From Candidatus Heimdallarchaeum endolithica (GTDB taxonomy: Archaea > Asgardarchaeota > Heimdallarchaeia > Heimdallarchaeales > Heimdallarchaeaceae), in the NCBI GenBank assembly GCA_021513715.1, contig CP084167.1:2880001-2944000 (forward strand): a stretch of DNA of 64,000 nt, read 5' to 3'. The notes under the pieces are model-generated. The model searched no databases, was not told where the DNA came from, and saw nothing but the letters and a program-made list of their open reading frames with translations. A program made the position numbers and the translations under genes. Positions 1 through 64,000 of this stretch are shown piece after piece. Numbering within the stretch: the stretch's first letter is position 1; every line of letters starts with the position of its first letter.

Positions 1-108
1 TTTATTTTTTTTATTTTATGGGTTATTATCCAAGTTATAAACAAAAACTCATGTGTTTTTGTGTTATCTTTGAATAAATTTTAAATCTTTAAAATTTACT
101 CTTGAAAT

Positions 109-879
109 ATGAAAATACTTGAGATAGTTGAAAAAATAGCTGTAGAAGAACCAAGAATAGTTTCTATCGTTGGTGCTGGGATATCAAAAGCTTCAGGTAT
201 GCCAACCTTCAGGGGAGAAGATGGAATGTGGAATAACTACAGTGCTATGGAACTAGCTACTCCTCAAGCATTTGCAAAAGATCCTCAACTAGTGTGGAAT
301 TGGTACAAAGCAAGAATGAGAATTTTGCTTAAAGCAAAACCAAACGATGCACATTTTGCCCTCACAAAATTAGAAAAAGCAGGTTTAAGTTTAGGTATTA
401 TAACTCAAAATGTTGATGGTTTACACGAATTAGCAGGGAGTAAAAAAATTATTGAAATACATGGCAGAATTAGATATGCCCGTTGTACAAGTTGCAAACA
501 TGTACAAAGATGGGATAAGGATGAAATAGTAAACGAGCGTGATTCTCTTCTTTATTGTCCTAATTGTGAAAAAAGTTTGCTAAGACCTGATGTTGTTTGG
601 TTTGGAGAACCTTTAGATCCTTCAAAAAGTGAAATTGCACTTGATTGGTTATCACATTGTAATCTTGTTTTAGTAATTGGAACAAGTGGGGTTGTTTATC
701 CTGTTGCTTCATTTCCTTCTTTTGCCAAAGAAAATGGAGCTAAAATTATAGAATTTAATATCGAATCTACTCCACTTACACCAATTTGTGATTTCTCAGT
801 ATTTGGAAAGTGCGAAGAAAACTTACCTCTGTTTGTAGAAGAGTTAATAAGAAAAATAGAGAAAAGTAAAAGTGGGTAA
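109..879 (+). CDS. cobB: NAD-dependent protein deacylase, class III sirtuin
   Basis: GAGISxxSGxPTFRG, QNVDGLH, HG, two CxxC zinc pairs, GTS; YxxR (YKAR) desuccinylase motif. Confidence 0.95.
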   Translation: MKILEIVEKIAVEEPRIVSIVGAGISKASGMPTFRGEDGMWNNYSAMELATPQAFAKDPQLVWNWYKARMRILLKAKPNDAHFALTKLEKAGLSLGIITQNVDGLHELAGSKKIIEIHGRIRYARCTSCKHVQRWDKDEIVNERDSLLYCPNCEKSLLRPDVVWFGEPLDPSKSEIALDWLSHCNLVLVIGTSGVVYPVASFPSFAKENGAKIIEFNIESTPLTPICDFSVFGKCEENLPLFVEELIRKIEKSKSG

Positions 880-880
880 A

Positions 881-1156
881 ATGAAAAAAAGAATAGAAGT
901 AAAGGTTACAGGAATAGTCCAAGGAGTATGCTTTAGAGCTTATACCAGAGATTTTGCAAAAAGAATAGGTGTAAATGGATACGTGAGAAATCTAGTTGAT
1001 GGTTCAGTGGAAATAGTAGCTGAAGGTGAAGAAGAAAAACTTTGGGAATTAATTAAATTTGCAAAAAGAGGTCCACCATCTGCTCGGGTGTATAATATTG
1101 ATGTAAAGTGGACTGAAAATTTAAATCAATTTAACAATTTTACAATAAAATATTGA
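881..1156 (+). CDS. acyP: Acylphosphatase
   Basis: VQGVCFR and GYVRNLxDGSVE motifs; ATG at 881 preferred over GTG at 872. Confidence 0.93.
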   Translation: MKKRIEVKVTGIVQGVCFRAYTRDFAKRIGVNGYVRNLVDGSVEIVAEGEEEKLWELIKFAKRGPPSARVYNIDVKWTENLNQFNNFTIKY

Positions 1157-1185
1157 AAAATAAAAATGAGGAAAATAGGTCAAGT

Positions 1186-1971
1186 CTATTCATCTTTTTC
1201 AGAAGATGTGTTTTCTTCTTTTTCTTTTTTTGATTTTGCTAGCAACTTGTCTATTTTTTTCCTATCTTCTTCTGATAGCTGCTCCATGGCCTCTTGACTC
1301 TTTTTCATAATATGTCCTAGAATAAGTCCATATAGTATCGATAAAACGCCCATTGTTGAGCCTTGAGAATTATAATGTTCTTGTGCTCTAGATTTACATG
1401 TATTCAACCATTCTTTAGTCATTTTTCCGTTTCCTAATCCAGGACATTCTTCCTTATCTGCTAAAAAGTATTTTTGTCCATTAAAAGCTAAAGGATAAGC
1501 ACTACAGTGAATAGGCATGCTATAGTAAAGGTTACAAATTTTGTTCTCATGATCGTAGAGGGGACATCCAGAAGGATTAGAATCATTTTCTTTCTTATTC
1601 CGCTTCAAAACTAACTGAACACTAAATTGGTTTACTTCTTTTATTTGAAGAAAGGGTAATACGTAATTAAGAGAACCATCGTTGATCCATCTCTGAATGT
1701 CAGAAATATAGACTGGAACTTCATCCCAACGTTCACAACACTTACCACAACCCTTTATACAATTAAAAACAAATCTTTGAGGTCTTTTTTCTTTTGATTC
1801 TTGTTTTCCTTGTTCTTCTTCTTTTTCACTTTTCTTTGTTTGTTTTTCTATTTTTTCTTTGTTTTCTTTATTTTGTTCCTTTTCTTGTTGCTCTTCTTTT
1901 TTAACTTCTTGTTTTTCTTCTTGTTCTCTTCTCTCTTCAGTGACATCTACATTCTCTTCATTTTCAATCAT
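1186..1971 (-). CDS. YkgJ-type Cys-cluster (Zn/Fe-chelating) protein with Glu/Lys-rich N-terminus
   Basis: CxxGCGxCC ... CPLY ... CNLY..MPxxCxAYP pattern. Confidence 0.75.
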   Translation of the reverse strand: MIENEENVDVTEERREQEEKQEVKKEEQQEKEQNKENKEKIEKQTKKSEKEEEQGKQESKEKRPQRFVFNCIKGCGKCCERWDEVPVYISDIQRWINDGSLNYVLPFLQIKEVNQFSVQLVLKRNKKENDSNPSGCPLYDHENKICNLYYSMPIHCSAYPLAFNGQKYFLADKEECPGLGNGKMTKEWLNTCKSRAQEHYNSQGSTMGVLSILYGLILGHIMKKSQEAMEQLSEEDRKKIDKLLAKSKKEKEENTSSEKDE

Positions 1972-2060
1972 TGTATCACCAAATATTAAGACAAATAAAA
2001 GAAAATAAAATTTTTCGGTATATAATATAATATTATAAAAATAAAAAATAAAATAAGAGT

Positions 2061-2699
2061 CTAACCGTACAACTCTCGTTTAATAGTCTCAAAGATTCCA
2101 TCTATTCTATCGTACATTTCTTCTCCGCCTTTCAAAGCTGAGATTGCTTCCCATCCGTGAAATGACCTTGGATAACGTTCTTTCAAGTGTTCCCAAGCAG
2201 CTTTAAAGTTTTCTCTCAAGTACTCATCTGCTTTTGCTTTGCTAAAATCAAGTAAGTCGATTTTATTCACTACTAAGAAAAAGATGGCTTTTGCTTTTCT
2301 TGCTTTACGCTCAGCTTTGACAATATCATTATCTAGAGTCATAAGAAAATAATTGCTAACTTGAGTTAAAGCATCAATTTGAACTTTAGTATCTTGAGTG
2401 GGGTCAATCATGAAAATTATACCGTTAGTCTTGTAGTCCTGCATTGCTTTCTTCCAATAAGGCCACAAAGACATATCTCCAGGGCAATCTACTGCCATAA
2501 CCTTGTATGTCCTATATTTTTCTAAGCTTAAAGCTGATTTGTATTGTTGACTTTTGAGTTTTATACGTTTAGAGTGCACTTCAATTTGTGTTGTAGGACT
2601 TATATCTTCGATATCTTCTCCCTTGATTCTTTTAATTAGAGTAGTTTTACCTACTCCTGTTGCACCTAAAATTGTGATTGATAATTCACGAGTTAACAT
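2061..2699 (-). CDS. Ras-superfamily small GTPase (Arf/Rab-like, Asgard type)
   Basis: G1 GATGVGKTT, G2 PTT, G3 DCPG, G4 NKID, G5 SAL. Confidence 0.9.
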   Translation of the reverse strand: MLTRELSITILGATGVGKTTLIKRIKGEDIEDISPTTQIEVHSKRIKLKSQQYKSALSLEKYRTYKVMAVDCPGDMSLWPYWKKAMQDYKTNGIIFMIDPTQDTKVQIDALTQVSNYFLMTLDNDIVKAERKARKAKAIFFLVVNKIDLLDFSKAKADEYLRENFKAAWEHLKERYPRSFHGWEAISALKGGEEMYDRIDGIFETIKRELYG

Positions 2700-3044
2700 T
2701 GTTATTCAACTGAATAGTTAGTTTATTCAGTATATCAATCTTTTGTAAAGATTAAGTATACACTTTAGTCAAAAAATCAAAATTCAATCTAATAGGTGTT
2801 GAAATTAGGATAATTGGAATTATCGCTTTAAATTTAATAAAAGGCTGATAAGCGCTATTTCTAAAAATTATGATACTAATAATTAAAAAAATTAAAAATA
2901 GGTTTTAAATTTTCTTTAAATTTAATATTTCTAAAAAATATTATCTATTTTTTCTAAATTTTTCTATTTTTCACGCAAAAAAAGCGCAATTCTAATGTGC
3001 GTTTTTAGCGCATCTAGCATTGTTTTTTAGAACTTCCAAAACTT

Positions 3045-3060
3045 GAGAAAGGTTTATAAG
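3045..3060 (+). promoter_or_regulatory. Probable BRE/TATA promoter of the kor-hdr-mvh-frd operon
   Basis: Purine-rich gagaaagg followed by TTTATAAG, ~56 nt upstream of the first ATG. Confidence 0.5.
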
Positions 3061-3116
3061 GAGACTGTTGGTGTTCTTGTAGATTATTAAAAATTAAGTT
3101 GATATGTGAATAGTAT

Positions 3117-3449
3117 ATGAATTATACTGTCGATTATGATAAAAAAAAGAAAAAAGCGGAGTGGCCCGCTTTCATAAATATAAGTGAATGGAAACAAGAA
3201 CACCCCGTAATATATTTAATCCCAGAACGTTGCAAAGCTTGTAGTTTCTGCATAAATTACTGCCCTGAACAGATACTTGAATTTTCTTCAGATATCAACC
3301 AAAAGGGTTATCATCTTCCCAAACTTAAAGAGGGTAAGGATTTTTCTAACTGTGCAGAGTGTCATTTTTGCGAATTAATTTGTCCTGAATTCGCTATTTT
3401 TGTGAAGGTTCCGGAAAAACAAGAAGAGGAGGAGAAACAAGATGAGTAA
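3117..3449 (+). CDS. korD: 2-oxoacid:ferredoxin oxidoreductase delta subunit (2x[4Fe-4S])
   Basis: CKACSFCINYCP and CAECHFCELICPEFAI; adjacent to korA. Confidence 0.88.
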   Translation: MNYTVDYDKKKKKAEWPAFINISEWKQEHPVIYLIPERCKACSFCINYCPEQILEFSSDINQKGYHLPKLKEGKDFSNCAECHFCELICPEFAIFVKVPEKQEEEEKQDE

Positions 3450-4614
3450 AACAATTCAGAAAGAAGAAGATCGAACTGTTTTAACTGGTGAATACTTTAC
3501 AACAGGAAACCTTGCTGCTGCAGAAGGAGCTTTGGCTGCTGGATGTAAGTTTTTTGGTGGTTATCCTATTACTCCTAGTTCAGAGATCGCAGAACACATG
3601 TCTTATCGTCTTCCCCAAGTTGGAGGGCATTTCCTTCAATTCGAAGATGAAATTGCTTCTATCGTATCAATTCTTGGAGCAAGTTGGGGAGGATGGAAAT
3701 CTATGACTGCAACTTCTGGGCCAGGTTACTCATTGATGTTGGAAAATATTGGTCTAGGTATAATGACTGAAACTCCTTGTGTTATAATAAATGTGCAACG
3801 AGGAGGACCATCTACTGGTCTACCAACACTAGTAGGTCAGCAAGATATCCAACAGACAAGATGGGGGTCACATGGAGATTATGAAGTAATAGCTTTAGCA
3901 CCAAATAGTGTTCAAGAATGCTTTGATTTAGTAATTGTTGCTTTTAATTATGCTGAAAAATATAGATTACCTGTAACTTTGCTAATGGATGAAACACTTG
4001 GTCATATGAGTGAAAAGTTGATTATACCAAAAAAAGATGATATCAAGATTATTAATAGAAAGAAGCCCAAAGATGATCCTTCCAGTCATCTTCCCTATAA
4101 AGCAGATGAAGATCTAGTACCACCAATGGCTACAGCTGGAGAAGGATATCGTGTTATAACCACAGGATTAACACATGATGAAAGAGGATATCCTGTTTTA
4201 GATGCAGAAACCCAAGAAAAACTTCTGCGAAGATTAATTAATAAAATAAAAAAGAATAAAGATGATATAATTTTACTTGAGGAATATAAACTTAAAGATG
4301 CTGAGCTAATAATTATCTCCTTTGGTATAAGTGCACGTGCTTCGAAAGGAGCAATTGAACTTGCAAGAAAAAAGGGGATAAAGGTTGGTCTTTTAAGACT
4401 TATTACCATCTGGCCATTTGCTGATGAACATATAGAAAAACTTGCAGAAAAAGTTGATAACATCTTGGTTGTTGAAATTAATTCTGGACAAGTTACAAGA
4501 GAGGTTCAGAGAGCTGTAAAGGGTAAAGCTAACGTACATGGAGTGCTTAAGCATGGAGGTACCATTCATACACCAGAAGAAATCTTATCTGAGATAGAGA
4601 GGAGAGTAAAATGA
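3442..4614 (+). CDS. korA: 2-oxoglutarate/2-oxoacid:ferredoxin oxidoreductase alpha subunit
   Basis: GYPITPSSEIAE, EDEIAS, TATSGPG, QRGGPSTGLPT. Confidence 0.92.
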   Translation: MSKTIQKEEDRTVLTGEYFTTGNLAAAEGALAAGCKFFGGYPITPSSEIAEHMSYRLPQVGGHFLQFEDEIASIVSILGASWGGWKSMTATSGPGYSLMLENIGLGIMTETPCVIINVQRGGPSTGLPTLVGQQDIQQTRWGSHGDYEVIALAPNSVQECFDLVIVAFNYAEKYRLPVTLLMDETLGHMSEKLIIPKKDDIKIINRKKPKDDPSSHLPYKADEDLVPPMATAGEGYRVITTGLTHDERGYPVLDAETQEKLLRRLINKIKKNKDDIILLEEYKLKDAELIIISFGISARASKGAIELARKKGIKVGLLRLITIWPFADEHIEKLAEKVDNILVVEINSGQVTREVQRAVKGKANVHGVLKHGGTIHTPEEILSEIERRVK

Positions 4615-5471
4615 CTAGTGAATTATTAAAAGCTGAAGAACATCCTTCAGATGTATTTCTAAGACCCGGTAGAATACCTCATATCTGGTGTCCTGGGTGC
4701 AGTTTAGGTTCAGTAACGAATGTGATTATACAAGCAATAAAACAAAGTGGAATTGATTCTAAAAAGATAGCTATAATTTCTGGTATTGGTTGCACAGGAA
4801 GAGCTGCAGGCTATCTGAATTTTGATTCTTTTCACACAACTCATGGTAGAGCTATACCTTTTGCTATAGGATTAAGCGTAACTGACCCTGAGAGAAAAGT
4901 TATTGTTATTTCAGGAGATGGAGATTTAGCTTCTATAGGAGGTAATCATCTGATTCATGGAGCTAGAAGAAATGCAGACATTACAGTTATTTGTGTAAAT
5001 AACTTTCAATATGGAATGACTGGTGGGCAAGTAGGCCCTACTTCCTACGAGGGACAATTTCAGACTACTGCCCCATATGGAAATGTTGAGCATCCATTTG
5101 ACCTACCAGGTTTAGCTTATTCATGTGGGGCAACTTTTGTAGCAAGGTGGACAGCTCTTGATGTTAGAAGAATGAAAGAAACAATTATTGAAGCGATTCT
5201 ACATAAAGGATTCTCTTTTGTAGAAATTTTGGGCTCATGTCCTACAACTTATGGTAGAAGAAATCAATTAAGAGAAGGTTTAGAAATTTTAGAAAATTTC
5301 AGAAAGAGGACAGTATTGCAACATGGAGCTGACCCAACAAAAACTGAAATCTCCAAAGATGGACCTATAATTGTTGGAAAATTTGTTGAAATAAAAGATA
5401 AATCAACCTTAACAGATAACTTGCTTAAAGTTCAAAGAATAGCAAAAGCAACAAAATCAAGGGGGTTATAA
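4611..5471 (+). CDS. korB: 2-oxoacid:ferredoxin oxidoreductase beta subunit (TPP-binding)
   Basis: WCPGC, SGIGC, HGRA, GDGD...NN TPP motif, YGMTGGQ. Confidence 0.92.
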   Translation: MTSELLKAEEHPSDVFLRPGRIPHIWCPGCSLGSVTNVIIQAIKQSGIDSKKIAIISGIGCTGRAAGYLNFDSFHTTHGRAIPFAIGLSVTDPERKVIVISGDGDLASIGGNHLIHGARRNADITVICVNNFQYGMTGGQVGPTSYEGQFQTTAPYGNVEHPFDLPGLAYSCGATFVARWTALDVRRMKETIIEAILHKGFSFVEILGSCPTTYGRRNQLREGLEILENFRKRTVLQHGADPTKTEISKDGPIIVGKFVEIKDKSTLTDNLLKVQRIAKATKSRGL

Positions 5472-5472
5472 A

Positions 5473-6012
5473 ATGCCAAGAGTAGAAATACGTTTTGCTG
5501 GTTTTGGAGGACAAGGAATCGGTCTTCTAGGAAGATTAATGGGTGAAGCAATTGCTTTGTATATGGAAGAAAAAAATGCTATAATGACTCAGAGCTATGG
5601 ACCTGAAAGTAGAGGAGGAGCCAGTAGTTCTGATGTTGTGATTGATGAAGGAGAAATTGCCTACCCTAAAGCAACTCATTATGATTATTTAGTTGTTATG
5701 TCAGAGGAAGCCTATCATAAATACATCCCGAATTTGAAAGAAGGGGGAACATTATTTGTAGAAGAGAATCTAGTAATCCTCGATGATCATGCTAAAAAAG
5801 CTGGAAAAATCTTGAAAATTCCTGCAACTAAAATAGCTGAAGAAATAGGAAGTAGTTTATATGCAAATATTGCAATGTTGGGTTTTTTCTGTGCAAATAC
5901 TGATATAGTATCTGAAGATGCGCTAAAGAAGGTGATAAGAGAAAAAGTGAAAGCACGTTTTGTAAAGAATAATCTTATTGCTTTCGAAAAGGGGAAAAAC
6001 TATAAGGGATGA
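5473..6012 (+). CDS. korG: 2-oxoacid:ferredoxin oxidoreductase gamma subunit
   Basis: GFGGQG, QSYGPESRGG. Confidence 0.9.
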   Translation: MPRVEIRFAGFGGQGIGLLGRLMGEAIALYMEEKNAIMTQSYGPESRGGASSSDVVIDEGEIAYPKATHYDYLVVMSEEAYHKYIPNLKEGGTLFVEENLVILDDHAKKAGKILKIPATKIAEEIGSSLYANIAMLGFFCANTDIVSEDALKKVIREKVKARFVKNNLIAFEKGKNYKG

Positions 6013-7979
6013 AAAAAATGGATGAGAAAAAGAAAGTTGGAGTATTTGTTTGTCATTGTGGAAGAAATATCGCTCAAACTGTTGATATAGAAAAACTAAT
6101 GGAAAAAGTCAGAGAAAAGTATGATGTTGAGCTTGTAGAAGATAATATGTATATGTGTTCTGATCCAGGACAAAATTTGTTAAAAGAGTCAATTCAAGCA
6201 AAGAATTTAAATCGAGTTATTGTTGCTGCTTGTTCTAGAGATATGCATGAGCCAACATTCAGAAGTGCAGCTCAAGAAGCTGGTTTAAATCCTTATTTAG
6301 TTGAAATTGCTAATATTAGAGAACAAGTTAGTTGGGTTCATGATGACAAAGAAAAAGCAACAGAAAAAGCTTCAAAGATAATAGGTTCAACAATTGAAAA
6401 AGTAATAAGAGATGAACCTTTAGAACCTCTTAAAATACCTGTTGTTCAAAGAGCATTAGTTATTGGAGGAGGAATTGCAGGAATACAAGCTGCTCTTGAT
6501 ATTGCTGATGCAGGATATGAAGTAACTTTGGTTGAAAAATCTCCTACTATTGGAGGACACATGGCACAATTAGCTGAAACATTTCCGACTTTGGATTGTA
6601 GTCAATGTATTTTAACACCAAAAATGGTTGCTGTAAGTCGACATCCAAAAATTAACTTGCTGACAACCAGTGAAGTTGTAAGTGTTGATGGGTATGTTGG
6701 AAACTTTAAAGTGCAAATAAGAAAGAATCCGAGATATGTAGATGTTGATAAATGTAATCTCTGTGATGATTGTACAGCTGTATGTCCTGTAGTGGTTCAT
6801 GATGAATATAATCAAAGTTTATCCCCAAGAAAAGCTATTTATATCCCATTTCCTCAAGCTGTACCTGCATCGTATGTTATTGACGAGGAAACTTGTTTGG
6901 GAATTGATCCTCTGATCTGTTCAAAATGTAAAGATGTCTGTTTAGTTGAAGCAATAAATTTCGATATGCAACCAGAAATAATTGAAGAAGAATTTGGTGC
7001 CATAATTGTTGCCACTGGATATGATACCTATCCAATAGAAAATATAGGTGAGTATGGTTATGGTGCTCATCCAGATATTATTTCAGGACTAGACTTTGAA
7101 AGATTATTATCTGCAAATGGACCAACACAAGGTGTTATAAGAAGACCTTCAGATGGAAAAGTCCCAAAAACTGTAGTGTTTGTTCATTGTGCTGGTTCTA
7201 GAGATCCTGCTAAACATTTACCTTATTGTTCTAAAATATGCTGTATGTACTCTACAAAACATGCTTTGCAGTATAAACATCTTGTTCATGATGGAACTGC
7301 GATTAACTTTTATATTGATGTAAGAACAGCAGGAAAAGATTATGAAGAATTCTATAAACGTGCTGCAGAAGAAGAAAAGGTGATTTATGTAAGAGGAAAG
7401 GTCTCTGAAATAATAGAAGACGGAGATCAGCTTCTAGTAAAAGGTGTGGATACATTATTGGGAGAAGCAGTAGAAGTTCATGCTGATCTAGTTGTTTTAG
7501 CTACAGGATTAGTTCCAAGTAAAGGAACACAAGAAATTTCACATCTTTTGAAATTATCTTGCGATAGTAAAGGATTTCTCAAAGAAGCACATCCAAAATT
7601 AAAACCTGTAGAATCAGCTCTATCTGGTATTTTTATTGCAGGAACTGCTTCTGGTCCAAAAGACATTCCAGAGACAGTTTCTCAAGCTTCTGGGGCAGCA
7701 GCAAAAGCTGCAACAATTCTGGCTTCTGAATTCCTTGAAAGAGAGCCTCAAATCGCACAGGTAGATCCAACAACTTGCGGTCTGTGTCATACTTGTATTA
7801 ATGTTTGTCCCTATGGAGCGATCTATTTAGATGAAGGTGTGAGAAGAATAACTGTTCGAGAAGCACTATGTGAAGGATGTGGAAGTTGTGCAGCTGCTTG
7901 TCCTTCTGGTAGCATTGAATTAAAAAACTCTACTTCTGAAGGAATTAGAGCGCAGATTAAAGCATTGTTACAAGGGTGA
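6009..7979 (+). CDS. hdrA: Heterodisulfide reductase subunit A (flavin-based electron bifurcation)
   Basis: VFVCHCG, NIREQ, GGGIAG, KSPTIGGHMAQLxxTFPTLDC, YCSKICCMY, GPKDIP, ferredoxin motifs. Confidence 0.95.
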   Translation: MKKMDEKKKVGVFVCHCGRNIAQTVDIEKLMEKVREKYDVELVEDNMYMCSDPGQNLLKESIQAKNLNRVIVAACSRDMHEPTFRSAAQEAGLNPYLVEIANIREQVSWVHDDKEKATEKASKIIGSTIEKVIRDEPLEPLKIPVVQRALVIGGGIAGIQAALDIADAGYEVTLVEKSPTIGGHMAQLAETFPTLDCSQCILTPKMVAVSRHPKINLLTTSEVVSVDGYVGNFKVQIRKNPRYVDVDKCNLCDDCTAVCPVVVHDEYNQSLSPRKAIYIPFPQAVPASYVIDEETCLGIDPLICSKCKDVCLVEAINFDMQPEIIEEEFGAIIVATGYDTYPIENIGEYGYGAHPDIISGLDFERLLSANGPTQGVIRRPSDGKVPKTVVFVHCAGSRDPAKHLPYCSKICCMYSTKHALQYKHLVHDGTAINFYIDVRTAGKDYEEFYKRAAEEEKVIYVRGKVSEIIEDGDQLLVKGVDTLLGEAVEVHADLVVLATGLVPSKGTQEISHLLKLSCDSKGFLKEAHPKLKPVESALSGIFIAGTASGPKDIPETVSQASGAAAKAATILASEFLEREPQIAQVDPTTCGLCHTCINVCPYGAIYLDEGVRRITVREALCEGCGSCAAACPSGSIELKNSTSEGIRAQIKALLQG

Positions 7980-8449
7980 GAATTATGAGTACATCAAAAC
8001 AAGAACAAGAATCAGGTATAAAAAACCCAAACCCGAAGATAGTCCTTTTCTTATGCCGTTGGTGTTCTGGAAAAGGAGCAGATTTAGCAGGAACATCAAG
8101 ATTAAACTATCCCCCTAATGTTCTGCCAATAATGGTCAATTGTACATCGAGAATTGATCCTAGATTTATAGTAGAAGCTTTTCTAGATGGAGCTGATGGG
8201 GTTCTAGTTACAGGTTGTCACTTTGGTGATTGCCATTACAAGACTGGCAATTACAAAGCATATAGACGTCTCTCACTAGTTGCAAAATTATTGAAACAAG
8301 TCGGAGTTAATCCCAAAAGATTTAGATTGACTTGGATATCAGCAACAGAAGCGACAAAATTTGTGAAAGTGACTACTGAAATGGTAGAAGATTTGAAGAA
8401 ACTTCCTCCTTACTGGAGTAATGAAAATGGAGGTGATAGTGATGAATAA
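7976..8449 (+). CDS. mvhD: Methyl-viologen-reducing hydrogenase subunit D ([2Fe-2S])
   Basis: FLCRWC, GADLAG, GADGVLVTGCHFGDCHY. Confidence 0.93.
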   Translation: MRIMSTSKQEQESGIKNPNPKIVLFLCRWCSGKGADLAGTSRLNYPPNVLPIMVNCTSRIDPRFIVEAFLDGADGVLVTGCHFGDCHYKTGNYKAYRRLSLVAKLLKQVGVNPKRFRLTWISATEATKFVKVTTEMVEDLKKLPPYWSNENGGDSDE

Positions 8450-9440
8450 ATTAAAGGTCGCAGTAGCTCTTGGAGCAACTTGCGCTGGTTGTGACGTAGC
8501 TATCCTAGATTTAAATGAAAAAATACTAGATGTAATAGAAATAGTAGATTTTGTTTTTTGGCCTACAGCAATGGACTTTAAACTGGATGATCTAAAAGCA
8601 CTAAAAGATGGTGAAGTTGATGTAGGTTTGTACCATGGGGCTATAGGGACAGAAGAAGATGAAGAAATAGCTAAAATATTAAGAAAGAAATCAAAAATAG
8701 TTGTAGCTTTTGGAGCTTGCGCTAATTTTGGTGGGATACCAAGTTTAACAAATATGCCTTATGAATCAAAGATGTTTGATGTGGTTTATAAAGAAAGTCC
8801 ATCTACTTCAAACCCAGAAGGGACTCTACCACAAAAAGAAACAGAGATAGAAGGAACAAAGTTGACTTTACCAGGAATTAGAAAAAGAGCAGATTCTTTA
8901 AACAGTGTTATTGATGTCGATTATTATGTCCCAGGTTGTCCTCCTATGGTTCCTTTGATTGAACAAGTAGTTGATGTCTTAAGAGTGTTTGTTGAAAAAG
9001 GCACTTTACCTCCTAAAGGAGCAGTTATTGCTGGGCAAGATACCTTGTGTAAAGAGTGTGGACGAACTAAACCAGAAACTATTTCTTACAAAGAATTTGT
9101 GTCTCCACAAGAAGTAAAAGAAATTGATCCTGACCTTTGTCTACTCTCGCAAGGAATTCTCTGTTTAGGGCCAGCAACACGTTCTGGTTGTGGAGCCTTA
9201 TGTACAAAAATGAATGTTGGTTGTAGAGGATGTTTAGGACCAACAGACAAAGTCGATGATCATGGTCTGAAAATGATATCTGCTCTAACTTCACTTTTGG
9301 AAGTTGAACATGAAGAAGAATATACAGAGGAAGATTTCGATAAATTATTAGAAAAAATACCTGACCCATTAGGGACATTTTATCGATTTACTTATGGAGT
9401 ATCCATGATCTCTAAATTACATCCAGATAAGGAGGAATAA
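8442..9440 (+). CDS. mvhG: Group 3c [NiFe]-hydrogenase small subunit
   Basis: CAGC, GAC, PGCPP, CLLxQGILCLGPATRSGC..CxGC; GGAGGTGA RBS before ATG 8442. Confidence 0.92.
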   Translation: MNKLKVAVALGATCAGCDVAILDLNEKILDVIEIVDFVFWPTAMDFKLDDLKALKDGEVDVGLYHGAIGTEEDEEIAKILRKKSKIVVAFGACANFGGIPSLTNMPYESKMFDVVYKESPSTSNPEGTLPQKETEIEGTKLTLPGIRKRADSLNSVIDVDYYVPGCPPMVPLIEQVVDVLRVFVEKGTLPPKGAVIAGQDTLCKECGRTKPETISYKEFVSPQEVKEIDPDLCLLSQGILCLGPATRSGCGALCTKMNVGCRGCLGPTDKVDDHGLKMISALTSLLEVEHEEEYTEEDFDKLLEKIPDPLGTFYRFTYGVSMISKLHPDKEE

Positions 9441-9442
9441 AA

Positions 9443-10930
9443 ATGAATCAAAAATTAAATCCAAATATAGTGACTATTGAACCAGTCACAAGATTAGAAG
9501 GATTAGCAAAAATAACTGTACTTCTTAATGATGAAGGAAATGTAAAAGATGCTTTTTACCAAGTAGTAGAGCTCAGAGGGTTTGAACGCTTTGTTCAAGG
9601 AAGACCAATTGAAGAAGTTTTGAGAATTACGCCAAGAATCTGTGGTGTGTGTCCTATTCCTCATCATCTTGCACCTGCAATAGCTGCAGATAGAATATAT
9701 GGTGTTGACCCTCCAAAAACTGCAAAACTATTAAGAGAAATGATGGCTTTAGGCCATATTGTTCATAGTCACATTTTACATTTCTATGCTTTTGCTCTTC
9801 CTGATTTTGTATTAGGGGAAAAGAAGGAAGCAGGTACGCATAATATAATTGGTTTAGCTAAGACATTTCCAGATGTTGCCAAAGCAGCTATTAAAGCAAG
9901 AGGAGATGCTCAAAAAATTCAAGCGATGATTGGTGCAAAAGCTACTCATCCTGTTACAGTCATCCCAGGAGGAATAAGTAAGGGAGTAACAAAGGAAGAT
10001 ACAGAAAAAATGTTAGAAATGAGTAATAATATCGTAGAATTCGGTAAATTGGGTCTTAAAGTCTTTGAAGATTTAGTAGTTAAAAATAAGGATCAGATGG
10101 CTCTTATTAATAGTGATGCATATAAAATGGATACCTATTATATGTCAATTGTAGGGCCAAAAAATACGCTTGATTTCTATAATAGTCAAACAGTCAGGGT
10201 AATTGACAGTAAAGGAAAAGAGTTTGCAAAATTTGAGTCTGATAAGTATTTAGACTACATAGATGAACATGTAGAACCTTGGTCATATCTAAAGTTCCCC
10301 TACCTTAAACAGATAGGTTGGAAAGGACTTGTGGATGGACCAAATAGTGGTGTATTTAGGGTTAATGCCTTAGCTCGATTGAATGTTGTAGATAAGATAG
10401 AAACCCCTCTAGCTCAAGAAGCAATGGAAAATATGTACGATGTTCTTGGCGGAAAGCCTGCTCATCATACTCTCGGTTTTAATTGGGCTAGACTAGTTGA
10501 AATCCTTTATTGTGGTGAAAAAATGGTTGAATTAGCTCAGGATCCTGACTTCTATGGTCCAAAATTCAGGGAACAGTTAAGTAAAGACATGATTACTGGT
10601 GAAGGAGTAGGGGCAATAGAAGCACCAAGAGGAACTTTGTATCACCACTATAAGACTGATAAAGAAGGAAAAGTAACCAAAGCTAATATCATAGTAGCTA
10701 CAACAAATAATAATGCTGCAATATGCTTGAGTGTCAAAAAAGCTGCTCAAGAAATGATCAAAAAAGGTCAATATAATGATGATGGACTAAATAAAATTGA
10801 GATGGCTTTTAGAGCCTATGACCCTTGTTTAGCTTGTGCAACTCACGCTATGGTTGGACAGATGCCACTAAAAGTGGAAATATATGATTCTAAGAAAAAT
10901 AAGATAAGAGAGTTGACACGTAAACTATGA
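9443..10930 (+). CDS. mvhA: Group 3c [NiFe]-hydrogenase large subunit
   Basis: PVTRLEG, L1 RICGVC, EAPRGTLYH, L2 RAYDPCLACATH with C-terminal extension. Confidence 0.95.
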   Translation: MNQKLNPNIVTIEPVTRLEGLAKITVLLNDEGNVKDAFYQVVELRGFERFVQGRPIEEVLRITPRICGVCPIPHHLAPAIAADRIYGVDPPKTAKLLREMMALGHIVHSHILHFYAFALPDFVLGEKKEAGTHNIIGLAKTFPDVAKAAIKARGDAQKIQAMIGAKATHPVTVIPGGISKGVTKEDTEKMLEMSNNIVEFGKLGLKVFEDLVVKNKDQMALINSDAYKMDTYYMSIVGPKNTLDFYNSQTVRVIDSKGKEFAKFESDKYLDYIDEHVEPWSYLKFPYLKQIGWKGLVDGPNSGVFRVNALARLNVVDKIETPLAQEAMENMYDVLGGKPAHHTLGFNWARLVEILYCGEKMVELAQDPDFYGPKFREQLSKDMITGEGVGAIEAPRGTLYHHYKTDKEGKVTKANIIVATTNNNAAICLSVKKAAQEMIKKGQYNDDGLNKIEMAFRAYDPCLACATHAMVGQMPLKVEIYDSKKNKIRELTRKL

Positions 10931-11433
10931 AAATAGCGATTATCGGCCTAGGAAACCCTATTGTGGGGGATGATGCTGTAGGAATAAGAGTCTTAGATTA
11001 TATAAAAGAAAACAAGATTCTTCCTTACTTTGTAGACATTATGGTCGATGTAAGCCTTTCTGGGATAGGTTTAGTTGAATTATTCAGAGGATATGATAAA
11101 GTAATAATAATAGACTCAATGCAATCTAATCAATTTGAGCCTGGGACAGTTTTAAGACTCAACCCAGACCAATTTGTAAGTGCGCTACATGTTTCTGATT
11201 ATCATAATATGGATTTCTTTACTGCTTACGAATTTGGAAAAGAAATTTATGATGATCTACCATCAAACGAACAAATTGTTATCCTCGGAATTGAAATTAA
11301 TTATATCACTGTATTTAGCGAACAGCTATCTCCAGAAATAAAGTCAAAGTTTAATGAAATAGTAAACGATGTTTATCAGTTTATTGAAAACGAAATAAAT
11401 CAAGAAAAGGAGATTATACGCAATGTCCTTTGA
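10927..11433 (+). CDS. Hydrogenase maturation protease
   Basis: GLGNPIVGDDAVG motif; directly after the large subunit. Confidence 0.9.
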   Translation: MKIAIIGLGNPIVGDDAVGIRVLDYIKENKILPYFVDIMVDVSLSGIGLVELFRGYDKVIIIDSMQSNQFEPGTVLRLNPDQFVSALHVSDYHNMDFFTAYEFGKEIYDDLPSNEQIVILGIEINYITVFSEQLSPEIKSKFNEIVNDVYQFIENEINQEKEIIRNVL

Positions 11434-11836
11434 GTATATAAAAATAGGAAAAGAAGAAAAAGAATTCATAAGTAAAATAGAAGATATCAGCGGACAGAAT
11501 CTATATGCATGTTATCAATGTGGAAAATGTACCGCTGGATGTTCTTTTAGTAATCAAATGGATCTTACAGTAAACCAAGTTATTCATAGATTACAACTTG
11601 GACAAAAAGAAAAAGTGCTGAGTGCAAAGAGTCCTTGGGTTTGTGCAAGTTGTCTGACTTGTACAGTAAGATGCCCACGAGATATTGACGTAGCTGCGAT
11701 AATGGAGTCAGTAAGAGAATACATTCTACGTTATGAACCAGAGAGGATAGAAAGAATGAAAGTTACAGAAGAAAAAGCTAAAAAGCTTCCTAATATAGCC
11801 CTTGTAGGTAGTTTTAGGAAAAATACTGAATTATAA
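11423..11836 (+). CDS. hdrC: Heterodisulfide reductase subunit C
   Basis: CYQCGKCTAGC and WxCASCLTCTVRCPR. Confidence 0.9.
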   Translation: MSFEYIKIGKEEKEFISKIEDISGQNLYACYQCGKCTAGCSFSNQMDLTVNQVIHRLQLGQKEKVLSAKSPWVCASCLTCTVRCPRDIDVAAIMESVREYILRYEPERIERMKVTEEKAKKLPNIALVGSFRKNTEL

Positions 11837-11848
11837 TAGGTGAATTAA

Positions 11849-12739
11849 ATGAAATATTCATATTTTCCAGGATGCAATCTCAAAACAAATGCAAAGGAAT
11901 ATGAACATACAGCTGTAGAAGTTTCAAAAATATTGGACGCTGAGCTCGTAGAAATGCCAGTGTTTAATTGTTGTGGGACAGTTCATAGTATGGTTTCAGA
12001 TAATACTATGAGAAGAGTGGCTCCTGTACGTATTCTTTCAAGATCTGAAGAACATCAGAAAGAGTTAGAAGATACAAAAAATACCGTTGTAACTCTTTGC
12101 TCGATGTGTAGTTCAACACTAAAAGTAGTGAATGAAGAAGTAAAAGAAGACGAAGAAATGCTACAAAAAATAAATTGGCAACTTGAAAGAGATAATCTAA
12201 AATATTCTGGCCATTCAGAAGTCAAACATTATTTAGAAATACTTAGAGATGAAGTTGGTTTTGAAGAAATCATTAAAAAGGTTAAAAAACAACTTAAAGG
12301 AATGAAAATTGCTTCCTATTATGGTTGTATGTTGTTGCACCCAGACAAAGCTAAAATAGATGATAGTGAAACACCTACAGTAATGGAAAGCCTTACTCTT
12401 GCACTTGGAGGAGAAGTAGTTGATTGGCCTTATTTTAAAACTTGTTGCGGTTCTTATCATGTTGTAGATAAAGAAGATATCGTAAACAATCAAGTTTTGA
12501 AAATAACGGAGGGTGCAAAAAAAAGAGGAGCTAATGCTATAATTACTGCTTGTCCTTTGTGCGCTTATAATCTAGATAGTCAACAAGTATTTTTACAGAA
12601 AAAAGGAGTAATTAAAGAAACCATACCTGTCTTCTACTTTACTCAACTTATGGCAATAGCTCTAGGGATAAAATTGAAAAATTTTGAAGATCATCATGTA
12701 GATCCTAAACCTTTACTAAAAAGTCTAGGATTAATTTAA
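11849..12739 (+). CDS. hdrB: Heterodisulfide reductase subunit B (two CCG domains)
   Basis: YFPGC, CCG, CSMC, YYGC, CCG, CPLC. Confidence 0.9.
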   Translation: MKYSYFPGCNLKTNAKEYEHTAVEVSKILDAELVEMPVFNCCGTVHSMVSDNTMRRVAPVRILSRSEEHQKELEDTKNTVVTLCSMCSSTLKVVNEEVKEDEEMLQKINWQLERDNLKYSGHSEVKHYLEILRDEVGFEEIIKKVKKQLKGMKIASYYGCMLLHPDKAKIDDSETPTVMESLTLALGGEVVDWPYFKTCCGSYHVVDKEDIVNNQVLKITEGAKKRGANAIITACPLCAYNLDSQQVFLQKKGVIKETIPVFYFTQLMAIALGIKLKNFEDHHVDPKPLLKSLGLI

Positions 12740-12758
12740 AAAAAAAGAGGAATAAAAA

Positions 12759-13481
12759 ATGGCAAAAGCAATATCAATGAGAGAAAAAAAAGAAGAACTT
12801 GACACAGTAACCATATATATTATGGGTCAAGGATACAAAGTTCCTTCTTCTTTAACCATAATGAAAGCAATGGAATATGCTGGTTTTAAACTTAAAAGAG
12901 GAGTCGGGTGTCGTGCAGGTTTTTGTGGAGCATGTGCAACCGTTTATAGAAAATTAGGCGATTACAAAATATATGCTAACTTGGCATGTCAAACTAAAGT
13001 TGAAGACGGGATGTATCTCACACAATTACCTTTTGTTCCTGCAAATAAAGCAGAATACAATCTTGATGAGATTAAACCTTCAGCTTCAACAATGCTCCGT
13101 TTCTATCCAGAAATAGCAAGATGCTTAAGTTGTAATGCTTGTTCAAGAGTGTGCCCACAAGATATACAAGTAATGGATTATGTTCAATACAGTTTGCAAG
13201 GGCAAATAGATAAAGCAGCTGAACTAGCTTTTGATTGTATTCAATGCGGTCTTTGCGCAATTCGTTGCCCAGCAGAGATTCCTCAATATCATGTGGCAAC
13301 ATTGGCACGAAGATTACATGGTAGATATCATATGATTGCTCCTGACACTCTAGAACAAAGAGTAAAGGAAATAGAAGAAGGAAAATACGAAAAAGGATTT
13401 GAAGAGTTGATGTCTCTATCTGAAGAAGAATTAAAGAAACGATACGTTGCAAGAGACTTTATTGATCAGAAAAAGGCGTGA
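12759..13481 (+). CDS. Fumarate reductase/succinate dehydrogenase-like Fe-S subunit
   Basis: GCRAGFCGAC...LAC [2Fe-2S] plus two CxxCxxCxxxCP motifs. Confidence 0.85.
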   Translation: MAKAISMREKKEELDTVTIYIMGQGYKVPSSLTIMKAMEYAGFKLKRGVGCRAGFCGACATVYRKLGDYKIYANLACQTKVEDGMYLTQLPFVPANKAEYNLDEIKPSASTMLRFYPEIARCLSCNACSRVCPQDIQVMDYVQYSLQGQIDKAAELAFDCIQCGLCAIRCPAEIPQYHVATLARRLHGRYHMIAPDTLEQRVKEIEEGKYEKGFEELMSLSEEELKKRYVARDFIDQKKA

Positions 13482-15145
13482 GTAAAATGATTAGAGGATA
13501 TCCAGAAAGTATGAGAAAAAGTATTGACAAAGTCAATAAAACAAGAGATAAGAGAATCGACCAAATTATGAAAGATTTGACTCTTGAAGAGCGTGAGAAA
13601 GTATTGCACGAGTTTCACCCAGACTATAATCCGGCATACAAAAGAGATATTGGTTGGGGACAAAATAAGGGAGATAATGTTCCTAATGAAGTAGCAGATA
13701 TACTGGAATCATATCCAATTTATGATCCAGATGAAATCGATTTAAGCCAAATAGACTATGATGTTGGCGTGTTGATTATTGGTGCAGGAGGAGCTGGAAC
13801 AGCAGCAGCATTATGGACTGTTTATTCTGGAGTGCCAAAAGATAAGATTCTGCTGGCAACCAAACTTAGGTTAGGAGATTGTAATACTGTTATGGCGCAA
13901 GGAGGAATCCAAGCAGCCGATAGACCAGAAGATTCACCTTTGATTCATTATTTGGATGCTATGGGTGGAGGACACTTCAAAAACAAACCTGAGTTAGTAA
14001 AAGCACTTGTTTCTGATGGACCAAAAATAATCAAGTGGCATAAAGAACTAGGTTTAATGTATGATCAAAACGAAGATGGAAGTTTTGTAGAAAATGCTGG
14101 TGGAGGAACATCCAGAAACAGAATGCACTGCGCTAAAGACTATACAGGAATGGAAATTTTCAGAAATTTAAAAGATGAAGTAATTAACAATGAGATACCT
14201 TTGTTAGAATTTTCTCCTGCTGTAGAGCTATTAAAAGATGAAAATGGAAGAGTAGCAGGAGCGTTATTGTATAATCTAGAAACGAAAGAATATTCTGTCG
14301 TGAGAGCAAAAACAACCATTTTAACCACAGGTGGATTCGGAAGGTTGCACATCGCAGGGTTTGCGACAACAAATCATTATGGAGCAACAGGAGACGGAAT
14401 AGTTATGGCTTACAGAGCTGGAGCTAAACTAAGAGACTTAGATTCAACACAGTTCCACCCAACAGGAGCAGCTTTTCCAGAGCAAATAGTAGGATTACTG
14501 ATTACTGAAAAATTAAGAAGCTTAGGAGCACAAGTTTTAGGAAAGAATGGTGAACAAATATGCTATCCATTAGAACCAAGAGATGTTGAAGCTGCTTCAA
14601 TAATAAAAGTAACAAAAAGTACAGATAATTATGTTGAAACTCCTACGGGAATGAGAGGAGTTTGGCTAGACAGCCCATTGATTGAAGAAATTAGAGGAAA
14701 AGGTACTATCGATAAGAATCTTGCTGCTATGAAAAGGATGTTCTCAAGATTCGATATTGATATGACTGAAGATCCTATACTAGTTCATCCAACTCTACAT
14801 TATCAGAACGGAGGAGTAGAACTTGATGAGCATGGTTATACTTCTGTACCTGGATTGCTAGGTGCAGGTGAGATAAGTGGTGGTGTTCATGGAAAGAATC
14901 GTCTCATGGGTAATTCTCTTCTTGAGGTCAACGTTTTCGGCAGAAGAGCAGGTATATCTGCTGCTAAAGAATATAAACGAGGTAAAAAACCAGGTAAGCT
15001 TACTCTGTCTCATGTAAAGAAAGCAATTGAGCAAATAGATACTCTAAATCTCAAGAAAAAACGTTTTTCACCTGTCATTCTTCCAGAATATCGTAGTGAA
15101 GCAGTTAGAGATCGTTTAATTCAACTATTTGAATCTAGTCTCTAG
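13478..15145 (+). CDS. Fumarate reductase/succinate dehydrogenase flavoprotein-like subunit (TfrA/FrdA family)
   Basis: GAGGAG, NTVMAQGG, QFHPT, LITExLR, PRD, HYQNGG, HGKNRLMGNSL. Confidence 0.88.
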   Translation: MSKMIRGYPESMRKSIDKVNKTRDKRIDQIMKDLTLEEREKVLHEFHPDYNPAYKRDIGWGQNKGDNVPNEVADILESYPIYDPDEIDLSQIDYDVGVLIIGAGGAGTAAALWTVYSGVPKDKILLATKLRLGDCNTVMAQGGIQAADRPEDSPLIHYLDAMGGGHFKNKPELVKALVSDGPKIIKWHKELGLMYDQNEDGSFVENAGGGTSRNRMHCAKDYTGMEIFRNLKDEVINNEIPLLEFSPAVELLKDENGRVAGALLYNLETKEYSVVRAKTTILTTGGFGRLHIAGFATTNHYGATGDGIVMAYRAGAKLRDLDSTQFHPTGAAFPEQIVGLLITEKLRSLGAQVLGKNGEQICYPLEPRDVEAASIIKVTKSTDNYVETPTGMRGVWLDSPLIEEIRGKGTIDKNLAAMKRMFSRFDIDMTEDPILVHPTLHYQNGGVELDEHGYTSVPGLLGAGEISGGVHGKNRLMGNSLLEVNVFGRRAGISAAKEYKRGKKPGKLTLSHVKKAIEQIDTLNLKKKRFSPVILPEYRSEAVRDRLIQLFESSL

Positions 15146-15827
15146 TAACTATTTTCTTTTTTTTCATCTCTCTTTCTATTTCTTTTATTGAAAATATTTT
15201 TCCATGAGAAGGATATAGCCACTCTACTCCTTCATCTATTAATTTTTTCCAACTTTCGTATATCTTTTCTTTTTCATTTGCAACTATAGGAAAATAGCTT
15301 TTTCCTGAAAGCAATGGAAACTTCATTACAATATCTCCTATAAAAGCATGTTTTTGTTTGAAAATTAAAGAAATTGAACCATCAGTATGTCCTGGTGTAT
15401 GGATTATTTTAGCGTCAAATCCATAATCACTAAGTGATAATTCATTACTTACTTTGATTTCTACAGAAAAGGGAGCAATCTCACGCTTTATCGAAGGAAA
15501 TATCATTTTCAGTAATTTATTCGTTAAAACAGCTTCTGGTGTATTCCCTTTTTCAACCATATTAGCTTCTGTTTCATGCATTAAAACCTCTGCTCCTGTA
15601 ATTTCTTTCATCTCTTTCACTGATCCAATATGGTCAATGTGTCCGTGAGTAATAACAATTAGTTTAATGTTTTTTGGCTCGATAGAGAGTTTTCGTAGAA
15701 AATTAATTATTTTTTTATGACTTTTTAACATCCCTGTATCAACTAAGATGTAATTGCTATTCTCTTTTATGAGATAACTATTAACATAACCTAATTTTAT
15801 TCTGTGAATAGAAATCATAATTATCAA
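15135..15827 (-). CDS. Metallo-beta-lactamase-fold hydrolase
   Basis: THGHIDHIG, TPGHT, GD, PSHG. Confidence 0.9.
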   Translation of the reverse strand: MIIMISIHRIKLGYVNSYLIKENSNYILVDTGMLKSHKKIINFLRKLSIEPKNIKLIVITHGHIDHIGSVKEMKEITGAEVLMHETEANMVEKGNTPEAVLTNKLLKMIFPSIKREIAPFSVEIKVSNELSLSDYGFDAKIIHTPGHTDGSISLIFKQKHAFIGDIVMKFPLLSGKSYFPIVANEKEKIYESWKKLIDEGVEWLYPSHGKIFSIKEIEREMKKKKIVTRD

Positions 15828-16136
15828 AAAAAATTTGATTGCAGCATTATATCTTTTTCGAATATTTTGATTTTTATTGGTTTTTTGAAATTTGATTATT
15901 TTTCAGTTAATTAAAAATCAAACTTACTGTTAACTAAAAAATATATTAGCTGTATTACCTTTTAACTTTTAAATTATCCAGATTTTATTGCTAAATATTT
16001 TATTCTTTTGGTTTAACTACTACAATTATTTAAACCATTAATATCTTCTTATTTGCTCTTTTTTACTCTCTCTAATAATAAAATAATGCTTTTTTTTAAT
16101 TAGGTTTATAGTGTAAGCTTTTTAAGGGCACTTTAA

Positions 16137-17522
<1,386 letters not shown>

Positions 17523-17530
17523 AACTACTT

Positions 17531-17558
17531 ATTTTCTTTTCTTTTCTTTTCTTTTTTT
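17531..17558 (+). terminator. Oligo-T archaeal terminator after gdhA
   Basis: Repeated TTTTC tracts just after the stop codon, in a convergent intergenic gap. Confidence 0.5.
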
Positions 17559-17613
17559 AAATTCCAAAAATTAAATTCCAAAAATATTTTTTAGTATAAA
17601 TAAAAAAGAGTAA

Positions 17614-19020
17614 TTAAATAAAATCTCCTGTTTCTATTTTCTGTGGGAGGTAAAAGTTTGTAATAAATTGTGGATCACGTGCGTTTAGTGCCTGAATTTC
17701 CGCTTTGTATCCTGTGTTTATTAGTATTTCAAGTTGTTCTTGCCACTTTGGTTTTCTTTTTACGAACTCTTCCTCTAACATTAGTTTAGATCGTCTTATG
17801 TCTTTTTGAGTCATTTTAATTAGTGCTTCTCTAGGTATATCAAATCCACTTTCAGGTTTTAGATCACTTGGAAGCAAACCTAACCATTTAATATTTGGAA
17901 CTGCAAGATGAGTAGATTCGAAACTAAGAGCCTTACTCCCAACACTATATACTCTCATGATTTCGAAACCGTAAGGGTCAGCATCCATAATAGCAAGAAT
18001 AGGTAGTTGTAAATCATCGTTTATTTTCTTTAAAAATTGCCTTGTTGCCATATCAGGCTGACCTTTAGCTGTAACTAAAATACTTGGGACATAATCGTAA
18101 AAATGATCTTCTGCTAACCTGTTAAAAATAGCATCTTTTTCTATAACTAAACAAAATTCAGCATCACTTTCCAAATCTTCAATATCATCTATATTTGGAG
18201 AAATAGCCTTTCCTGAACCAATAGCTCTGCAGTCAATGAGATCTCCCTTTTCCTTGAATTGCAACTTACCAACAACAATTCCTTTAGAAGAAGCACTAAC
18301 ATTTAATGATGTTCTAGTAGCTTGAATCATCGCTCCTAAATCTTCAATAAGAGAATCAGAAACTGCTTGTTTCTTAAATGCATTAACATTCATGTAAAAA
18401 ATATCTCTTTTTGTACTGTGGATATCTCGGGAGAGTATATCATGAAGAAGCCTCATTAGTATAGACATTTGTTCAATTGTACTTACAGAAGATAAACTTC
18501 TAAATTGGCGTTCTATCATCTGCCTTCCAATAAGTACTAGCTCTTGTTCTTCATCAAAGCCAATATTTCTTTTTCCTCTTGAAGGGATTTTAAAACCAGC
18601 TTCATCAGGATTGTTAAGTGCTTCATTCAAAAATAATAGCGCTGCTTCAACAATTTTGTTTTTAGCTTTTTCTGAAGACATTGTTTCTACATTAGTTACA
18701 CCATAAGGTAACTCGTAGTCTTGTAATAAAGTAAGTTCATTCCTAAGTTTTCTTATTTTATCAACTGAAACTTTTCTTTTGATTTCAATTCTCATTAATT
18801 CCTTTTTAAGAGAATAATTACTAAGGACTTTACCTTTATCTAAGGAATACCACTTCTTTCCACTTCTCAAAAAGAGTACAAAAGAACCTTTTCTAAGTTC
18901 AAATTCGTCCTGTAATATCTGGTATAATTCGTTTATTTGAATGCTATTATCAAAACTCATCTTTACTTCAGTTGAAGGCAAAATTGTTGCATTTTTTACT
19001 AAAAAATTATATCTTACCAT
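17614..19020 (-). CDS. top6A: DNA topoisomerase VI subunit A (Spo11 family) with N-terminal ubiquitin-like domain
   Basis: TKRDIFY catalytic Tyr, Toprim VIEKDA and DADPYG, KAEIQAL; extra ~83-aa N-terminal domain. Confidence 0.93.
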   Translation of the reverse strand: MVRYNFLVKNATILPSTEVKMSFDNSIQINELYQILQDEFELRKGSFVLFLRSGKKWYSLDKGKVLSNYSLKKELMRIEIKRKVSVDKIRKLRNELTLLQDYELPYGVTNVETMSSEKAKNKIVEAALLFLNEALNNPDEAGFKIPSRGKRNIGFDEEQELVLIGRQMIERQFRSLSSVSTIEQMSILMRLLHDILSRDIHSTKRDIFYMNVNAFKKQAVSDSLIEDLGAMIQATRTSLNVSASSKGIVVGKLQFKEKGDLIDCRAIGSGKAISPNIDDIEDLESDAEFCLVIEKDAIFNRLAEDHFYDYVPSILVTAKGQPDMATRQFLKKINDDLQLPILAIMDADPYGFEIMRVYSVGSKALSFESTHLAVPNIKWLGLLPSDLKPESGFDIPREALIKMTQKDIRRSKLMLEEEFVKRKPKWQEQLEILINTGYKAEIQALNARDPQFITNFYLPQKIETGDFI

Positions 19021-19030
19021 TTTTTACACC

Positions 19031-22000
19031 TTATTTTGTACTCCTTTTTTTACTTTCAATCTTTTTATCTGCAGTAATTTCATCTAAAGTTGTTTGTTTT
19101 GTCCTTTTTGCTGTTGTTTTCTTTGCTGTTGTACTTGGTTTTTTTGCTGTTGCTGTTGTTTTCTTTGTTGTTGTTTTCTTTGCTGTTGCTGTTGTTTTCT
19201 TTGTTGTTGTTTTCTTTGCTGTTGCTGTTGTTTTCTTTGTTGTTGTTTTCTTTGCTGTTGTTGTTTTCTTTGTTGTTGTTTTCTTTGCTGTTGTTGTTTT
19301 CTTTGCTGTTGTACTTGGTTTTTTCTTTGCTGTTGTACTTGGTTTTTTTGCTGTTGTTGTTTTCTTTGCTGCTGTTGTTTTCTTTGCTGTTGTACTTGGT
19401 TTTTTTGCTGTTGCTGTTGTTTTCTTTGCTGTTGTTGTTTTCTTTGTTGTTGTTTTCTTTGCTGTTGCTGTTGTTTTCTTTGCTGTTGTACTTGGTTTTT
19501 TTGCTGTTGCTGTTGTTTTCTTTGCTGTTGTACTTGGTTTTTTTGCTGTTGCTGTTGTTTTCTTTGTTGTTGTTTTCTTTGCTGTTGTTGTTTTCTTTGC
19601 TGTTGTACTTGTTTTGTTTTTTACAAAAGGAATTGATTGTTTAATTTTCTTTATATCATTATAAGTCATCTCTAGTTTTCCTTCGAGCTGTGATGTTGGA
19701 TAAACAATAAATTCTCCGATTGTATTAATTCCGAGTGATTTTAGCTTATTTCGTATTCCCTGCTTAACATCCAACTTTTCTATTGGTTCTTCTATTAGCT
19801 TTTGTAACTTTTGTACATTTTCGTTTTTGAAAGTGTCTTTTTTCTTCACCCGATTATCAGCAAAGATCAACTCTTCAAAAGAATATATTCCTATTTCCTT
19901 CAGTTTTAATATTGTCTCACTACTCATAAATGGTGTATTTTTTACTATTTGCGTTTTACCTTTTTTTGCTATTTTTAGAGATTGAGGAGTTAAAGTAGCA
20001 AAATAGTTTTTCAACTGTCTTTCTGTTATATTAGTAATTTCAGTTAGTTCATTAATTCTTGTATTAAAAACGTCCCAGAGAGAATACTTCTGTTTATGGT
20101 ATAATTTAAAAATACTGTTTGGCTTATCCTGCATTAGTGCATAGAATGAGTAAATTGGGTATGAAAGAAGTTCTTTTAATGTGGATATCTGTTTAATTGT
20201 TAACTCTGTTTGCTCTTTAATCCTTTTATCAGAAACTGATAAATGTATAATGTGGGAAAAGCCTCCGTTTTCTAAGATAGATTTTTCAGTATCCGAAAAT
20301 AGACCTAAATCTTTGATTCTGTAACTATTTAGTTCTAATTGTTCCTTCACTTTAGTCATATTAAGAGAATGAAGAAGTTCAGTAAATTCTGCATGTTGTT
20401 TTTCTGTAAATTTAATATGTAAATCATCTATATTTTGTAAAAAGAAAAGATCATAAATTTGTTCATAACCTCTTTTTGATAGTTGGGAAAGTATGTTCTT
20501 TTGACGTATAAATAATGCTAATGATGCTCTAAAACAAGAAAGAACGTCTTTTACTTTCATCGATAAATCGCTTATATTTTTTTCTTCAAACAAAGCAATT
20601 AGTTCACCTAATGAATTTATATCATTTTTATTTAGCTCGTTAATTATTTCTTTATCATTTACAAATTCTATAAGTTTAGAATTACTTTGAGCTGTTAATG
20701 AATCTAGATTATGGAATGGAATTTGAGATAAAAAGTTTTTAAGAACAGTTATGTCTGTGGATTTATTTAATAATAGTAAATCATAGACTGTTTTTATGTT
20801 ATTTTTTAGTAGAAGCTTAAATGTTTCCTTACTTTCAAAGACAAGTGGAAGAGAGTAAATTTTTTGTTCTATTCTTAAACGGAGTTTTTCTGTAATCTTC
20901 CATCTCTTTGAAGTTTTTGACTTTGAAACAAGATTAAAGATATAAGCCTCTTCTATGGAGAAAATGTGACCTTGACTTAAAACATCTAATTCAGTTTTAT
21001 CCAAAATTGTTTCTGGAATGGGGGTTAACTTCGATGCAAGAGTACGTAAAGTTTCTAATGATAGATTTCGAATCTGACGTATTAGTTTATTATCATCGAT
21101 TATCTGATTTAACTGGTATTTAGGTTTTAAAATTAAATCTCCAATTGTTAAGTTGCCATATTGTTTGTATTTCTTTTTATTCTCAAAACTTTCACCTACT
21201 AGCAAAATAATGTGCCTATTTAGAAATTGTAAGTATTCATTAAAGTGTAAAGTTATGTTCTCAGGAAAAGAGCTTGTAATATTGTCAAATTTCTTTTTAT
21301 CATATTTCTCCAAAAGAAGTAAAGATTCAAGGGTATGTTGGATTTTTTGTTCATCTTCTTCAGGGAGATTCAACTTTTCTTCGAGTTTGGTTGGTTTTGA
21401 GAAAATAAATGAGTAAATATCAAGTAGCCTTTTTGACACTTGAGAGTCTACTTTTAGAGAGTCATGATGCATATTAAAGAAAACTAATTGTTGAAAACTT
21501 AAGTTGGGAAGTTTTTCATCAAAATATCGTGAAGAGAGTTTTTGTAAAAGTTCAATTTTTGTTCTTAATGAAGGTGAAAGGTTGGAAAAAACATCGGTGT
21601 TTTCAAAAAGATCAAGATAATTTTTAATACTATTTTCTCTTAATTCAGCAATATCAAAATCTTGTAGAACAATATTTGTTTTTAGAGCAGGAGGATTGCT
21701 TATCCTAGAAATAGTAATTTTACTAAGAAAAGTGTCAACTTCACTATTCTTTGTGTCTATAATTTTTGCAAGATCTGATTTAGATAACAAAAGCATTTCT
21801 TGTATAGTACTTACTTTGGACAAAAGTTTCAACCAATTTTCAAGAGGAAGTTGTGGAAAAGAAATTAGATAAATAGACTTGTTTAATATTTTTAGAACAT
21901 TATTTCGTAATTTACTTCTCAGTCTACTGTGTTTCTTTGATAAATCATAAATCAAATCATCAACAACTGTATAATATTTCAATAATTCTTTCTTTGTTTC

Positions 22001-25000
22001 ACTATCAAATAGCATAATATTAGAAAGTTGAACTCTTTTATCTCTCAATTTTCTAATTGTGTTAAGATTCAAAGTTGAGAGAACGCGATTAACTTTCTCA
22101 AGTTGTTTTTCTGTTAAGAATGAAGAATATGAAATTGGCTTAATTAGTAAATCTTTCAGTGTTTCGATTTTATGTTCATTTAGTTTTTCTATTTCTTTTT
22201 CTGTAAAATCTGTTACTATAGAGATGGAACTGTTGAGAAGATTTAAAATTTCTAACCCTTTTTTAGTAAGAGTCTGTTTGTTCATGTACAATACAGAAAT
22301 AAGATCGATTATATTTGAGATATCTGGAATTTCAATGTTTTTACTGAATAAGTCTTTTGAATTAATAGTACCAAGAAAATCTCCTGTTTTTAATGTAAGA
22401 GATAATGTTTTCTTTTTATCTTTAATCAGATTACTAATTATTGTGCTATAACCACCTAAGTTGATTAGTTTATCGTTTTTGATAAGATCCTTGACAGTGA
22501 AAAGATTGTTGTCAAAATATTTTGTTTCAATTTCTTCAAATTCTAAGGAATTAATAGCACCTAAAAATAGGATTGAAGTATCTAATATTTGTTTTATTTT
22601 TGTTTTTATTTTATTTATCTTTTTTATATCGTAAAGCCAGCTGTATATTGAATTCTCTTCTAAATCTGAAAAACTATAGAACCCATAAGAAGACAATATG
22701 TCCTTTTCTTTTTCACTAAGAAATGGCAAATCTACTAAATGATTGGGTTTATCATGTTCAATTGCATTTTTTATGTTTTCTATCTTAATTGATGAACGAA
22801 GTTTTAATATTTGATCAAGTTTAATCCTTGATTTGTGTGCAAGTGTTTTATATGGGATAAGAAGTAAATCTGCAATAGTATATATTCCACCTTTTTTAAG
22901 ATTAGTTTCTAATTTCTCTTCTAATCCTAAGTATCGAATATTAGCTAGTAAATAGGGACTAATTTCTGCAAATATGTTTTTATCTTTTAGGTTAATATCT
23001 CCAAGTAATTCTTGATAAGACAAGTATCCTAGTTTCATTATTTTTTCTTCATATGAAGTTAAAGGAGGGCTAAATTGTTCAAGTTGTAGATTCTTTAATG
23101 TTGATAGACTTGATAAAATTTCATCAACCATTTCATCTTTCAGATTTTGAATAGAGGAAATAACATCAATAATATGAATTATATTTTTGCTATAGCAATA
23201 TTCTATTGTAGAGAGTGTTAGTATAGGTAGATTATTTATATTTCTACATAATTTCATTCTAATGTTTCTAATTTCTTCAAGATATGAATCAGGCAAATTT
23301 GAGAAAAATTCTTCAGGGAAGTAATATAAGTATTCAATAGAGAAAACTCCTAAATTATATAATTTTTGAACTAATGATTTATTTAACTTCAAATTAGCTA
23401 TATCAAGAGTAGAGAATTGAAGAGAAGATAGGTTTCTAATGAAGAGAGAATTGTTCTCTTTTATCATCTTATTTAATTCTGGAAGATAGCTTTCCCACAA
23501 ATAAATTGGAATATGAAGATAGTCATAATAGGTGTTTTTATTTTTCAATGAAGATTCAACATTTATTATTGAAATGCCAAATATTCGTTCAATTGTTTTT
23601 ATTGGTGTAAAGAGAACAGGAAAATTGACTATCAGTTTTTCTTTTTCTTCTTTGCTTATTTCTATTTGATTAACGTCTTGATAAAATAGCTGAATCAAAG
23701 AGTAAATTTCATTTTCATTAAGATGTTTAATCGTAGAAATTTCTGGTTTTTCAATTGTTTTTAGACTAGTACCTTCCTTTGCCTCACGCTTTTTGATGAG
23801 TGGGAGTTTACCCTCTCCTGTGATCTCTTCTTCAGTTAAAGATGGTAAAAGGTTTAAGTCAATACCATAGATTTTAAGTTCTGAAATAATATCTTGTTTG
23901 TTTATTTGTGATTTAATAGTTTTTATTTCTTTAAACTCTATTCCAAACAATTGGCTTAAGGAAGCTGAAGGAATGGTTAAGAATTCAAGAATTGTGTTAA
24001 TTTTGTTGTTCAAAAGAATAGAATTTTGCTGTAATGAGAGAGAATTTAAGAAGGAAGTTGGAGTTGAACCAAACAAAGAGAGAGTCTTTTTTATTGTAGC
24101 TAGATTTTTATCTTCTAAGCTGTAATCTTGTAAACAAAGAAGTTGATCTAAATAATCAATTTTAATCTTTTTTAAAGCTAGCTTCTGTTCCTTCGTCAAA
24201 AACTTTACATCATGTAGTTTGATGGCCCATTTAGGTATTTGAAAATCAGATAAGGAACTTACTAAATATTCTGCCATTTCTGTATTAATCTTTTCTGGGG
24301 GAAGAAGTAATAAATCAAGAATGAGTTTTTTATTTTCTTTTATCAATTTTCTTAAGAACTCGAGTTGTTCTATTTGAGAAAATTTGTCCAACCAAATAAT
24401 TGGATATTTAACCTTGTTTGTGAGGGATTCAGAGTTATTAAAGAGGATTTGAGAACCAATAACAAATGGTTGAGGAAGTAAATCGAGTAAATTAATAACG
24501 TCGAGAGAGGTCTTAATATTTAGTTTATCATTCTTGTTTGATAGAATATCCAAATGGTCTTTAGGGATCAGATTAACCAATTTTTCTTTGGAAAACTCTT
24601 TTACAAAACGGATAATCTCTGTTCTAGCATTTGAAGGAATTGATCTTTTTTCTTCAGAACTGAGTGTAAGAAGTTCAATGATGTTTTTTACTTCGTTTTT
24701 CCACAAATCAAGCTTGACATCTAAAGATATTTCAGGTATAGAAAAAATGTTTAGGCTTAAACCATAGATAAATTCTTCAAGTTTAGCGATGCTACTTGCT
24801 TTTTCTATTTTTTCACTTTCAGAGAATATAAGAAGATATTCTGGTACCAACCCAAAGATATCTTCAAATGATGCCTTTGAAAGGTTAAACTTAAAGTTTG
24901 TGAGTGCACTCATTAACTCTTTATCTTCCTCAAGAATTGGAATGCCTGAACTAAGACTTATATTTCCTTTTCTTTTCTCCTTTAGTTCTTCAGGGATAAA

Positions 25001-28000
25001 ATTAAGGATACTCTTAAGATCTTTTTCTCTAACTGTGAAAAGATCAATAACTCGTAGAATGCGATTCTTTGCAAGAGTACGTTTAATAAATCGCGAAAGG
25101 TTTGAAATTCTGAAAATAGAGGAGTTACAAAGAGATAGAAAAACGTCGATATTTTCTTCAAATTCATCTGAAAATGATTTTATTTGATAGCTTAAACTAT
25201 AAAGATCTTGAACTGTTTCTTTATTTAGTTTTTGTAAAGTCATAAGATTTCTCTTTGATAGTAAGGTTAGAGATTCAAGTTTTACTCCTTTTTCTGCTAC
25301 TTCTTTCTGGATTTTTTTAACTGAAACATTTTCCTTTATTTTTATAATTTCTGCCTCTGGTATGTCTAAGATTAATGATATTGTGGTGATATCTTCTGTT
25401 AAGAAAGTAAGTATATCTCCAACTCCAGAATATACAAGCTTGAGCATTTGCTCTAGTTCTAAATCTAAGAAGAATACTGATGAGAGATACAATTTTGCTT
25501 CTTTGAATACATTCATATTCACTAAATAGGGATATGATTTTCTGATTTCAGACATTCTAGAAATGAAGTCTTGGATTGAATAAATCCCAAGTTCATGTAA
25601 CTTTTCAACATATTCATCTGTAATAGAGGGACAATTTTCTAAAGGAATAGCAAAACTAAGTCTTTTCTCTTTTAGTTCGTCTAATGAAAGCAAGTCAAAT
25701 ATGTGGAATTCATTATAAATTGGATTGTTTAGGATTTGAGACAATTGTCCTTTTTCAAAAAGAGACAAATCAATTACAGAGTGAATGTCGTGTAGTTCTA
25801 ACTTCTTTATTTCTTCAAAAGACAAGAAACTGAGGAAAGTTATTGAACCAGATAATAGCTCTTTGAATTCCTTATATTTTTCTTTTTTTAGAATACTGGA
25901 AGCTCCCATTCTTACTCCTGCATAGTATAAAGTTTCTATATCTGATATCCCTATTTCTTGTAACTTAGAAATTTCTGATTCAGTGATAAGAGATGAGGGC
26001 ATAATGGGGTGAGATCTAGTTCTATGTAATTCGACGATTTCACCGTAGGAAAGATTTTCCTTTATTTCATTAATTCTTTTTTGTGTTTCATTGGATATTT
26101 CAGAAAGTTTCTTGGTAGGGGTAGAATAAAAGTCTATTAATGTTGTAATTGAAGATCGACTGAGAGGGAGAGCGAGATTAGCATCAAGGTTTAGAGACGA
26201 AATAGGGATAGATAAATCGCCTATAAGTTTATCTAAACTATTTTCCTCTCTTAATTTGTTTTTTATTTCTAAAAGAGGAGAGCTCTCTTCAAATTCAAGT
26301 TCAAACAAGATACCTAAAGTTACAGTAGAGAAATCGTTCCTTGTTTCTTCATTCAAAAAGTTAAGAAAAGGGGTTATTCCAAGAGGAAGTTCAAAGACTG
26401 AACGAATAAGTGTAATATTACATTTTTCAAAAGCTAGTTGTCTTTCAAACTCACTGAGAGTTTTAATCAAATCCGTACTGGATATCACATCAAGTAGTGA
26501 TGACTCTTCTATGTCATCTAAAATAGAAGAAAAGAAGTCTTTATTGTATGCTGTTGCAGAAATAAAATCAAAGTAATGATAAGCTCTCATGTCAATTAAT
26601 TTGGATGAATAATCTGAAACTGTCCTAAACAATGTTCTGTCTGTTAAATCGTTATCTAATATGAAAATTAAATGGTAGAGATGTGAAATTTTGTTTTGAT
26701 TGAAAATAGTTAAAGAATAATCTGATATTTCCTGAAAAATTCGTAAAGGAAGTGATAATATCTTCTTTAGTGTGAAAACTTTTCGCCAGATAGATGATTT
26801 TCTATCAATGAAAACTTCATCAGGGCAGTAGAAAAGCTCTTGAATAGATTGAAATCCTTCATAACTATAAATTGTTTCTCTACTTAATGTTCTTTGTTCA
26901 TTTTTATCAAAAAGTTTAGTTTCATATGCATAGATTGCCCTTGTTTCATATTCTTCTCTTATTCTTTGAGAAGTTAAAATGTCTATTATTTCTTTAATTT
27001 CTTTTGTTGAAATGTTTAAGATGCTACTGAGTTTAACAGATGAAGTAGAAACAAAATCAACAATTGTTAATATATCAGCTTTTCTAAGTTCTTCTGTTTG
27101 TGAAAAAGAAAGTTTTGGTAAGAAATATACCGGTAAACTGAAAAAGTAGAATATTTCTCCAAGATCTAGACTCCTTTTAATATTGTCAAATCGTTCATCA
27201 GGAACTCCTGTTCTCTCCATTAAGACTTTGGATGATGTAAGTAGAAAACCTAGTAAGGTGTTTATTTTATTTTTCTTTAGAAGAGTAATTATATCTGGAT
27301 CTAACATATCTGACAAATGCTTAAAGCGTAGATTTAACACGTTTTTTAAGTTCTGTATTATTTCCCAAGGAATTGTGTTAATTGCCCATTTCTCTTGTTG
27401 AGTAGAAAAGTATAGGTCTTCAATGGTAAAAATATTGTTTGTTTCTAGAGTTTCTACTATAGAGGGTCTAAAGATGTCGAGTTCAGAAATGTCAGTACCT
27501 GTTTCACTAATTCGAATGTTTTTCTTGTATTTTTTAGCTTCTTCTAGATCAATTTTCAAGATTGAAGCAATTTTCTCATCACTAACAAGGAAAAAGTCTA
27601 TAATTCGTCTAATCCCAGTTTTTCTTAAAGCATTCAGCTGTTCATGAGATAAACTTGTTATTTCAACTTCGTCTACTTCTTTTTCTTGTTTCGTTTCCTC
27701 GTTTAATATTTTCTTCTTTACTGTTTTTTCCCAAGTGACAAGAGTCAAGGGAGAACGCAATAGCTTTTTGAATTTCTCAATTACTCCCCATTTTATAATA
27801 GTTGCACCAAAAGTATAAGGGTGTGTCAAGTAAAAGAGTTTGTCAATAGAATTGTATCCTATAACAAGTAAGGACAGTATTTCTTCTGGTGAAAAACGTT
27901 CTGAATTTTCGAAATCAAAAGAAATTGTAGATACATATTTTCCACTAGCTACTTTTTCATAAAATGGTTGTCCATCTCTATTTAAATCAAAATTGTTTAT

Positions 28001-31000
28001 TAGTTCATCAAAACTCTTCTTTGAAAAATTAAGGAGTGTTCTTAATTCATCAAAACTGTAATTAAAAAATTGATGTAAGGAGTATATTTTTTTTGATGCT
28101 AAAACCTCATAATCTTTAAGTTTCAAACCTTTTATACGAGTGATTGGGAGTTGCAAAAACTGATAGAAGTCAATTATTTCTTGAGATAGCAAAACTTTTT
28201 CAGAAAAATCATCTGAAACTTTAAGATTTTTACTATTTATGTTATCGTAGAATTCTAGTAAGACTTTCCTGTCTTTATTTTTAGAAATTTCTGTTTCAAT
28301 GAATGCAGGTGTTAGTTGAAGAAAATCTCTTATTGTATTTACATCCTTCGTTTTAAGCTTAAGAATTGCATCATTCAAAGATTTTGCTTTAGCTTTTGTT
28401 GGAGCTAATTTTGTTAAAAAGAGTATATCTTCATTCATGAATTCTTGAAAGTTATTCATTTTTGATAGAAACTCAGAGATAGGTGGGAGTTCTTCTTCAA
28501 TATAAAAGTAAAACAACTCTTGTATTGTTGTTTGTTGTTCATTGAATTGTTTGACCAATCTCGGGAAGTGCTTTTTTATAATTTTTAAATTTCCTTTGTA
28601 CAATTGTTTGTTTTTCTTAACCTTGTCAGCAGATATGCTTTGTTTTAAACGAATGATCTCTTCCTCGTTAAGGTTTAGTATTAGAGAGAGTTCTTTATTA
28701 CTCCATATAAGAAACCTCCCTATACAATTTACTCCTACCTCATTTAATACGTTAATTTTCTCATTTAATTCAGGAAAAGCAAAAATTAAAGGTGTTCGTA
28801 ATAATAAATAATCTGAAATGTATTGATTCTTAGTTTGTTCATCTTCAAATCCGAAATCTTCTGGGTTAGAGTATATTAAATCCTCTACTGTATATATTTC
28901 ATACTTGTTTGCTTTGCTTTTCAAAGATAGAAAATTGGGAATGGGTGTACCTATTTTTTTCTTTATTCTTGCAATCTCACTTTTTAATAACCCCATTTCG
29001 CGTAATCTTTTTGAAGGAGTAATCAAGAATGATGTAGAAGTAAATATTTTATTTTCCAATAATCTTTCTTCTGCCTTTTCATTAATTACTTTGAGGTGAG
29101 ATAAATCAAGATCTCTATTTGTTTCATTGAGATGAGTAAGTATGCGAAGTTTCGATTCTTCCAATAAACTATCCACAAAAATAGCTAATTCCTTTTTCAT
29201 TAAAGTTCTTAACTTTGCATTTGCATATTGGGCTAGAGTATCTATGTTCACAGACTTAAAAATGTCTAATATGCTCTTTTTTGTGCTATCATCTATAGTA
29301 GATATTAGTTTTAGTTTGCTTAGAGGAATTGATTTTTCAGTGTTAGCCAGAATAGTAAAGAATCTTGTGTAAATTGAACGCTCTAATTCTTTGATCTCTA
29401 GAAGGTCCTTAGTTGGTTTTTCAAGAAAATTTTTTATTGTCTCTATCTTTCGTCTATGGAAAGCATTTTTAGTATAACCGTCTATCCAGTCAGGTTTCAT
29501 TTTTGTTATATTAGTTTTTAGAAATTCAGGAAACTTCTGTGAAATATGCGAAAATACTTTCTTAATATAATCAATCAAGATTTCTGTTAAATCATTTTCA
29601 TATTTATAAGAAAAGGGCTCATTAAACTTGAAAATAAAATCTTCTAGTCCTCTAAACTTATTTGAAAAGTTGGGATAGGTTGTTTTTACATAGTTGAAGT
29701 CAGGATATAGAAATTCTTCTTTTAATTCTGAATAAGCAGACATGGTATCCAAATTGAACTTAAATTCTTGAATAAAACTTGATAAATCGACTGTTTCTTC
29801 TGAGTTTTGAGATTTCGTAATTTCACTAATTAACTTAAATTTGTTTCCCTCTATTAAACGCTCTACTAATCCTTCAACAAAACGTAATTGTGTAGCTTCT
29901 GTTGCTAAATAGTGATAACTATTTTGAATCCATCTTTGATATAAAGCTTCATTGAAACTACTACTTGTTCCTCTTGCAAACCTTTTATCAATTGTTTTGT
30001 TTGTTAATGCTTTCAGAGGAAGTTCAGGGCTCAACTTGGACCTGTCTAATTCATAAATTGTCCTTTGCTTTATTCTTGAAACTTCTTTTTTTGAAAGATT
30101 TAGAATTGTGGACAATTCTGAAATTGGTATAGAGAGAAACTTTCCTATTGTTAAAATATTATTTTTAGCACAATTGTTTTTATATTTGTCTGGACACCAC
30201 ACATTAAGTTCAAAAATCGGTGTTCCTAAAGGAACAAAATTCCTAATTTTCTTTTTTGCTCCATGGGCAAGAGCTGCTGCAACCTTATATTTCTCTTTAT
30301 TTATATTTGTATAAACTATTTTTTCATTCTCCAATATTCTAGCGAGATTATCGATTACAACAGGGGCTGATCTTACAAAACGAGATAATCTTGCATGTTC
30401 TCTTTTTCTTCTTTTTGCTCTACTTAGGAAAGTTTTTAGTCTTCTACCAAGTTGTTGCAAAGCTAATCTTATCTCTTCTTCAATCTCAGGAACAGTTGAA
30501 ATATACTCTTTACTAGTTTCAGGAAAAGGAATTTTTGTACTTACTATTGACACAGCAATAGCTAGCGGGTCTGATTGTCTTGTAAGTCCATATTCGCTCC
30601 AATTTAAAGAAGAAACTACTTTTGTAATAACATCATTTCCCGCACCAAAAATTAGAGGAATTCTATTTGCATATCTGTAAATTATTTTATTATCAACTGA
30701 TGTGCTTCCTTTTTGTTGGGCATATTTAGATACTCCACCTCCATAACCTATTGCAGCTTCTACAATAAAAGGGTGGCCAGAGTAAGCTTTTGGAGGACGA
30801 GAAATTGCTTCAACAAATTCTGGTTCAAGTTCTTTTTCTAAACCTTTTCTTAGTCTTGCTGCTCCTAAAGGAGAAAGAGCATCACCTTGTGGAGCGTCGA
30901 ATCTAAAGATCCTATCCCTCTTTCTTTTTATTTCTTTAGCTTCTTGGTATGCTTTAATGAATCCTTCATGAACTATTCTTCTAATTTCTTTTGAAGTAAG

Positions 31001-31945
31001 TTCGCTTGGTTTTTTGTTAGGATCAATTTCCAAAATTTGAAAGAATTCCTCAGCAACTTCCTTTCTCACTCCCATGAAGTCTTTTGATAAAAATTCGATT
31101 AGATCATTTGCAGAGGTTGCAGCTATTTTTGCTTTGAATTGAGTAATATCACAACCAAATGGGTGTAGTTGAATTACTTTTGGAGGATCTGGCATGTCAT
31201 CTACTACTTTTTGAAAAACTAGTTTTTCACTTGTTCCTTCTTCATCTCCAGGTAGTACTACAGTGAAACTAGCATAAGGGGTAATTATTGCTAATTGCTT
31301 AAAGTATTCTTTAATGCTGTTTTTTGCTAGATTCCAAGCTCCAGTGAAAGTTATACTTATCTCAGTTCCACTAGTATGTAAATATCCTTGGTCATCAGGA
31401 TAATATTCATGCTGCTCCATGATGACTGGTTCATTTTTTTCTAAATTAATCATTAAATGAACTTCATTTGTCATTTCTTCCATGAAGTATCTGCTTTTTA
31501 TTCTTGCAGGAAGATCAACTGAAGACATAGAGTGAATTAAACACATCTTGGCTCCTAAACCAAATCTTCCTCTAGTTTGAATCACTCCATATTTTGTCCC
31601 TGTTAATACTCGACCAAAAAGGTTCGGAATCTCGTGACCTGGAACACCTACACCATTATCTCTGCATGTTAACTGAAGAAAATCAAGATGTTTTTCTAAT
31701 TGTTTATATCTAGTAATATCTAATAATTCATTAATTTCAGAACTAGTTAGTTTTCTTAATTCAACATATATTTCTGGATTTACACCTAGTTTTTCAGCTG
31801 CATCTAAACCATTTTCAACTAACTCTCTAACTGATGTGAAAACAGCTCGCATTGAATTACCAAAACCTGCAATAGCCTTATTTTCATTAAAAAAAGCAGC
31901 TGCACTCATTTTTCGTGTTTTATTTTCTTCAGTCACAAAATTCAC
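19031..31945 (-). CDS. top6B: Giant DNA topoisomerase VI subunit B (GHKL + transducer + long HhH-like repeat array + basic tail), 4304 aa
   Basis: RELVENGLDA, DNGVG, TGTKY..QTRGRFGLG, RYANRIPL, PFPETSKE in aa 1-~545; uninterrupted frame; 10 bp upstream of top6A. Confidence 0.9.
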   Translation of the reverse strand: MNFVTEENKTRKMSAAAFFNENKAIAGFGNSMRAVFTSVRELVENGLDAAEKLGVNPEIYVELRKLTSSEINELLDITRYKQLEKHLDFLQLTCRDNGVGVPGHEIPNLFGRVLTGTKYGVIQTRGRFGLGAKMCLIHSMSSVDLPARIKSRYFMEEMTNEVHLMINLEKNEPVIMEQHEYYPDDQGYLHTSGTEISITFTGAWNLAKNSIKEYFKQLAIITPYASFTVVLPGDEEGTSEKLVFQKVVDDMPDPPKVIQLHPFGCDITQFKAKIAATSANDLIEFLSKDFMGVRKEVAEEFFQILEIDPNKKPSELTSKEIRRIVHEGFIKAYQEAKEIKRKRDRIFRFDAPQGDALSPLGAARLRKGLEKELEPEFVEAISRPPKAYSGHPFIVEAAIGYGGGVSKYAQQKGSTSVDNKIIYRYANRIPLIFGAGNDVITKVVSSLNWSEYGLTRQSDPLAIAVSIVSTKIPFPETSKEYISTVPEIEEEIRLALQQLGRRLKTFLSRAKRRKREHARLSRFVRSAPVVIDNLARILENEKIVYTNINKEKYKVAAALAHGAKKKIRNFVPLGTPIFELNVWCPDKYKNNCAKNNILTIGKFLSIPISELSTILNLSKKEVSRIKQRTIYELDRSKLSPELPLKALTNKTIDKRFARGTSSSFNEALYQRWIQNSYHYLATEATQLRFVEGLVERLIEGNKFKLISEITKSQNSEETVDLSSFIQEFKFNLDTMSAYSELKEEFLYPDFNYVKTTYPNFSNKFRGLEDFIFKFNEPFSYKYENDLTEILIDYIKKVFSHISQKFPEFLKTNITKMKPDWIDGYTKNAFHRRKIETIKNFLEKPTKDLLEIKELERSIYTRFFTILANTEKSIPLSKLKLISTIDDSTKKSILDIFKSVNIDTLAQYANAKLRTLMKKELAIFVDSLLEESKLRILTHLNETNRDLDLSHLKVINEKAEERLLENKIFTSTSFLITPSKRLREMGLLKSEIARIKKKIGTPIPNFLSLKSKANKYEIYTVEDLIYSNPEDFGFEDEQTKNQYISDYLLLRTPLIFAFPELNEKINVLNEVGVNCIGRFLIWSNKELSLILNLNEEEIIRLKQSISADKVKKNKQLYKGNLKIIKKHFPRLVKQFNEQQTTIQELFYFYIEEELPPISEFLSKMNNFQEFMNEDILFLTKLAPTKAKAKSLNDAILKLKTKDVNTIRDFLQLTPAFIETEISKNKDRKVLLEFYDNINSKNLKVSDDFSEKVLLSQEIIDFYQFLQLPITRIKGLKLKDYEVLASKKIYSLHQFFNYSFDELRTLLNFSKKSFDELINNFDLNRDGQPFYEKVASGKYVSTISFDFENSERFSPEEILSLLVIGYNSIDKLFYLTHPYTFGATIIKWGVIEKFKKLLRSPLTLVTWEKTVKKKILNEETKQEKEVDEVEITSLSHEQLNALRKTGIRRIIDFFLVSDEKIASILKIDLEEAKKYKKNIRISETGTDISELDIFRPSIVETLETNNIFTIEDLYFSTQQEKWAINTIPWEIIQNLKNVLNLRFKHLSDMLDPDIITLLKKNKINTLLGFLLTSSKVLMERTGVPDERFDNIKRSLDLGEIFYFFSLPVYFLPKLSFSQTEELRKADILTIVDFVSTSSVKLSSILNISTKEIKEIIDILTSQRIREEYETRAIYAYETKLFDKNEQRTLSRETIYSYEGFQSIQELFYCPDEVFIDRKSSIWRKVFTLKKILSLPLRIFQEISDYSLTIFNQNKISHLYHLIFILDNDLTDRTLFRTVSDYSSKLIDMRAYHYFDFISATAYNKDFFSSILDDIEESSLLDVISSTDLIKTLSEFERQLAFEKCNITLIRSVFELPLGITPFLNFLNEETRNDFSTVTLGILFELEFEESSPLLEIKNKLREENSLDKLIGDLSIPISSLNLDANLALPLSRSSITTLIDFYSTPTKKLSEISNETQKRINEIKENLSYGEIVELHRTRSHPIMPSSLITESEISKLQEIGISDIETLYYAGVRMGASSILKKEKYKEFKELLSGSITFLSFLSFEEIKKLELHDIHSVIDLSLFEKGQLSQILNNPIYNEFHIFDLLSLDELKEKRLSFAIPLENCPSITDEYVEKLHELGIYSIQDFISRMSEIRKSYPYLVNMNVFKEAKLYLSSVFFLDLELEQMLKLVYSGVGDILTFLTEDITTISLILDIPEAEIIKIKENVSVKKIQKEVAEKGVKLESLTLLSKRNLMTLQKLNKETVQDLYSLSYQIKSFSDEFEENIDVFLSLCNSSIFRISNLSRFIKRTLAKNRILRVIDLFTVREKDLKSILNFIPEELKEKRKGNISLSSGIPILEEDKELMSALTNFKFNLSKASFEDIFGLVPEYLLIFSESEKIEKASSIAKLEEFIYGLSLNIFSIPEISLDVKLDLWKNEVKNIIELLTLSSEEKRSIPSNARTEIIRFVKEFSKEKLVNLIPKDHLDILSNKNDKLNIKTSLDVINLLDLLPQPFVIGSQILFNNSESLTNKVKYPIIWLDKFSQIEQLEFLRKLIKENKKLILDLLLLPPEKINTEMAEYLVSSLSDFQIPKWAIKLHDVKFLTKEQKLALKKIKIDYLDQLLCLQDYSLEDKNLATIKKTLSLFGSTPTSFLNSLSLQQNSILLNNKINTILEFLTIPSASLSQLFGIEFKEIKTIKSQINKQDIISELKIYGIDLNLLPSLTEEEITGEGKLPLIKKREAKEGTSLKTIEKPEISTIKHLNENEIYSLIQLFYQDVNQIEISKEEKEKLIVNFPVLFTPIKTIERIFGISIINVESSLKNKNTYYDYLHIPIYLWESYLPELNKMIKENNSLFIRNLSSLQFSTLDIANLKLNKSLVQKLYNLGVFSIEYLYYFPEEFFSNLPDSYLEEIRNIRMKLCRNINNLPILTLSTIEYCYSKNIIHIIDVISSIQNLKDEMVDEILSSLSTLKNLQLEQFSPPLTSYEEKIMKLGYLSYQELLGDINLKDKNIFAEISPYLLANIRYLGLEEKLETNLKKGGIYTIADLLLIPYKTLAHKSRIKLDQILKLRSSIKIENIKNAIEHDKPNHLVDLPFLSEKEKDILSSYGFYSFSDLEENSIYSWLYDIKKINKIKTKIKQILDTSILFLGAINSLEFEEIETKYFDNNLFTVKDLIKNDKLINLGGYSTIISNLIKDKKKTLSLTLKTGDFLGTINSKDLFSKNIEIPDISNIIDLISVLYMNKQTLTKKGLEILNLLNSSISIVTDFTEKEIEKLNEHKIETLKDLLIKPISYSSFLTEKQLEKVNRVLSTLNLNTIRKLRDKRVQLSNIMLFDSETKKELLKYYTVVDDLIYDLSKKHSRLRSKLRNNVLKILNKSIYLISFPQLPLENWLKLLSKVSTIQEMLLLSKSDLAKIIDTKNSEVDTFLSKITISRISNPPALKTNIVLQDFDIAELRENSIKNYLDLFENTDVFSNLSPSLRTKIELLQKLSSRYFDEKLPNLSFQQLVFFNMHHDSLKVDSQVSKRLLDIYSFIFSKPTKLEEKLNLPEEDEQKIQHTLESLLLLEKYDKKKFDNITSSFPENITLHFNEYLQFLNRHIILLVGESFENKKKYKQYGNLTIGDLILKPKYQLNQIIDDNKLIRQIRNLSLETLRTLASKLTPIPETILDKTELDVLSQGHIFSIEEAYIFNLVSKSKTSKRWKITEKLRLRIEQKIYSLPLVFESKETFKLLLKNNIKTVYDLLLLNKSTDITVLKNFLSQIPFHNLDSLTAQSNSKLIEFVNDKEIINELNKNDINSLGELIALFEEKNISDLSMKVKDVLSCFRASLALFIRQKNILSQLSKRGYEQIYDLFFLQNIDDLHIKFTEKQHAEFTELLHSLNMTKVKEQLELNSYRIKDLGLFSDTEKSILENGGFSHIIHLSVSDKRIKEQTELTIKQISTLKELLSYPIYSFYALMQDKPNSIFKLYHKQKYSLWDVFNTRINELTEITNITERQLKNYFATLTPQSLKIAKKGKTQIVKNTPFMSSETILKLKEIGIYSFEELIFADNRVKKKDTFKNENVQKLQKLIEEPIEKLDVKQGIRNKLKSLGINTIGEFIVYPTSQLEGKLEMTYNDIKKIKQSIPFVKNKTSTTAKKTTTAKKTTTKKTTATAKKPSTTAKKTTATAKKPSTTAKKTTATAKKTTTKKTTTAKKTTATAKKPSTTAKKTTAAKKTTTAKKPSTTAKKKPSTTAKKTTTAKKTTTKKTTTAKKTTTKKTTATAKKTTTKKTTATAKKTTTKKTTATAKKPSTTAKKTTAKRTKQTTLDEITADKKIESKKRSTK
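19105..19612 (-). repeat. Coding tandem repeat giving a (T/A)2-4-KK / KKPSTTAKK low-complexity tail
   Basis: Shuffled units ttctttgctgttgttgt, gtacttggttttttt and gctgttgct over ~0.5 kb. Confidence 0.95.
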
Positions 31946-32083
31946 TCCTTATATTCCGAATTAATGTATACTCATACATTTTTTTTCCATTATTTAAAGA
32001 TAAACTAATTGTTTTAATAATTTAGCGCTTTAGGATTAAATTAAAAAAAATGCAATAATAGAATAAAAAATAGAAAAAAAAGA

Positions 32084-35014
32084 TTAATTTTCCTTACGGA
32101 ACAATTGTTGCTTAACTGGTTCTGCATTAATTGTTAGAGAAGATACAATTATACCTAGTGTTAGAATGAATAAGGCAGCAAAAGCTCCTCCGGTTCTATA
32201 AGAATCTGCTCTTCCTATTATTGAGAGGAAATCATTCTCGATATGTTTGGCAAGGTTTTCTGTAGAATAGAGCATATCTTCAAGCCAGAATAAGTTTGCC
32301 ATATCTGCAGTAAGTTTAGGATAAGTTTGATGCCATGTTCTATACTTATACTGAACATCTTCAGTGTTTTCTACTGCATCCTCATCTAAAAATGGATAAT
32401 ATTCTACGTATTGACCTGCATAGGTATTATATTGTACTCTATCTCTTCGTTCGAGAATTGTACCAGTTGTTGGGTCAGTGAAAATTTGTTGGAAGTGGAA
32501 TTCATCACGTATAGAACCAGGAAATGTGTGAGTAATATAAATATCATCATTCTTCCAATCTGTACCATAAATTTCGTTCCATCTTCCTACATGAACAAAA
32601 CTTTCATTTAGATAATCTGCATACTCTTGCCAATATAAGTCATATTGATCTACTTGTAGATAAGGTTGTTGTGTGTCTGCATAGTAAATGTATGCATCTC
32701 TTCCATACATGATTGTTTTATCTCTAGCAGAATCAAAGATAAAGGGACGGAAGAAGTATTCAACCCATCTTTGTGTAAATCCTCTTACTGTATTTGGAGG
32801 TAAAGCATTTAATGCATAAGTCTCACTGAATGGATCAAATTCCACTGTTTTCATTGGCCAATTATTTAATTGGACGAAAGAAGCTTTATCCCAAACTTCA
32901 ACAAATGTTCTTAATTCATCTCTATGTAGCACATCACTAAATGAACCTGAAGAGTAAGTTACATGTATTAAACCTTTAGAACCATCAGCTAAGTAAATGT
33001 TATTGCCAGAAGCGTAAACATCAAATGCTTCTCCATCGCTGTCGTAAGTTGCTAAACTGGATAAGGAATTGACGTTAGAAGCATCTACTACAATTAACCC
33101 ATTTTCTCCTGCAGTTAGGTATAATAAATCATTGTCTTCGTATATATTAAAGAAACCATCAGAAGTACCAAAGTCATATGTTTCAATTTGTGTTAAAGTG
33201 TTTCCACTAATTGAATAGACTACAAGTCCTAAAGTAGCATCAAGAACATATAATGTTGAACCATCCAACAGTAATTGTGTTGCTCCAGGAAGAGAGACGT
33301 TTACTAATGAATCTAATGTTGAAGCATCAAAAACTTCTATTCCTCGACCTTGTTCAACAGCATAAACTTTTGTTCCATCAGTATTAATTGCAATAACAGG
33401 CGAATCAGTTTCTTTAAGGGTATTCAAGGAAATATCTCCACCATTTGTTGTTAGTTTAGCTAATCCATATTGTCCCATAGCAACGAATAATGAGGATTTT
33501 GTAGGATTATATTCAAGATCTAAAGCGTTTACATTTCCTCCGTTAGTCCAAACATTAATTTGTTCTATCTCTGAAAGATCAGCTAAATTTAATGAAACTA
33601 ATCCTTTTTCACCAGCTGCTACATATCCAAAATCGCCATATAAACTAGTTTCAAAAGCAATATCCTTGAAAGAGTAACCTTGTAATCTGTATCCTCCAAT
33701 TCCTAAAAATAAGGGGCTGGAAGTATTTACTATTCTGAAACCTCTGTTTCCTTCGATCACATAAGCGAAATCTCCATTCATCTCAACCTTGTAACTTTGT
33801 GATTTTTCAAAGGTGGGGATATTGCCAATTGCAATTATTTCATCTACTCTTGTAATATTTTCTCTGCCTGTTTTTACAGCGTATAATAAGTCTGTAGAAG
33901 GATCAAAGGTTTCGAATGATTGATTAACCAAGAAAGGATATTTTCTTCCTCCAAGGAGAGGATCTTCAATCCCTGTAACCCACTCTGTTGCTGTTCTTTC
34001 GCAAATATAAGATATTTTTCTGTCGTATAACCAAGTTAATGCAGGAGTACCTGTAAGATATCTAATGTATGAAGCGAAAGATTGAGCTTGTTTTAGTTCT
34101 TCTGGTGTATCAATATCATAAATTTCTGCTAACTTTTGTGTAACGTTAACAGTGAGAATTGAGGAGTCATAGCTTAAACCTTGAACTAAATCAAGGAAGT
34201 ATTTCATAGACCCAGCTTCTCCAGTGAATAGAGAATAGTCATGACCATCTGCAGTTAATGCATTAAAGAGAATTTTGTAGGCTGTCTCACTATCAAAATT
34301 AAGATCTGTGTGATCAGGACGTGAATTAATCCACATGTGAGGGCTATACTTAATGCTGTAAATTAGGTCATTATCTTGTGCATAATCTTTATTTAGTACA
34401 ATTTTAGCAATTTCGCTGTTATTGTATCCTAATTCTTCTAATTCACTTCGAATCATAAAACTTGCAACATAAGCTTGTAAACCATACTCTGAACCATTAC
34501 CGAAATTCTTTACATAATATGGCCAGAGGTAGTTATAATTAACAATTTTCTCATTACCTGTTAATGTTGAAAGCGTTTTGTTTAAAGTGTATTGCTTCCG
34601 TTCAGTGTAAACAACATAATCATTTTCTTCACTATAATCAACTATAAATTTCTTCATTTCTAAGTCAAATACTAGTTTTCCTGGAATTCCTATGTAAGTA
34701 ACTGGCGTATTTTTGTACAGGTATGCATTTCTGTCACTTATGTTGTAAAATTCTATATAGGTATGAGCGTAATAATTACTATCATCAGAGTATTTACCAA
34801 CATACATCCAATCAGAGTAATTGTCGCTTCCTCCTTCGTAAGGATCAAGGTCGTCTTCTGTAATCATACCATAGTTACTTAGTTTCTCTTCTATTTGATT
34901 ATTGATTCTGATAGTTTGAATTGGTAACATTACGCCAACTGCGATAGCTGATCCAGAAGTTAAAATTAAAATAAATATTCCTAACATTATACGGAATTTT
35001 TTCTGCATAGTCAT
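32084..35014 (-). CDS. CD36/scavenger-receptor-class-B-like membrane protein with inserted LVIVD-type beta-propeller
   Basis: N- and C-terminal TM helices; CD36-like blocks GSDNYSDW, EFYNIS, RTATEWVTGIEDPLL, VKTGRENIT, DPTTGTILERRDRVQYN, FWLED; internal AYVxxGxxGLxxxD repeats. Confidence 0.72.
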   Translation of the reverse strand: MTMQKKFRIMLGIFILILTSGSAIAVGVMLPIQTIRINNQIEEKLSNYGMITEDDLDPYEGGSDNYSDWMYVGKYSDDSNYYAHTYIEFYNISDRNAYLYKNTPVTYIGIPGKLVFDLEMKKFIVDYSEENDYVVYTERKQYTLNKTLSTLTGNEKIVNYNYLWPYYVKNFGNGSEYGLQAYVASFMIRSELEELGYNNSEIAKIVLNKDYAQDNDLIYSIKYSPHMWINSRPDHTDLNFDSETAYKILFNALTADGHDYSLFTGEAGSMKYFLDLVQGLSYDSSILTVNVTQKLAEIYDIDTPEELKQAQSFASYIRYLTGTPALTWLYDRKISYICERTATEWVTGIEDPLLGGRKYPFLVNQSFETFDPSTDLLYAVKTGRENITRVDEIIAIGNIPTFEKSQSYKVEMNGDFAYVIEGNRGFRIVNTSSPLFLGIGGYRLQGYSFKDIAFETSLYGDFGYVAAGEKGLVSLNLADLSEIEQINVWTNGGNVNALDLEYNPTKSSLFVAMGQYGLAKLTTNGGDISLNTLKETDSPVIAINTDGTKVYAVEQGRGIEVFDASTLDSLVNVSLPGATQLLLDGSTLYVLDATLGLVVYSISGNTLTQIETYDFGTSDGFFNIYEDNDLLYLTAGENGLIVVDASNVNSLSSLATYDSDGEAFDVYASGNNIYLADGSKGLIHVTYSSGSFSDVLHRDELRTFVEVWDKASFVQLNNWPMKTVEFDPFSETYALNALPPNTVRGFTQRWVEYFFRPFIFDSARDKTIMYGRDAYIYYADTQQPYLQVDQYDLYWQEYADYLNESFVHVGRWNEIYGTDWKNDDIYITHTFPGSIRDEFHFQQIFTDPTTGTILERRDRVQYNTYAGQYVEYYPFLDEDAVENTEDVQYKYRTWHQTYPKLTADMANLFWLEDMLYSTENLAKHIENDFLSIIGRADSYRTGGAFAALFILTLGIIVSSLTINAEPVKQQLFRKEN

Positions 35015-35252
35015 TTTCCTCGCAACAATATCTGTTTATGCTTCCGTCTCTTATGTCTATTTAAATGTAATGACATATTCACTAGACATATTGGACTAGA
35101 GACATTATCAGTGCAACGGAGAAATAAACAATTATATATTTTGTGTATGTGTTTTTTTTTAAGGAATCATATATTTAAAAGAATTTACAATATAATATGC
35201 GAAAAAATTTAAATTTTTAAGAAAGAGAAAAGAAAGAGAAATTAAGCAAATA

Positions 35253-36518
35253 TTATTCTTCTTTTACTTCGTCTTCATTTTCTATTGTAACATTCTCTTC
35301 TATTAGATAATGTTCCTTCTCAAACAGAGTGTCATATGACGATAAAAAGGAGGTACTAACAAGTTCTCCATTAGAATCATACTCTTTTATAATTGCTTTG
35401 TTTAATATTTTGAATGAATCAAGAATTTCTTGGGGAATAGTAATGAAAGAAAATATTCCTCTAATGACTGTTCCCCTTCTTCTATTGCTATTTATAGCAA
35501 AAAAAACATCTTTATTTGAGTATTTTTGTCTAAAAATCTTGTAGTTTGATACAGATAAACCATCGTTAGTTGTTTGGATACAGATAAAACCTCTTAAAGG
35601 TGGTTTATCAATTGGAATGTTTGTTGCTAAATTCTCAACTTTTAATAGATTTGAAAAATCATTAATTTGTTCGTAGATGTCGTAGGAGACTAGAGAACAA
35701 AGACCTTTTGCATCTTGAAAAACATGTTGAAAATCTGATAAGTCGTAGGTATAAAAGTCATTCTTTGAGATAGAAGATATCATAATATCAACTATTACAT
35801 TCATTACTCTATCTCTAAGTTTTGTTTTCAATTCAAGATAACCACTAGACGGATTATTTTCAACTAATTTATTATGGTCTAATAAGATGAAAGGAATTAA
35901 GACATTTTCTAAATTTATCAAATAAGAAATAAAACCTAATAAAGAAATTTTCTCGCTTAAATTTTGCCCTTCTATTGGTTTTTCAAGGACAACTATTGGA
36001 GTTTTCCCTTTTTCTTTAATAATAGGTAGGAGTTCCATTAACATTCCTAATAGAAAACTATCATTTCCAGTGAAAATAAAAACAATTGAAGCATCTTCTA
36101 CAGTATTTACGATCTTCTGTGAAATACTAGATTGATTTTCATCAAACCACTTTTTACCCAAAAGAAAAGTAGAATTTATAATATCTCTGTTAGGTAAACG
36201 GATAAAATGATTCTTGTTTTCATATTTATTCAATGTTTCTTCATTAGCAAATAATAAGGAATTGCTTTTTTTTATTCTCTTAACAAGAAAAGAATAGAAT
36301 TCACAACCTTCTCCCAAAAACAAAAATGCATAATTTTTTAGTTTCTCTTCCCCTTCAAAAAATAGAGTATCAGATAGTTCAGAACCAAAAAAAGGATTTT
36401 CATCATTTTTGTTATCTACAATAATTCTTTGAAATTCAAATTTGTACAATGGGTTGAACTTTTGTTTTCTTGTCCCTAAACTTGATTTTTTTCTTTTGAA
36501 TATTTTTTTCAAACTCAT
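35253..36518 (-). CDS. Degenerate tubulin/FtsZ-fold protein lacking the GGGTGS loop
   Basis: FtsZ-like order of elements (FLFLGEG, GKKWFDEN..I, DASIVFIF, VVLEKP..EG, ILLDHNKL, YDLSDF..VF); colinear with 39520..40659. Confidence 0.6.
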   Translation of the reverse strand: MSLKKIFKRKKSSLGTRKQKFNPLYKFEFQRIIVDNKNDENPFFGSELSDTLFFEGEEKLKNYAFLFLGEGCEFYSFLVKRIKKSNSLLFANEETLNKYENKNHFIRLPNRDIINSTFLLGKKWFDENQSSISQKIVNTVEDASIVFIFTGNDSFLLGMLMELLPIIKEKGKTPIVVLEKPIEGQNLSEKISLLGFISYLINLENVLIPFILLDHNKLVENNPSSGYLELKTKLRDRVMNVIVDIMISSISKNDFYTYDLSDFQHVFQDAKGLCSLVSYDIYEQINDFSNLLKVENLATNIPIDKPPLRGFICIQTTNDGLSVSNYKIFRQKYSNKDVFFAINSNRRRGTVIRGIFSFITIPQEILDSFKILNKAIIKEYDSNGELVSTSFLSSYDTLFEKEHYLIEENVTIENEDEVKEE

Positions 36519-36587
36519 TTTGCAACACTTAACGAAACTTCATTTTATATTTTATTTATTGCTTTTTATTTCTATCGAAATGCAATG

Positions 36588-38000
36588 TTAATGTTTTCCT
36601 GCAAGTACTTCATTTGTATTAAATACTTGAATTGTGTTAGTTTTTCTTGGAATACCTAAATAACTTCCCCCTACTAATACAACTATATCATCATCCTTCA
36701 AATGTCCTTCGTTAATTAGACTTGAAATACAAGTGTAAACAAGTTGGTCGTAATCAGTTTCATATGTATGAAAAATAGGTTTCACTCCCCAATAAAGTTG
36801 CACTCTCCTCAATGTCCTTTTTTCTGGTGTAGAGGCAAATATAGGTAAACGCAATCTATATTTTGAAACCATCTGAGAACTATACCCTGTGCGTGTAAGT
36901 GCAATTATAGCTTTTGCAGAGAGGTTTTGAGCAATATCAACAGCAGCTTTTCCAATTGACTCTTCTATATTTTTTGCTTTACATTTTGGAATAAAAATAA
37001 GTTCGCTTTTTTCTGCTTCTCGAATTATTTGGTCCATTACTCTAATTACATTAACAGGATGGATACCTGTGGCTGTTTCTGCAGACAACATTACAGCGTC
37101 AGCTCCATCAAAAACAGCGTGAGCAACGTCACTAGCTTCAGCACGAGTTGGAATAGGTTCAATTGTCATTGATTCCAACATCTGTGTAGCAACAATTACA
37201 GGTTTACCAAGTTGCATTCCCATTTGAATGTATTGCTTTTGTAAAACAGGTACTTTTTCAGGACCAATTTCAATTCCTAAATCACCTCTAGCAACCATTA
37301 GTCCATCACAATTTTCCATGATGGATTTAATGTTTTTTACAGCATCAATATGCTCAATCTTTGCAATTATTGGGATATATTGTGATGTTGATGACTTTAT
37401 TATCTCCTTTATCTTTTTGATGTCTTCAACATCTCTTACGAAACTTATGAATAGATAATCTGCTTCTAGTTCACAAGCCTTTTCAATGTCTATTATGTCT
37501 TTTTTAGTTGGAACATGTAAAGTTAAATTTGAATCTGGAACGTTGACTCCTTTCCTTGTTGATATTATCCCTCCATCTCTAACAACACATTTAATTAAAT
37601 TTCCATCTATCTCCAAAACTTCTAGTTTTACTAATCCATCATTAATAAAAATAGGTGAACCTATTTTTACTTCTTTGTATAGATCTTTATAATTAACTGA
37701 AAAGTAGTTTTTTGTACTAATTATCGATTCGTCGTTTGTTATTGTCACCTTTTCACCAATTTCTAGTGAAACTGACTCTTTGAACTTTCCAATACGTATC
37801 TTAGGACCTGCTATGTCAATAGCTATTGCAATATTAGGGCAATTTTCTCTAATTCTGTTAAAAACTGTTTCATGCTCTTGATGTGTTCCATGGGAAAAGT
37901 TCAATCTAGCAATATTCATTCCTGTTTTTTCCATTTTTTTCAGCATTTCCACAGAATCAGATGATGGACCAATAGTACAAACAATTTTAGTCATTCTCAA
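36588..38000 (-). CDS. pyk: Pyruvate kinase
   Basis: TKIVCTIGP, RLNFSHG, GPKIR, IAKIE, MVARGDLG, ATQMLESM, MLSAET. Confidence 0.97.
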   Translation of the reverse strand: MRMTKIVCTIGPSSDSVEMLKKMEKTGMNIARLNFSHGTHQEHETVFNRIRENCPNIAIAIDIAGPKIRIGKFKESVSLEIGEKVTITNDESIISTKNYFSVNYKDLYKEVKIGSPIFINDGLVKLEVLEIDGNLIKCVVRDGGIISTRKGVNVPDSNLTLHVPTKKDIIDIEKACELEADYLFISFVRDVEDIKKIKEIIKSSTSQYIPIIAKIEHIDAVKNIKSIMENCDGLMVARGDLGIEIGPEKVPVLQKQYIQMGMQLGKPVIVATQMLESMTIEPIPTRAEASDVAHAVFDGADAVMLSAETATGIHPVNVIRVMDQIIREAEKSELIFIPKCKAKNIEESIGKAAVDIAQNLSAKAIIALTRTGYSSQMVSKYRLRLPIFASTPEKRTLRRVQLYWGVKPIFHTYETDYDQLVYTCISSLINEGHLKDDDIVVLVGGSYLGIPRKTNTIQVFNTNEVLAGKH

Positions 38001-38198
38001 TGTTAATCGTCTAAGTATTCGTTTTTCTACTTAAAAGATTATGTGTTTTTGGAATTGAAGAAAACTCTTTCAATTTTAATCAATAGTTCTACATTATGTT
38101 TTTTTAGCTAAAGAACAAATAAGTTTTACAGGAATTCCTTATTAGTTATTGTTCTTCTTGCGAAAGTTTAAAAATGTGAATTTACTCTTTTCATTGAA

Positions 38199-39509
38199 AT
38201 GGAAGAAAGTTCAAAAGTTCCTGTTAGTGGGATAAAGGCAAGTTTAGTATATCCTGAATCTAAAATAAAACCAGTTTTTAATTTTGAAAATATGATAGTT
38301 GAACACTATAAACGATTTCCACGAACTGCAGCATTGATTGAAAATCCAAAATATGCAAAAGCCCTAATGAACCCTCTGAAATCTTTCTATCTTGTCCCTA
38401 TTGCTATTTTCAAGGTCAAATTTAATACTATTCTCTCAATGAAATTTTGGAATTACATGTCTTTGTGGTTATACATCCTTATTGCTTCTATTCCAAATTC
38501 TATCTCTATGTATTTAACATTCAAAAGCAATAAAATTTTAGGTGATATTACTTTTTCAGTTATCATACCTATATTAGTTTCCTCTCTAGTTGCCCTTTGG
38601 TACCTTAAATTTACACATGATGGTTTCTTTGGACTAATTATAGAGAAGAAAGTTGAGTGGTTGGAAAAACCTGTAAAAGAATACTATGATAAATATTATG
38701 ATAAAAAATTTAGTTTAAACGTTGTTTTAGTCACTTTGAGCGTCTTGACCTCATTAGGTGTTGGAATTCCTGTATTAATTTATGCTTCTAGCCAAGGTTT
38801 ACAATCTGCAATTATATTTGGAATTATTGGAATGATTTGCAATCTGCTAGTCTTTTATGTTTTCTATTTGTCTTTACAATATACTATATTAAACACTAAA
38901 ATTTATTCAAAGGTATTAAACACTATAAAAAATAGAATAAATCTCTATCTCAACGAGTATGGAACTTTGCTGAACAGTGAAAATTATGAGATCATTTGGG
39001 CTTTAGGAGACACTCCTGGAAGATCAATACGACAACTTGAGAATATACCTATAGCTGGAGTAATCTCTGCATTAATAGTAACAATTGCCATGTTAATAGG
39101 GACTATTAACCAAGCAGTTCTTGGACTAGTAAAAGGAGTTATGCCAACAGTGAATATAATTAATTCACAAATGAGTCTCAATGCAATAATTGCAACAATC
39201 TCTCTAGTTATTGCAATTGTGATGGTGTTAATCGTTATTCTTCCATTGTACATCTTTAGTAGTAAAATGAAGAAATTTAAAGTTAAAGCGCTGATAGAAC
39301 TGGACAATTACATTTTTGCGAATGTGATGGAATTTGAACAACGTTATTCTGAGCTTGCAAAACAAGAAACAGTAACTATATTTGCTCTCAGAGAGTATAT
39401 CTCTGGTATGAGAACTATTCCAATTTCTGCGGCGAAGATTATTAAAAGTTTAACAGCTGTTGCAGTATGGTTCGTAAATGTAAGAAAAATAATAAAAGCA
39501 TTTGGTTGA
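38199..39509 (+). CDS. Multi-pass membrane protein of unknown function
   Basis: About 6 hydrophobic segments; 10 bp upstream of the tubulin/FtsZ-like gene. Confidence 0.75.
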   Translation: MEESSKVPVSGIKASLVYPESKIKPVFNFENMIVEHYKRFPRTAALIENPKYAKALMNPLKSFYLVPIAIFKVKFNTILSMKFWNYMSLWLYILIASIPNSISMYLTFKSNKILGDITFSVIIPILVSSLVALWYLKFTHDGFFGLIIEKKVEWLEKPVKEYYDKYYDKKFSLNVVLVTLSVLTSLGVGIPVLIYASSQGLQSAIIFGIIGMICNLLVFYVFYLSLQYTILNTKIYSKVLNTIKNRINLYLNEYGTLLNSENYEIIWALGDTPGRSIRQLENIPIAGVISALIVTIAMLIGTINQAVLGLVKGVMPTVNIINSQMSLNAIIATISLVIAIVMVLIVILPLYIFSSKMKKFKVKALIELDNYIFANVMEFEQRYSELAKQETVTIFALREYISGMRTIPISAAKIIKSLTAVAVWFVNVRKIIKAFG

Positions 39510-39519
39510 GTGAGGAAAA

Positions 39520-40659
39520 ATGTCGTTCTTAAAGAAACTTAGAAAAAAATCAATAGATATTGCAGTAATCGCTGTTGGTGATGCAGCCTGTACAATAGGA
39601 GCTAAATTTATTCAAAATTTAAAAGAAAATAAGATTAACGTGAAGTCTTTAGCAATAAATACAAAAAACAATTTTGAGTCCAAAATTTCTGACCCTTATA
39701 GTGACAAGTTTTGGTTTGCTGAACAATATTCTTCTACAAATCGTGATTTAGAATTGGCAAAAAAACTTTTTGAAGAAAGAAAAGAAGCTCTAACTGATAA
39801 ATTAAAAAATGTTGTTTTTTATCGCATAGATGACAAAAAACGAGAAGAAAAACTTGCTTTACATCTTATAATAGCTAGTGGAGGAGGAACTGGTTCAGCA
39901 GGTTCAATGATAGTAAGTAAAATAATTAAAGATATAACAGGTGAATCTCCGACAATAATCTTCATTGTTCCTGAAAAACATGAACCTTCAGTTGTTCAAT
40001 ATAATACAGCTACAGCTTTGTTCTATCTGGGATTTGATAGTCTAGGACCTAATTGTCCTACTATCCTATTTGATAATGAGAAACTAATCTCAGTTGATAA
40101 AACATTAAATATTAAGGATGCACTAGAATACTGTAATAACTATTTGGCTAATACACTCTCTACTACTATTTTAGCAGCTCTACAAGAATCTTCTCATGAA
40201 GAATTTAATGCGGGTTTAAATGATTTTTTCAAATCTTTTAGCTCTGAAGCAAAAGGAATAGGGGTCATTATTTCTGTAGATAAAACTTTTGAATCTTTAG
40301 AAAAAGCTCAAAATATTAGGTTTTCTGATATATTCTTTAAAGAATTAGAACTAACATCCAGTTTGACTGCGGATATCACAAAGGCAAGACTGGGTTTTCT
40401 ATCCATTATTGCTCCTCATTCCTATCAAACAACGTTTGAAACAAAAAAAATTGTAAAAAGATTTGAAAAAGGATCAATTAAGGTTTCATTAACATCATTA
40501 GAAGAGCCTATTCTTTTAATACGTGGAGTAATAACAGGGTTGCACCCTGATTTTATTGAGAGATTTTGGGATATTTTTGAACGTGCTAGGGATTCCAGAA
40601 AAGAGGTATTAATTCAAGAAGAGCAAATAAGAAACATGAAATTAGTTTTTTCCAACTAA
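39520..40659 (+). CDS. Divergent tubulin/FtsZ/CetZ-family GTPase
   Basis: AVGDAA, AINT, signature GGGTGSAG, VPxxxE, LFDNEKL, T7-like NAGLND. Confidence 0.85.
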   Translation: MSFLKKLRKKSIDIAVIAVGDAACTIGAKFIQNLKENKINVKSLAINTKNNFESKISDPYSDKFWFAEQYSSTNRDLELAKKLFEERKEALTDKLKNVVFYRIDDKKREEKLALHLIIASGGGTGSAGSMIVSKIIKDITGESPTIIFIVPEKHEPSVVQYNTATALFYLGFDSLGPNCPTILFDNEKLISVDKTLNIKDALEYCNNYLANTLSTTILAALQESSHEEFNAGLNDFFKSFSSEAKGIGVIISVDKTFESLEKAQNIRFSDIFFKELELTSSLTADITKARLGFLSIIAPHSYQTTFETKKIVKRFEKGSIKVSLTSLEEPILLIRGVITGLHPDFIERFWDIFERARDSRKEVLIQEEQIRNMKLVFSN

Positions 40660-40706
40660 TTTTTTAGTTGTGACCGTAATAAACCTTATTAATTAAATAT
40701 ATTTTT

Positions 40707-42059
40707 TTGATTAATGACTATTTAAATCCAAAAAAAGTAGGTAAAAAACTCCAAAGGAGAATTAAAGGAAAAGTAGTTTGGGACAAAGTTTCTAGATACT
40801 TGTATTCTACTGATGCTAGTATCTATAAACTTATGCCCTTAATTGTTGCTCAACCTACATGTACAGAAGGTGTCCAAGAAATAGTAAAATTTTGTAATAA
40901 ATACAAACTCTCTATTCACCCTCGAGGTGCAGGGACTGGGTTGGGAGGACAAGCTTTGGGAGAAGGTGTGGTAATAGATTTTGCTAGATTTATGCGAAAT
41001 ATTATAGAAATTAATCCTGAAGAAGACTATGTTTGGACTGAGGTAGGAATAAAGGGAGCTCCCTTACAAAAAAGTTTAGGAGAATATAATAAATACATAC
41101 CTCCAGATCCAAGTAGTCAGGATTATGCTACTTTAGGTGGAATGATTTCAAACAATGCTTCTGGTTCTCATTCTGTTAAATATGGTGATTACGATAAATG
41201 GGTTGAAGAATTAGAGGTTGTTCTTGCAGATGGGAACGTAATTTATACAAAAGAGTACGATATTGAGAGTGAAGAGTTTAATAAAGTATTAGAAAAGGGA
41301 ACATTAGAATCAAGCATATACAAAAACTTGTTAGAACTTTGGAAAAAGAATGAAGAAAAAATAAAGAATGCATATCCACCTGTACTGCATAACGTAACAG
41401 GATATGAGCTTAGAAAATTTATTTATGATGGAAAAATAAATCTTATAAGGTTGTTTGTAGGTTCTGAAGGTACATTCGGAGTTATAACAAAAGCAAAAAT
41501 GAGAATAGAGACCAAACCAAAATACAAAGTTCTTTCAACAGTCTATTTTAGTGATTTAGTAAAAGCAGGAAAAGCAATTCAATATATCTTGGAGCAAGAA
41601 CCAGCAGCCATTGAATTATTAGGTGAAAAACTACTAAGTATGGCAAGAGAAAGATACCCTTCTCTAAATAAGAAACTACTTAAAGAATTAGATACAATGC
41701 TGTTAGTCGAATTTGAAGAGGATGACCTTGAAGAATGCAAAAAGCAAACTGAAATTACAAAAAAGAAAGTCACTCAAACTGAGAAACTAGCTTTTGAATT
41801 TCTCTCTGCAGAAGATCCAGAAGAACAAGCAAATTTATGGGCGGCTAGAAAGTCAGCAGTACCACTTTTGTATAAAATTAAAGGCGATAGAAAAATAATT
41901 GCACTTATTGAAGACGTAGTTGTTCCTCCAGAGCATCTAGCAAAGTATGTCATAGAACTAGAAACTGTATGTAAAGATCTGGTGGTTGAATTTATAGCCT
42001 ATGAGTTGAAATTTTACTTAATTTCTTCAGGACTCTCCCCAACCAACCAACAAACTTAG
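40707..42059 (+). pseudogene. Truncated FAD-linked oxidase (GlcD/Dld-like, N-terminal part)
   Basis: YSTDAS, PRGAGTGLGGQ, PPDPSS, TLGGMISNNASG, GSEGT, EDVVVP; family similarity stops at ~42003 just before the expected GHAGxG. Confidence 0.8.
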
Positions 42060-42225
42060 CGAAAGTTGTGAAGACTGGCTTAAGAGAACATGAAAGACAC
42101 AGTCTTAATTAAGTTCTCTAAGGGGTTCATCTCCTTATCCCGGGCACTCATAACTCCCAAAGGGAAGACCGGGTGTCGTAGGAATGAAACCTACGTCTTT
42201 AAGCATATAGCTCAAGACACTAGAC
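42004..42225 (-). ncRNA. Candidate structured non-coding element at the oxidase breakpoint
   Basis: GC-richer island with nested hairpins; G-U pairs form only on the minus strand; TTTATATA upstream on the minus strand. Confidence 0.35.
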
Positions 42226-42348
42226 AAATGAGAATTAAATATATAAAGATAGCTGAAAAGTTGTTATACTCCCCAATATTTTGTATTTTTTATTTATGCA
42301 AATGTGTTTCAGGTTGTTATTGGTCTAATAACTCCACAAACTAAAAAT

Positions 42349-42700
42349 TTAGTTTTTTACGTAAAAAAGTATCGTATGTTCGATTTGCATTTTACATGTC
42401 GGGCAATCTGTAACAGCAACATCAATATCTTCCTTCTTTACTGCATTAAAAAGCCAATGCCCAATTTTCATTGAAGTTTCATAATTTTCTTTTTTCATAC
42501 CCCAACTCCCAGAAACACCACAACATGTATTAGTCCCCTTTTCAACTTCAAGTTCTGGTATTTTATTGAGTAGATCAAAGGAAACAGTTGTAATATCTCT
42601 TTGTGCTTTCAAGTGACATGACGTATGATAGAGTACTTTTGTTTTTTCTGGATTAAACTCTACATTTGCTTTGTTTTCTTTTAATAATTTATCAACAAAT
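42349..42700 (-). pseudogene. C-terminal CCG-domain fragment of an Fe-S oxidoreductase (GlpC/GlcF-like)
   Basis: Frame extends upstream of the called ORF: VLYHTSCHL...CCGVSGSWG...TDCPTCKMQI; no proper N-terminus. Confidence 0.75.
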
Positions 42701-42765
42701 TTAATCTTCTTTTTTTATTTTTTTTTCAAATAGCAAAGAATTTATAGTTCTATCTGAGCATATAG

Positions 42766-43719
42766 TTGTTTAACATGAGTGAAACAGAACCTTGTCCTTA
42801 TTGTTTTAGAGAAATTAAGAAAGGGGTAAATTTTTGTAAATATTGTGGCTCCGCAATAAAACATTGTCCAAGTTGTAATTCTCCAAATAAAGCTGAAAGT
42901 CTTTTTTGTAGTTCTTGTGGAAAGGATATTAGGGAAATCACTGTACAAAGTAGAAATCTAGAACCTCCAATCTCTCCTTCACATGTTAGCCAAACTGGAA
43001 GTGAAAAAATAATTATTTGGCCTCCTCCAGGTCAATTTTTTCCAACACAACCAAAATATAGACCTTATCAAACACCTGAAGAGCAATTGTTTGGGACAAG
43101 AGATAATCAAGAGCAATTTAAACCTAAGATTGTTTATCCATATTCAAAAGTAGGAATACTAGGATTCTTAAGAGGACCAATTTCAACATCAAAAGTTTTT
43201 ACTTCTGTAGTTGAAGCATTTGCCTATGGTCTAGCTCTTATAGCCACTGGAGTACTGATTATAAGTATAGGTTTTCTCCTTTTCAAAACTTTAATTTTGC
43301 CAATAATAGGTTTATTATGGGGAGGAACATTAATTCTTTCAGCTCCATTTTTTGGTATGTATTTTGTTTCTTCAAAGTGGTTATATAAGGCATTTAAAAT
43401 TAAAAAACCTGTAAGTGATATGACTATATTGTGGAACTATCTCTTTAGTATAATTTTCTTTTCGTTTATTTCGCTAATTTTAATACCTTTGCTAGCAATG
43501 AATACTTTGTTTGCCACAATTTTTGGAATTATTGCCATGATCTTAATCTTTGCTGTATTGATCGTGATTCCGTTGAAAGCTTTTCTCATAGATTTAGCAT
43601 ACGTTAAAGCAGCTGTAGTGGAAAGAGATAGCCAAAAAGAAAAAGAAGAAACTTTAGAAGAAAATGAACCTCAAAAAGAAAAAGAAGATATTGAGGAAAC
43701 AAGAAAAGAAAATAGATGA
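42766..43719 (+). CDS. Double zinc-ribbon membrane protein
   Basis: Four CxxC pairs, Pro/Gln linker, ~4 TM helices. Confidence 0.75.
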   Translation: MFNMSETEPCPYCFREIKKGVNFCKYCGSAIKHCPSCNSPNKAESLFCSSCGKDIREITVQSRNLEPPISPSHVSQTGSEKIIIWPPPGQFFPTQPKYRPYQTPEEQLFGTRDNQEQFKPKIVYPYSKVGILGFLRGPISTSKVFTSVVEAFAYGLALIATGVLIISIGFLLFKTLILPIIGLLWGGTLILSAPFFGMYFVSSKWLYKAFKIKKPVSDMTILWNYLFSIIFFSFISLILIPLLAMNTLFATIFGIIAMILIFAVLIVIPLKAFLIDLAYVKAAVVERDSQKEKEETLEENEPQKEKEDIEETRKENR

Positions 43720-43727
43720 AAGGAAAG

Positions 43728-44309
43728 CTAAACTAATCTTTGAACCAATCTTACTGTTTTATTATCTTCTGCAATATCAACTATCCCATTATTTCTTAAA
43801 TCGTAAAGAGCTTTCATAACTGCAGCAGGAGTTATCCCTGTTGTTTTTACTATTTCCTCTCTTGTCCATTCTTCTTTGTCTGTACCTTGCAATAGCAATA
43901 TAATTTTAGTGTGGGGATTCGCTGCAAAAACATTTTCAAAAAGAATGGAATAAATAGCAAGCAACTCTTCAATATCCATTTCTTTTGCTTTTTCAGCAGC
44001 TATCTCTTCATACATTGTTCTAAATTTTGACATAGATTCTTCGAGATTGTTTAATTTTTCTTCATATTCTTTATTTTTTTGCTCTAACTCGTTGACTTTC
44101 TCAAGTTTTTCTTTTGTTTCAGTAGATAATTTTTCAATTTCAGCTTCCTTATCTTTTAATTTTTTAATATATTTCTCTTGTTCTTTTTCTAAATTTTCTG
44201 TATATTCAATTAAACCAAGTAGAAGGACAGGTAATTGCTCGAAATTGTCTTTAATTGAAAAATAAAGGTCTTTAAATTCCTTCAAAGTGTTTGAATCTGA
44301 GTTTGACAT
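43728..44309 (-). CDS. Coiled-coil protein with C-terminal winged-helix domain
   Basis: E/K heptads, then WTREEIVKTTGITPAAVMKALYDLRNNGIV. Confidence 0.65.
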   Translation of the reverse strand: MSNSDSNTLKEFKDLYFSIKDNFEQLPVLLLGLIEYTENLEKEQEKYIKKLKDKEAEIEKLSTETKEKLEKVNELEQKNKEYEEKLNNLEESMSKFRTMYEEIAAEKAKEMDIEELLAIYSILFENVFAANPHTKIILLLQGTDKEEWTREEIVKTTGITPAAVMKALYDLRNNGIVDIAEDNKTVRLVQRLV

Positions 44310-44371
44310 AATACTTTAACTATAATATTTATATTATTTATTTGTTTTGTAAAATTGTTGACTAATCATTA

Positions 44372-44809
44372 TTAAAGATTTGATGAGAGGATTTCTATTT
44401 TATCTCCCACAGATACAGTTCCTGGTTGAATAACTTTAGCAAAGATTCCTTCTTCAACCATAGCTCTTTTTTCATAATATTCTTCATGACTGAATTGTTC
44501 TTTTGGTTTTCCTATCTGAACGATTTCTAAAATAGTTTCATTTATTTTTATTTTAGTTCCTATTGGTCTGTTATGGAGTTCAATTCCATCTATTGTTAAA
44601 TTCTCAAAAAGATCTCCATAATTTAATTTATCTGGGTTTTTCATAAGTTTATGGATGCTTTTTATACTTAATAAAGAAACTTGTTTATCCCAATTTCCTG
44701 AGTGAGAATCTCCCTTTAAACCCAAATTAGTAATTTCTGCTGTATGAACATTCTTTTTTGGTAATTCTCTTTTAGGACTAATGTTTACAGCTAAAACTGT
44801 ACCATTCAT
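44372..44809 (-). CDS. MOSC-domain protein
   Basis: AVNIS, GLKGDSH, QVSLL, ENLT, EGIFAKV..G.V..GD; true start likely ATG 44809. Confidence 0.8.
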   Translation of the reverse strand: MNGTVLAVNISPKRELPKKNVHTAEITNLGLKGDSHSGNWDKQVSLLSIKSIHKLMKNPDKLNYGDLFENLTIDGIELHNRPIGTKIKINETILEIVQIGKPKEQFSHEEYYEKRAMVEEGIFAKVIQPGTVSVGDKIEILSSNL

Positions 44810-44882
44810 AAAAAAAAGAAAAAATATTTTAAGATAAATTTTTCGTAATTTCCAAAAAAAAAAAGAAATATTTCGAAAACTA

Positions 44883-45122
44883 TTATCCTCCACCAATAGG
44901 AGGAAATAATGAAATAGTGCAATTTTCTTCTACTAGTTGGTTTTTTGAAACTTTTTTCCCGTTTAAGAGAATAAGATGAATCTCTTCAAGTTTAAAATTT
45001 AATTTATCTATTACTTCTTCAACAGTTGTATTCTTATTAACTTCCAATTCTAAGGGATTTAAATCATTGACATTCGGATATTTTTTTCTTAAATGAGCAA
45101 ATACTTTAATATAAATTTTCAA
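44883..45122 (-). CDS. MoaD/ThiS/SAMP-family sulfur carrier
   Basis: 79-aa beta-grasp protein ending FPPIGGG; next to AOR. Confidence 0.88.
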   Translation of the reverse strand: MKIYIKVFAHLRKKYPNVNDLNPLELEVNKNTTVEEVIDKLNFKLEEIHLILLNGKKVSKNQLVEENCTISLFPPIGGG

Positions 45123-45166
45123 CTATTAATTCACCTTGTAAAATAAATAATAAAAAAATAAAAGAG

Positions 45167-47002
45167 TTATATTTCAAGTTCTAATTCTTTAATTTTTTCT
45201 GGTGTAGGCACACCGTCTTCCCATCCTCGTAACTTATAATATTCTTGTTTCATTGGTTCTAATTCAACTATTTGTCCTTCTGATGCACCTTCTGGCATTT
45301 TTTCTTCAAGTAGTCGCTTGGGTAATGTATCATCTTTCCCTGTTATTCCGAGCTTATTTAATATCATCCTTTCTAAATTAGTTATTCTCTCACCAGTTTT
45401 GAGAAGTTCATCTGCTGTTATATCCCATCCTGTTATTGGGCCAATCATTTCTACGTACTCGTCTAGACCAAGAGCAAAAGTTAAGAATAAACAATTAACA
45501 CATGAGTTTACTATACTGGTAAAGTCTTGGAATGTTTTGGTTAGTTCAGCTTTTCCTTCAATTGTGAATCTATCTACATCACCTAAAACTTCTGCTGCAA
45601 TAGTATATCCTGTAACATGGCATCCTCCTCGATTAGCTGTAGCATAGTTTAATCCAATACCTTTTGCTCCTCGTGGATCATATGCTGGCATTTCTAAACC
45701 TTTCACTGACATTGATATTTCTGGAGCTCCATAATGTTCACACATCTTGCGTGATCCTTCTCCAATCCAATAACCCAAACCTTGTCTAAAAGCAGCCATC
45801 CATGTAAGTTCTACAATAGCATCAGGGTTACCAAATTCAACTTTTAATCCTTGTAAATCTTCTTCTGGTATTAGTCCTTTTTCATTTAGTTCCATAGCTG
45901 CAGCAATAGTTGAACCAATAGATATGGGGTCCATACCAAAAATGTCACAATAGTGATTAGCTCGAATAACAGCCCCCATATTATTGACGTTTGTTGAACC
46001 TCCTAATGCCCAAATTGCTTCATATTCAGGACCTTCAGTAAAGGAAATCTTGTAAGGACCAAGTTCAACCTTTGTCTTCCTTCCACAAGCAACAACACAG
46101 CCCCAACATGGGTGTTTAGAAATCAAGTATTTCTCTGTTAAAGTTTCTCCTGAAATATTTTCTGCCTCTTTATCTACTCCTGTTTGCCAATTTTTAGTCG
46201 GGAAAAGACCATTTTGATTGATTATGTTAACCAATACTGCAGTTCCATAAGTAGGTAAACCTTCTCCTGTAACTCCATTTTCTTTTAGTTTTTCAACATG
46301 TTCTTTGACTTTTGTTTCAAATTCTTCTTGTTTAGCAATTTGTGGTTTAGCGTTTCCGTCAACAATAATAGCTTTAAGATTCTTTGATCCCATTATCGCT
46401 CCTAAACCTGTTCTACCTGCTGCTCGATGTATTTCATTCATAATTACTGCACAAGGAACAAGATTTTCTCCAGCTGGGCCAATACAACTAACTCCAGCTC
46501 TCTTCCTTTCATGCTTTTCTTGTAACCACTTTGTAGTGTCCATAGTATTTTTTCCCCATATTTCACTAGCATCGTGTAGTTCAGGTTTTCCATCTATTAT
46601 GGACAAATAAACAGGAGTGTCACTCTTTCCTTCAAATACAATCCCATCATATCCTGCAAATTTGAGTTTTGCACCCCAAGTACCACCTGTGTTTCCAGAA
46701 CCAATAGATCCTGTGAGAGGTGATTTCAAAGCCATTACGTGATGTCTACCGCTATTTGGAGAACGTGTTCCTGTAACAGGTCCTGTAGAAAAGAATAAAA
46801 TGTTATCTGGTGATAAAGCATCCATTTCTTTTATATTTACACCTTTTTTTTCTAATTCTTTCGCATAATTCCAAAGATAATAAACAGCTAAACCTTTTCC
46901 TCCAATAAATTTACGTAGTAAATCCTCTGGAAAATCAAAATCAGACATTTCTTTTGAACTTAAATTAACTTTTAACCATTTTCCCATATATCCATAATTC
47001 AT
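45167..47002 (-). CDS. aor: Tungsten-dependent aldehyde:ferredoxin oxidoreductase
   Basis: IGGKG, KSPLTG, AGYDG, IGPAGEN, RAAGRTGLGAIMGSKNLKA, CWGCxxxC, EYE, YDPR; GAGGTGA RBS before ATG 47002. Confidence 0.93.
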   Translation of the reverse strand: MNYGYMGKWLKVNLSSKEMSDFDFPEDLLRKFIGGKGLAVYYLWNYAKELEKKGVNIKEMDALSPDNILFFSTGPVTGTRSPNSGRHHVMALKSPLTGSIGSGNTGGTWGAKLKFAGYDGIVFEGKSDTPVYLSIIDGKPELHDASEIWGKNTMDTTKWLQEKHERKRAGVSCIGPAGENLVPCAVIMNEIHRAAGRTGLGAIMGSKNLKAIIVDGNAKPQIAKQEEFETKVKEHVEKLKENGVTGEGLPTYGTAVLVNIINQNGLFPTKNWQTGVDKEAENISGETLTEKYLISKHPCWGCVVACGRKTKVELGPYKISFTEGPEYEAIWALGGSTNVNNMGAVIRANHYCDIFGMDPISIGSTIAAAMELNEKGLIPEEDLQGLKVEFGNPDAIVELTWMAAFRQGLGYWIGEGSRKMCEHYGAPEISMSVKGLEMPAYDPRGAKGIGLNYATANRGGCHVTGYTIAAEVLGDVDRFTIEGKAELTKTFQDFTSIVNSCVNCLFLTFALGLDEYVEMIGPITGWDITADELLKTGERITNLERMILNKLGITGKDDTLPKRLLEEKMPEGASEGQIVELEPMKQEYYKLRGWEDGVPTPEKIKELELEI

Positions 47003-47100
47003 CTTGTTCACCTCATGTGAACTACTCAAGTAAACTCTTTCACATATAAAAAATTTTTTGAAATTTACGAACTTTTTTAAATAGGACTGTTAAAAAATAT

Positions 47101-48429
47101 ATGATATACTTGTCTGATTTCCCAAAAATAATACAAATTGAACCAACAAATTCATGCAATTTCTCTTGCTCTATGTGCTTGTTATCTTTATGGAAAAATA
47201 AGAAAAGAAATTCTATTTCCCTATCACTTTTTGAGAAAATTGCAAAGGAAACATTTCCTCATATCTCTCGATTAGTGTTGTATGGAATGGGAGAACCTCT
47301 AACACATAAGAAATTTCTTGATTTACTGAGAATAGCAAGAAAATATTTGCAAGCTGAAGGAAAAATTGCATTTACTACAAATGGTTCATTGTTTAATGAA
47401 AATATGATCAATGAAGTTCTTGAAAACAATCTTGTAGATGAAATTGTATTCTCGTGTGATACTTTTGAAGGACAAGAGTCATTAGGTCATTCTATGGCTG
47501 TAACAACAGTAAGAAGAAATCTAGATTATCTCCTGAAACATAAAAAACGTTGTAGTATCAAAGTAGGAATCGAAATTGTTGTAATGAAGAAAAATTACAA
47601 ATCCCTTGAAAAATCAATACAAATGTTCTGCAATAAGAAAGTGGATTTTATTACAATTAGTCATATATACCCATATAAAGAACATGTTCAAGATGAAATG
47701 ATGTATACAATGCTTACAAATGAAGCATTAACTATTTTTGAAGAGTCAGGAGAAAAATGGGACGAACTTATACTAGGTGTAACACGAGAAAAATTTGCTG
47801 AATCTATGCAGTTACAATATAGAGAGTTATACAAATACAAAGACAAGTTGGTGAAAAAGGAGAGACCATATTCAGAAAGATACAATGAATTATTGTCTAA
47901 AGCAAAAAAGAAAAATGTTCTTTTAAACACTTCATTATATTTGAAAGAAAAAGAAAAATTAGAACTTTTAAGAGAACTTGAGACAATTTTCAAAAAAATA
48001 GTTCAAATATCAAAAAAATCAGGAGTAAAAGTTATTCTTCCTGATATTATTCCTTCTTTTAAAAACAGAGAATGCCCTTATCAATCAAATAATGCTGTGA
48101 TTATAAGGTCAGATGGGGAAGTTGTTCCTTGTTTTAAATATCTTTATGACCATCCTTCATATTTGGATTATCACAGTAGAGAGTCTTCATTTTATTCTTT
48201 TGGAAATGTGAAAAATAATTCTTTTTCAGAGATTTGGAATGGAACTGATTTTACTTCTTTTAGAAGTAAACTTAGAAATATGAATAAAAATGTCCCATAC
48301 TGTGGGAACTGTAGTTTTTCAACTAATAATTGTTTTTATGTTACAGAAGGACAAAGTGATTGTTGGGGAAATGAACCTTTTTGTTCAGAATGTCCCTATA
48401 GTTTGAATCTTACAAAATGTTTGCTTTAG
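47101..48429 (+). CDS. Radical SAM/SPASM protein, tungsten-oxidoreductase-associated maturase type
   Basis: CNFSCSMC, GMGEPL, SPASM Cys, C-terminal DCWGNxPxCxxCP; divergent from aor. Confidence 0.82.
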   Translation: MIYLSDFPKIIQIEPTNSCNFSCSMCLLSLWKNKKRNSISLSLFEKIAKETFPHISRLVLYGMGEPLTHKKFLDLLRIARKYLQAEGKIAFTTNGSLFNENMINEVLENNLVDEIVFSCDTFEGQESLGHSMAVTTVRRNLDYLLKHKKRCSIKVGIEIVVMKKNYKSLEKSIQMFCNKKVDFITISHIYPYKEHVQDEMMYTMLTNEALTIFEESGEKWDELILGVTREKFAESMQLQYRELYKYKDKLVKKERPYSERYNELLSKAKKKNVLLNTSLYLKEKEKLELLRELETIFKKIVQISKKSGVKVILPDIIPSFKNRECPYQSNNAVIIRSDGEVVPCFKYLYDHPSYLDYHSRESSFYSFGNVKNNSFSEIWNGTDFTSFRSKLRNMNKNVPYCGNCSFSTNNCFYVTEGQSDCWGNEPFCSECPYSLNLTKCLL

Positions 48430-48554
48430 CGTTTGTTGCAATAATAAAATGTTAAGAAAACAAAATAAACTTTTACTTTTAATTATTTTTTTTCTTGATT
48501 TTAAGTTGAAAAAACTAGTATATTTAAGTTTTTCATTCTACAAAGAATTTTTAA

Positions 48555-49277
48555 ATGATAACTTTTTCAAAATTTTCAATGGAAGCAATAATTCTTTGTG
48601 GGGGACTAGGAACAAGAATTAGAACTATTACCCAAGATTCTATTCCTAAAGCAATGGTGAAAATTAAAGGTAAAACGATTTTAGAATGGGAGATAGAGTG
48701 GTTAAACAAGCATGGAATTGTTCATGTTATTCTAGCAGTAAGACATTTAGCAGATTACATACAAAAAAAACTTGGGGATAGTTATCAGACTGAAATAGAT
48801 AAAGTAAAAATTACTTATAGTAGAGAACCAAAAAAACTTGGTTCAGGTGGAGCTGTTCGATTTGCTGAAAGACATGTTTCAGATGAACATGTTATTATTA
48901 TGAATGGAGATGTTTTAACAAACTATAATCTTAAAGAGATGATCAGCGCACATTTAAAAAAGAATTTAACAGGTACAATAGGCGTTTCAATGATGCGTAG
49001 CCCCTATGGGATAGTAGAATTTGATGATAATTTAATGATATCAGAATTTAAAGAAAAGCCTTTACTTAATCATTGGATTCACTCCGGTATTGATATTTTC
49101 CAAAAAAAGGTTTTACTTTCTTTTCCTGAAAAAGGTCAGATGGAAGACAGTATCTTTGTAGAACTTGCAAAGAAAAAAGAACTTTCTGTGTTTAAAATAG
49201 AACCTAAATATTATTGGAGAAGTATTGATACTACTAAAGACTTTCAAGAAGCAGAAAAAGATTGGCCAGGAGTATAG
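48555..49277 (+). CDS. Sugar-phosphate nucleotidyltransferase
   Basis: LCGGLGTR, PK, LGSGG, NGD, FKEKP. Confidence 0.88.
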   Translation: MITFSKFSMEAIILCGGLGTRIRTITQDSIPKAMVKIKGKTILEWEIEWLNKHGIVHVILAVRHLADYIQKKLGDSYQTEIDKVKITYSREPKKLGSGGAVRFAERHVSDEHVIIMNGDVLTNYNLKEMISAHLKKNLTGTIGVSMMRSPYGIVEFDDNLMISEFKEKPLLNHWIHSGIDIFQKKVLLSFPEKGQMEDSIFVELAKKKELSVFKIEPKYYWRSIDTTKDFQEAEKDWPGV

Positions 49278-49280
49278 ATT

Positions 49281-50084
49281 TCACAAAGTTGGATTCCACT
49301 CAAACCTTCTTTGAATATAAACTTGTTCAAATCCTATACTACGATATAAATGCTCCGCTTTACTGTTTAAAACAGTTTGAAGACAGAATTCTGTTTTTTT
49401 ATCCTTGAACATTTTTTCAGAAATAAAGTTTGATAGCATAGCTTTAGCATATCCTCTCCTTTGAAAACGTCTTTTAGTACCAACTCCATAAACACCAATG
49501 AGTTGTTCTGTTTTCATACTACAGAAACATGAAACATCTTTTCCTGAAACATTTCCTACATAGAAATGAATATTATTTTTCATTTGGAGGAGAACCATTT
49601 CTGAGATATATTTTTTTAAATTTCTTGGATATTGAAATGCATCAAAGAAAACATTTAGCCATCTTACGTAATCTTTTTCTGTCAATTCATTAATTTGTAA
49701 GGCTCTATTTCTAAAATATCTAATCTTATCAAAGTTTGAAAGAAACATAACATTTACATCAGTTAACGATCTAAGAAATCTTTTTGTTCTTAGAACTTTT
49801 GAGTTGTAATTGTAATTTGAATCATGTGGGATCTTGACAATAAAGTACTTTTTTCCTTCATCAAAAAAAGAAAAACATTGTTCAAGGAAAAGGTTAAATT
49901 CAGAAGAACCTATTTGTGTTGGAGTTACATAACTATATGTGTCTATCGTATTATTCTTCAAGAAGTAGCCGTGATCATTGCGTAAAACATTAGAATCAGG
50001 CATATAAGTGTAAAACAAGAACTCGTTTAAATCATATTTTTTCCTTTGATTAATTTTTGAATTTGACATTAGGTTCAACAACAA
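49281..50084 (-). CDS. GNAT-family acetyltransferase
   Basis: VGTKRRFQRRGYA acetyl-CoA motif A; LYRSIGF. Confidence 0.85.
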   Translation of the reverse strand: MLLNLMSNSKINQRKKYDLNEFLFYTYMPDSNVLRNDHGYFLKNNTIDTYSYVTPTQIGSSEFNLFLEQCFSFFDEGKKYFIVKIPHDSNYNYNSKVLRTKRFLRSLTDVNVMFLSNFDKIRYFRNRALQINELTEKDYVRWLNVFFDAFQYPRNLKKYISEMVLLQMKNNIHFYVGNVSGKDVSCFCSMKTEQLIGVYGVGTKRRFQRRGYAKAMLSNFISEKMFKDKKTEFCLQTVLNSKAEHLYRSIGFEQVYIQRRFEWNPTL

Positions 50085-50150
50085 CTACTAATATAAGGGC
50101 TTATTATAGTTTACTTTCTTTTATTAAAGCAATAGCATTTTTAATATATT

Positions 50151-50260
50151 TAGTACTTCCGCAATAAGTTGACCGATTTCTATAGGTTAAAATTATAGGC
50201 GTTCATACTATCATTGGCGTGTTCTCAATTCATACTTTTTGAGATAATTCGGAAGTACTA
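50151..50260. mobile_element. 110-bp MITE, copy 1
   Basis: TIR TAGTACTTCCG/CGGAAGTACTA; 6-bp TSD TATATT; near-identical copy at 58718. Confidence 0.9.
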
Positions 50261-50312
50261 TATATTAGCAAAAGATTTTAAAGCACTCTTTTTTTTGCAA
50301 ATATGAAATATA

Positions 50313-50591
50313 ATGAGTACAAAAACAGAAAAAAGTTTTGCTAAAGAAGTAGGAAGAGCAGTTGTTGGAGCTCTAGTTTTAATAATTTTACTGGTTATAT
50401 GGCTTCTTTGGGATAAGATTTATCATATCTTCTATAATGACTTATTTCCAAATGCACCTAAAGGAACACTTCTGATTTATTGGTTGTTATTTCTGTTTCC
50501 AATAGCTTTTGGAGGAATATCATTGCTTGTTGCAGGGGGATATCAAGCCTATAAGATAGCTGCTCCTGAGAAAGAAGAAGAGGAAGAATAA
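50313..50591 (+). CDS. Small two-TM membrane protein
   Basis: Two hydrophobic helices, acidic tail. Confidence 0.65.
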   Translation: MSTKTEKSFAKEVGRAVVGALVLIILLVIWLLWDKIYHIFYNDLFPNAPKGTLLIYWLLFLFPIAFGGISLLVAGGYQAYKIAAPEKEEEEE

Positions 50592-50640
50592 TCTAAACAA
50601 AATATTTTTTTAGTTTTTTCACTATATTCCACTAAAGAGG

Positions 50641-51696
50641 TTGTCTCTATACTTTGGTGAAGAAATGTTCGAAATTGATTTAAACATTCAAAAAGTTATA
50701 ATTGAAGTACTTAAAATCAATCTTGCATTACAAGACGGTGAAAAATTCCTAATTGCTACAGACTATCCATCTACCTTAGATTTGAAATACAAGGAGCCAG
50801 AAATTCTCCAAAGGATGTTTGCAAGGAATTTTCTAGCTCGGTTTATAGAAAAAATTGCAAAGGATAAATTTCCTGGTGTAAAAACAGATTTTATTACATA
50901 TCCATGTCCTTGGATACATTATCCTGAAAATCTAGAAGAGTTTCGTAATATTGTCAATGATTACGATGTGTGTTATGTTCTATCCGAATTTTCAATTTGG
51001 ACTATTTTTAGTTCTCCGGAAGCAAGATTGTTGAAACAGACTAGAGTCGCATTTTCACCAGGATGCGATGAAACTATTTTTCGTCCTTATGGGCCTTTGG
51101 ATATAAACAGTAGTAAACTTGAAAGAGATGTAATGAAAACATATGCAAAAATCAATAAAGGAAAGCATGTAAAAATTTGGAATCACATGGGAACAAATTT
51201 GGAAATAGAATTAACAGGAAATAACTATAATTATATGTATGAATCTGGAATTGTTAATTATCCTGGAAAAAAATCCAATCTTCCTGCAGGAGAAGTGCTT
51301 ATTCTAAATCCAAAAATAAGAGGGGTTTATGTAGTTCCTGCAGGCTGGATTGAGGGACTTAAATCAAATCTTGTTATTGAAATCAAAAATAGTGAGGTAA
51401 CAAAAATTTGCCAACAAGGAGACGACACTTGGCTAAAAAGTAACTACTTTTTGGTAAAATACCCAAATGAAATTACATTTATCTCTGTTGGGCATAATTA
51501 TCAAGCAAACAACCCTTTCCTAATAATTGAAATGATAAAGATGTGTGGATTAGTATCAATAAAAATTAACAATAGGGGATTAAGGGAACTAGATAGCTTA
51601 AATACTAAAGTCTTCTCTGGGCATTTTCCATCTCCAAATGTATACCTCGAAGTAGATGGAGAAGAGATATTTCGTAATGGACAATTTATGCTTTAA
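50641..51696 (+). CDS. M29/aminopeptidase-T-like protein, probably degenerate
   Basis: GTNL, NLPAGEV, terminal VDGEEIFRNG. Confidence 0.6.
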   Translation: MSLYFGEEMFEIDLNIQKVIIEVLKINLALQDGEKFLIATDYPSTLDLKYKEPEILQRMFARNFLARFIEKIAKDKFPGVKTDFITYPCPWIHYPENLEEFRNIVNDYDVCYVLSEFSIWTIFSSPEARLLKQTRVAFSPGCDETIFRPYGPLDINSSKLERDVMKTYAKINKGKHVKIWNHMGTNLEIELTGNNYNYMYESGIVNYPGKKSNLPAGEVLILNPKIRGVYVVPAGWIEGLKSNLVIEIKNSEVTKICQQGDDTWLKSNYFLVKYPNEITFISVGHNYQANNPFLIIEMIKMCGLVSIKINNRGLRELDSLNTKVFSGHFPSPNVYLEVDGEEIFRNGQFML

Positions 51697-51783
51697 AGGC
51701 TTTTAAAAAGTAAAAATTGCTTTTAAACAATTTGAAAGAAAATTGGAAAAATAAACAAAATAAATTAATCAAAAATTTTAAAT

Positions 51784-52017
51784 TTATTGCTCAACACATA
51801 TCATTGTCATCGTTGAACGAACGTTATCTAATGCGCGAAGATTTTCAGTAACAATCTTTTTCAAAGATTCTGTGTCTTCTGCTTCGATTTTTGCAATTAG
51901 ATCATATACTCCGTATACTACGTGAGCTTCTTTCACATTAGGAAGTTCCAATAACTGTTCCATTACGTTATTTTCCTCCCCTATTTCGCTATTTATTAAA
52001 ATAAAAGCTGTTGCCAT
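51784..52017 (-). CDS. Stand-alone Lrp/AsnC ligand-binding (RAM) domain protein
   Basis: VKEAHVVYGVYDLIAKI...VRSTMT; no HTH. Confidence 0.88.
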   Translation of the reverse strand: MATAFILINSEIGEENNVMEQLLELPNVKEAHVVYGVYDLIAKIEAEDTESLKKIVTENLRALDNVRSTMTMICVEQ

Positions 52018-52230
52018 TCTTTCATCACCAATATTAGTTCTATGTGTAAGTATATTTTAATATTAATAAACTTTATTCCTAAAATATACTTTCTACTCAT
52101 TTATTGGTAATAAGATACGGGTATTTTATACATATCCTATGTTATTAATCAACTAGTAATCTCATTGATTAAAAAATGTTTTTTTTCAAATCAAACTGTG
52201 ATGTGAGAAAATTTGATTTATTGAGAAAAT

Positions 52231-53460
52231 TAGTACTTCCGCAATAAGACCTAAACCACCTCATCTTCATAGAAACTCGAATGTAAGAACCATAAGGTGA
52301 AATAGAGCGTAACAGGTTTTGAGCGTTTAAAAAAAGGTTTGTTAGACGGGGGAGTGAAAAAAGAAGGAATAACAGAAGCACGAAAATAGACATATAAAAT
52401 GAGGACGAGAAGGGAAAACAAAGGTACAAGAACCTGACGGAGGGATGATTGGTGGTTGTAGAAAAACTAATACTCTTGAGAAGGCGGTAAGAAGTCTCTA
52501 TACTCCACCTATGACAATACTCGTAGATATGCTGGTCAGAGGTGATCATCCAACTGATACAAACAAACCAATCTTTTTGCTTTGGGAGCCAATAAGCATG
52601 TAACATGACTTCCGTAGTTAGTTTCACCTTGTCCACTTCTCATCGTGTAAGGAACAGAAATTATTTTACCTGTTTTAGGAAAAGTTACCAGATAAGACTT
52701 AATCTTCTTGTTTTTCTTTCCGCGCTCCAATGACAAAAGGAATAGTGTAGGCCTGTAATAGTTTCACTACTTCAACAGAATAGAAACCTCTATCTGCATA
52801 CAACACCTTTATGCTCTTGTTTTTAAGGCTAAACTTGTCGAAAAAGTATCCCAAGAGCCCCTTTCTAGAATTAAATGTTGAAACTGGAAATGCACCCAAA
52901 GGAAGAAAACCATAGGGGATTTGACTGTTGACACCGTGATATATCGATAAAACCATTCATTTTTTTTATACTGGTGGATATACTCATCTCTTTTTTTCCC
53001 ATAATATCGTATGCCCATTGTGTCTACTGCCAATATCAATGGACTCTTTATTATCTTCTTGCTTTTTAGTAGTTCTGCACACTGCTGAAATAAGGGTTGA
53101 AAAACCTTGAAATATTTCTATTCAGTTTGTTCAGGTGGTGACGAATTGTATCTCCGTCTTTGGTCGAAAACTGTTCAGCTGACTGTTCAATAGATGTTTG
53201 GTCAACAGAACAACAGCCTCCAGAACGGTCTTTTTAACTTCCGCTTTTATTTCTACTTTTTTCTTCTGTCCTTTATGAGGGCAATCCATCTTTTTAATCA
53301 AGTGACAAACTTTTATACTTGTTTTACTATATTTTCTTGTGGGTTGAAAGTGTTTTTCAAAAAAACTTTTGATTGATTTTAATAGGTTGAAGTTACAAGT
53401 TTTCATACTATTATTGTCGGGCTTTTAACCCATAACTTTTGCGATAATTCGGAAGTACTA
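52231..53460 (-). mobile_element. Decayed ISH3/IS4-superfamily insertion sequence, 1230 bp
   Basis: TIR TAGTACTTCCG at both ends; 6-bp TSD GAAAAT (52225-52230, 53461-53466); DDE transposase fragments inside. Confidence 0.92.
52245..53406 (-). pseudogene. Frameshifted DDE transposase
   Basis: LAVDTM..RYYG, LYADRGFYS and YxxRWSIETSYR lie in different frames (5 ORF pieces). Confidence 0.88.
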
Positions 53461-53483
53461 GAAAATAAAGAAAAGAATTTAAG

Positions 53484-53942
53484 TTGGAGTGCAAGGAAAA
53501 GAATATGGAAAATATATCAAGGTTAAATGAAAATTGTTTTGCATGTGGAAAAAACAACCCTATTGGACCCAAATTAGAGTTTAGTATTAAATCTGAAAAT
53601 CAAGTAGAAACAAGTTTTACTCCGCCACAAGAATGGAGTGGTTGGGGGGAAATAGTTCACGGAGGATTACAAACTGTGATTCTAGATGAAATTTCGGCTT
53701 GGACGATTATTCTTCTCACTAAAAGATTTAGTTTGACGATAAAAGCAAGTGTTGAATTTTTAAGACCTTTATATGTTAATGAAAGCCTAACGGCTACAGC
53801 AAAAATTGAAAAAATTGAAGAAGGTATTATCTATGTATCTAGTGTAATTTTAAATGAGAAAAAGAAAATATGTACAAAAGGTAGATTTATTTTTAAAGAA
53901 GTTTCAGAAGAAAAACTTGCAAGTGTTGCAGTTAAAAGATAA
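53484..53942 (+). CDS. PaaI-family hotdog thioesterase
   Basis: CFACGKNNPIG, VHGG, LDE. Confidence 0.88.
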   Translation: MECKEKNMENISRLNENCFACGKNNPIGPKLEFSIKSENQVETSFTPPQEWSGWGEIVHGGLQTVILDEISAWTIILLTKRFSLTIKASVEFLRPLYVNESLTATAKIEKIEEGIIYVSSVILNEKKKICTKGRFIFKEVSEEKLASVAVKR

Positions 53943-54080
53943 AAGATTCTCCTATATTCTTCTTATTTTTTCGTTTTTTGTAAAATTTTTTTACAATTAC
54001 AGATACTTATGAAAAATATTTATAAAAGGAATATCTTTGAATATTATTGATATGGGGTTTAGAATACATGGGGAAAATAA

Positions 54081-55511
54081 ATGAAAAACGAACAACATAA
54101 GCTACTACATAAATTTGAAGAAATGGAAATAGAACAAAAAATTGTTGAAATTGTTGAAAGTTCTATAGATAGACAAAAAGATAAATTAACAGATTTTGAA
54201 TTCTACAGTATTTTATACATTAAAGCCAGAGCTAATTTTATTCTTAGGAATTTTGAAGAAGCGAAAAAGATTATCTCTCAAATAGAAAAATGGGCATTAG
54301 ATCATAATATTGAATTACTTGTAAAAAGTAAAGTGTTAGAAGCTAATTGCTGTACTATTACAGGACAGTTGGTTGAAGCACAGAAAAATTTCGAAGAAAT
54401 TTTCACGAAATATCCTGAAATAAAGGAATTTCCTTTTTATACAAATATTATTATTAATTATGGGCACACTTTTTTCTATCAAGGTAAAATAATTGATGCA
54501 AATAGTCAATATATAAAGGCTTTAACTGTAGCAAAAGAACGAAATCTTCGCCAGGATAAAATAAAAAATAGCCTTGCTCTAACATACATTCAATTGGGTA
54601 ATTATGCAAAGGCTATAAAATTATTAGAAGAAGTCATCAAAGAAAAAGAAAGAATGAATGATTTTCAAGGATGGACAATTGCCAAAGTTAACTTAGGTTC
54701 AATATGTAGCTACTATGGTGATTTTCAAAGAGCTAATGAAAATATAGATGTTGCAATAAAATTTGCAGAAGAAAAATTGTTCATGAGAGAGCTAGCAGGA
54801 GCTCATTCAGCTAAAGGTTTGGTTTTGCTTAAAGAAAAGAAGGTGTTAAAAGCCCAACAACATTTAGAAAAAGCAAAATCCATACTTGAACAGATTAATG
54901 TTAAAGATATTCTTCCTGAAGTGTTAGTAAGGCTAGGCTTCATATTTTTTCTACTTGGTGAATATGAAAGAGTTGAAACTATTATAGATACTATTGAGAA
55001 AATTGCTGAAGAACAAAAAAGTACTCTATTCTTAGTTTGGAGTATTTGCTTAGAAACAATGGTGAAATTCGAAAAAGATCAAGATAAAAGTGCCTTAAAG
55101 CAGATTGACAAAGTTCTTGATATTTCATTAGAGTTTAACATTATTCCTGCTTTTATCCAAGCATCAATCTTAGCTCTCTATATCTATGCAGCAATTGAGG
55201 ATATTGAACAAGTAAATAAAATATCAATTCGTACTTTAAAAGTTGTTAAGGAGAAAGAGATAAAAATAGTACAAATCCAACTTTATATTATTTTAAGTTT
55301 TATAAATTTAATTTTAAATGATTATAATACACTTATGAACTACTATAATAATTTATTAAAATTAAACGAAGAAAACCTATACCCTGATGATATTAAAAAA
55401 TTAAATTGTTTTGTTGAACATAGAAGAAAGACAGGTAATTCTGTTGGTATAGATAATGAAATTCGCAATGTGCTTATTGATTTTCTTCAAAGAATAAGTC
55501 CTTGGTTTTGA
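54081..55511 (+). CDS. Tetratricopeptide-repeat protein
   Basis: Repeated NxG/LA..Y...G.Y.KA helical units. Confidence 0.82.
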   Translation: MKNEQHKLLHKFEEMEIEQKIVEIVESSIDRQKDKLTDFEFYSILYIKARANFILRNFEEAKKIISQIEKWALDHNIELLVKSKVLEANCCTITGQLVEAQKNFEEIFTKYPEIKEFPFYTNIIINYGHTFFYQGKIIDANSQYIKALTVAKERNLRQDKIKNSLALTYIQLGNYAKAIKLLEEVIKEKERMNDFQGWTIAKVNLGSICSYYGDFQRANENIDVAIKFAEEKLFMRELAGAHSAKGLVLLKEKKVLKAQQHLEKAKSILEQINVKDILPEVLVRLGFIFFLLGEYERVETIIDTIEKIAEEQKSTLFLVWSICLETMVKFEKDQDKSALKQIDKVLDISLEFNIIPAFIQASILALYIYAAIEDIEQVNKISIRTLKVVKEKEIKIVQIQLYIILSFINLILNDYNTLMNYYNNLLKLNEENLYPDDIKKLNCFVEHRRKTGNSVGIDNEIRNVLIDFLQRISPWF

Positions 55512-55682
55512 CCTATTCTACTTTTTCTTTTTTTTTCATTCCGTCCATTCTATGCCTAAAACGTAGTTTATTACGATTAAGTTTTTTATCAGCAACATTT
55601 ATATCAAATAAAGATAATCTTATATTGTTACACTGTTGAGTATAATTTTTATCCTCATTTTGTAATTTAAAGGTGATAAAAT

Positions 55683-56102
55683 ATGTTTGATACTGTTGGT
55701 GAATGGTTAGATAAGATGGAATTAAAATATCAGAAAAATGAAGAAAAGAGAACTTTTGTTCTTCCCTATGACATTAACAATGTGAAATTTATGGTGATTA
55801 TCCTAGTCTTTCCTGAAAAATGGATAAAAATAGGTGCACTAATATTGAGAGCAGAAAAAGTTACAGAAGAAATGTATTTAGCTCTACTTCAAGAAAATTG
55901 GAACTTGTTCGAAGTTACATATTCTGTTGACGAGCAAGGTAACATTTTTTCAGAAAATGATATACCCCACACCTCTAATTATGAAAACTTTGTATCTGAA
56001 TTTCAAGCTGTAATTTTTGGTGTGATAAACTTCTTTGAGAAAATAGCTCCAAAATTCCAAGCTAAGGCAGTAGATACCTATAATTCTGAAGCATGGGTTT
56101 AG
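55683..56102 (+). CDS. YbjN-like (T3SS-chaperone fold) protein
   Basis: Size and the LLQENW..F...YSVDEQG pattern. Confidence 0.55.
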   Translation: MFDTVGEWLDKMELKYQKNEEKRTFVLPYDINNVKFMVIILVFPEKWIKIGALILRAEKVTEEMYLALLQENWNLFEVTYSVDEQGNIFSENDIPHTSNYENFVSEFQAVIFGVINFFEKIAPKFQAKAVDTYNSEAWV

Positions 56103-56134
56103 TTCTTATTTTGCTTCTTTCTTTTTTTATCTAT

Positions 56135-57370
56135 TTATTTTGGTTTTCTTATAGTTAGATAACCGAGTGAGCTGAGAAATCTTCCTATTGTAATTACAAT
56201 TAGAAGATATGTAATAGCTTTCCATTTTCCTAGTGATGTGAACATTATTTCTGCAATTAAACCAAAAATCAAAGAACCAAAGAACATAGATATTCCAAGA
56301 AAAAGGTTATATATTCCAGTATAAGTTCCTTTTTCTTCAGTAGTAGCACAATCAAGAATAAAACTATTTTGTCCTACAATAAAGATAGCGTTACTCATTC
56401 CTGAAACAGCTGAACCAATAGCTATAACCCACCAATAAGACCACCAGAGGACGGTAAAAGCAAGATTTAGAGGAATGTAAAACATGAAAACTCTACCAAA
56501 GAAGAGTAAAGTTTTTCTGGGAATTATGTTTATTATTTTGTTTACAATAAGTAATGTCAAAATTTGCGCTATACTAAAGGCTGCCCAAATAAATGTATTT
56601 TCTTGTGCGGTGGCATATTCTGCTCTAACAAAACCAAAAATAGGCCACCCAGCAGACATAAAGAAAAACATAATTGAGTTTATAAAAACGAATCTTCTAA
56701 ATTCTCTATTTTTCTTAATTGGAGCTAGTGAAAAAACAGTTTTTTCTTGAAGTTTTTTTACTGGAGGATCAAAAATGAATAGAGTTACACAAACGCTTAA
56801 TATAAATAGTAAAGCAGTAACACGTAAAATAATAGAATATTGTTTAAATGTAGTATCTCCTAAACTTCCTATTTGCCCAACAACCAAGAGAGAAGAAAGT
56901 GTGGCTATCGCTCCAACTATAGTAATCATACTGATTAGCCCTGCTCTATTATCTCTATTTGTCAAATCACCTTGTAAGGCAGTAAAAGCAGGATAGTAAA
57001 TGGCATATCCAAATGAAAAAATAATTACAGCAATTAGAAGAACCCAACCTTTTGAAATTAAAGGAAAGAAAAAAAGAGCTAGTCCAGAAAATAGAAAACC
57101 AAAAATTAGCATTACCCTTCTACCGATTCTGTCAGATATTCTTCCAAAAGTTGATTGAAAAATTTGCTGAATAAGGTTTCTGCTTGAAGTAATCAAAGAT
57201 ATAGTAGCTGGAGAAGAACCAATTATAACAGCAAAGAGTTCAATAAAAAGCCTAGCAATAAAACTAGCAGCTGTTCCAAAGCCTGTAATAAGGTAAAGAA
57301 CTGTTTTACTGAGATTTGAAGAAGAATAGAATGTTCTGTATCTAGCATAAATTTTTTTGAAATCAGCCAT
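56135..57370 (-). CDS. MFS transporter
   Basis: GRISDRIGRR motif A; ~12 TM helices. Confidence 0.92.
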   Translation of the reverse strand: MADFKKIYARYRTFYSSSNLSKTVLYLITGFGTAASFIARLFIELFAVIIGSSPATISLITSSRNLIQQIFQSTFGRISDRIGRRVMLIFGFLFSGLALFFFPLISKGWVLLIAVIIFSFGYAIYYPAFTALQGDLTNRDNRAGLISMITIVGAIATLSSLLVVGQIGSLGDTTFKQYSIILRVTALLFILSVCVTLFIFDPPVKKLQEKTVFSLAPIKKNREFRRFVFINSIMFFFMSAGWPIFGFVRAEYATAQENTFIWAAFSIAQILTLLIVNKIINIIPRKTLLFFGRVFMFYIPLNLAFTVLWWSYWWVIAIGSAVSGMSNAIFIVGQNSFILDCATTEEKGTYTGIYNLFLGISMFFGSLIFGLIAEIMFTSLGKWKAITYLLIVITIGRFLSSLGYLTIRKPK

Positions 57371-57477
57371 TATTCCATAAATAAGAAAATTGTTTTTAAA
57401 TTTAAGTTTTCACAACTTATTAATCAACGATTTGAAAGTTCTTGTTGTTAAACCTATAAGTATTTATTCAATTCTTT

Positions 57478-58626
57478 CTATTTATCCTTTTTCTTTTCAA
57501 CATAGGAATAGAAGATTGTATCTATTTTATTTAGTATTGTTAGAATTTTTTCTAAGTTAATTTTCATTAAGGAATTGTCAGACATATTTAATTCAGTTTC
57601 AAAAACTAATACTTGAATAGGATTCCGTAGTCCATCAATAAGAATTTCTAAATAATCATAACTATTCTCTAGAAAAGAAAACATTTTGTTAGTTTTATCT
57701 TTTTCAACTTTTATTTCCTTATTTCTAGATTTTAACTTAATCTTAATATTGAATATTCTAAAGGTGAAATATGAAATTATTATAGCTGCAAATCCCAAAA
57801 AAATTTTTAAGAATAGAATTAAGTGGTTTTCTTCAGTCTCGAAATAGTTTCTTAGAATATCGTAATAGGCTGAATCTTTATCTTGTTTAAGTTCAGAGAG
57901 ATACTGATCTATTGTTCCAAGTAAATAATACTTATTTAAATTATCTTTTCCTGAAGAAAATCTCAAACTAAGAGGGTTAAAAATTATATCTAACTCTCGA
58001 ATTTTTGAATTTCTCAATTTATCATCATAAAATAAATTATTTACAACTCCTGCATCTAACTTGTTCTTATCTTCTAAATCTGCAACTAAGTCATCATAGT
58101 CTTGATACTCTATAAAAGAACTTTCTATTTTGTATTCATTGAGCAAGTCCTTAATTCCATTTTTACTTTTATAGAGAGGATCATCAACTACAACTCCTAT
58201 TCTTTTATGATGAAGATCAAAAATTGAGTTTATTTCAGAACTAGTTGTTACTACTACTCCCATAGTTGATATAACAGTTTCATTGTTAAATTCTAGATTA
58301 TTATCTGTATCAAAAGAGTAGTCTACTGCTGGAATAATATCAATCTCATTACAAATTGTTTTATTATATATATCTGAAAAATTTCCAAAATAATAATTGA
58401 TTTTCCAATTTACTTTTAAACCAATATATTCGATCAGATCAATAAAAATCCCTTTTATTGAATCATCTTCTTTAAATGAAAAGGGAGGATAATTGTAAAT
58501 ACCTATAGAGACTTCTGTTTGATTGACATCAAAGTTGATTGAGGATACATTATTGTAACCTATAGGATATATAAAGAGACAAACAATAAGAAAAAAAATA
58601 AAAGGTTTCTTTTTGGATAGATTCAT
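57478..58626 (-). CDS. Membrane sensor: family-3 solute-binding domain + TM + degenerate HisKA stub
   Basis: Signal/TM, YPPFSF..GIFIDL SBP_3 motif, second TM, DGLRNPI; no HATPase domain. Confidence 0.7.
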   Translation of the reverse strand: MNLSKKKPFIFFLIVCLFIYPIGYNNVSSINFDVNQTEVSIGIYNYPPFSFKEDDSIKGIFIDLIEYIGLKVNWKINYYFGNFSDIYNKTICNEIDIIPAVDYSFDTDNNLEFNNETVISTMGVVVTTSSEINSIFDLHHKRIGVVVDDPLYKSKNGIKDLLNEYKIESSFIEYQDYDDLVADLEDKNKLDAGVVNNLFYDDKLRNSKIRELDIIFNPLSLRFSSGKDNLNKYYLLGTIDQYLSELKQDKDSAYYDILRNYFETEENHLILFLKIFLGFAAIIISYFTFRIFNIKIKLKSRNKEIKVEKDKTNKMFSFLENSYDYLEILIDGLRNPIQVLVFETELNMSDNSLMKINLEKILTILNKIDTIFYSYVEKKKDK

Positions 58627-58717
58627 TCCTAAAACACGATTAGAATATATTATTATGTTATAATATAGTTGTTCATCTTAATAAAAATTATGCTGTGTCA
58701 ATTTTTGAACTTTAAAA

Positions 58718-58827
58718 TAGTACTTCCGCAATAAGTTGACCGATTTCTATAGGTTAAAATTATAGGCGTTCATACTATCATTGGCGTGTTCTCAATTCAT
58801 ACTTTTTGAGATAATTCGGAAATACTA
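58718..58827. mobile_element. 110-bp MITE, copy 2
   Basis: Matches 50151-50260 except one G>A in the right TIR (58822); TSD degenerate. Confidence 0.9.
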
Positions 58828-58962
58828 TATAAAAAAGTTCTTTACTAAAATGATTTAAAGTATTTGTGAAATTAAATTAAGGCAAAAAATATTTGGAAAT
58901 CGAAATATATGAAATTGATTCCTTTACTAAAGAAATATAAATTTATTACTAATACATTATAT

Positions 58963-58992
58963 TAGTTACTGCTGTAATAGTTACTGCTCTAA
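58963..58992. repeat. 15-bp tandem direct repeat in a divergent promoter region
   Basis: TAGTTACTGCTGTAA / TAGTTACTGCTCTAA. Confidence 0.6.
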
Positions 58993-59145
58993 CAACGAAC
59001 TCGGTTAATAACTTTATTTTTCATAATTTGCAATTAAACTTTTTATGTAATCCTATTTTATGCCAACTATATTATCACTTAAAAACAAAATTTGTCATAT
59101 GATAATATTTATTTTTTTAGTATTAATAGTATTAATCGATAATAA

Positions 59146-59484
59146 ATGAAAATTTTAATCGTAGACGATGATGAAAATATTCGATTTATTTTTTCTAAAG
59201 TGTTACAAGATTATTGTATTAAAACAGCAACTAATGGTTTAGAAGCTTTTGAAATTTCGATATCTTGGAATCCTGATTTAATATTAATGGATATTCGTAT
59301 GCCTAAAATGAGTGGTATTGAAGCAGCAATAAAAATTAAAAATATTAACAAAAATCAGAAAATCATTGGAATTTCAGCTTATAGTGAAATAGAAACTGAA
59401 CATTTGGAAAACAATCCATTTACTACTTTTCTAAGAAAACCAATATCAATTAATCAATTACGTGAAGAAGTGAAAAAGTATTAA
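59146..59484 (+). CDS. Single-domain response regulator (CheY-like)
   Basis: LIVDDD, DLILMDIRMP, SA, KP. Confidence 0.93.
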   Translation: MKILIVDDDENIRFIFSKVLQDYCIKTATNGLEAFEISISWNPDLILMDIRMPKMSGIEAAIKIKNINKNQKIIGISAYSEIETEHLENNPFTTFLRKPISINQLREEVKKY

Positions 59485-60562
59485 CAACATAATAAATTTG
59501 TGTAGTTAAATTTTTATCTAAATTTCTTAACAAACTTGGTTCTTTATTGAAAGAATAGTAATTAATCTTTATAAGATGCGAGTAGCTCAGTATTACTATT
59601 CCTTTAAACTATAAAATATGTTGATACGAAGTGTATCTTAATCTTTAATAATGATAAAGAGAAAAGTATAAAATTAACAAAGAGGGAAACAATTGGAATT
59701 GCTAGGTATAAACTTTTTACCTTCAATCGAAATATCCTTGAAAAGAAAAGAAAGAATCAAAGAAAGTAAAAGTCAACTAGTTTTAGGATATCATGAAGAG
59801 CTTTTTTTACATTTTTGTCAAATTAAAAAATTGGTGTTTAAATAGTGAAAAGACATTATTAATGTAGAGAGTGAAAAAAAAGATAGATGTTAAGAAAAAT
59901 ACTTACTCTCTAAGCTGGCACAACGTGTCAGGATAAAAAAAACATGCGCATAAAGAAAGAAATCAAAGAAAAGTTGAATACGACTTAACTTTCCCGTGTG
60001 AGAGGATTTATTCATCCAGTTTCCACGGTGGAGGAGTGCTCAACCTTCTCCTCTGGCTCAATGAGTGTTTAGATCTCCCTCCTAGACAGATCTTTCCGAG
60101 AGCAAGATTGGCGTACAAAAATATTGTACAAAAATTAAGTTGATGAAGAAAAAATAGCTCTTAAACTTAAAGAAATACTTAGTTGGATTGAACCTTATGG
60201 AAAAATATGTTTCTTGCTCTCTGATAGAAATTCTATGTTTGCATATAGATCCGTTCCTGCTCTATACTATAACCAAGTAGAAAACCTCTTTTCTCTAGTA
60301 TTTCTGTTTCTCTTGACATGTATAAACTAAATTTACATACTAAAAATCTGAAAAACTTAATTCTCATTTCTTTATCACCAAAGGAGGGAAAAAATTGGTC
60401 TTTGATGGAAAGAGGAAAAGTCTATTGTTTTTGTGGTGGTGAAGATATAAGAAACAAAGAAAAAATCTATTGGAGATAGTATGTTTTTTATATCAACCTT
60501 AAAAAATAAACTGGCTTTTAATAAAAACCATATTGTAGAAAAAAAAAGAAATGAATTTGAGG

Positions 60563-61687
60563 TTACCAGATATAGAATAATGCTGTATTACCATCAAATT
60601 CTTGAGGTGCATCTCCACCATGGTTTTTTGGGTAGTTTGCAAAAGCGTAATCAAAGACGTCTTCCATTGGAGTTGCTGTGTCTCCATTATAGTGTCCTAT
60701 TAGACTAAATTCAAGGAAATAGTATGTCCACATTCCATTTTGGTGCTCTGAGTCATCATATCCGTATCCTCTTTGTGTGCAAGTAGTAGTAAGATAAACA
60801 TGTTCACTATTTGGCATGTTCATCAAATCATCTCCAAACCCTCCAGAGTAGCAATGGTCTAAGAAAACGAAAATTCTATCTGCAACAGCATTGTCTAAAA
60901 TTGCTGCTAGTTCTGTGTCATATAGACTTCCATCTTCTCCATTTTCACCCGCATTTTCGTCCCACATGCAGAGGAATGAAGAACCTCTTCCATCCCCAGA
61001 TCCATGCCCACTACTGATAAATGCAATTACATCATCACTATCTGCTGATGCAACCATGTCTTGTAAGGCTTGCTTTACATTGTACTCTGTAGCTAACCCA
61101 TCATATTTTGGATAGTTATTTGAATGCCCATCACCGAGAACAACAATGTGTTCGTATCCAATTCCATGTAAATAGTTATACCAATCTGTTGCATCCTCAT
61201 CACAGTAAGAAAGATCACTTATTGCTTTATAGTCACTAATACCAACTAAAACTGCCCAGTGTTCTACTCCAGTAGGTGGAGGTGGAGGTGCATTATTTGC
61301 AACTGTTACAGAGATGGTGTCAGAACCAGTTTTTCCACCACTATCAGTGGCAATAGCTTCAATTGTGTGAGAGGCATCAGTATAAGTTGTTGTGTCCCAG
61401 TCATATTGATTTGCATGTACAATGAATACATCATCTATATAGATGTCTGCAATGAGATCCCCATCTTCCTTATCTGTGGCTGTGACTAAAATAGTAACAA
61501 CTCCACTAACTGTATCTCCATTAGATGGAGAATCAATGGACACTGTAGGAGCTTTATTTCGACCTGGTGGAGCAGGAGGTTTTGCTCTCACATTAGCCTG
61601 AGTTTGTAATGGTATCATAGTAGTAAAAAAAGCTACGATCACCAAAACTGTAAATACTGTTATCTTTTTTTTCATTTTTTTCACCAA
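60563..61687 (-). CDS. Secreted caspase-family (C14) peptidase with Ig-like domain
   Basis: Signal peptide, Big-type domain, AVLVGISDY, SGHG and DHCYSG His-Cys dyad. Confidence 0.85.
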   Translation of the reverse strand: MVKKMKKKITVFTVLVIVAFFTTMIPLQTQANVRAKPPAPPGRNKAPTVSIDSPSNGDTVSGVVTILVTATDKEDGDLIADIYIDDVFIVHANQYDWDTTTYTDASHTIEAIATDSGGKTGSDTISVTVANNAPPPPPTGVEHWAVLVGISDYKAISDLSYCDEDATDWYNYLHGIGYEHIVVLGDGHSNNYPKYDGLATEYNVKQALQDMVASADSDDVIAFISSGHGSGDGRGSSFLCMWDENAGENGEDGSLYDTELAAILDNAVADRIFVFLDHCYSGGFGDDLMNMPNSEHVYLTTTCTQRGYGYDDSEHQNGMWTYYFLEFSLIGHYNGDTATPMEDVFDYAFANYPKNHGGDAPQEFDGNTALFYIW

Positions 61688-61886
61688 ATAAACTTGGTTG
61701 ATTGAAATTATTTAAACTATTATTTAAATACTATGTTAAAATTATTTCAAATCTTTATTAACTAGTAATGCATAAAAGTAAAAAAGATGGTTTACAAGGT
61801 AAAAGAACTGTTATGATAAAAGATCATTTGAATCCAAATTTGAAGCAACGAAAATAATATTTTATTTTTTTTTTAAAAAAAAAGAG

Positions 61887-62906
61887 TTATGGGGCTTGAA
61901 TTAGACCATAACCAAATTCTGGATCCCAACCAGGTTCTCCAAGATCTAATGCATTGTTGATTAACCAATCTTTAACTGTTGCAGGATCTCTTTGTCCACC
62001 CATTGCTAAATAGAGAGCAACTAAACCACTTACATGTGGGCAAGCCATGGATGTACCAGAGAGCGTATCATAACCTCCGTTTTTGTAGGTGGAATAAATA
62101 CTGACTCCAGGAGCAGCAAAATCTAGAAATGGACCAGAGTTTGAGAAACTGGCAATTGTATCGTCTTTGTCTGTTGCTCCAACAGCTATAACTTCATCGT
62201 ATGCTGCTGGCCAACTGTATTCATCAGTTGTTCCATCACCATCACCCTCATTTCCTGCAGCTGCTACAATAGTAATTCCTGAATTATAGGCATCTATAAT
62301 TGCATTGTGAACATCTTCACCAGGGTCTCCAGAAGCACCAAGTGACATGCTAATAACATCAGCATCGTCTTCTGTACCAACAACACCATCAGGTCCTTCC
62401 ATTGCAAGATATATTCCTGTGATTAAATCATCCCAATCTCCACGACCGCCAGCTCCTAGAACCTTTATGGCATAGATTTGGACATTAGCATACATACCTA
62501 CTACTCCATTGTTGTCTCGAATAGCTCCTATTGTTCCAGCTACGTGAGTTCCATGACCATTTTTATCATCAGGATCTCCTCCTCCTGTAGCGTCAACAGC
62601 CCAAGCAATATTTGGCATTAAGTCTGGATGATCTAAATCGATACCCGAATCCAGAATAGCTACTTGAACTGCAGTTGTATATTGGTCACCATAATAAGCA
62701 CCATTAAAAACTCGTTCGATACCCCACGGAGTCTCTGGATCATCATCTTGCCAATCATAAGTTGTATCATCTCCTCCTCCAAATAGCCAATCAGGAGGAC
62801 CAGCAAGTGCGAAGGATTGTTTAGCGTAACTTGAAATGGGTACAGCGATTAGACCTAGTATTAGGGTTGCTAGTAATATACTTTTTATGCTTTTCATTTT
62901 TATCAC
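61887..62906 (-). CDS. Secreted subtilisin-like S8 serine protease
   Basis: Signal peptide; DSG, HGTH, AAAGN, GTSMA. Confidence 0.95.
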   Translation of the reverse strand: MIKMKSIKSILLATLILGLIAVPISSYAKQSFALAGPPDWLFGGGDDTTYDWQDDDPETPWGIERVFNGAYYGDQYTTAVQVAILDSGIDLDHPDLMPNIAWAVDATGGGDPDDKNGHGTHVAGTIGAIRDNNGVVGMYANVQIYAIKVLGAGGRGDWDDLITGIYLAMEGPDGVVGTEDDADVISMSLGASGDPGEDVHNAIIDAYNSGITIVAAAGNEGDGDGTTDEYSWPAAYDEVIAVGATDKDDTIASFSNSGPFLDFAAPGVSIYSTYKNGGYDTLSGTSMACPHVSGLVALYLAMGGQRDPATVKDWLINNALDLGEPGWDPEFGYGLIQAP

Positions 62907-63151
62907 TTTTTTATATGGTTGTGTTCAACCAAAAGAAAGTTCATATTATCTTATAAAAATATTGTGTCAAATTTTTATTATGGCGTGCAAATATGAAAAT
63001 ACGGCGCACTTACTTGCCTTAGTTTAACAAATTGTTTGCCTTACAAGTTTCTGAAAAAAGGAGTTTAATTACGGGGTGACAGTTGTTTTTTGATAACTGC
63101 AAAAAAGTTGGTTGAGACAAAGGGATAAAAATATAAATATTAATTTGAAAT

Positions 63152-63652
63152 ATGTCTCTGAGTAACATGCAATTGAAAAAGAAATTGTTATTATTAATTA
63201 TTGGTTTCGTAATATTTAGTTCTTTAGTGAGAGCGCTTCCTCAAGATGATTCAGTTTCAACTAACTCTACAGATAATTTGTTGAGACTATCACTTTATGA
63301 TGCTTCTTATAACGATTTTGATGATGATGGAAGAATGGATGATGTTGAATGTTTTCTTGATATCATGATTTCAGATGACTTGAACAGGAAAAATTTTATC
63401 TGTGATATATCAATTTATCTGCCTAATGGAGATAGTTATGAATATAGTATTTTAGTATCTATGAAATATGATAGCATAACACTCAGAATCGTTTTCATGA
63501 ATCATGCATATGTTTCTGGAGATTATAGAATCAAAGTGGAAATAAATTTATTTACATCTGGTTTCTACTATGATGAAACAGAGATAGTTTTTGATCCACC
63601 AAGTGAAGAAATTCCTGATGATGAACCATTTATAACTTACTCCACAGTATAA
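63152..63652 (+). CDS. Exported acidic hypothetical protein
   Basis: Signal peptide; DxDxDG calcium-binding-like motif. Confidence 0.6.
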   Translation: MSLSNMQLKKKLLLLIIGFVIFSSLVRALPQDDSVSTNSTDNLLRLSLYDASYNDFDDDGRMDDVECFLDIMISDDLNRKNFICDISIYLPNGDSYEYSILVSMKYDSITLRIVFMNHAYVSGDYRIKVEINLFTSGFYYDETEIVFDPPSEEIPDDEPFITYSTV

Positions 63653-63703
63653 TTATAATTTAAAGAATATATTTTAAAAAATTCTGAAAGCAGTTGCTAG
63701 AGG

Positions 63704-64000
63704 GTGCCTATTGGATTGATTACAAAAACAGACTACCAATTACTAATCTTATTGCAATCTAAGCCTACAATTAGCTATTCTGATATTGCACGCATTTTTA
63801 ATATAAGTTCAGCAACTGCAAAAAGAAAAATTGTTGAATTAAGAAATAAAGGGTTATATTCTGGTAAGTATGCACAATTTTATCCTACAGCTTTAGGGCT
63901 GAATAAATTTATAGTGGTTTCTTTTGTTAAGAGTATTAAGCAAATTTTAATGCTTGAAAAAGCTCTACGAGAACACCCTTATACAATTCACAGATCAAGG
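63704..64000 (+). CDS. Lrp/AsnC-type HTH regulator (partial, runs off the window)
   Basis: Not in the ORF track; GTG 63704 opens MPIGLITKTDYQLLILLQSKPTISYSDIARIFNISSATAKRKIVELRNKG...LGL. Confidence 0.75.
   Translation, partial: MPIGLITKTDYQLLILLQSKPTISYSDIARIFNISSATAKRKIVELRNKGLYSGKYAQFYPTALGLNKFIVVSFVKSIKQILMLEKALREHPYTIHRSR

Follow-up and report, generated by a model that had tools for sequence, protein, structure and literature searches.

The origins of the eukaryotic cytoskeleton and of eukaryotic membrane dynamics are being sought in Asgard archaea. TubZ/RepX proteins are the GTPases of type III partition systems in Bacillus plasmids and in clostridial phage, and the mobile DNA that encodes TubZ also carries its adaptor, TubR, and a centromere. 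CetZ proteins, a euryarchaeal family, are the archaeal cell-shape proteins of the tubulin superfamily; to our knowledge, no active/dead pairing with a dedicated membrane protein has been described for CetZ. In the two-chain systems AtubA/B, BtubA/B and Heim-alpha/beta, GTP is bound by both chains and the T7 loops differ in one residue, Glu versus Lys at the catalytic position (PMC13371889, PMC13394414). True tubulins are rare, being found in about 1% of Asgard genomes (PMC13394414). The Asg.Tub proteins (OLS26264.1, PWI48967.1, KXH77455.1 and OLS30664.1, from LC-3, B3-JM-08 and Thor genomes) are 454–459 aa in length and were described as a "CetZ-like group in Asgardarchaeota" (Santana-Molina et al. 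2023, PMC9871819), and operons encoding FtsZl1/Pfam Tubulin_2 proteins have been predicted to form a membrane-remodelling system (Makarova and Koonin 2010, PMC2875224).

Results

A and B are predicted members of the tubulin/FtsZ superfamily

The window is the whole stretch of DNA that was analysed, 64,000 nucleotides in length, and the features discussed below are collected in Table 1. An earlier note on this DNA had singled out two open reading frames, here called A and B, as tubulin/FtsZ-family paralogues lying close together on opposite strands. Both frames are present exactly as claimed, with a gap of 3001 bases between them, and the motifs quoted for them (GGGTGSAG and NAGLND in A, FTGNDSFLLG and TYDLSD in B) were all located by a script-based search. 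B has an N-terminal extension of 60 residues. Of the similar basic amphipathic N-termini that had been described, only the basic character stands: both peptides are strongly basic, but their best 11-residue hydrophobic moments were no higher than those of shuffled sequences (mean z −0.6 to +0.4), and we retain "basic peptide" and drop "amphipathic".

Table 1. Genes and motifs of the locus, in window coordinates
Feature	Position	Strand	Description	Basis or remark
A	39520..40659	+	putative divergent tubulin/FtsZ-superfamily GTPase, 379 aa	Pfam Tubulin, 33.6 bits
B	35253..36518	-	predicted nucleotide-dead paralogue (pseudo-GTPase), 421 aa	fold model; hhalign to A family
MEM	38199..39509	+	multi-pass membrane protein of no known family	hydropathy, conserved motifs
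A T4 tubulin signature GGGTGSAG	39880..39903	+	residues 121-128	script motif search
A T7 loop NAGLND	40207..40224	+	residues 230-235	script motif search
B rewritten T4 region FTGNDSFLLG	36045..36074	-	residues 149-158	script motif search
B T7 loop TYDLSD	35733..35750	-	residues 257-262	script motif search
A N-terminal basic-hydrophobic peptide	39520..39549	+	nearly invariant within family
B N-terminal basic peptide	36486..36518	-	net charge +9 in first 20 residues
CD36-like membrane protein with propeller	32084..35014	-		weak Pfam CD36 and LVIVD matches; possible second partner of B
Pyruvate kinase	36588..38000	-	neighbour by synteny in most genomes of the order

The proposed paralogy was borne out by profile–profile comparison. 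Although direct BLASTP of A against B gave an E-value of just 1e-3, profiles of the two families aligned over 328 columns (hhalign, probability 99.9, E 4e-32), a likeness far beyond chance that identifies A and B as true paralogues. The match of A to Pfam Tubulin is marginal (cut-off 33), and B matched no Pfam or NCBIfam family. Neither is FtsZ proper (NCBIfam TIGR00065, cut-off 295.2 bits), for which A scored 20.3 bits and B gave no match; a separate canonical FtsZ, with 153 bits to Pfam Tubulin, and SepF are encoded in the genome of the window. The 55 homologues of A, at 53–63% identity, all belong to the Heimdall group, and 29 relatives of B were recovered from a search of 1.84 billion representatives. 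A locus search with the A alignment returned Heimdall-type records only, one of them labelled Thorarchaeota. One orthologue of A, OLS32748.1, is auto-annotated "CetZ". When the A family was searched against PDB profiles the best matches were CetZ1 and CetZ2, but at E-values of 6e-5 and 1e-4, and our tree was built without CetZ sequences.

Structure prediction gave B a complete two-domain tubulin/FtsZ fold (AlphaFold AF2, pLDDT 88.6, pTM 0.89), the feature whose absence the earlier note had regarded as fatal to its proposal. The B model aligned to TubZ over 330 residues with a VIA Z of 27.5 (Foldseek match at 6e-15), and to CetZ, FtsZ and tubulin with Z of 27.3 and 26.9, 23–24, and 22.7, respectively. 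For A, the N-terminal domain was modelled confidently, with CetZ, FtsZ and TubZ as best structural matches. The C-terminal domain was poorly predicted (pLDDT <50, residues 244–346) and this part of the model was left unused, so that its fold is drawn solely from the full-length profile alignment to B. At the level of the fold, the models thus place both proteins in the tubulin/FtsZ superfamily, the C-terminal domain of A by way of that alignment. In the tree, A-type and B-type sequences are each monophyletic (SH-aLRT 93 and 92) and together form one clade (99), and their two subtrees have parallel family topologies. The two proteins are thus paralogues within a non-canonical tubulin/FtsZ clade, as had been suggested for the pair.

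A and B are linked to a third gene, MEM

What is new here is that MEM joins A and B as a three-gene module. In a survey of 400 Asgard genomes the module was found in 45/46 genomes of the window's order, and by family the A and B profiles matched in 29/30 genomes of the Heimdallarchaeaceae (f1), 1/1 of f2, 3/3 of f3 and 12/12 of f4. Co-occurrence of A and B, which had been proposed as a check on their partnership, therefore extends across the order, with the genes linked. Outside the order, the only strong match in the survey was a single 4-kb contig from an f5 genome with 8% contamination; two f25 genomes gave weak matches to the A/B profiles (E 1e-11 to 1e-13), and in the tree these sequences fall close to FtsZ. 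MEM is confined to genomes with A and B, is present in single copy and always lies directly upstream of A; in the window the two genes are separated by 10 bases with an SD-like GAGG. We found no paper describing an A/B/MEM module.

MEM, a conserved component absent from the earlier note, has about 6–7 hydrophobic segments. No Pfam match was common to more than 2 of 16 family members and no PDB profile matched; NCBIfam SLATT_4 was reached only weakly (18 bits versus 55), and the ESM Atlas gave unnamed clusters only.

The genes share one strand in the order B-MEM-A, abutting or overlapping, in 12 loci from families f3 and f4 as well as on the stray contig of G052; two more contigs, one each from f2 and f3, stop before MEM or A. 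In the Heimdallarchaeaceae, B is inverted and divergent from MEM-A. In most of the order's genomes the module is flanked by pyruvate kinase, which is probably bystander synteny, and conserved gene order inside one order can in part reflect shared ancestry.

Nucleotide loops and T7 acids are lost or kept together in each protein

Judged by T4 (GGGTG[ST]G), the T1 glycines and the T6 Asn, A would rank as an active GTPase: the alignment and motif table show intact T4, T5 and T6 loops, with the T6 Asn in place. The T1 loop of A in this genome is weakened, and the affinity of A for GTP is uncertain because only one of the three canonical T1 glycines is left. In NAGLND the first T7 acid is replaced by Gly and the second, catalytic-position Asp stays. 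Throughout the Heimdallarchaeaceae A keeps T4, T5 and T6, and the second Asp is present in 17/18, so that the "altered T7" originally reported is an alteration of the first acid and not of the catalytic position. The first acid is variable order-wide; since it is equally variable in sister families with an intact B pocket, its replacement does not appear to be a response to the dead pocket of B.

The corresponding loops of B are gone. None of the 21 Heimdallarchaeaceae B proteins retains T1, T4 or the T6 Asn, and the T4 region follows a family pattern, Asn..Phe..Gly, which is conserved yet not glycine-rich. The second (catalytic-position) T7 residue of B is Asn in 17/21 and Ser/Thr in 2, with Asp in this genus only; the statement that B keeps both T7 acids is correct for this genus but does not extend to the family. 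The sister families differ. In f4, B retains T1, T4, T6 and a T7 Asp..Glu, and both proteins hold GTP-binding loops, while in f3 it is A that lacks T4 and T6 (n = 2), and B has a partial T4 and a T7 Glu. Pocket and T7 acid have thus been lost together in the same protein, in B of the Heimdallarchaeaceae and in A of f3 (n = 2).

These patterns bear on a model that follows from the earlier note, an obligate A–B heterodimer or alternating filament built in the manner of alpha/beta-tubulin, in which the T7 acids of B, as GAP or cap, would activate GTP bound to A. Order-wide linkage of the genes, the presence in this genome of both T7 acids in B and an intact T4 pocket in A, and the reversed situation in f3 all speak for it, the last because degeneration of either partner is as expected for proteins working as a pair. 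A GAP or capping role for B is weakened, however, by the Asn that most family members carry at the catalytic position, and A keeps its own catalytic-position Asp although this residue would face the dead pocket of B. An alpha/beta-like division of labour predicts the opposite of joint loss or retention of pocket and T7 acid within one protein, a pattern that fits homotypic catalytic contacts. B also changes far faster than A, which sets the two apart from the chains of a tight obligate dimer: compared with Ca. Heimdallarchaeum aukensis, B is 74% identical, whereas A and pyruvate kinase each reach 94% and MEM 91%, and the rate of B in the Heimdallarchaeaceae is four times that of A. On balance we regard the heterodimer as unlikely.

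B of the Heimdallarchaeaceae has a CD36-like neighbour

In at least 15 genomes, spread over 5 genera, the inverted B still lies 1.4–4.7 kb from MEM-A, and mostly the two are head to head. On the strand of B, the next gene downstream encodes a CD36-like membrane protein in 23/23 Heimdallarchaeaceae loci with enough sequence; no such gene was found within 5–8 kb of the module in f2–f4. This rearrangement coincides with loss of the B nucleotide loops and with a long B stem branch (1.52 vs 0.9 for A). B is nevertheless under purifying selection (dN/dS 0.16–0.37). The evolutionary distances of A, of B and of MEM show covariation over and above that with pyruvate kinase (partial Mantel r 0.32–0.51, p 0.0005–0.01), a mirror-tree signal that is weak because the distances are saturated.

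One reading of these observations is that B of the Heimdallarchaeaceae left A and became a nucleotide-free scaffold working with the CD36-like protein encoded downstream. Adjacency by itself does not prove contact, and the short distance to MEM-A would still permit shared regulation; placement of B in a separate transcription unit with the CD36-like gene, together with its fast evolution, fits a loose or changed partnership equally with a tight one. We consider this reading quite unlikely, and it is compatible with that of an A/B/MEM module. A combination of the two, in which B was recruited to couple a GTP-driven filament of A on MEM to a CD36-like, lipid-handling membrane protein, seems to us a long shot; if true, it would be a cytoskeleton-linked device for membrane or lipid trafficking in close relatives of eukaryotes.

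Discussion

We hold with moderate confidence that A, B and MEM constitute a single conserved module of three genes, restricted to one heimdallarchaeial order, in which A would be active, B a non-catalytic partner and MEM an anchor or effector. This explanation draws on homology, fold, motif states, selection, co-occurrence and gene order. As read from its sequences, the module is probably a membrane-associated or membrane-attached cytoskeletal system of the tubulin superfamily. A single duplication in the ancestor of the order, within a TubZ/CetZ-like branch of the superfamily, would have produced A and B, and the ancestral layout would have been an operon of abutting genes, B-MEM-A. In the Heimdallarchaeaceae A would be the sole nucleotide-competent member, and most likely forms a GTP-driven polymer, with B as its non-catalytic partner at MEM. 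Longitudinal A–A contacts would be GTP-dependent, the activator being the T7 Asp of A itself. In B the T1, T4 and T6 loops are gone, as is, in most genomes, the T7 acid at the catalytic position; purifying selection retains the protein, perhaps as a tubulin-fold adaptor, nucleator, cap or lateral partner in contact with A or MEM. MEM would serve as membrane anchor or effector and is the most likely tether, and the basic N-termini of both tubulin-like proteins could attach to MEM or to acidic lipids.

Because this genome also encodes a canonical FtsZ together with SepF, the cellular role of the module may be membrane shaping or positioning and not core division. Canonical FtsZ is present in one copy in the order and in two in family f7, and SepF was found in 27/30 Heimdallarchaeaceae genomes and not detected in f2–f6. 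A module that replaces FtsZ2/SepF is not supported, because SepF in the Heimdallarchaeaceae and none in f2–f6 does not make a clean complementary pattern.

Attention in Asgard archaea has so far been directed at rare true tubulins and at FtsZ; the present module is instead near-universal in one heimdallarchaeial order, and appears to combine active and dead tubulin-fold proteins with a dedicated membrane protein. It is possibly a third cytoskeletal system in these cells. The families of the order, with both sets of loops in f4, A without T4 and T6 in f3 and a dead B in f1, offer a natural series for the origin of a pseudo-GTPase among tubulin-type polymers, and the sizes of A, B and MEM suit expression, assays and structural work.

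Comparison with known systems

By profile, no solved structure is closer to the B family than TubZ/RepX (PDB 4ei7, 2xka and 3v3t; 4ei7, E 7e-14), which also ties for the best structural match to B, the aligned region including the C-terminal extension. Despite these matches, DNA partition of the TubZ type, by a system carried on a plasmid, a virus or an integrated element, is very improbable and was rejected on genomic context, given the fixed chromosomal site next to pyruvate kinase in 45/46 genomes, a tree that mirrors family structure, and a membrane protein, MEM, as the constant neighbour with no DNA-binding adaptor gene alongside. Unlike TubZ, then, the A and B genes are chromosomal, occur throughout the order, are inherited vertically and have a constant membrane-protein neighbour, and B has no nucleotide site.

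Among solved structures, those of CetZ (PDB 3zid, 4b45 and 4b46) are the nearest to the A family (4b46 by profile, 3zid by Foldseek), and CetZ comes close to TubZ as a match to the B model. CetZ and, as predicted, the A/B/MEM module are archaeal, non-division, envelope-associated systems, but the similarity in sequence is marginal.

Asg.Tub resembles A and B in being an Asgard-specific, non-canonical member of the superfamily with uncharacterised neighbours. Judged by lineage and length, we take Asg.Tub to be the paralogue type sampled here in f5, which forms a clade separate from A+B in the tree. The A orthologue OLS32748.1 is absent from the files of that study (PMC9871819), and identity of A/B with Asg.Tub was rejected on the accession lists of the paper and the tree. 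FtsZl1/Pfam Tubulin_2 operons, which also contain vWA genes, similarly join a divergent tubulin-like GTPase to membrane-associated partners. However, Tubulin_2 (PF13809) matched weakly in just 4/26 B-family rows (best E 0.006), and no vWA, OmpA or second GTPase gene was found near the A/B/MEM loci.

The true Asgard tubulins (AtubAB, Heim-alpha/beta) are different proteins, and one sister-family genome has both such a pair and the module. Pairs of the alpha/beta type are encoded by adjacent genes with strong tubulin scores (190–197 bits for the pair in genome G037). A and B, in contrast, have marginal or no Pfam matches (33.6 bits and none) and the MEM gene between them; the loops are absent from B, leaving it no nucleotide site, the T7 residues are Asp in A versus Asn or Asp in B, and the asymmetry differs from one sister family to another. 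Like alpha/beta-tubulin, BtubA/B, AtubA/B and Heim-alpha/beta, the module has two paralogues that share a fold, are inherited together and are unequally equipped for catalysis.

Results

A and B are divergent tubulin-superfamily paralogues

Both reading frames described in the earlier note, A and B, are present with the coordinates given there (Table), and its quoted motifs fall at residues 121–128 and 230–235 of A and 149–158 and 257–262 of B. The gap between A and MEM, the multi-pass membrane protein gene preceding it, is 10 bases and contains an SD-like GAGG. Near homologues are attributed to Heimdallarchaeaceae in their source records.

Table. Features of the window discussed in the text
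Feature	Position	Strand	Description
A	39520–40659	+	379 aa
B	35253–36518	−	421 aa
Pyruvate kinase	36588–38000	−	between B and A
MEM	38199–39509	+	436-aa membrane protein, between B and A
CD36-like protein	32084–35014	−	membrane protein with LVIVD/propeller repeats, directly downstream of B
4304-aa ORF	19031–31945	−	topoisomerase VI-B-like N-terminal region, then a very long repeat-rich arm, with a Thr/Ala/Lys-rich tail at the end
Zinc-ribbon membrane protein	42766–43719	+	N-terminal double zinc-ribbon domain fused to a multi-pass membrane region, acidic C-terminal tail

Individually, the two proteins are hard to place. A scores 33.6 bits against Pfam Tubulin, marginally over the cut-off of 33; B has no Pfam or NCBIfam match, and BLASTP relates the two weakly (22% identity, E 1e-3). 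A has 55 homologues at 53–63% identity. Only two relatives of B were found by word-indexed search, and 29 when 1.84 billion representatives were searched exhaustively with HMMER; 9 of 26 rows of the B family match Pfam Tubulin, and in the more distant relatives T1 is still rich in glycine and T4 still of the GGTG type. Profiles of the two families aligned over 328 columns covering both domains (probability 99.9, E 4e-32). AlphaFold predicts B with confidence (pLDDT 88.6, pTM 0.89), and the model matches TubZ (Foldseek 6e-15; VIA Z 27.5 across 330 residues), CetZ (Z 27.3 and 26.9), FtsZ (Z 23–24) and tubulin (Z 22.7), which removes the doubt that B might lack a tubulin fold and leaves the earlier observation of two divergent tubulin/FtsZ-family paralogues standing. 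The model of A is good in the N-domain only, which matches CetZ, FtsZ and TubZ.

The module is confined to one order

Whole-genome searches used the B-family profile, which also picks up A. Both types occur in 29/30 genomes of Heimdallarchaeaceae and in 1/1, 3/3 and 12/12 genomes of the sister families f2, f3 and f4, all of one order, so that the co-occurrence check proposed in the earlier note came out positive. The only other strong match among 400 Asgard genomes was one 4-kb contig in an f5 genome with 8% contamination (G052), whose copy falls among those of f4 in the tree; matches from two f25 genomes were weak (E 1e-11 to 1e-13) and grouped near FtsZ. A MEM profile picked out the genomes that have A and B and no others, with one copy in each. 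MEM has about 6–7 hydrophobic segments and several invariant motifs, and matched no known family.

Gene order was read from 20 annotated loci. In f3, f4 and the stray G052 contig, B, MEM and A form a co-directional unit with ends abutting or overlapping; two more contigs, one f2 and one f3, stop before MEM or A. Within Heimdallarchaeaceae, B is inverted, with 1.4–4.7 kb separating it from MEM-A and a head-to-head arrangement in most cases, and a CD36-like gene always follows it on the same strand (23/23 loci with enough sequence); none was seen near the module in the sister families. Pyruvate kinase is a frequent neighbour order-wide, adjoining the module in most genomes in varying orientation (loci L041–L060 and the window); in some Heimdallarchaeaceae it lies between B and MEM, in others elsewhere.

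A quick maximum-likelihood analysis (61 sequences) places A-type and B-type proteins in sister clades (SH-aLRT 93 and 92; 99 jointly) with parallel family topology, which indicates that they arose by one duplication in the order's ancestor and then descended vertically together. When pyruvate kinase is controlled for, the pairwise distances are correlated among A, B and MEM (partial Mantel r 0.32, 0.51 and 0.35; p 0.006, 0.0005 and 0.01), but these distances are saturated, and we therefore take the correlation as weak support for a link between the three.

Motif states of A and B

Loops were tabulated for 18 A and 21 B proteins of Heimdallarchaeaceae, 11 of each from f4, and 2 A and 3 B from f3. 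A of Heimdallarchaeaceae has intact T4, T5 and T6 loops and a T1 of the form G.GNAGC, reduced to one glycine in the window genome. Its first T7 acid varies (Asp in 11, Gly in 4, others in 3), and the second is Asp in 17/18. In f4, A has a mostly intact T4, an atypical T1, a variable first T7 acid and Asp at the second (11/11). The earlier note saw asymmetric motif loss; this holds for the GTP-binding T4 kept by A and the pocket lost from B, but the altered T7 of A is an old, order-wide trait that did not arise in response to B's dead pocket.

B of Heimdallarchaeaceae has other sequence in place of T1, T4 and the T6 Asn. The replacement at T4 shows a conserved pattern of its own (Asn..Phe..Gly), so the pocket has been rewritten rather than decayed. 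At the first T7 acid, 18/21 have Asp; the claim that B keeps both acids is true of the window and its congener, but the second position is Asn in 17/21 proteins of the family. B of f4 has every loop intact, with Asp..Glu in T7. In f3, both A proteins have lost T4 and T6, and the three B proteins have a partial T4 and a T7 Glu, with the first T7 acid lost. Judged from these alignments, pocket and catalytic acid are retained or lost jointly within one protein, the f3 case comprising two A sequences only. This pattern agrees more readily with homotypic catalytic contacts (A on A, formerly B on B) than with trans-activation in a filament of alternating A and B.

B remains functional: its frame is intact in most Heimdallarchaeaceae genomes having it, dN/dS is 0.16–0.37 (five pairs), and its fold is confidently predicted. 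It evolves much faster than its neighbours. Compared with Candidatus Heimdallarchaeum aukensis PM71 (CP084166.1), the closest public relative of the host genome (3.33 Mb, single contig), B is 74% identical, versus 94% for A, 91% for MEM, 94% for pyruvate kinase, 90% for the CD36-like protein and 92% for an FAD oxidase. In the tree, too, the stem branch of B is longer than any other, 1.52 versus 0.9 for A.

The N-termini of A and B, described earlier as basic amphipathic peptides, indeed carry a strong positive charge (+4 to +9 over 20 residues), and that of A is nearly invariant across its family. Amphipathicity is not supported, their hydrophobic moment being no greater than in shuffles, and for that reason we go no further than to infer that they may bind acidic lipid or MEM.

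Discussion

These features are best accommodated, in our judgement, by a membrane-associated tubulin-superfamily system, which we consider the probable reading. A would be a GTP-dependent polymer, MEM its anchor or effector, and B a nucleotide-free, non-catalytic partner with a tubulin fold. The window genome also encodes canonical FtsZ and SepF, so the module is probably an additional system rather than the division ring.

The interpretation in the earlier note is partly supported. Its proposal that B is a trans-acting GAP or forms an alpha/beta-like dimer with A could still apply in the window's genus, where B has Asp at the catalytic position, but the joint loss of pocket and catalytic acid fits homotypic contacts better, and we regard it as unlikely. 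That B now serves the CD36-like protein is compatible with a membrane-associated A-MEM system, though quite unlikely in itself. TubZ-like DNA partition is highly improbable.

Other division and tubulin-like proteins were also encountered. Class-wide searches found one canonical FtsZ per genome in the window's order and two in f7; SepF was detected with the Pfam model in Heimdallarchaeaceae and f7 and not in f2–f6, where divergence may have put it out of that model's reach. A third, much larger protein of the window genome (695 aa; locus L003, 163–2250, minus strand, about 1097778–1099865 of G000 contig C1) has tubulin-like T1 and T4 loops and a basic N-terminal peptide; its Pfam Tubulin score reaches only 22 bits, and it has no match to the profile of either A or B.

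Among solved structures, TubZ/RepX and CetZ come closest. FtsZ proper was rejected (20 bits; cut-off 295), and so was identity with the true Asgard tubulins, whose genes lie side by side in pairs and were located by BLAST using OdinTubulin. One sister-family genome (G037) carries such a pair (contig C52, 9085–11038, locus L071; Pfam Tubulin scores of 197 and 191 bits) alongside the module, so the two systems can coexist. We likewise rejected identity with 'Asg.Tub' (Santana-Molina et al.), a group with listed members in LC-3, B3-JM-08 and Thor genomes: by lineage and length we take these to be the f5-type paralogue clade, separate from A and B in our tree. In the literature searched we found no description of the module, nor the accession of the AB_125 orthologue, which is auto-annotated 'CetZ'. 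The module is a lineage-specific pair of one active and one dead tubulin-superfamily protein with a dedicated membrane protein.
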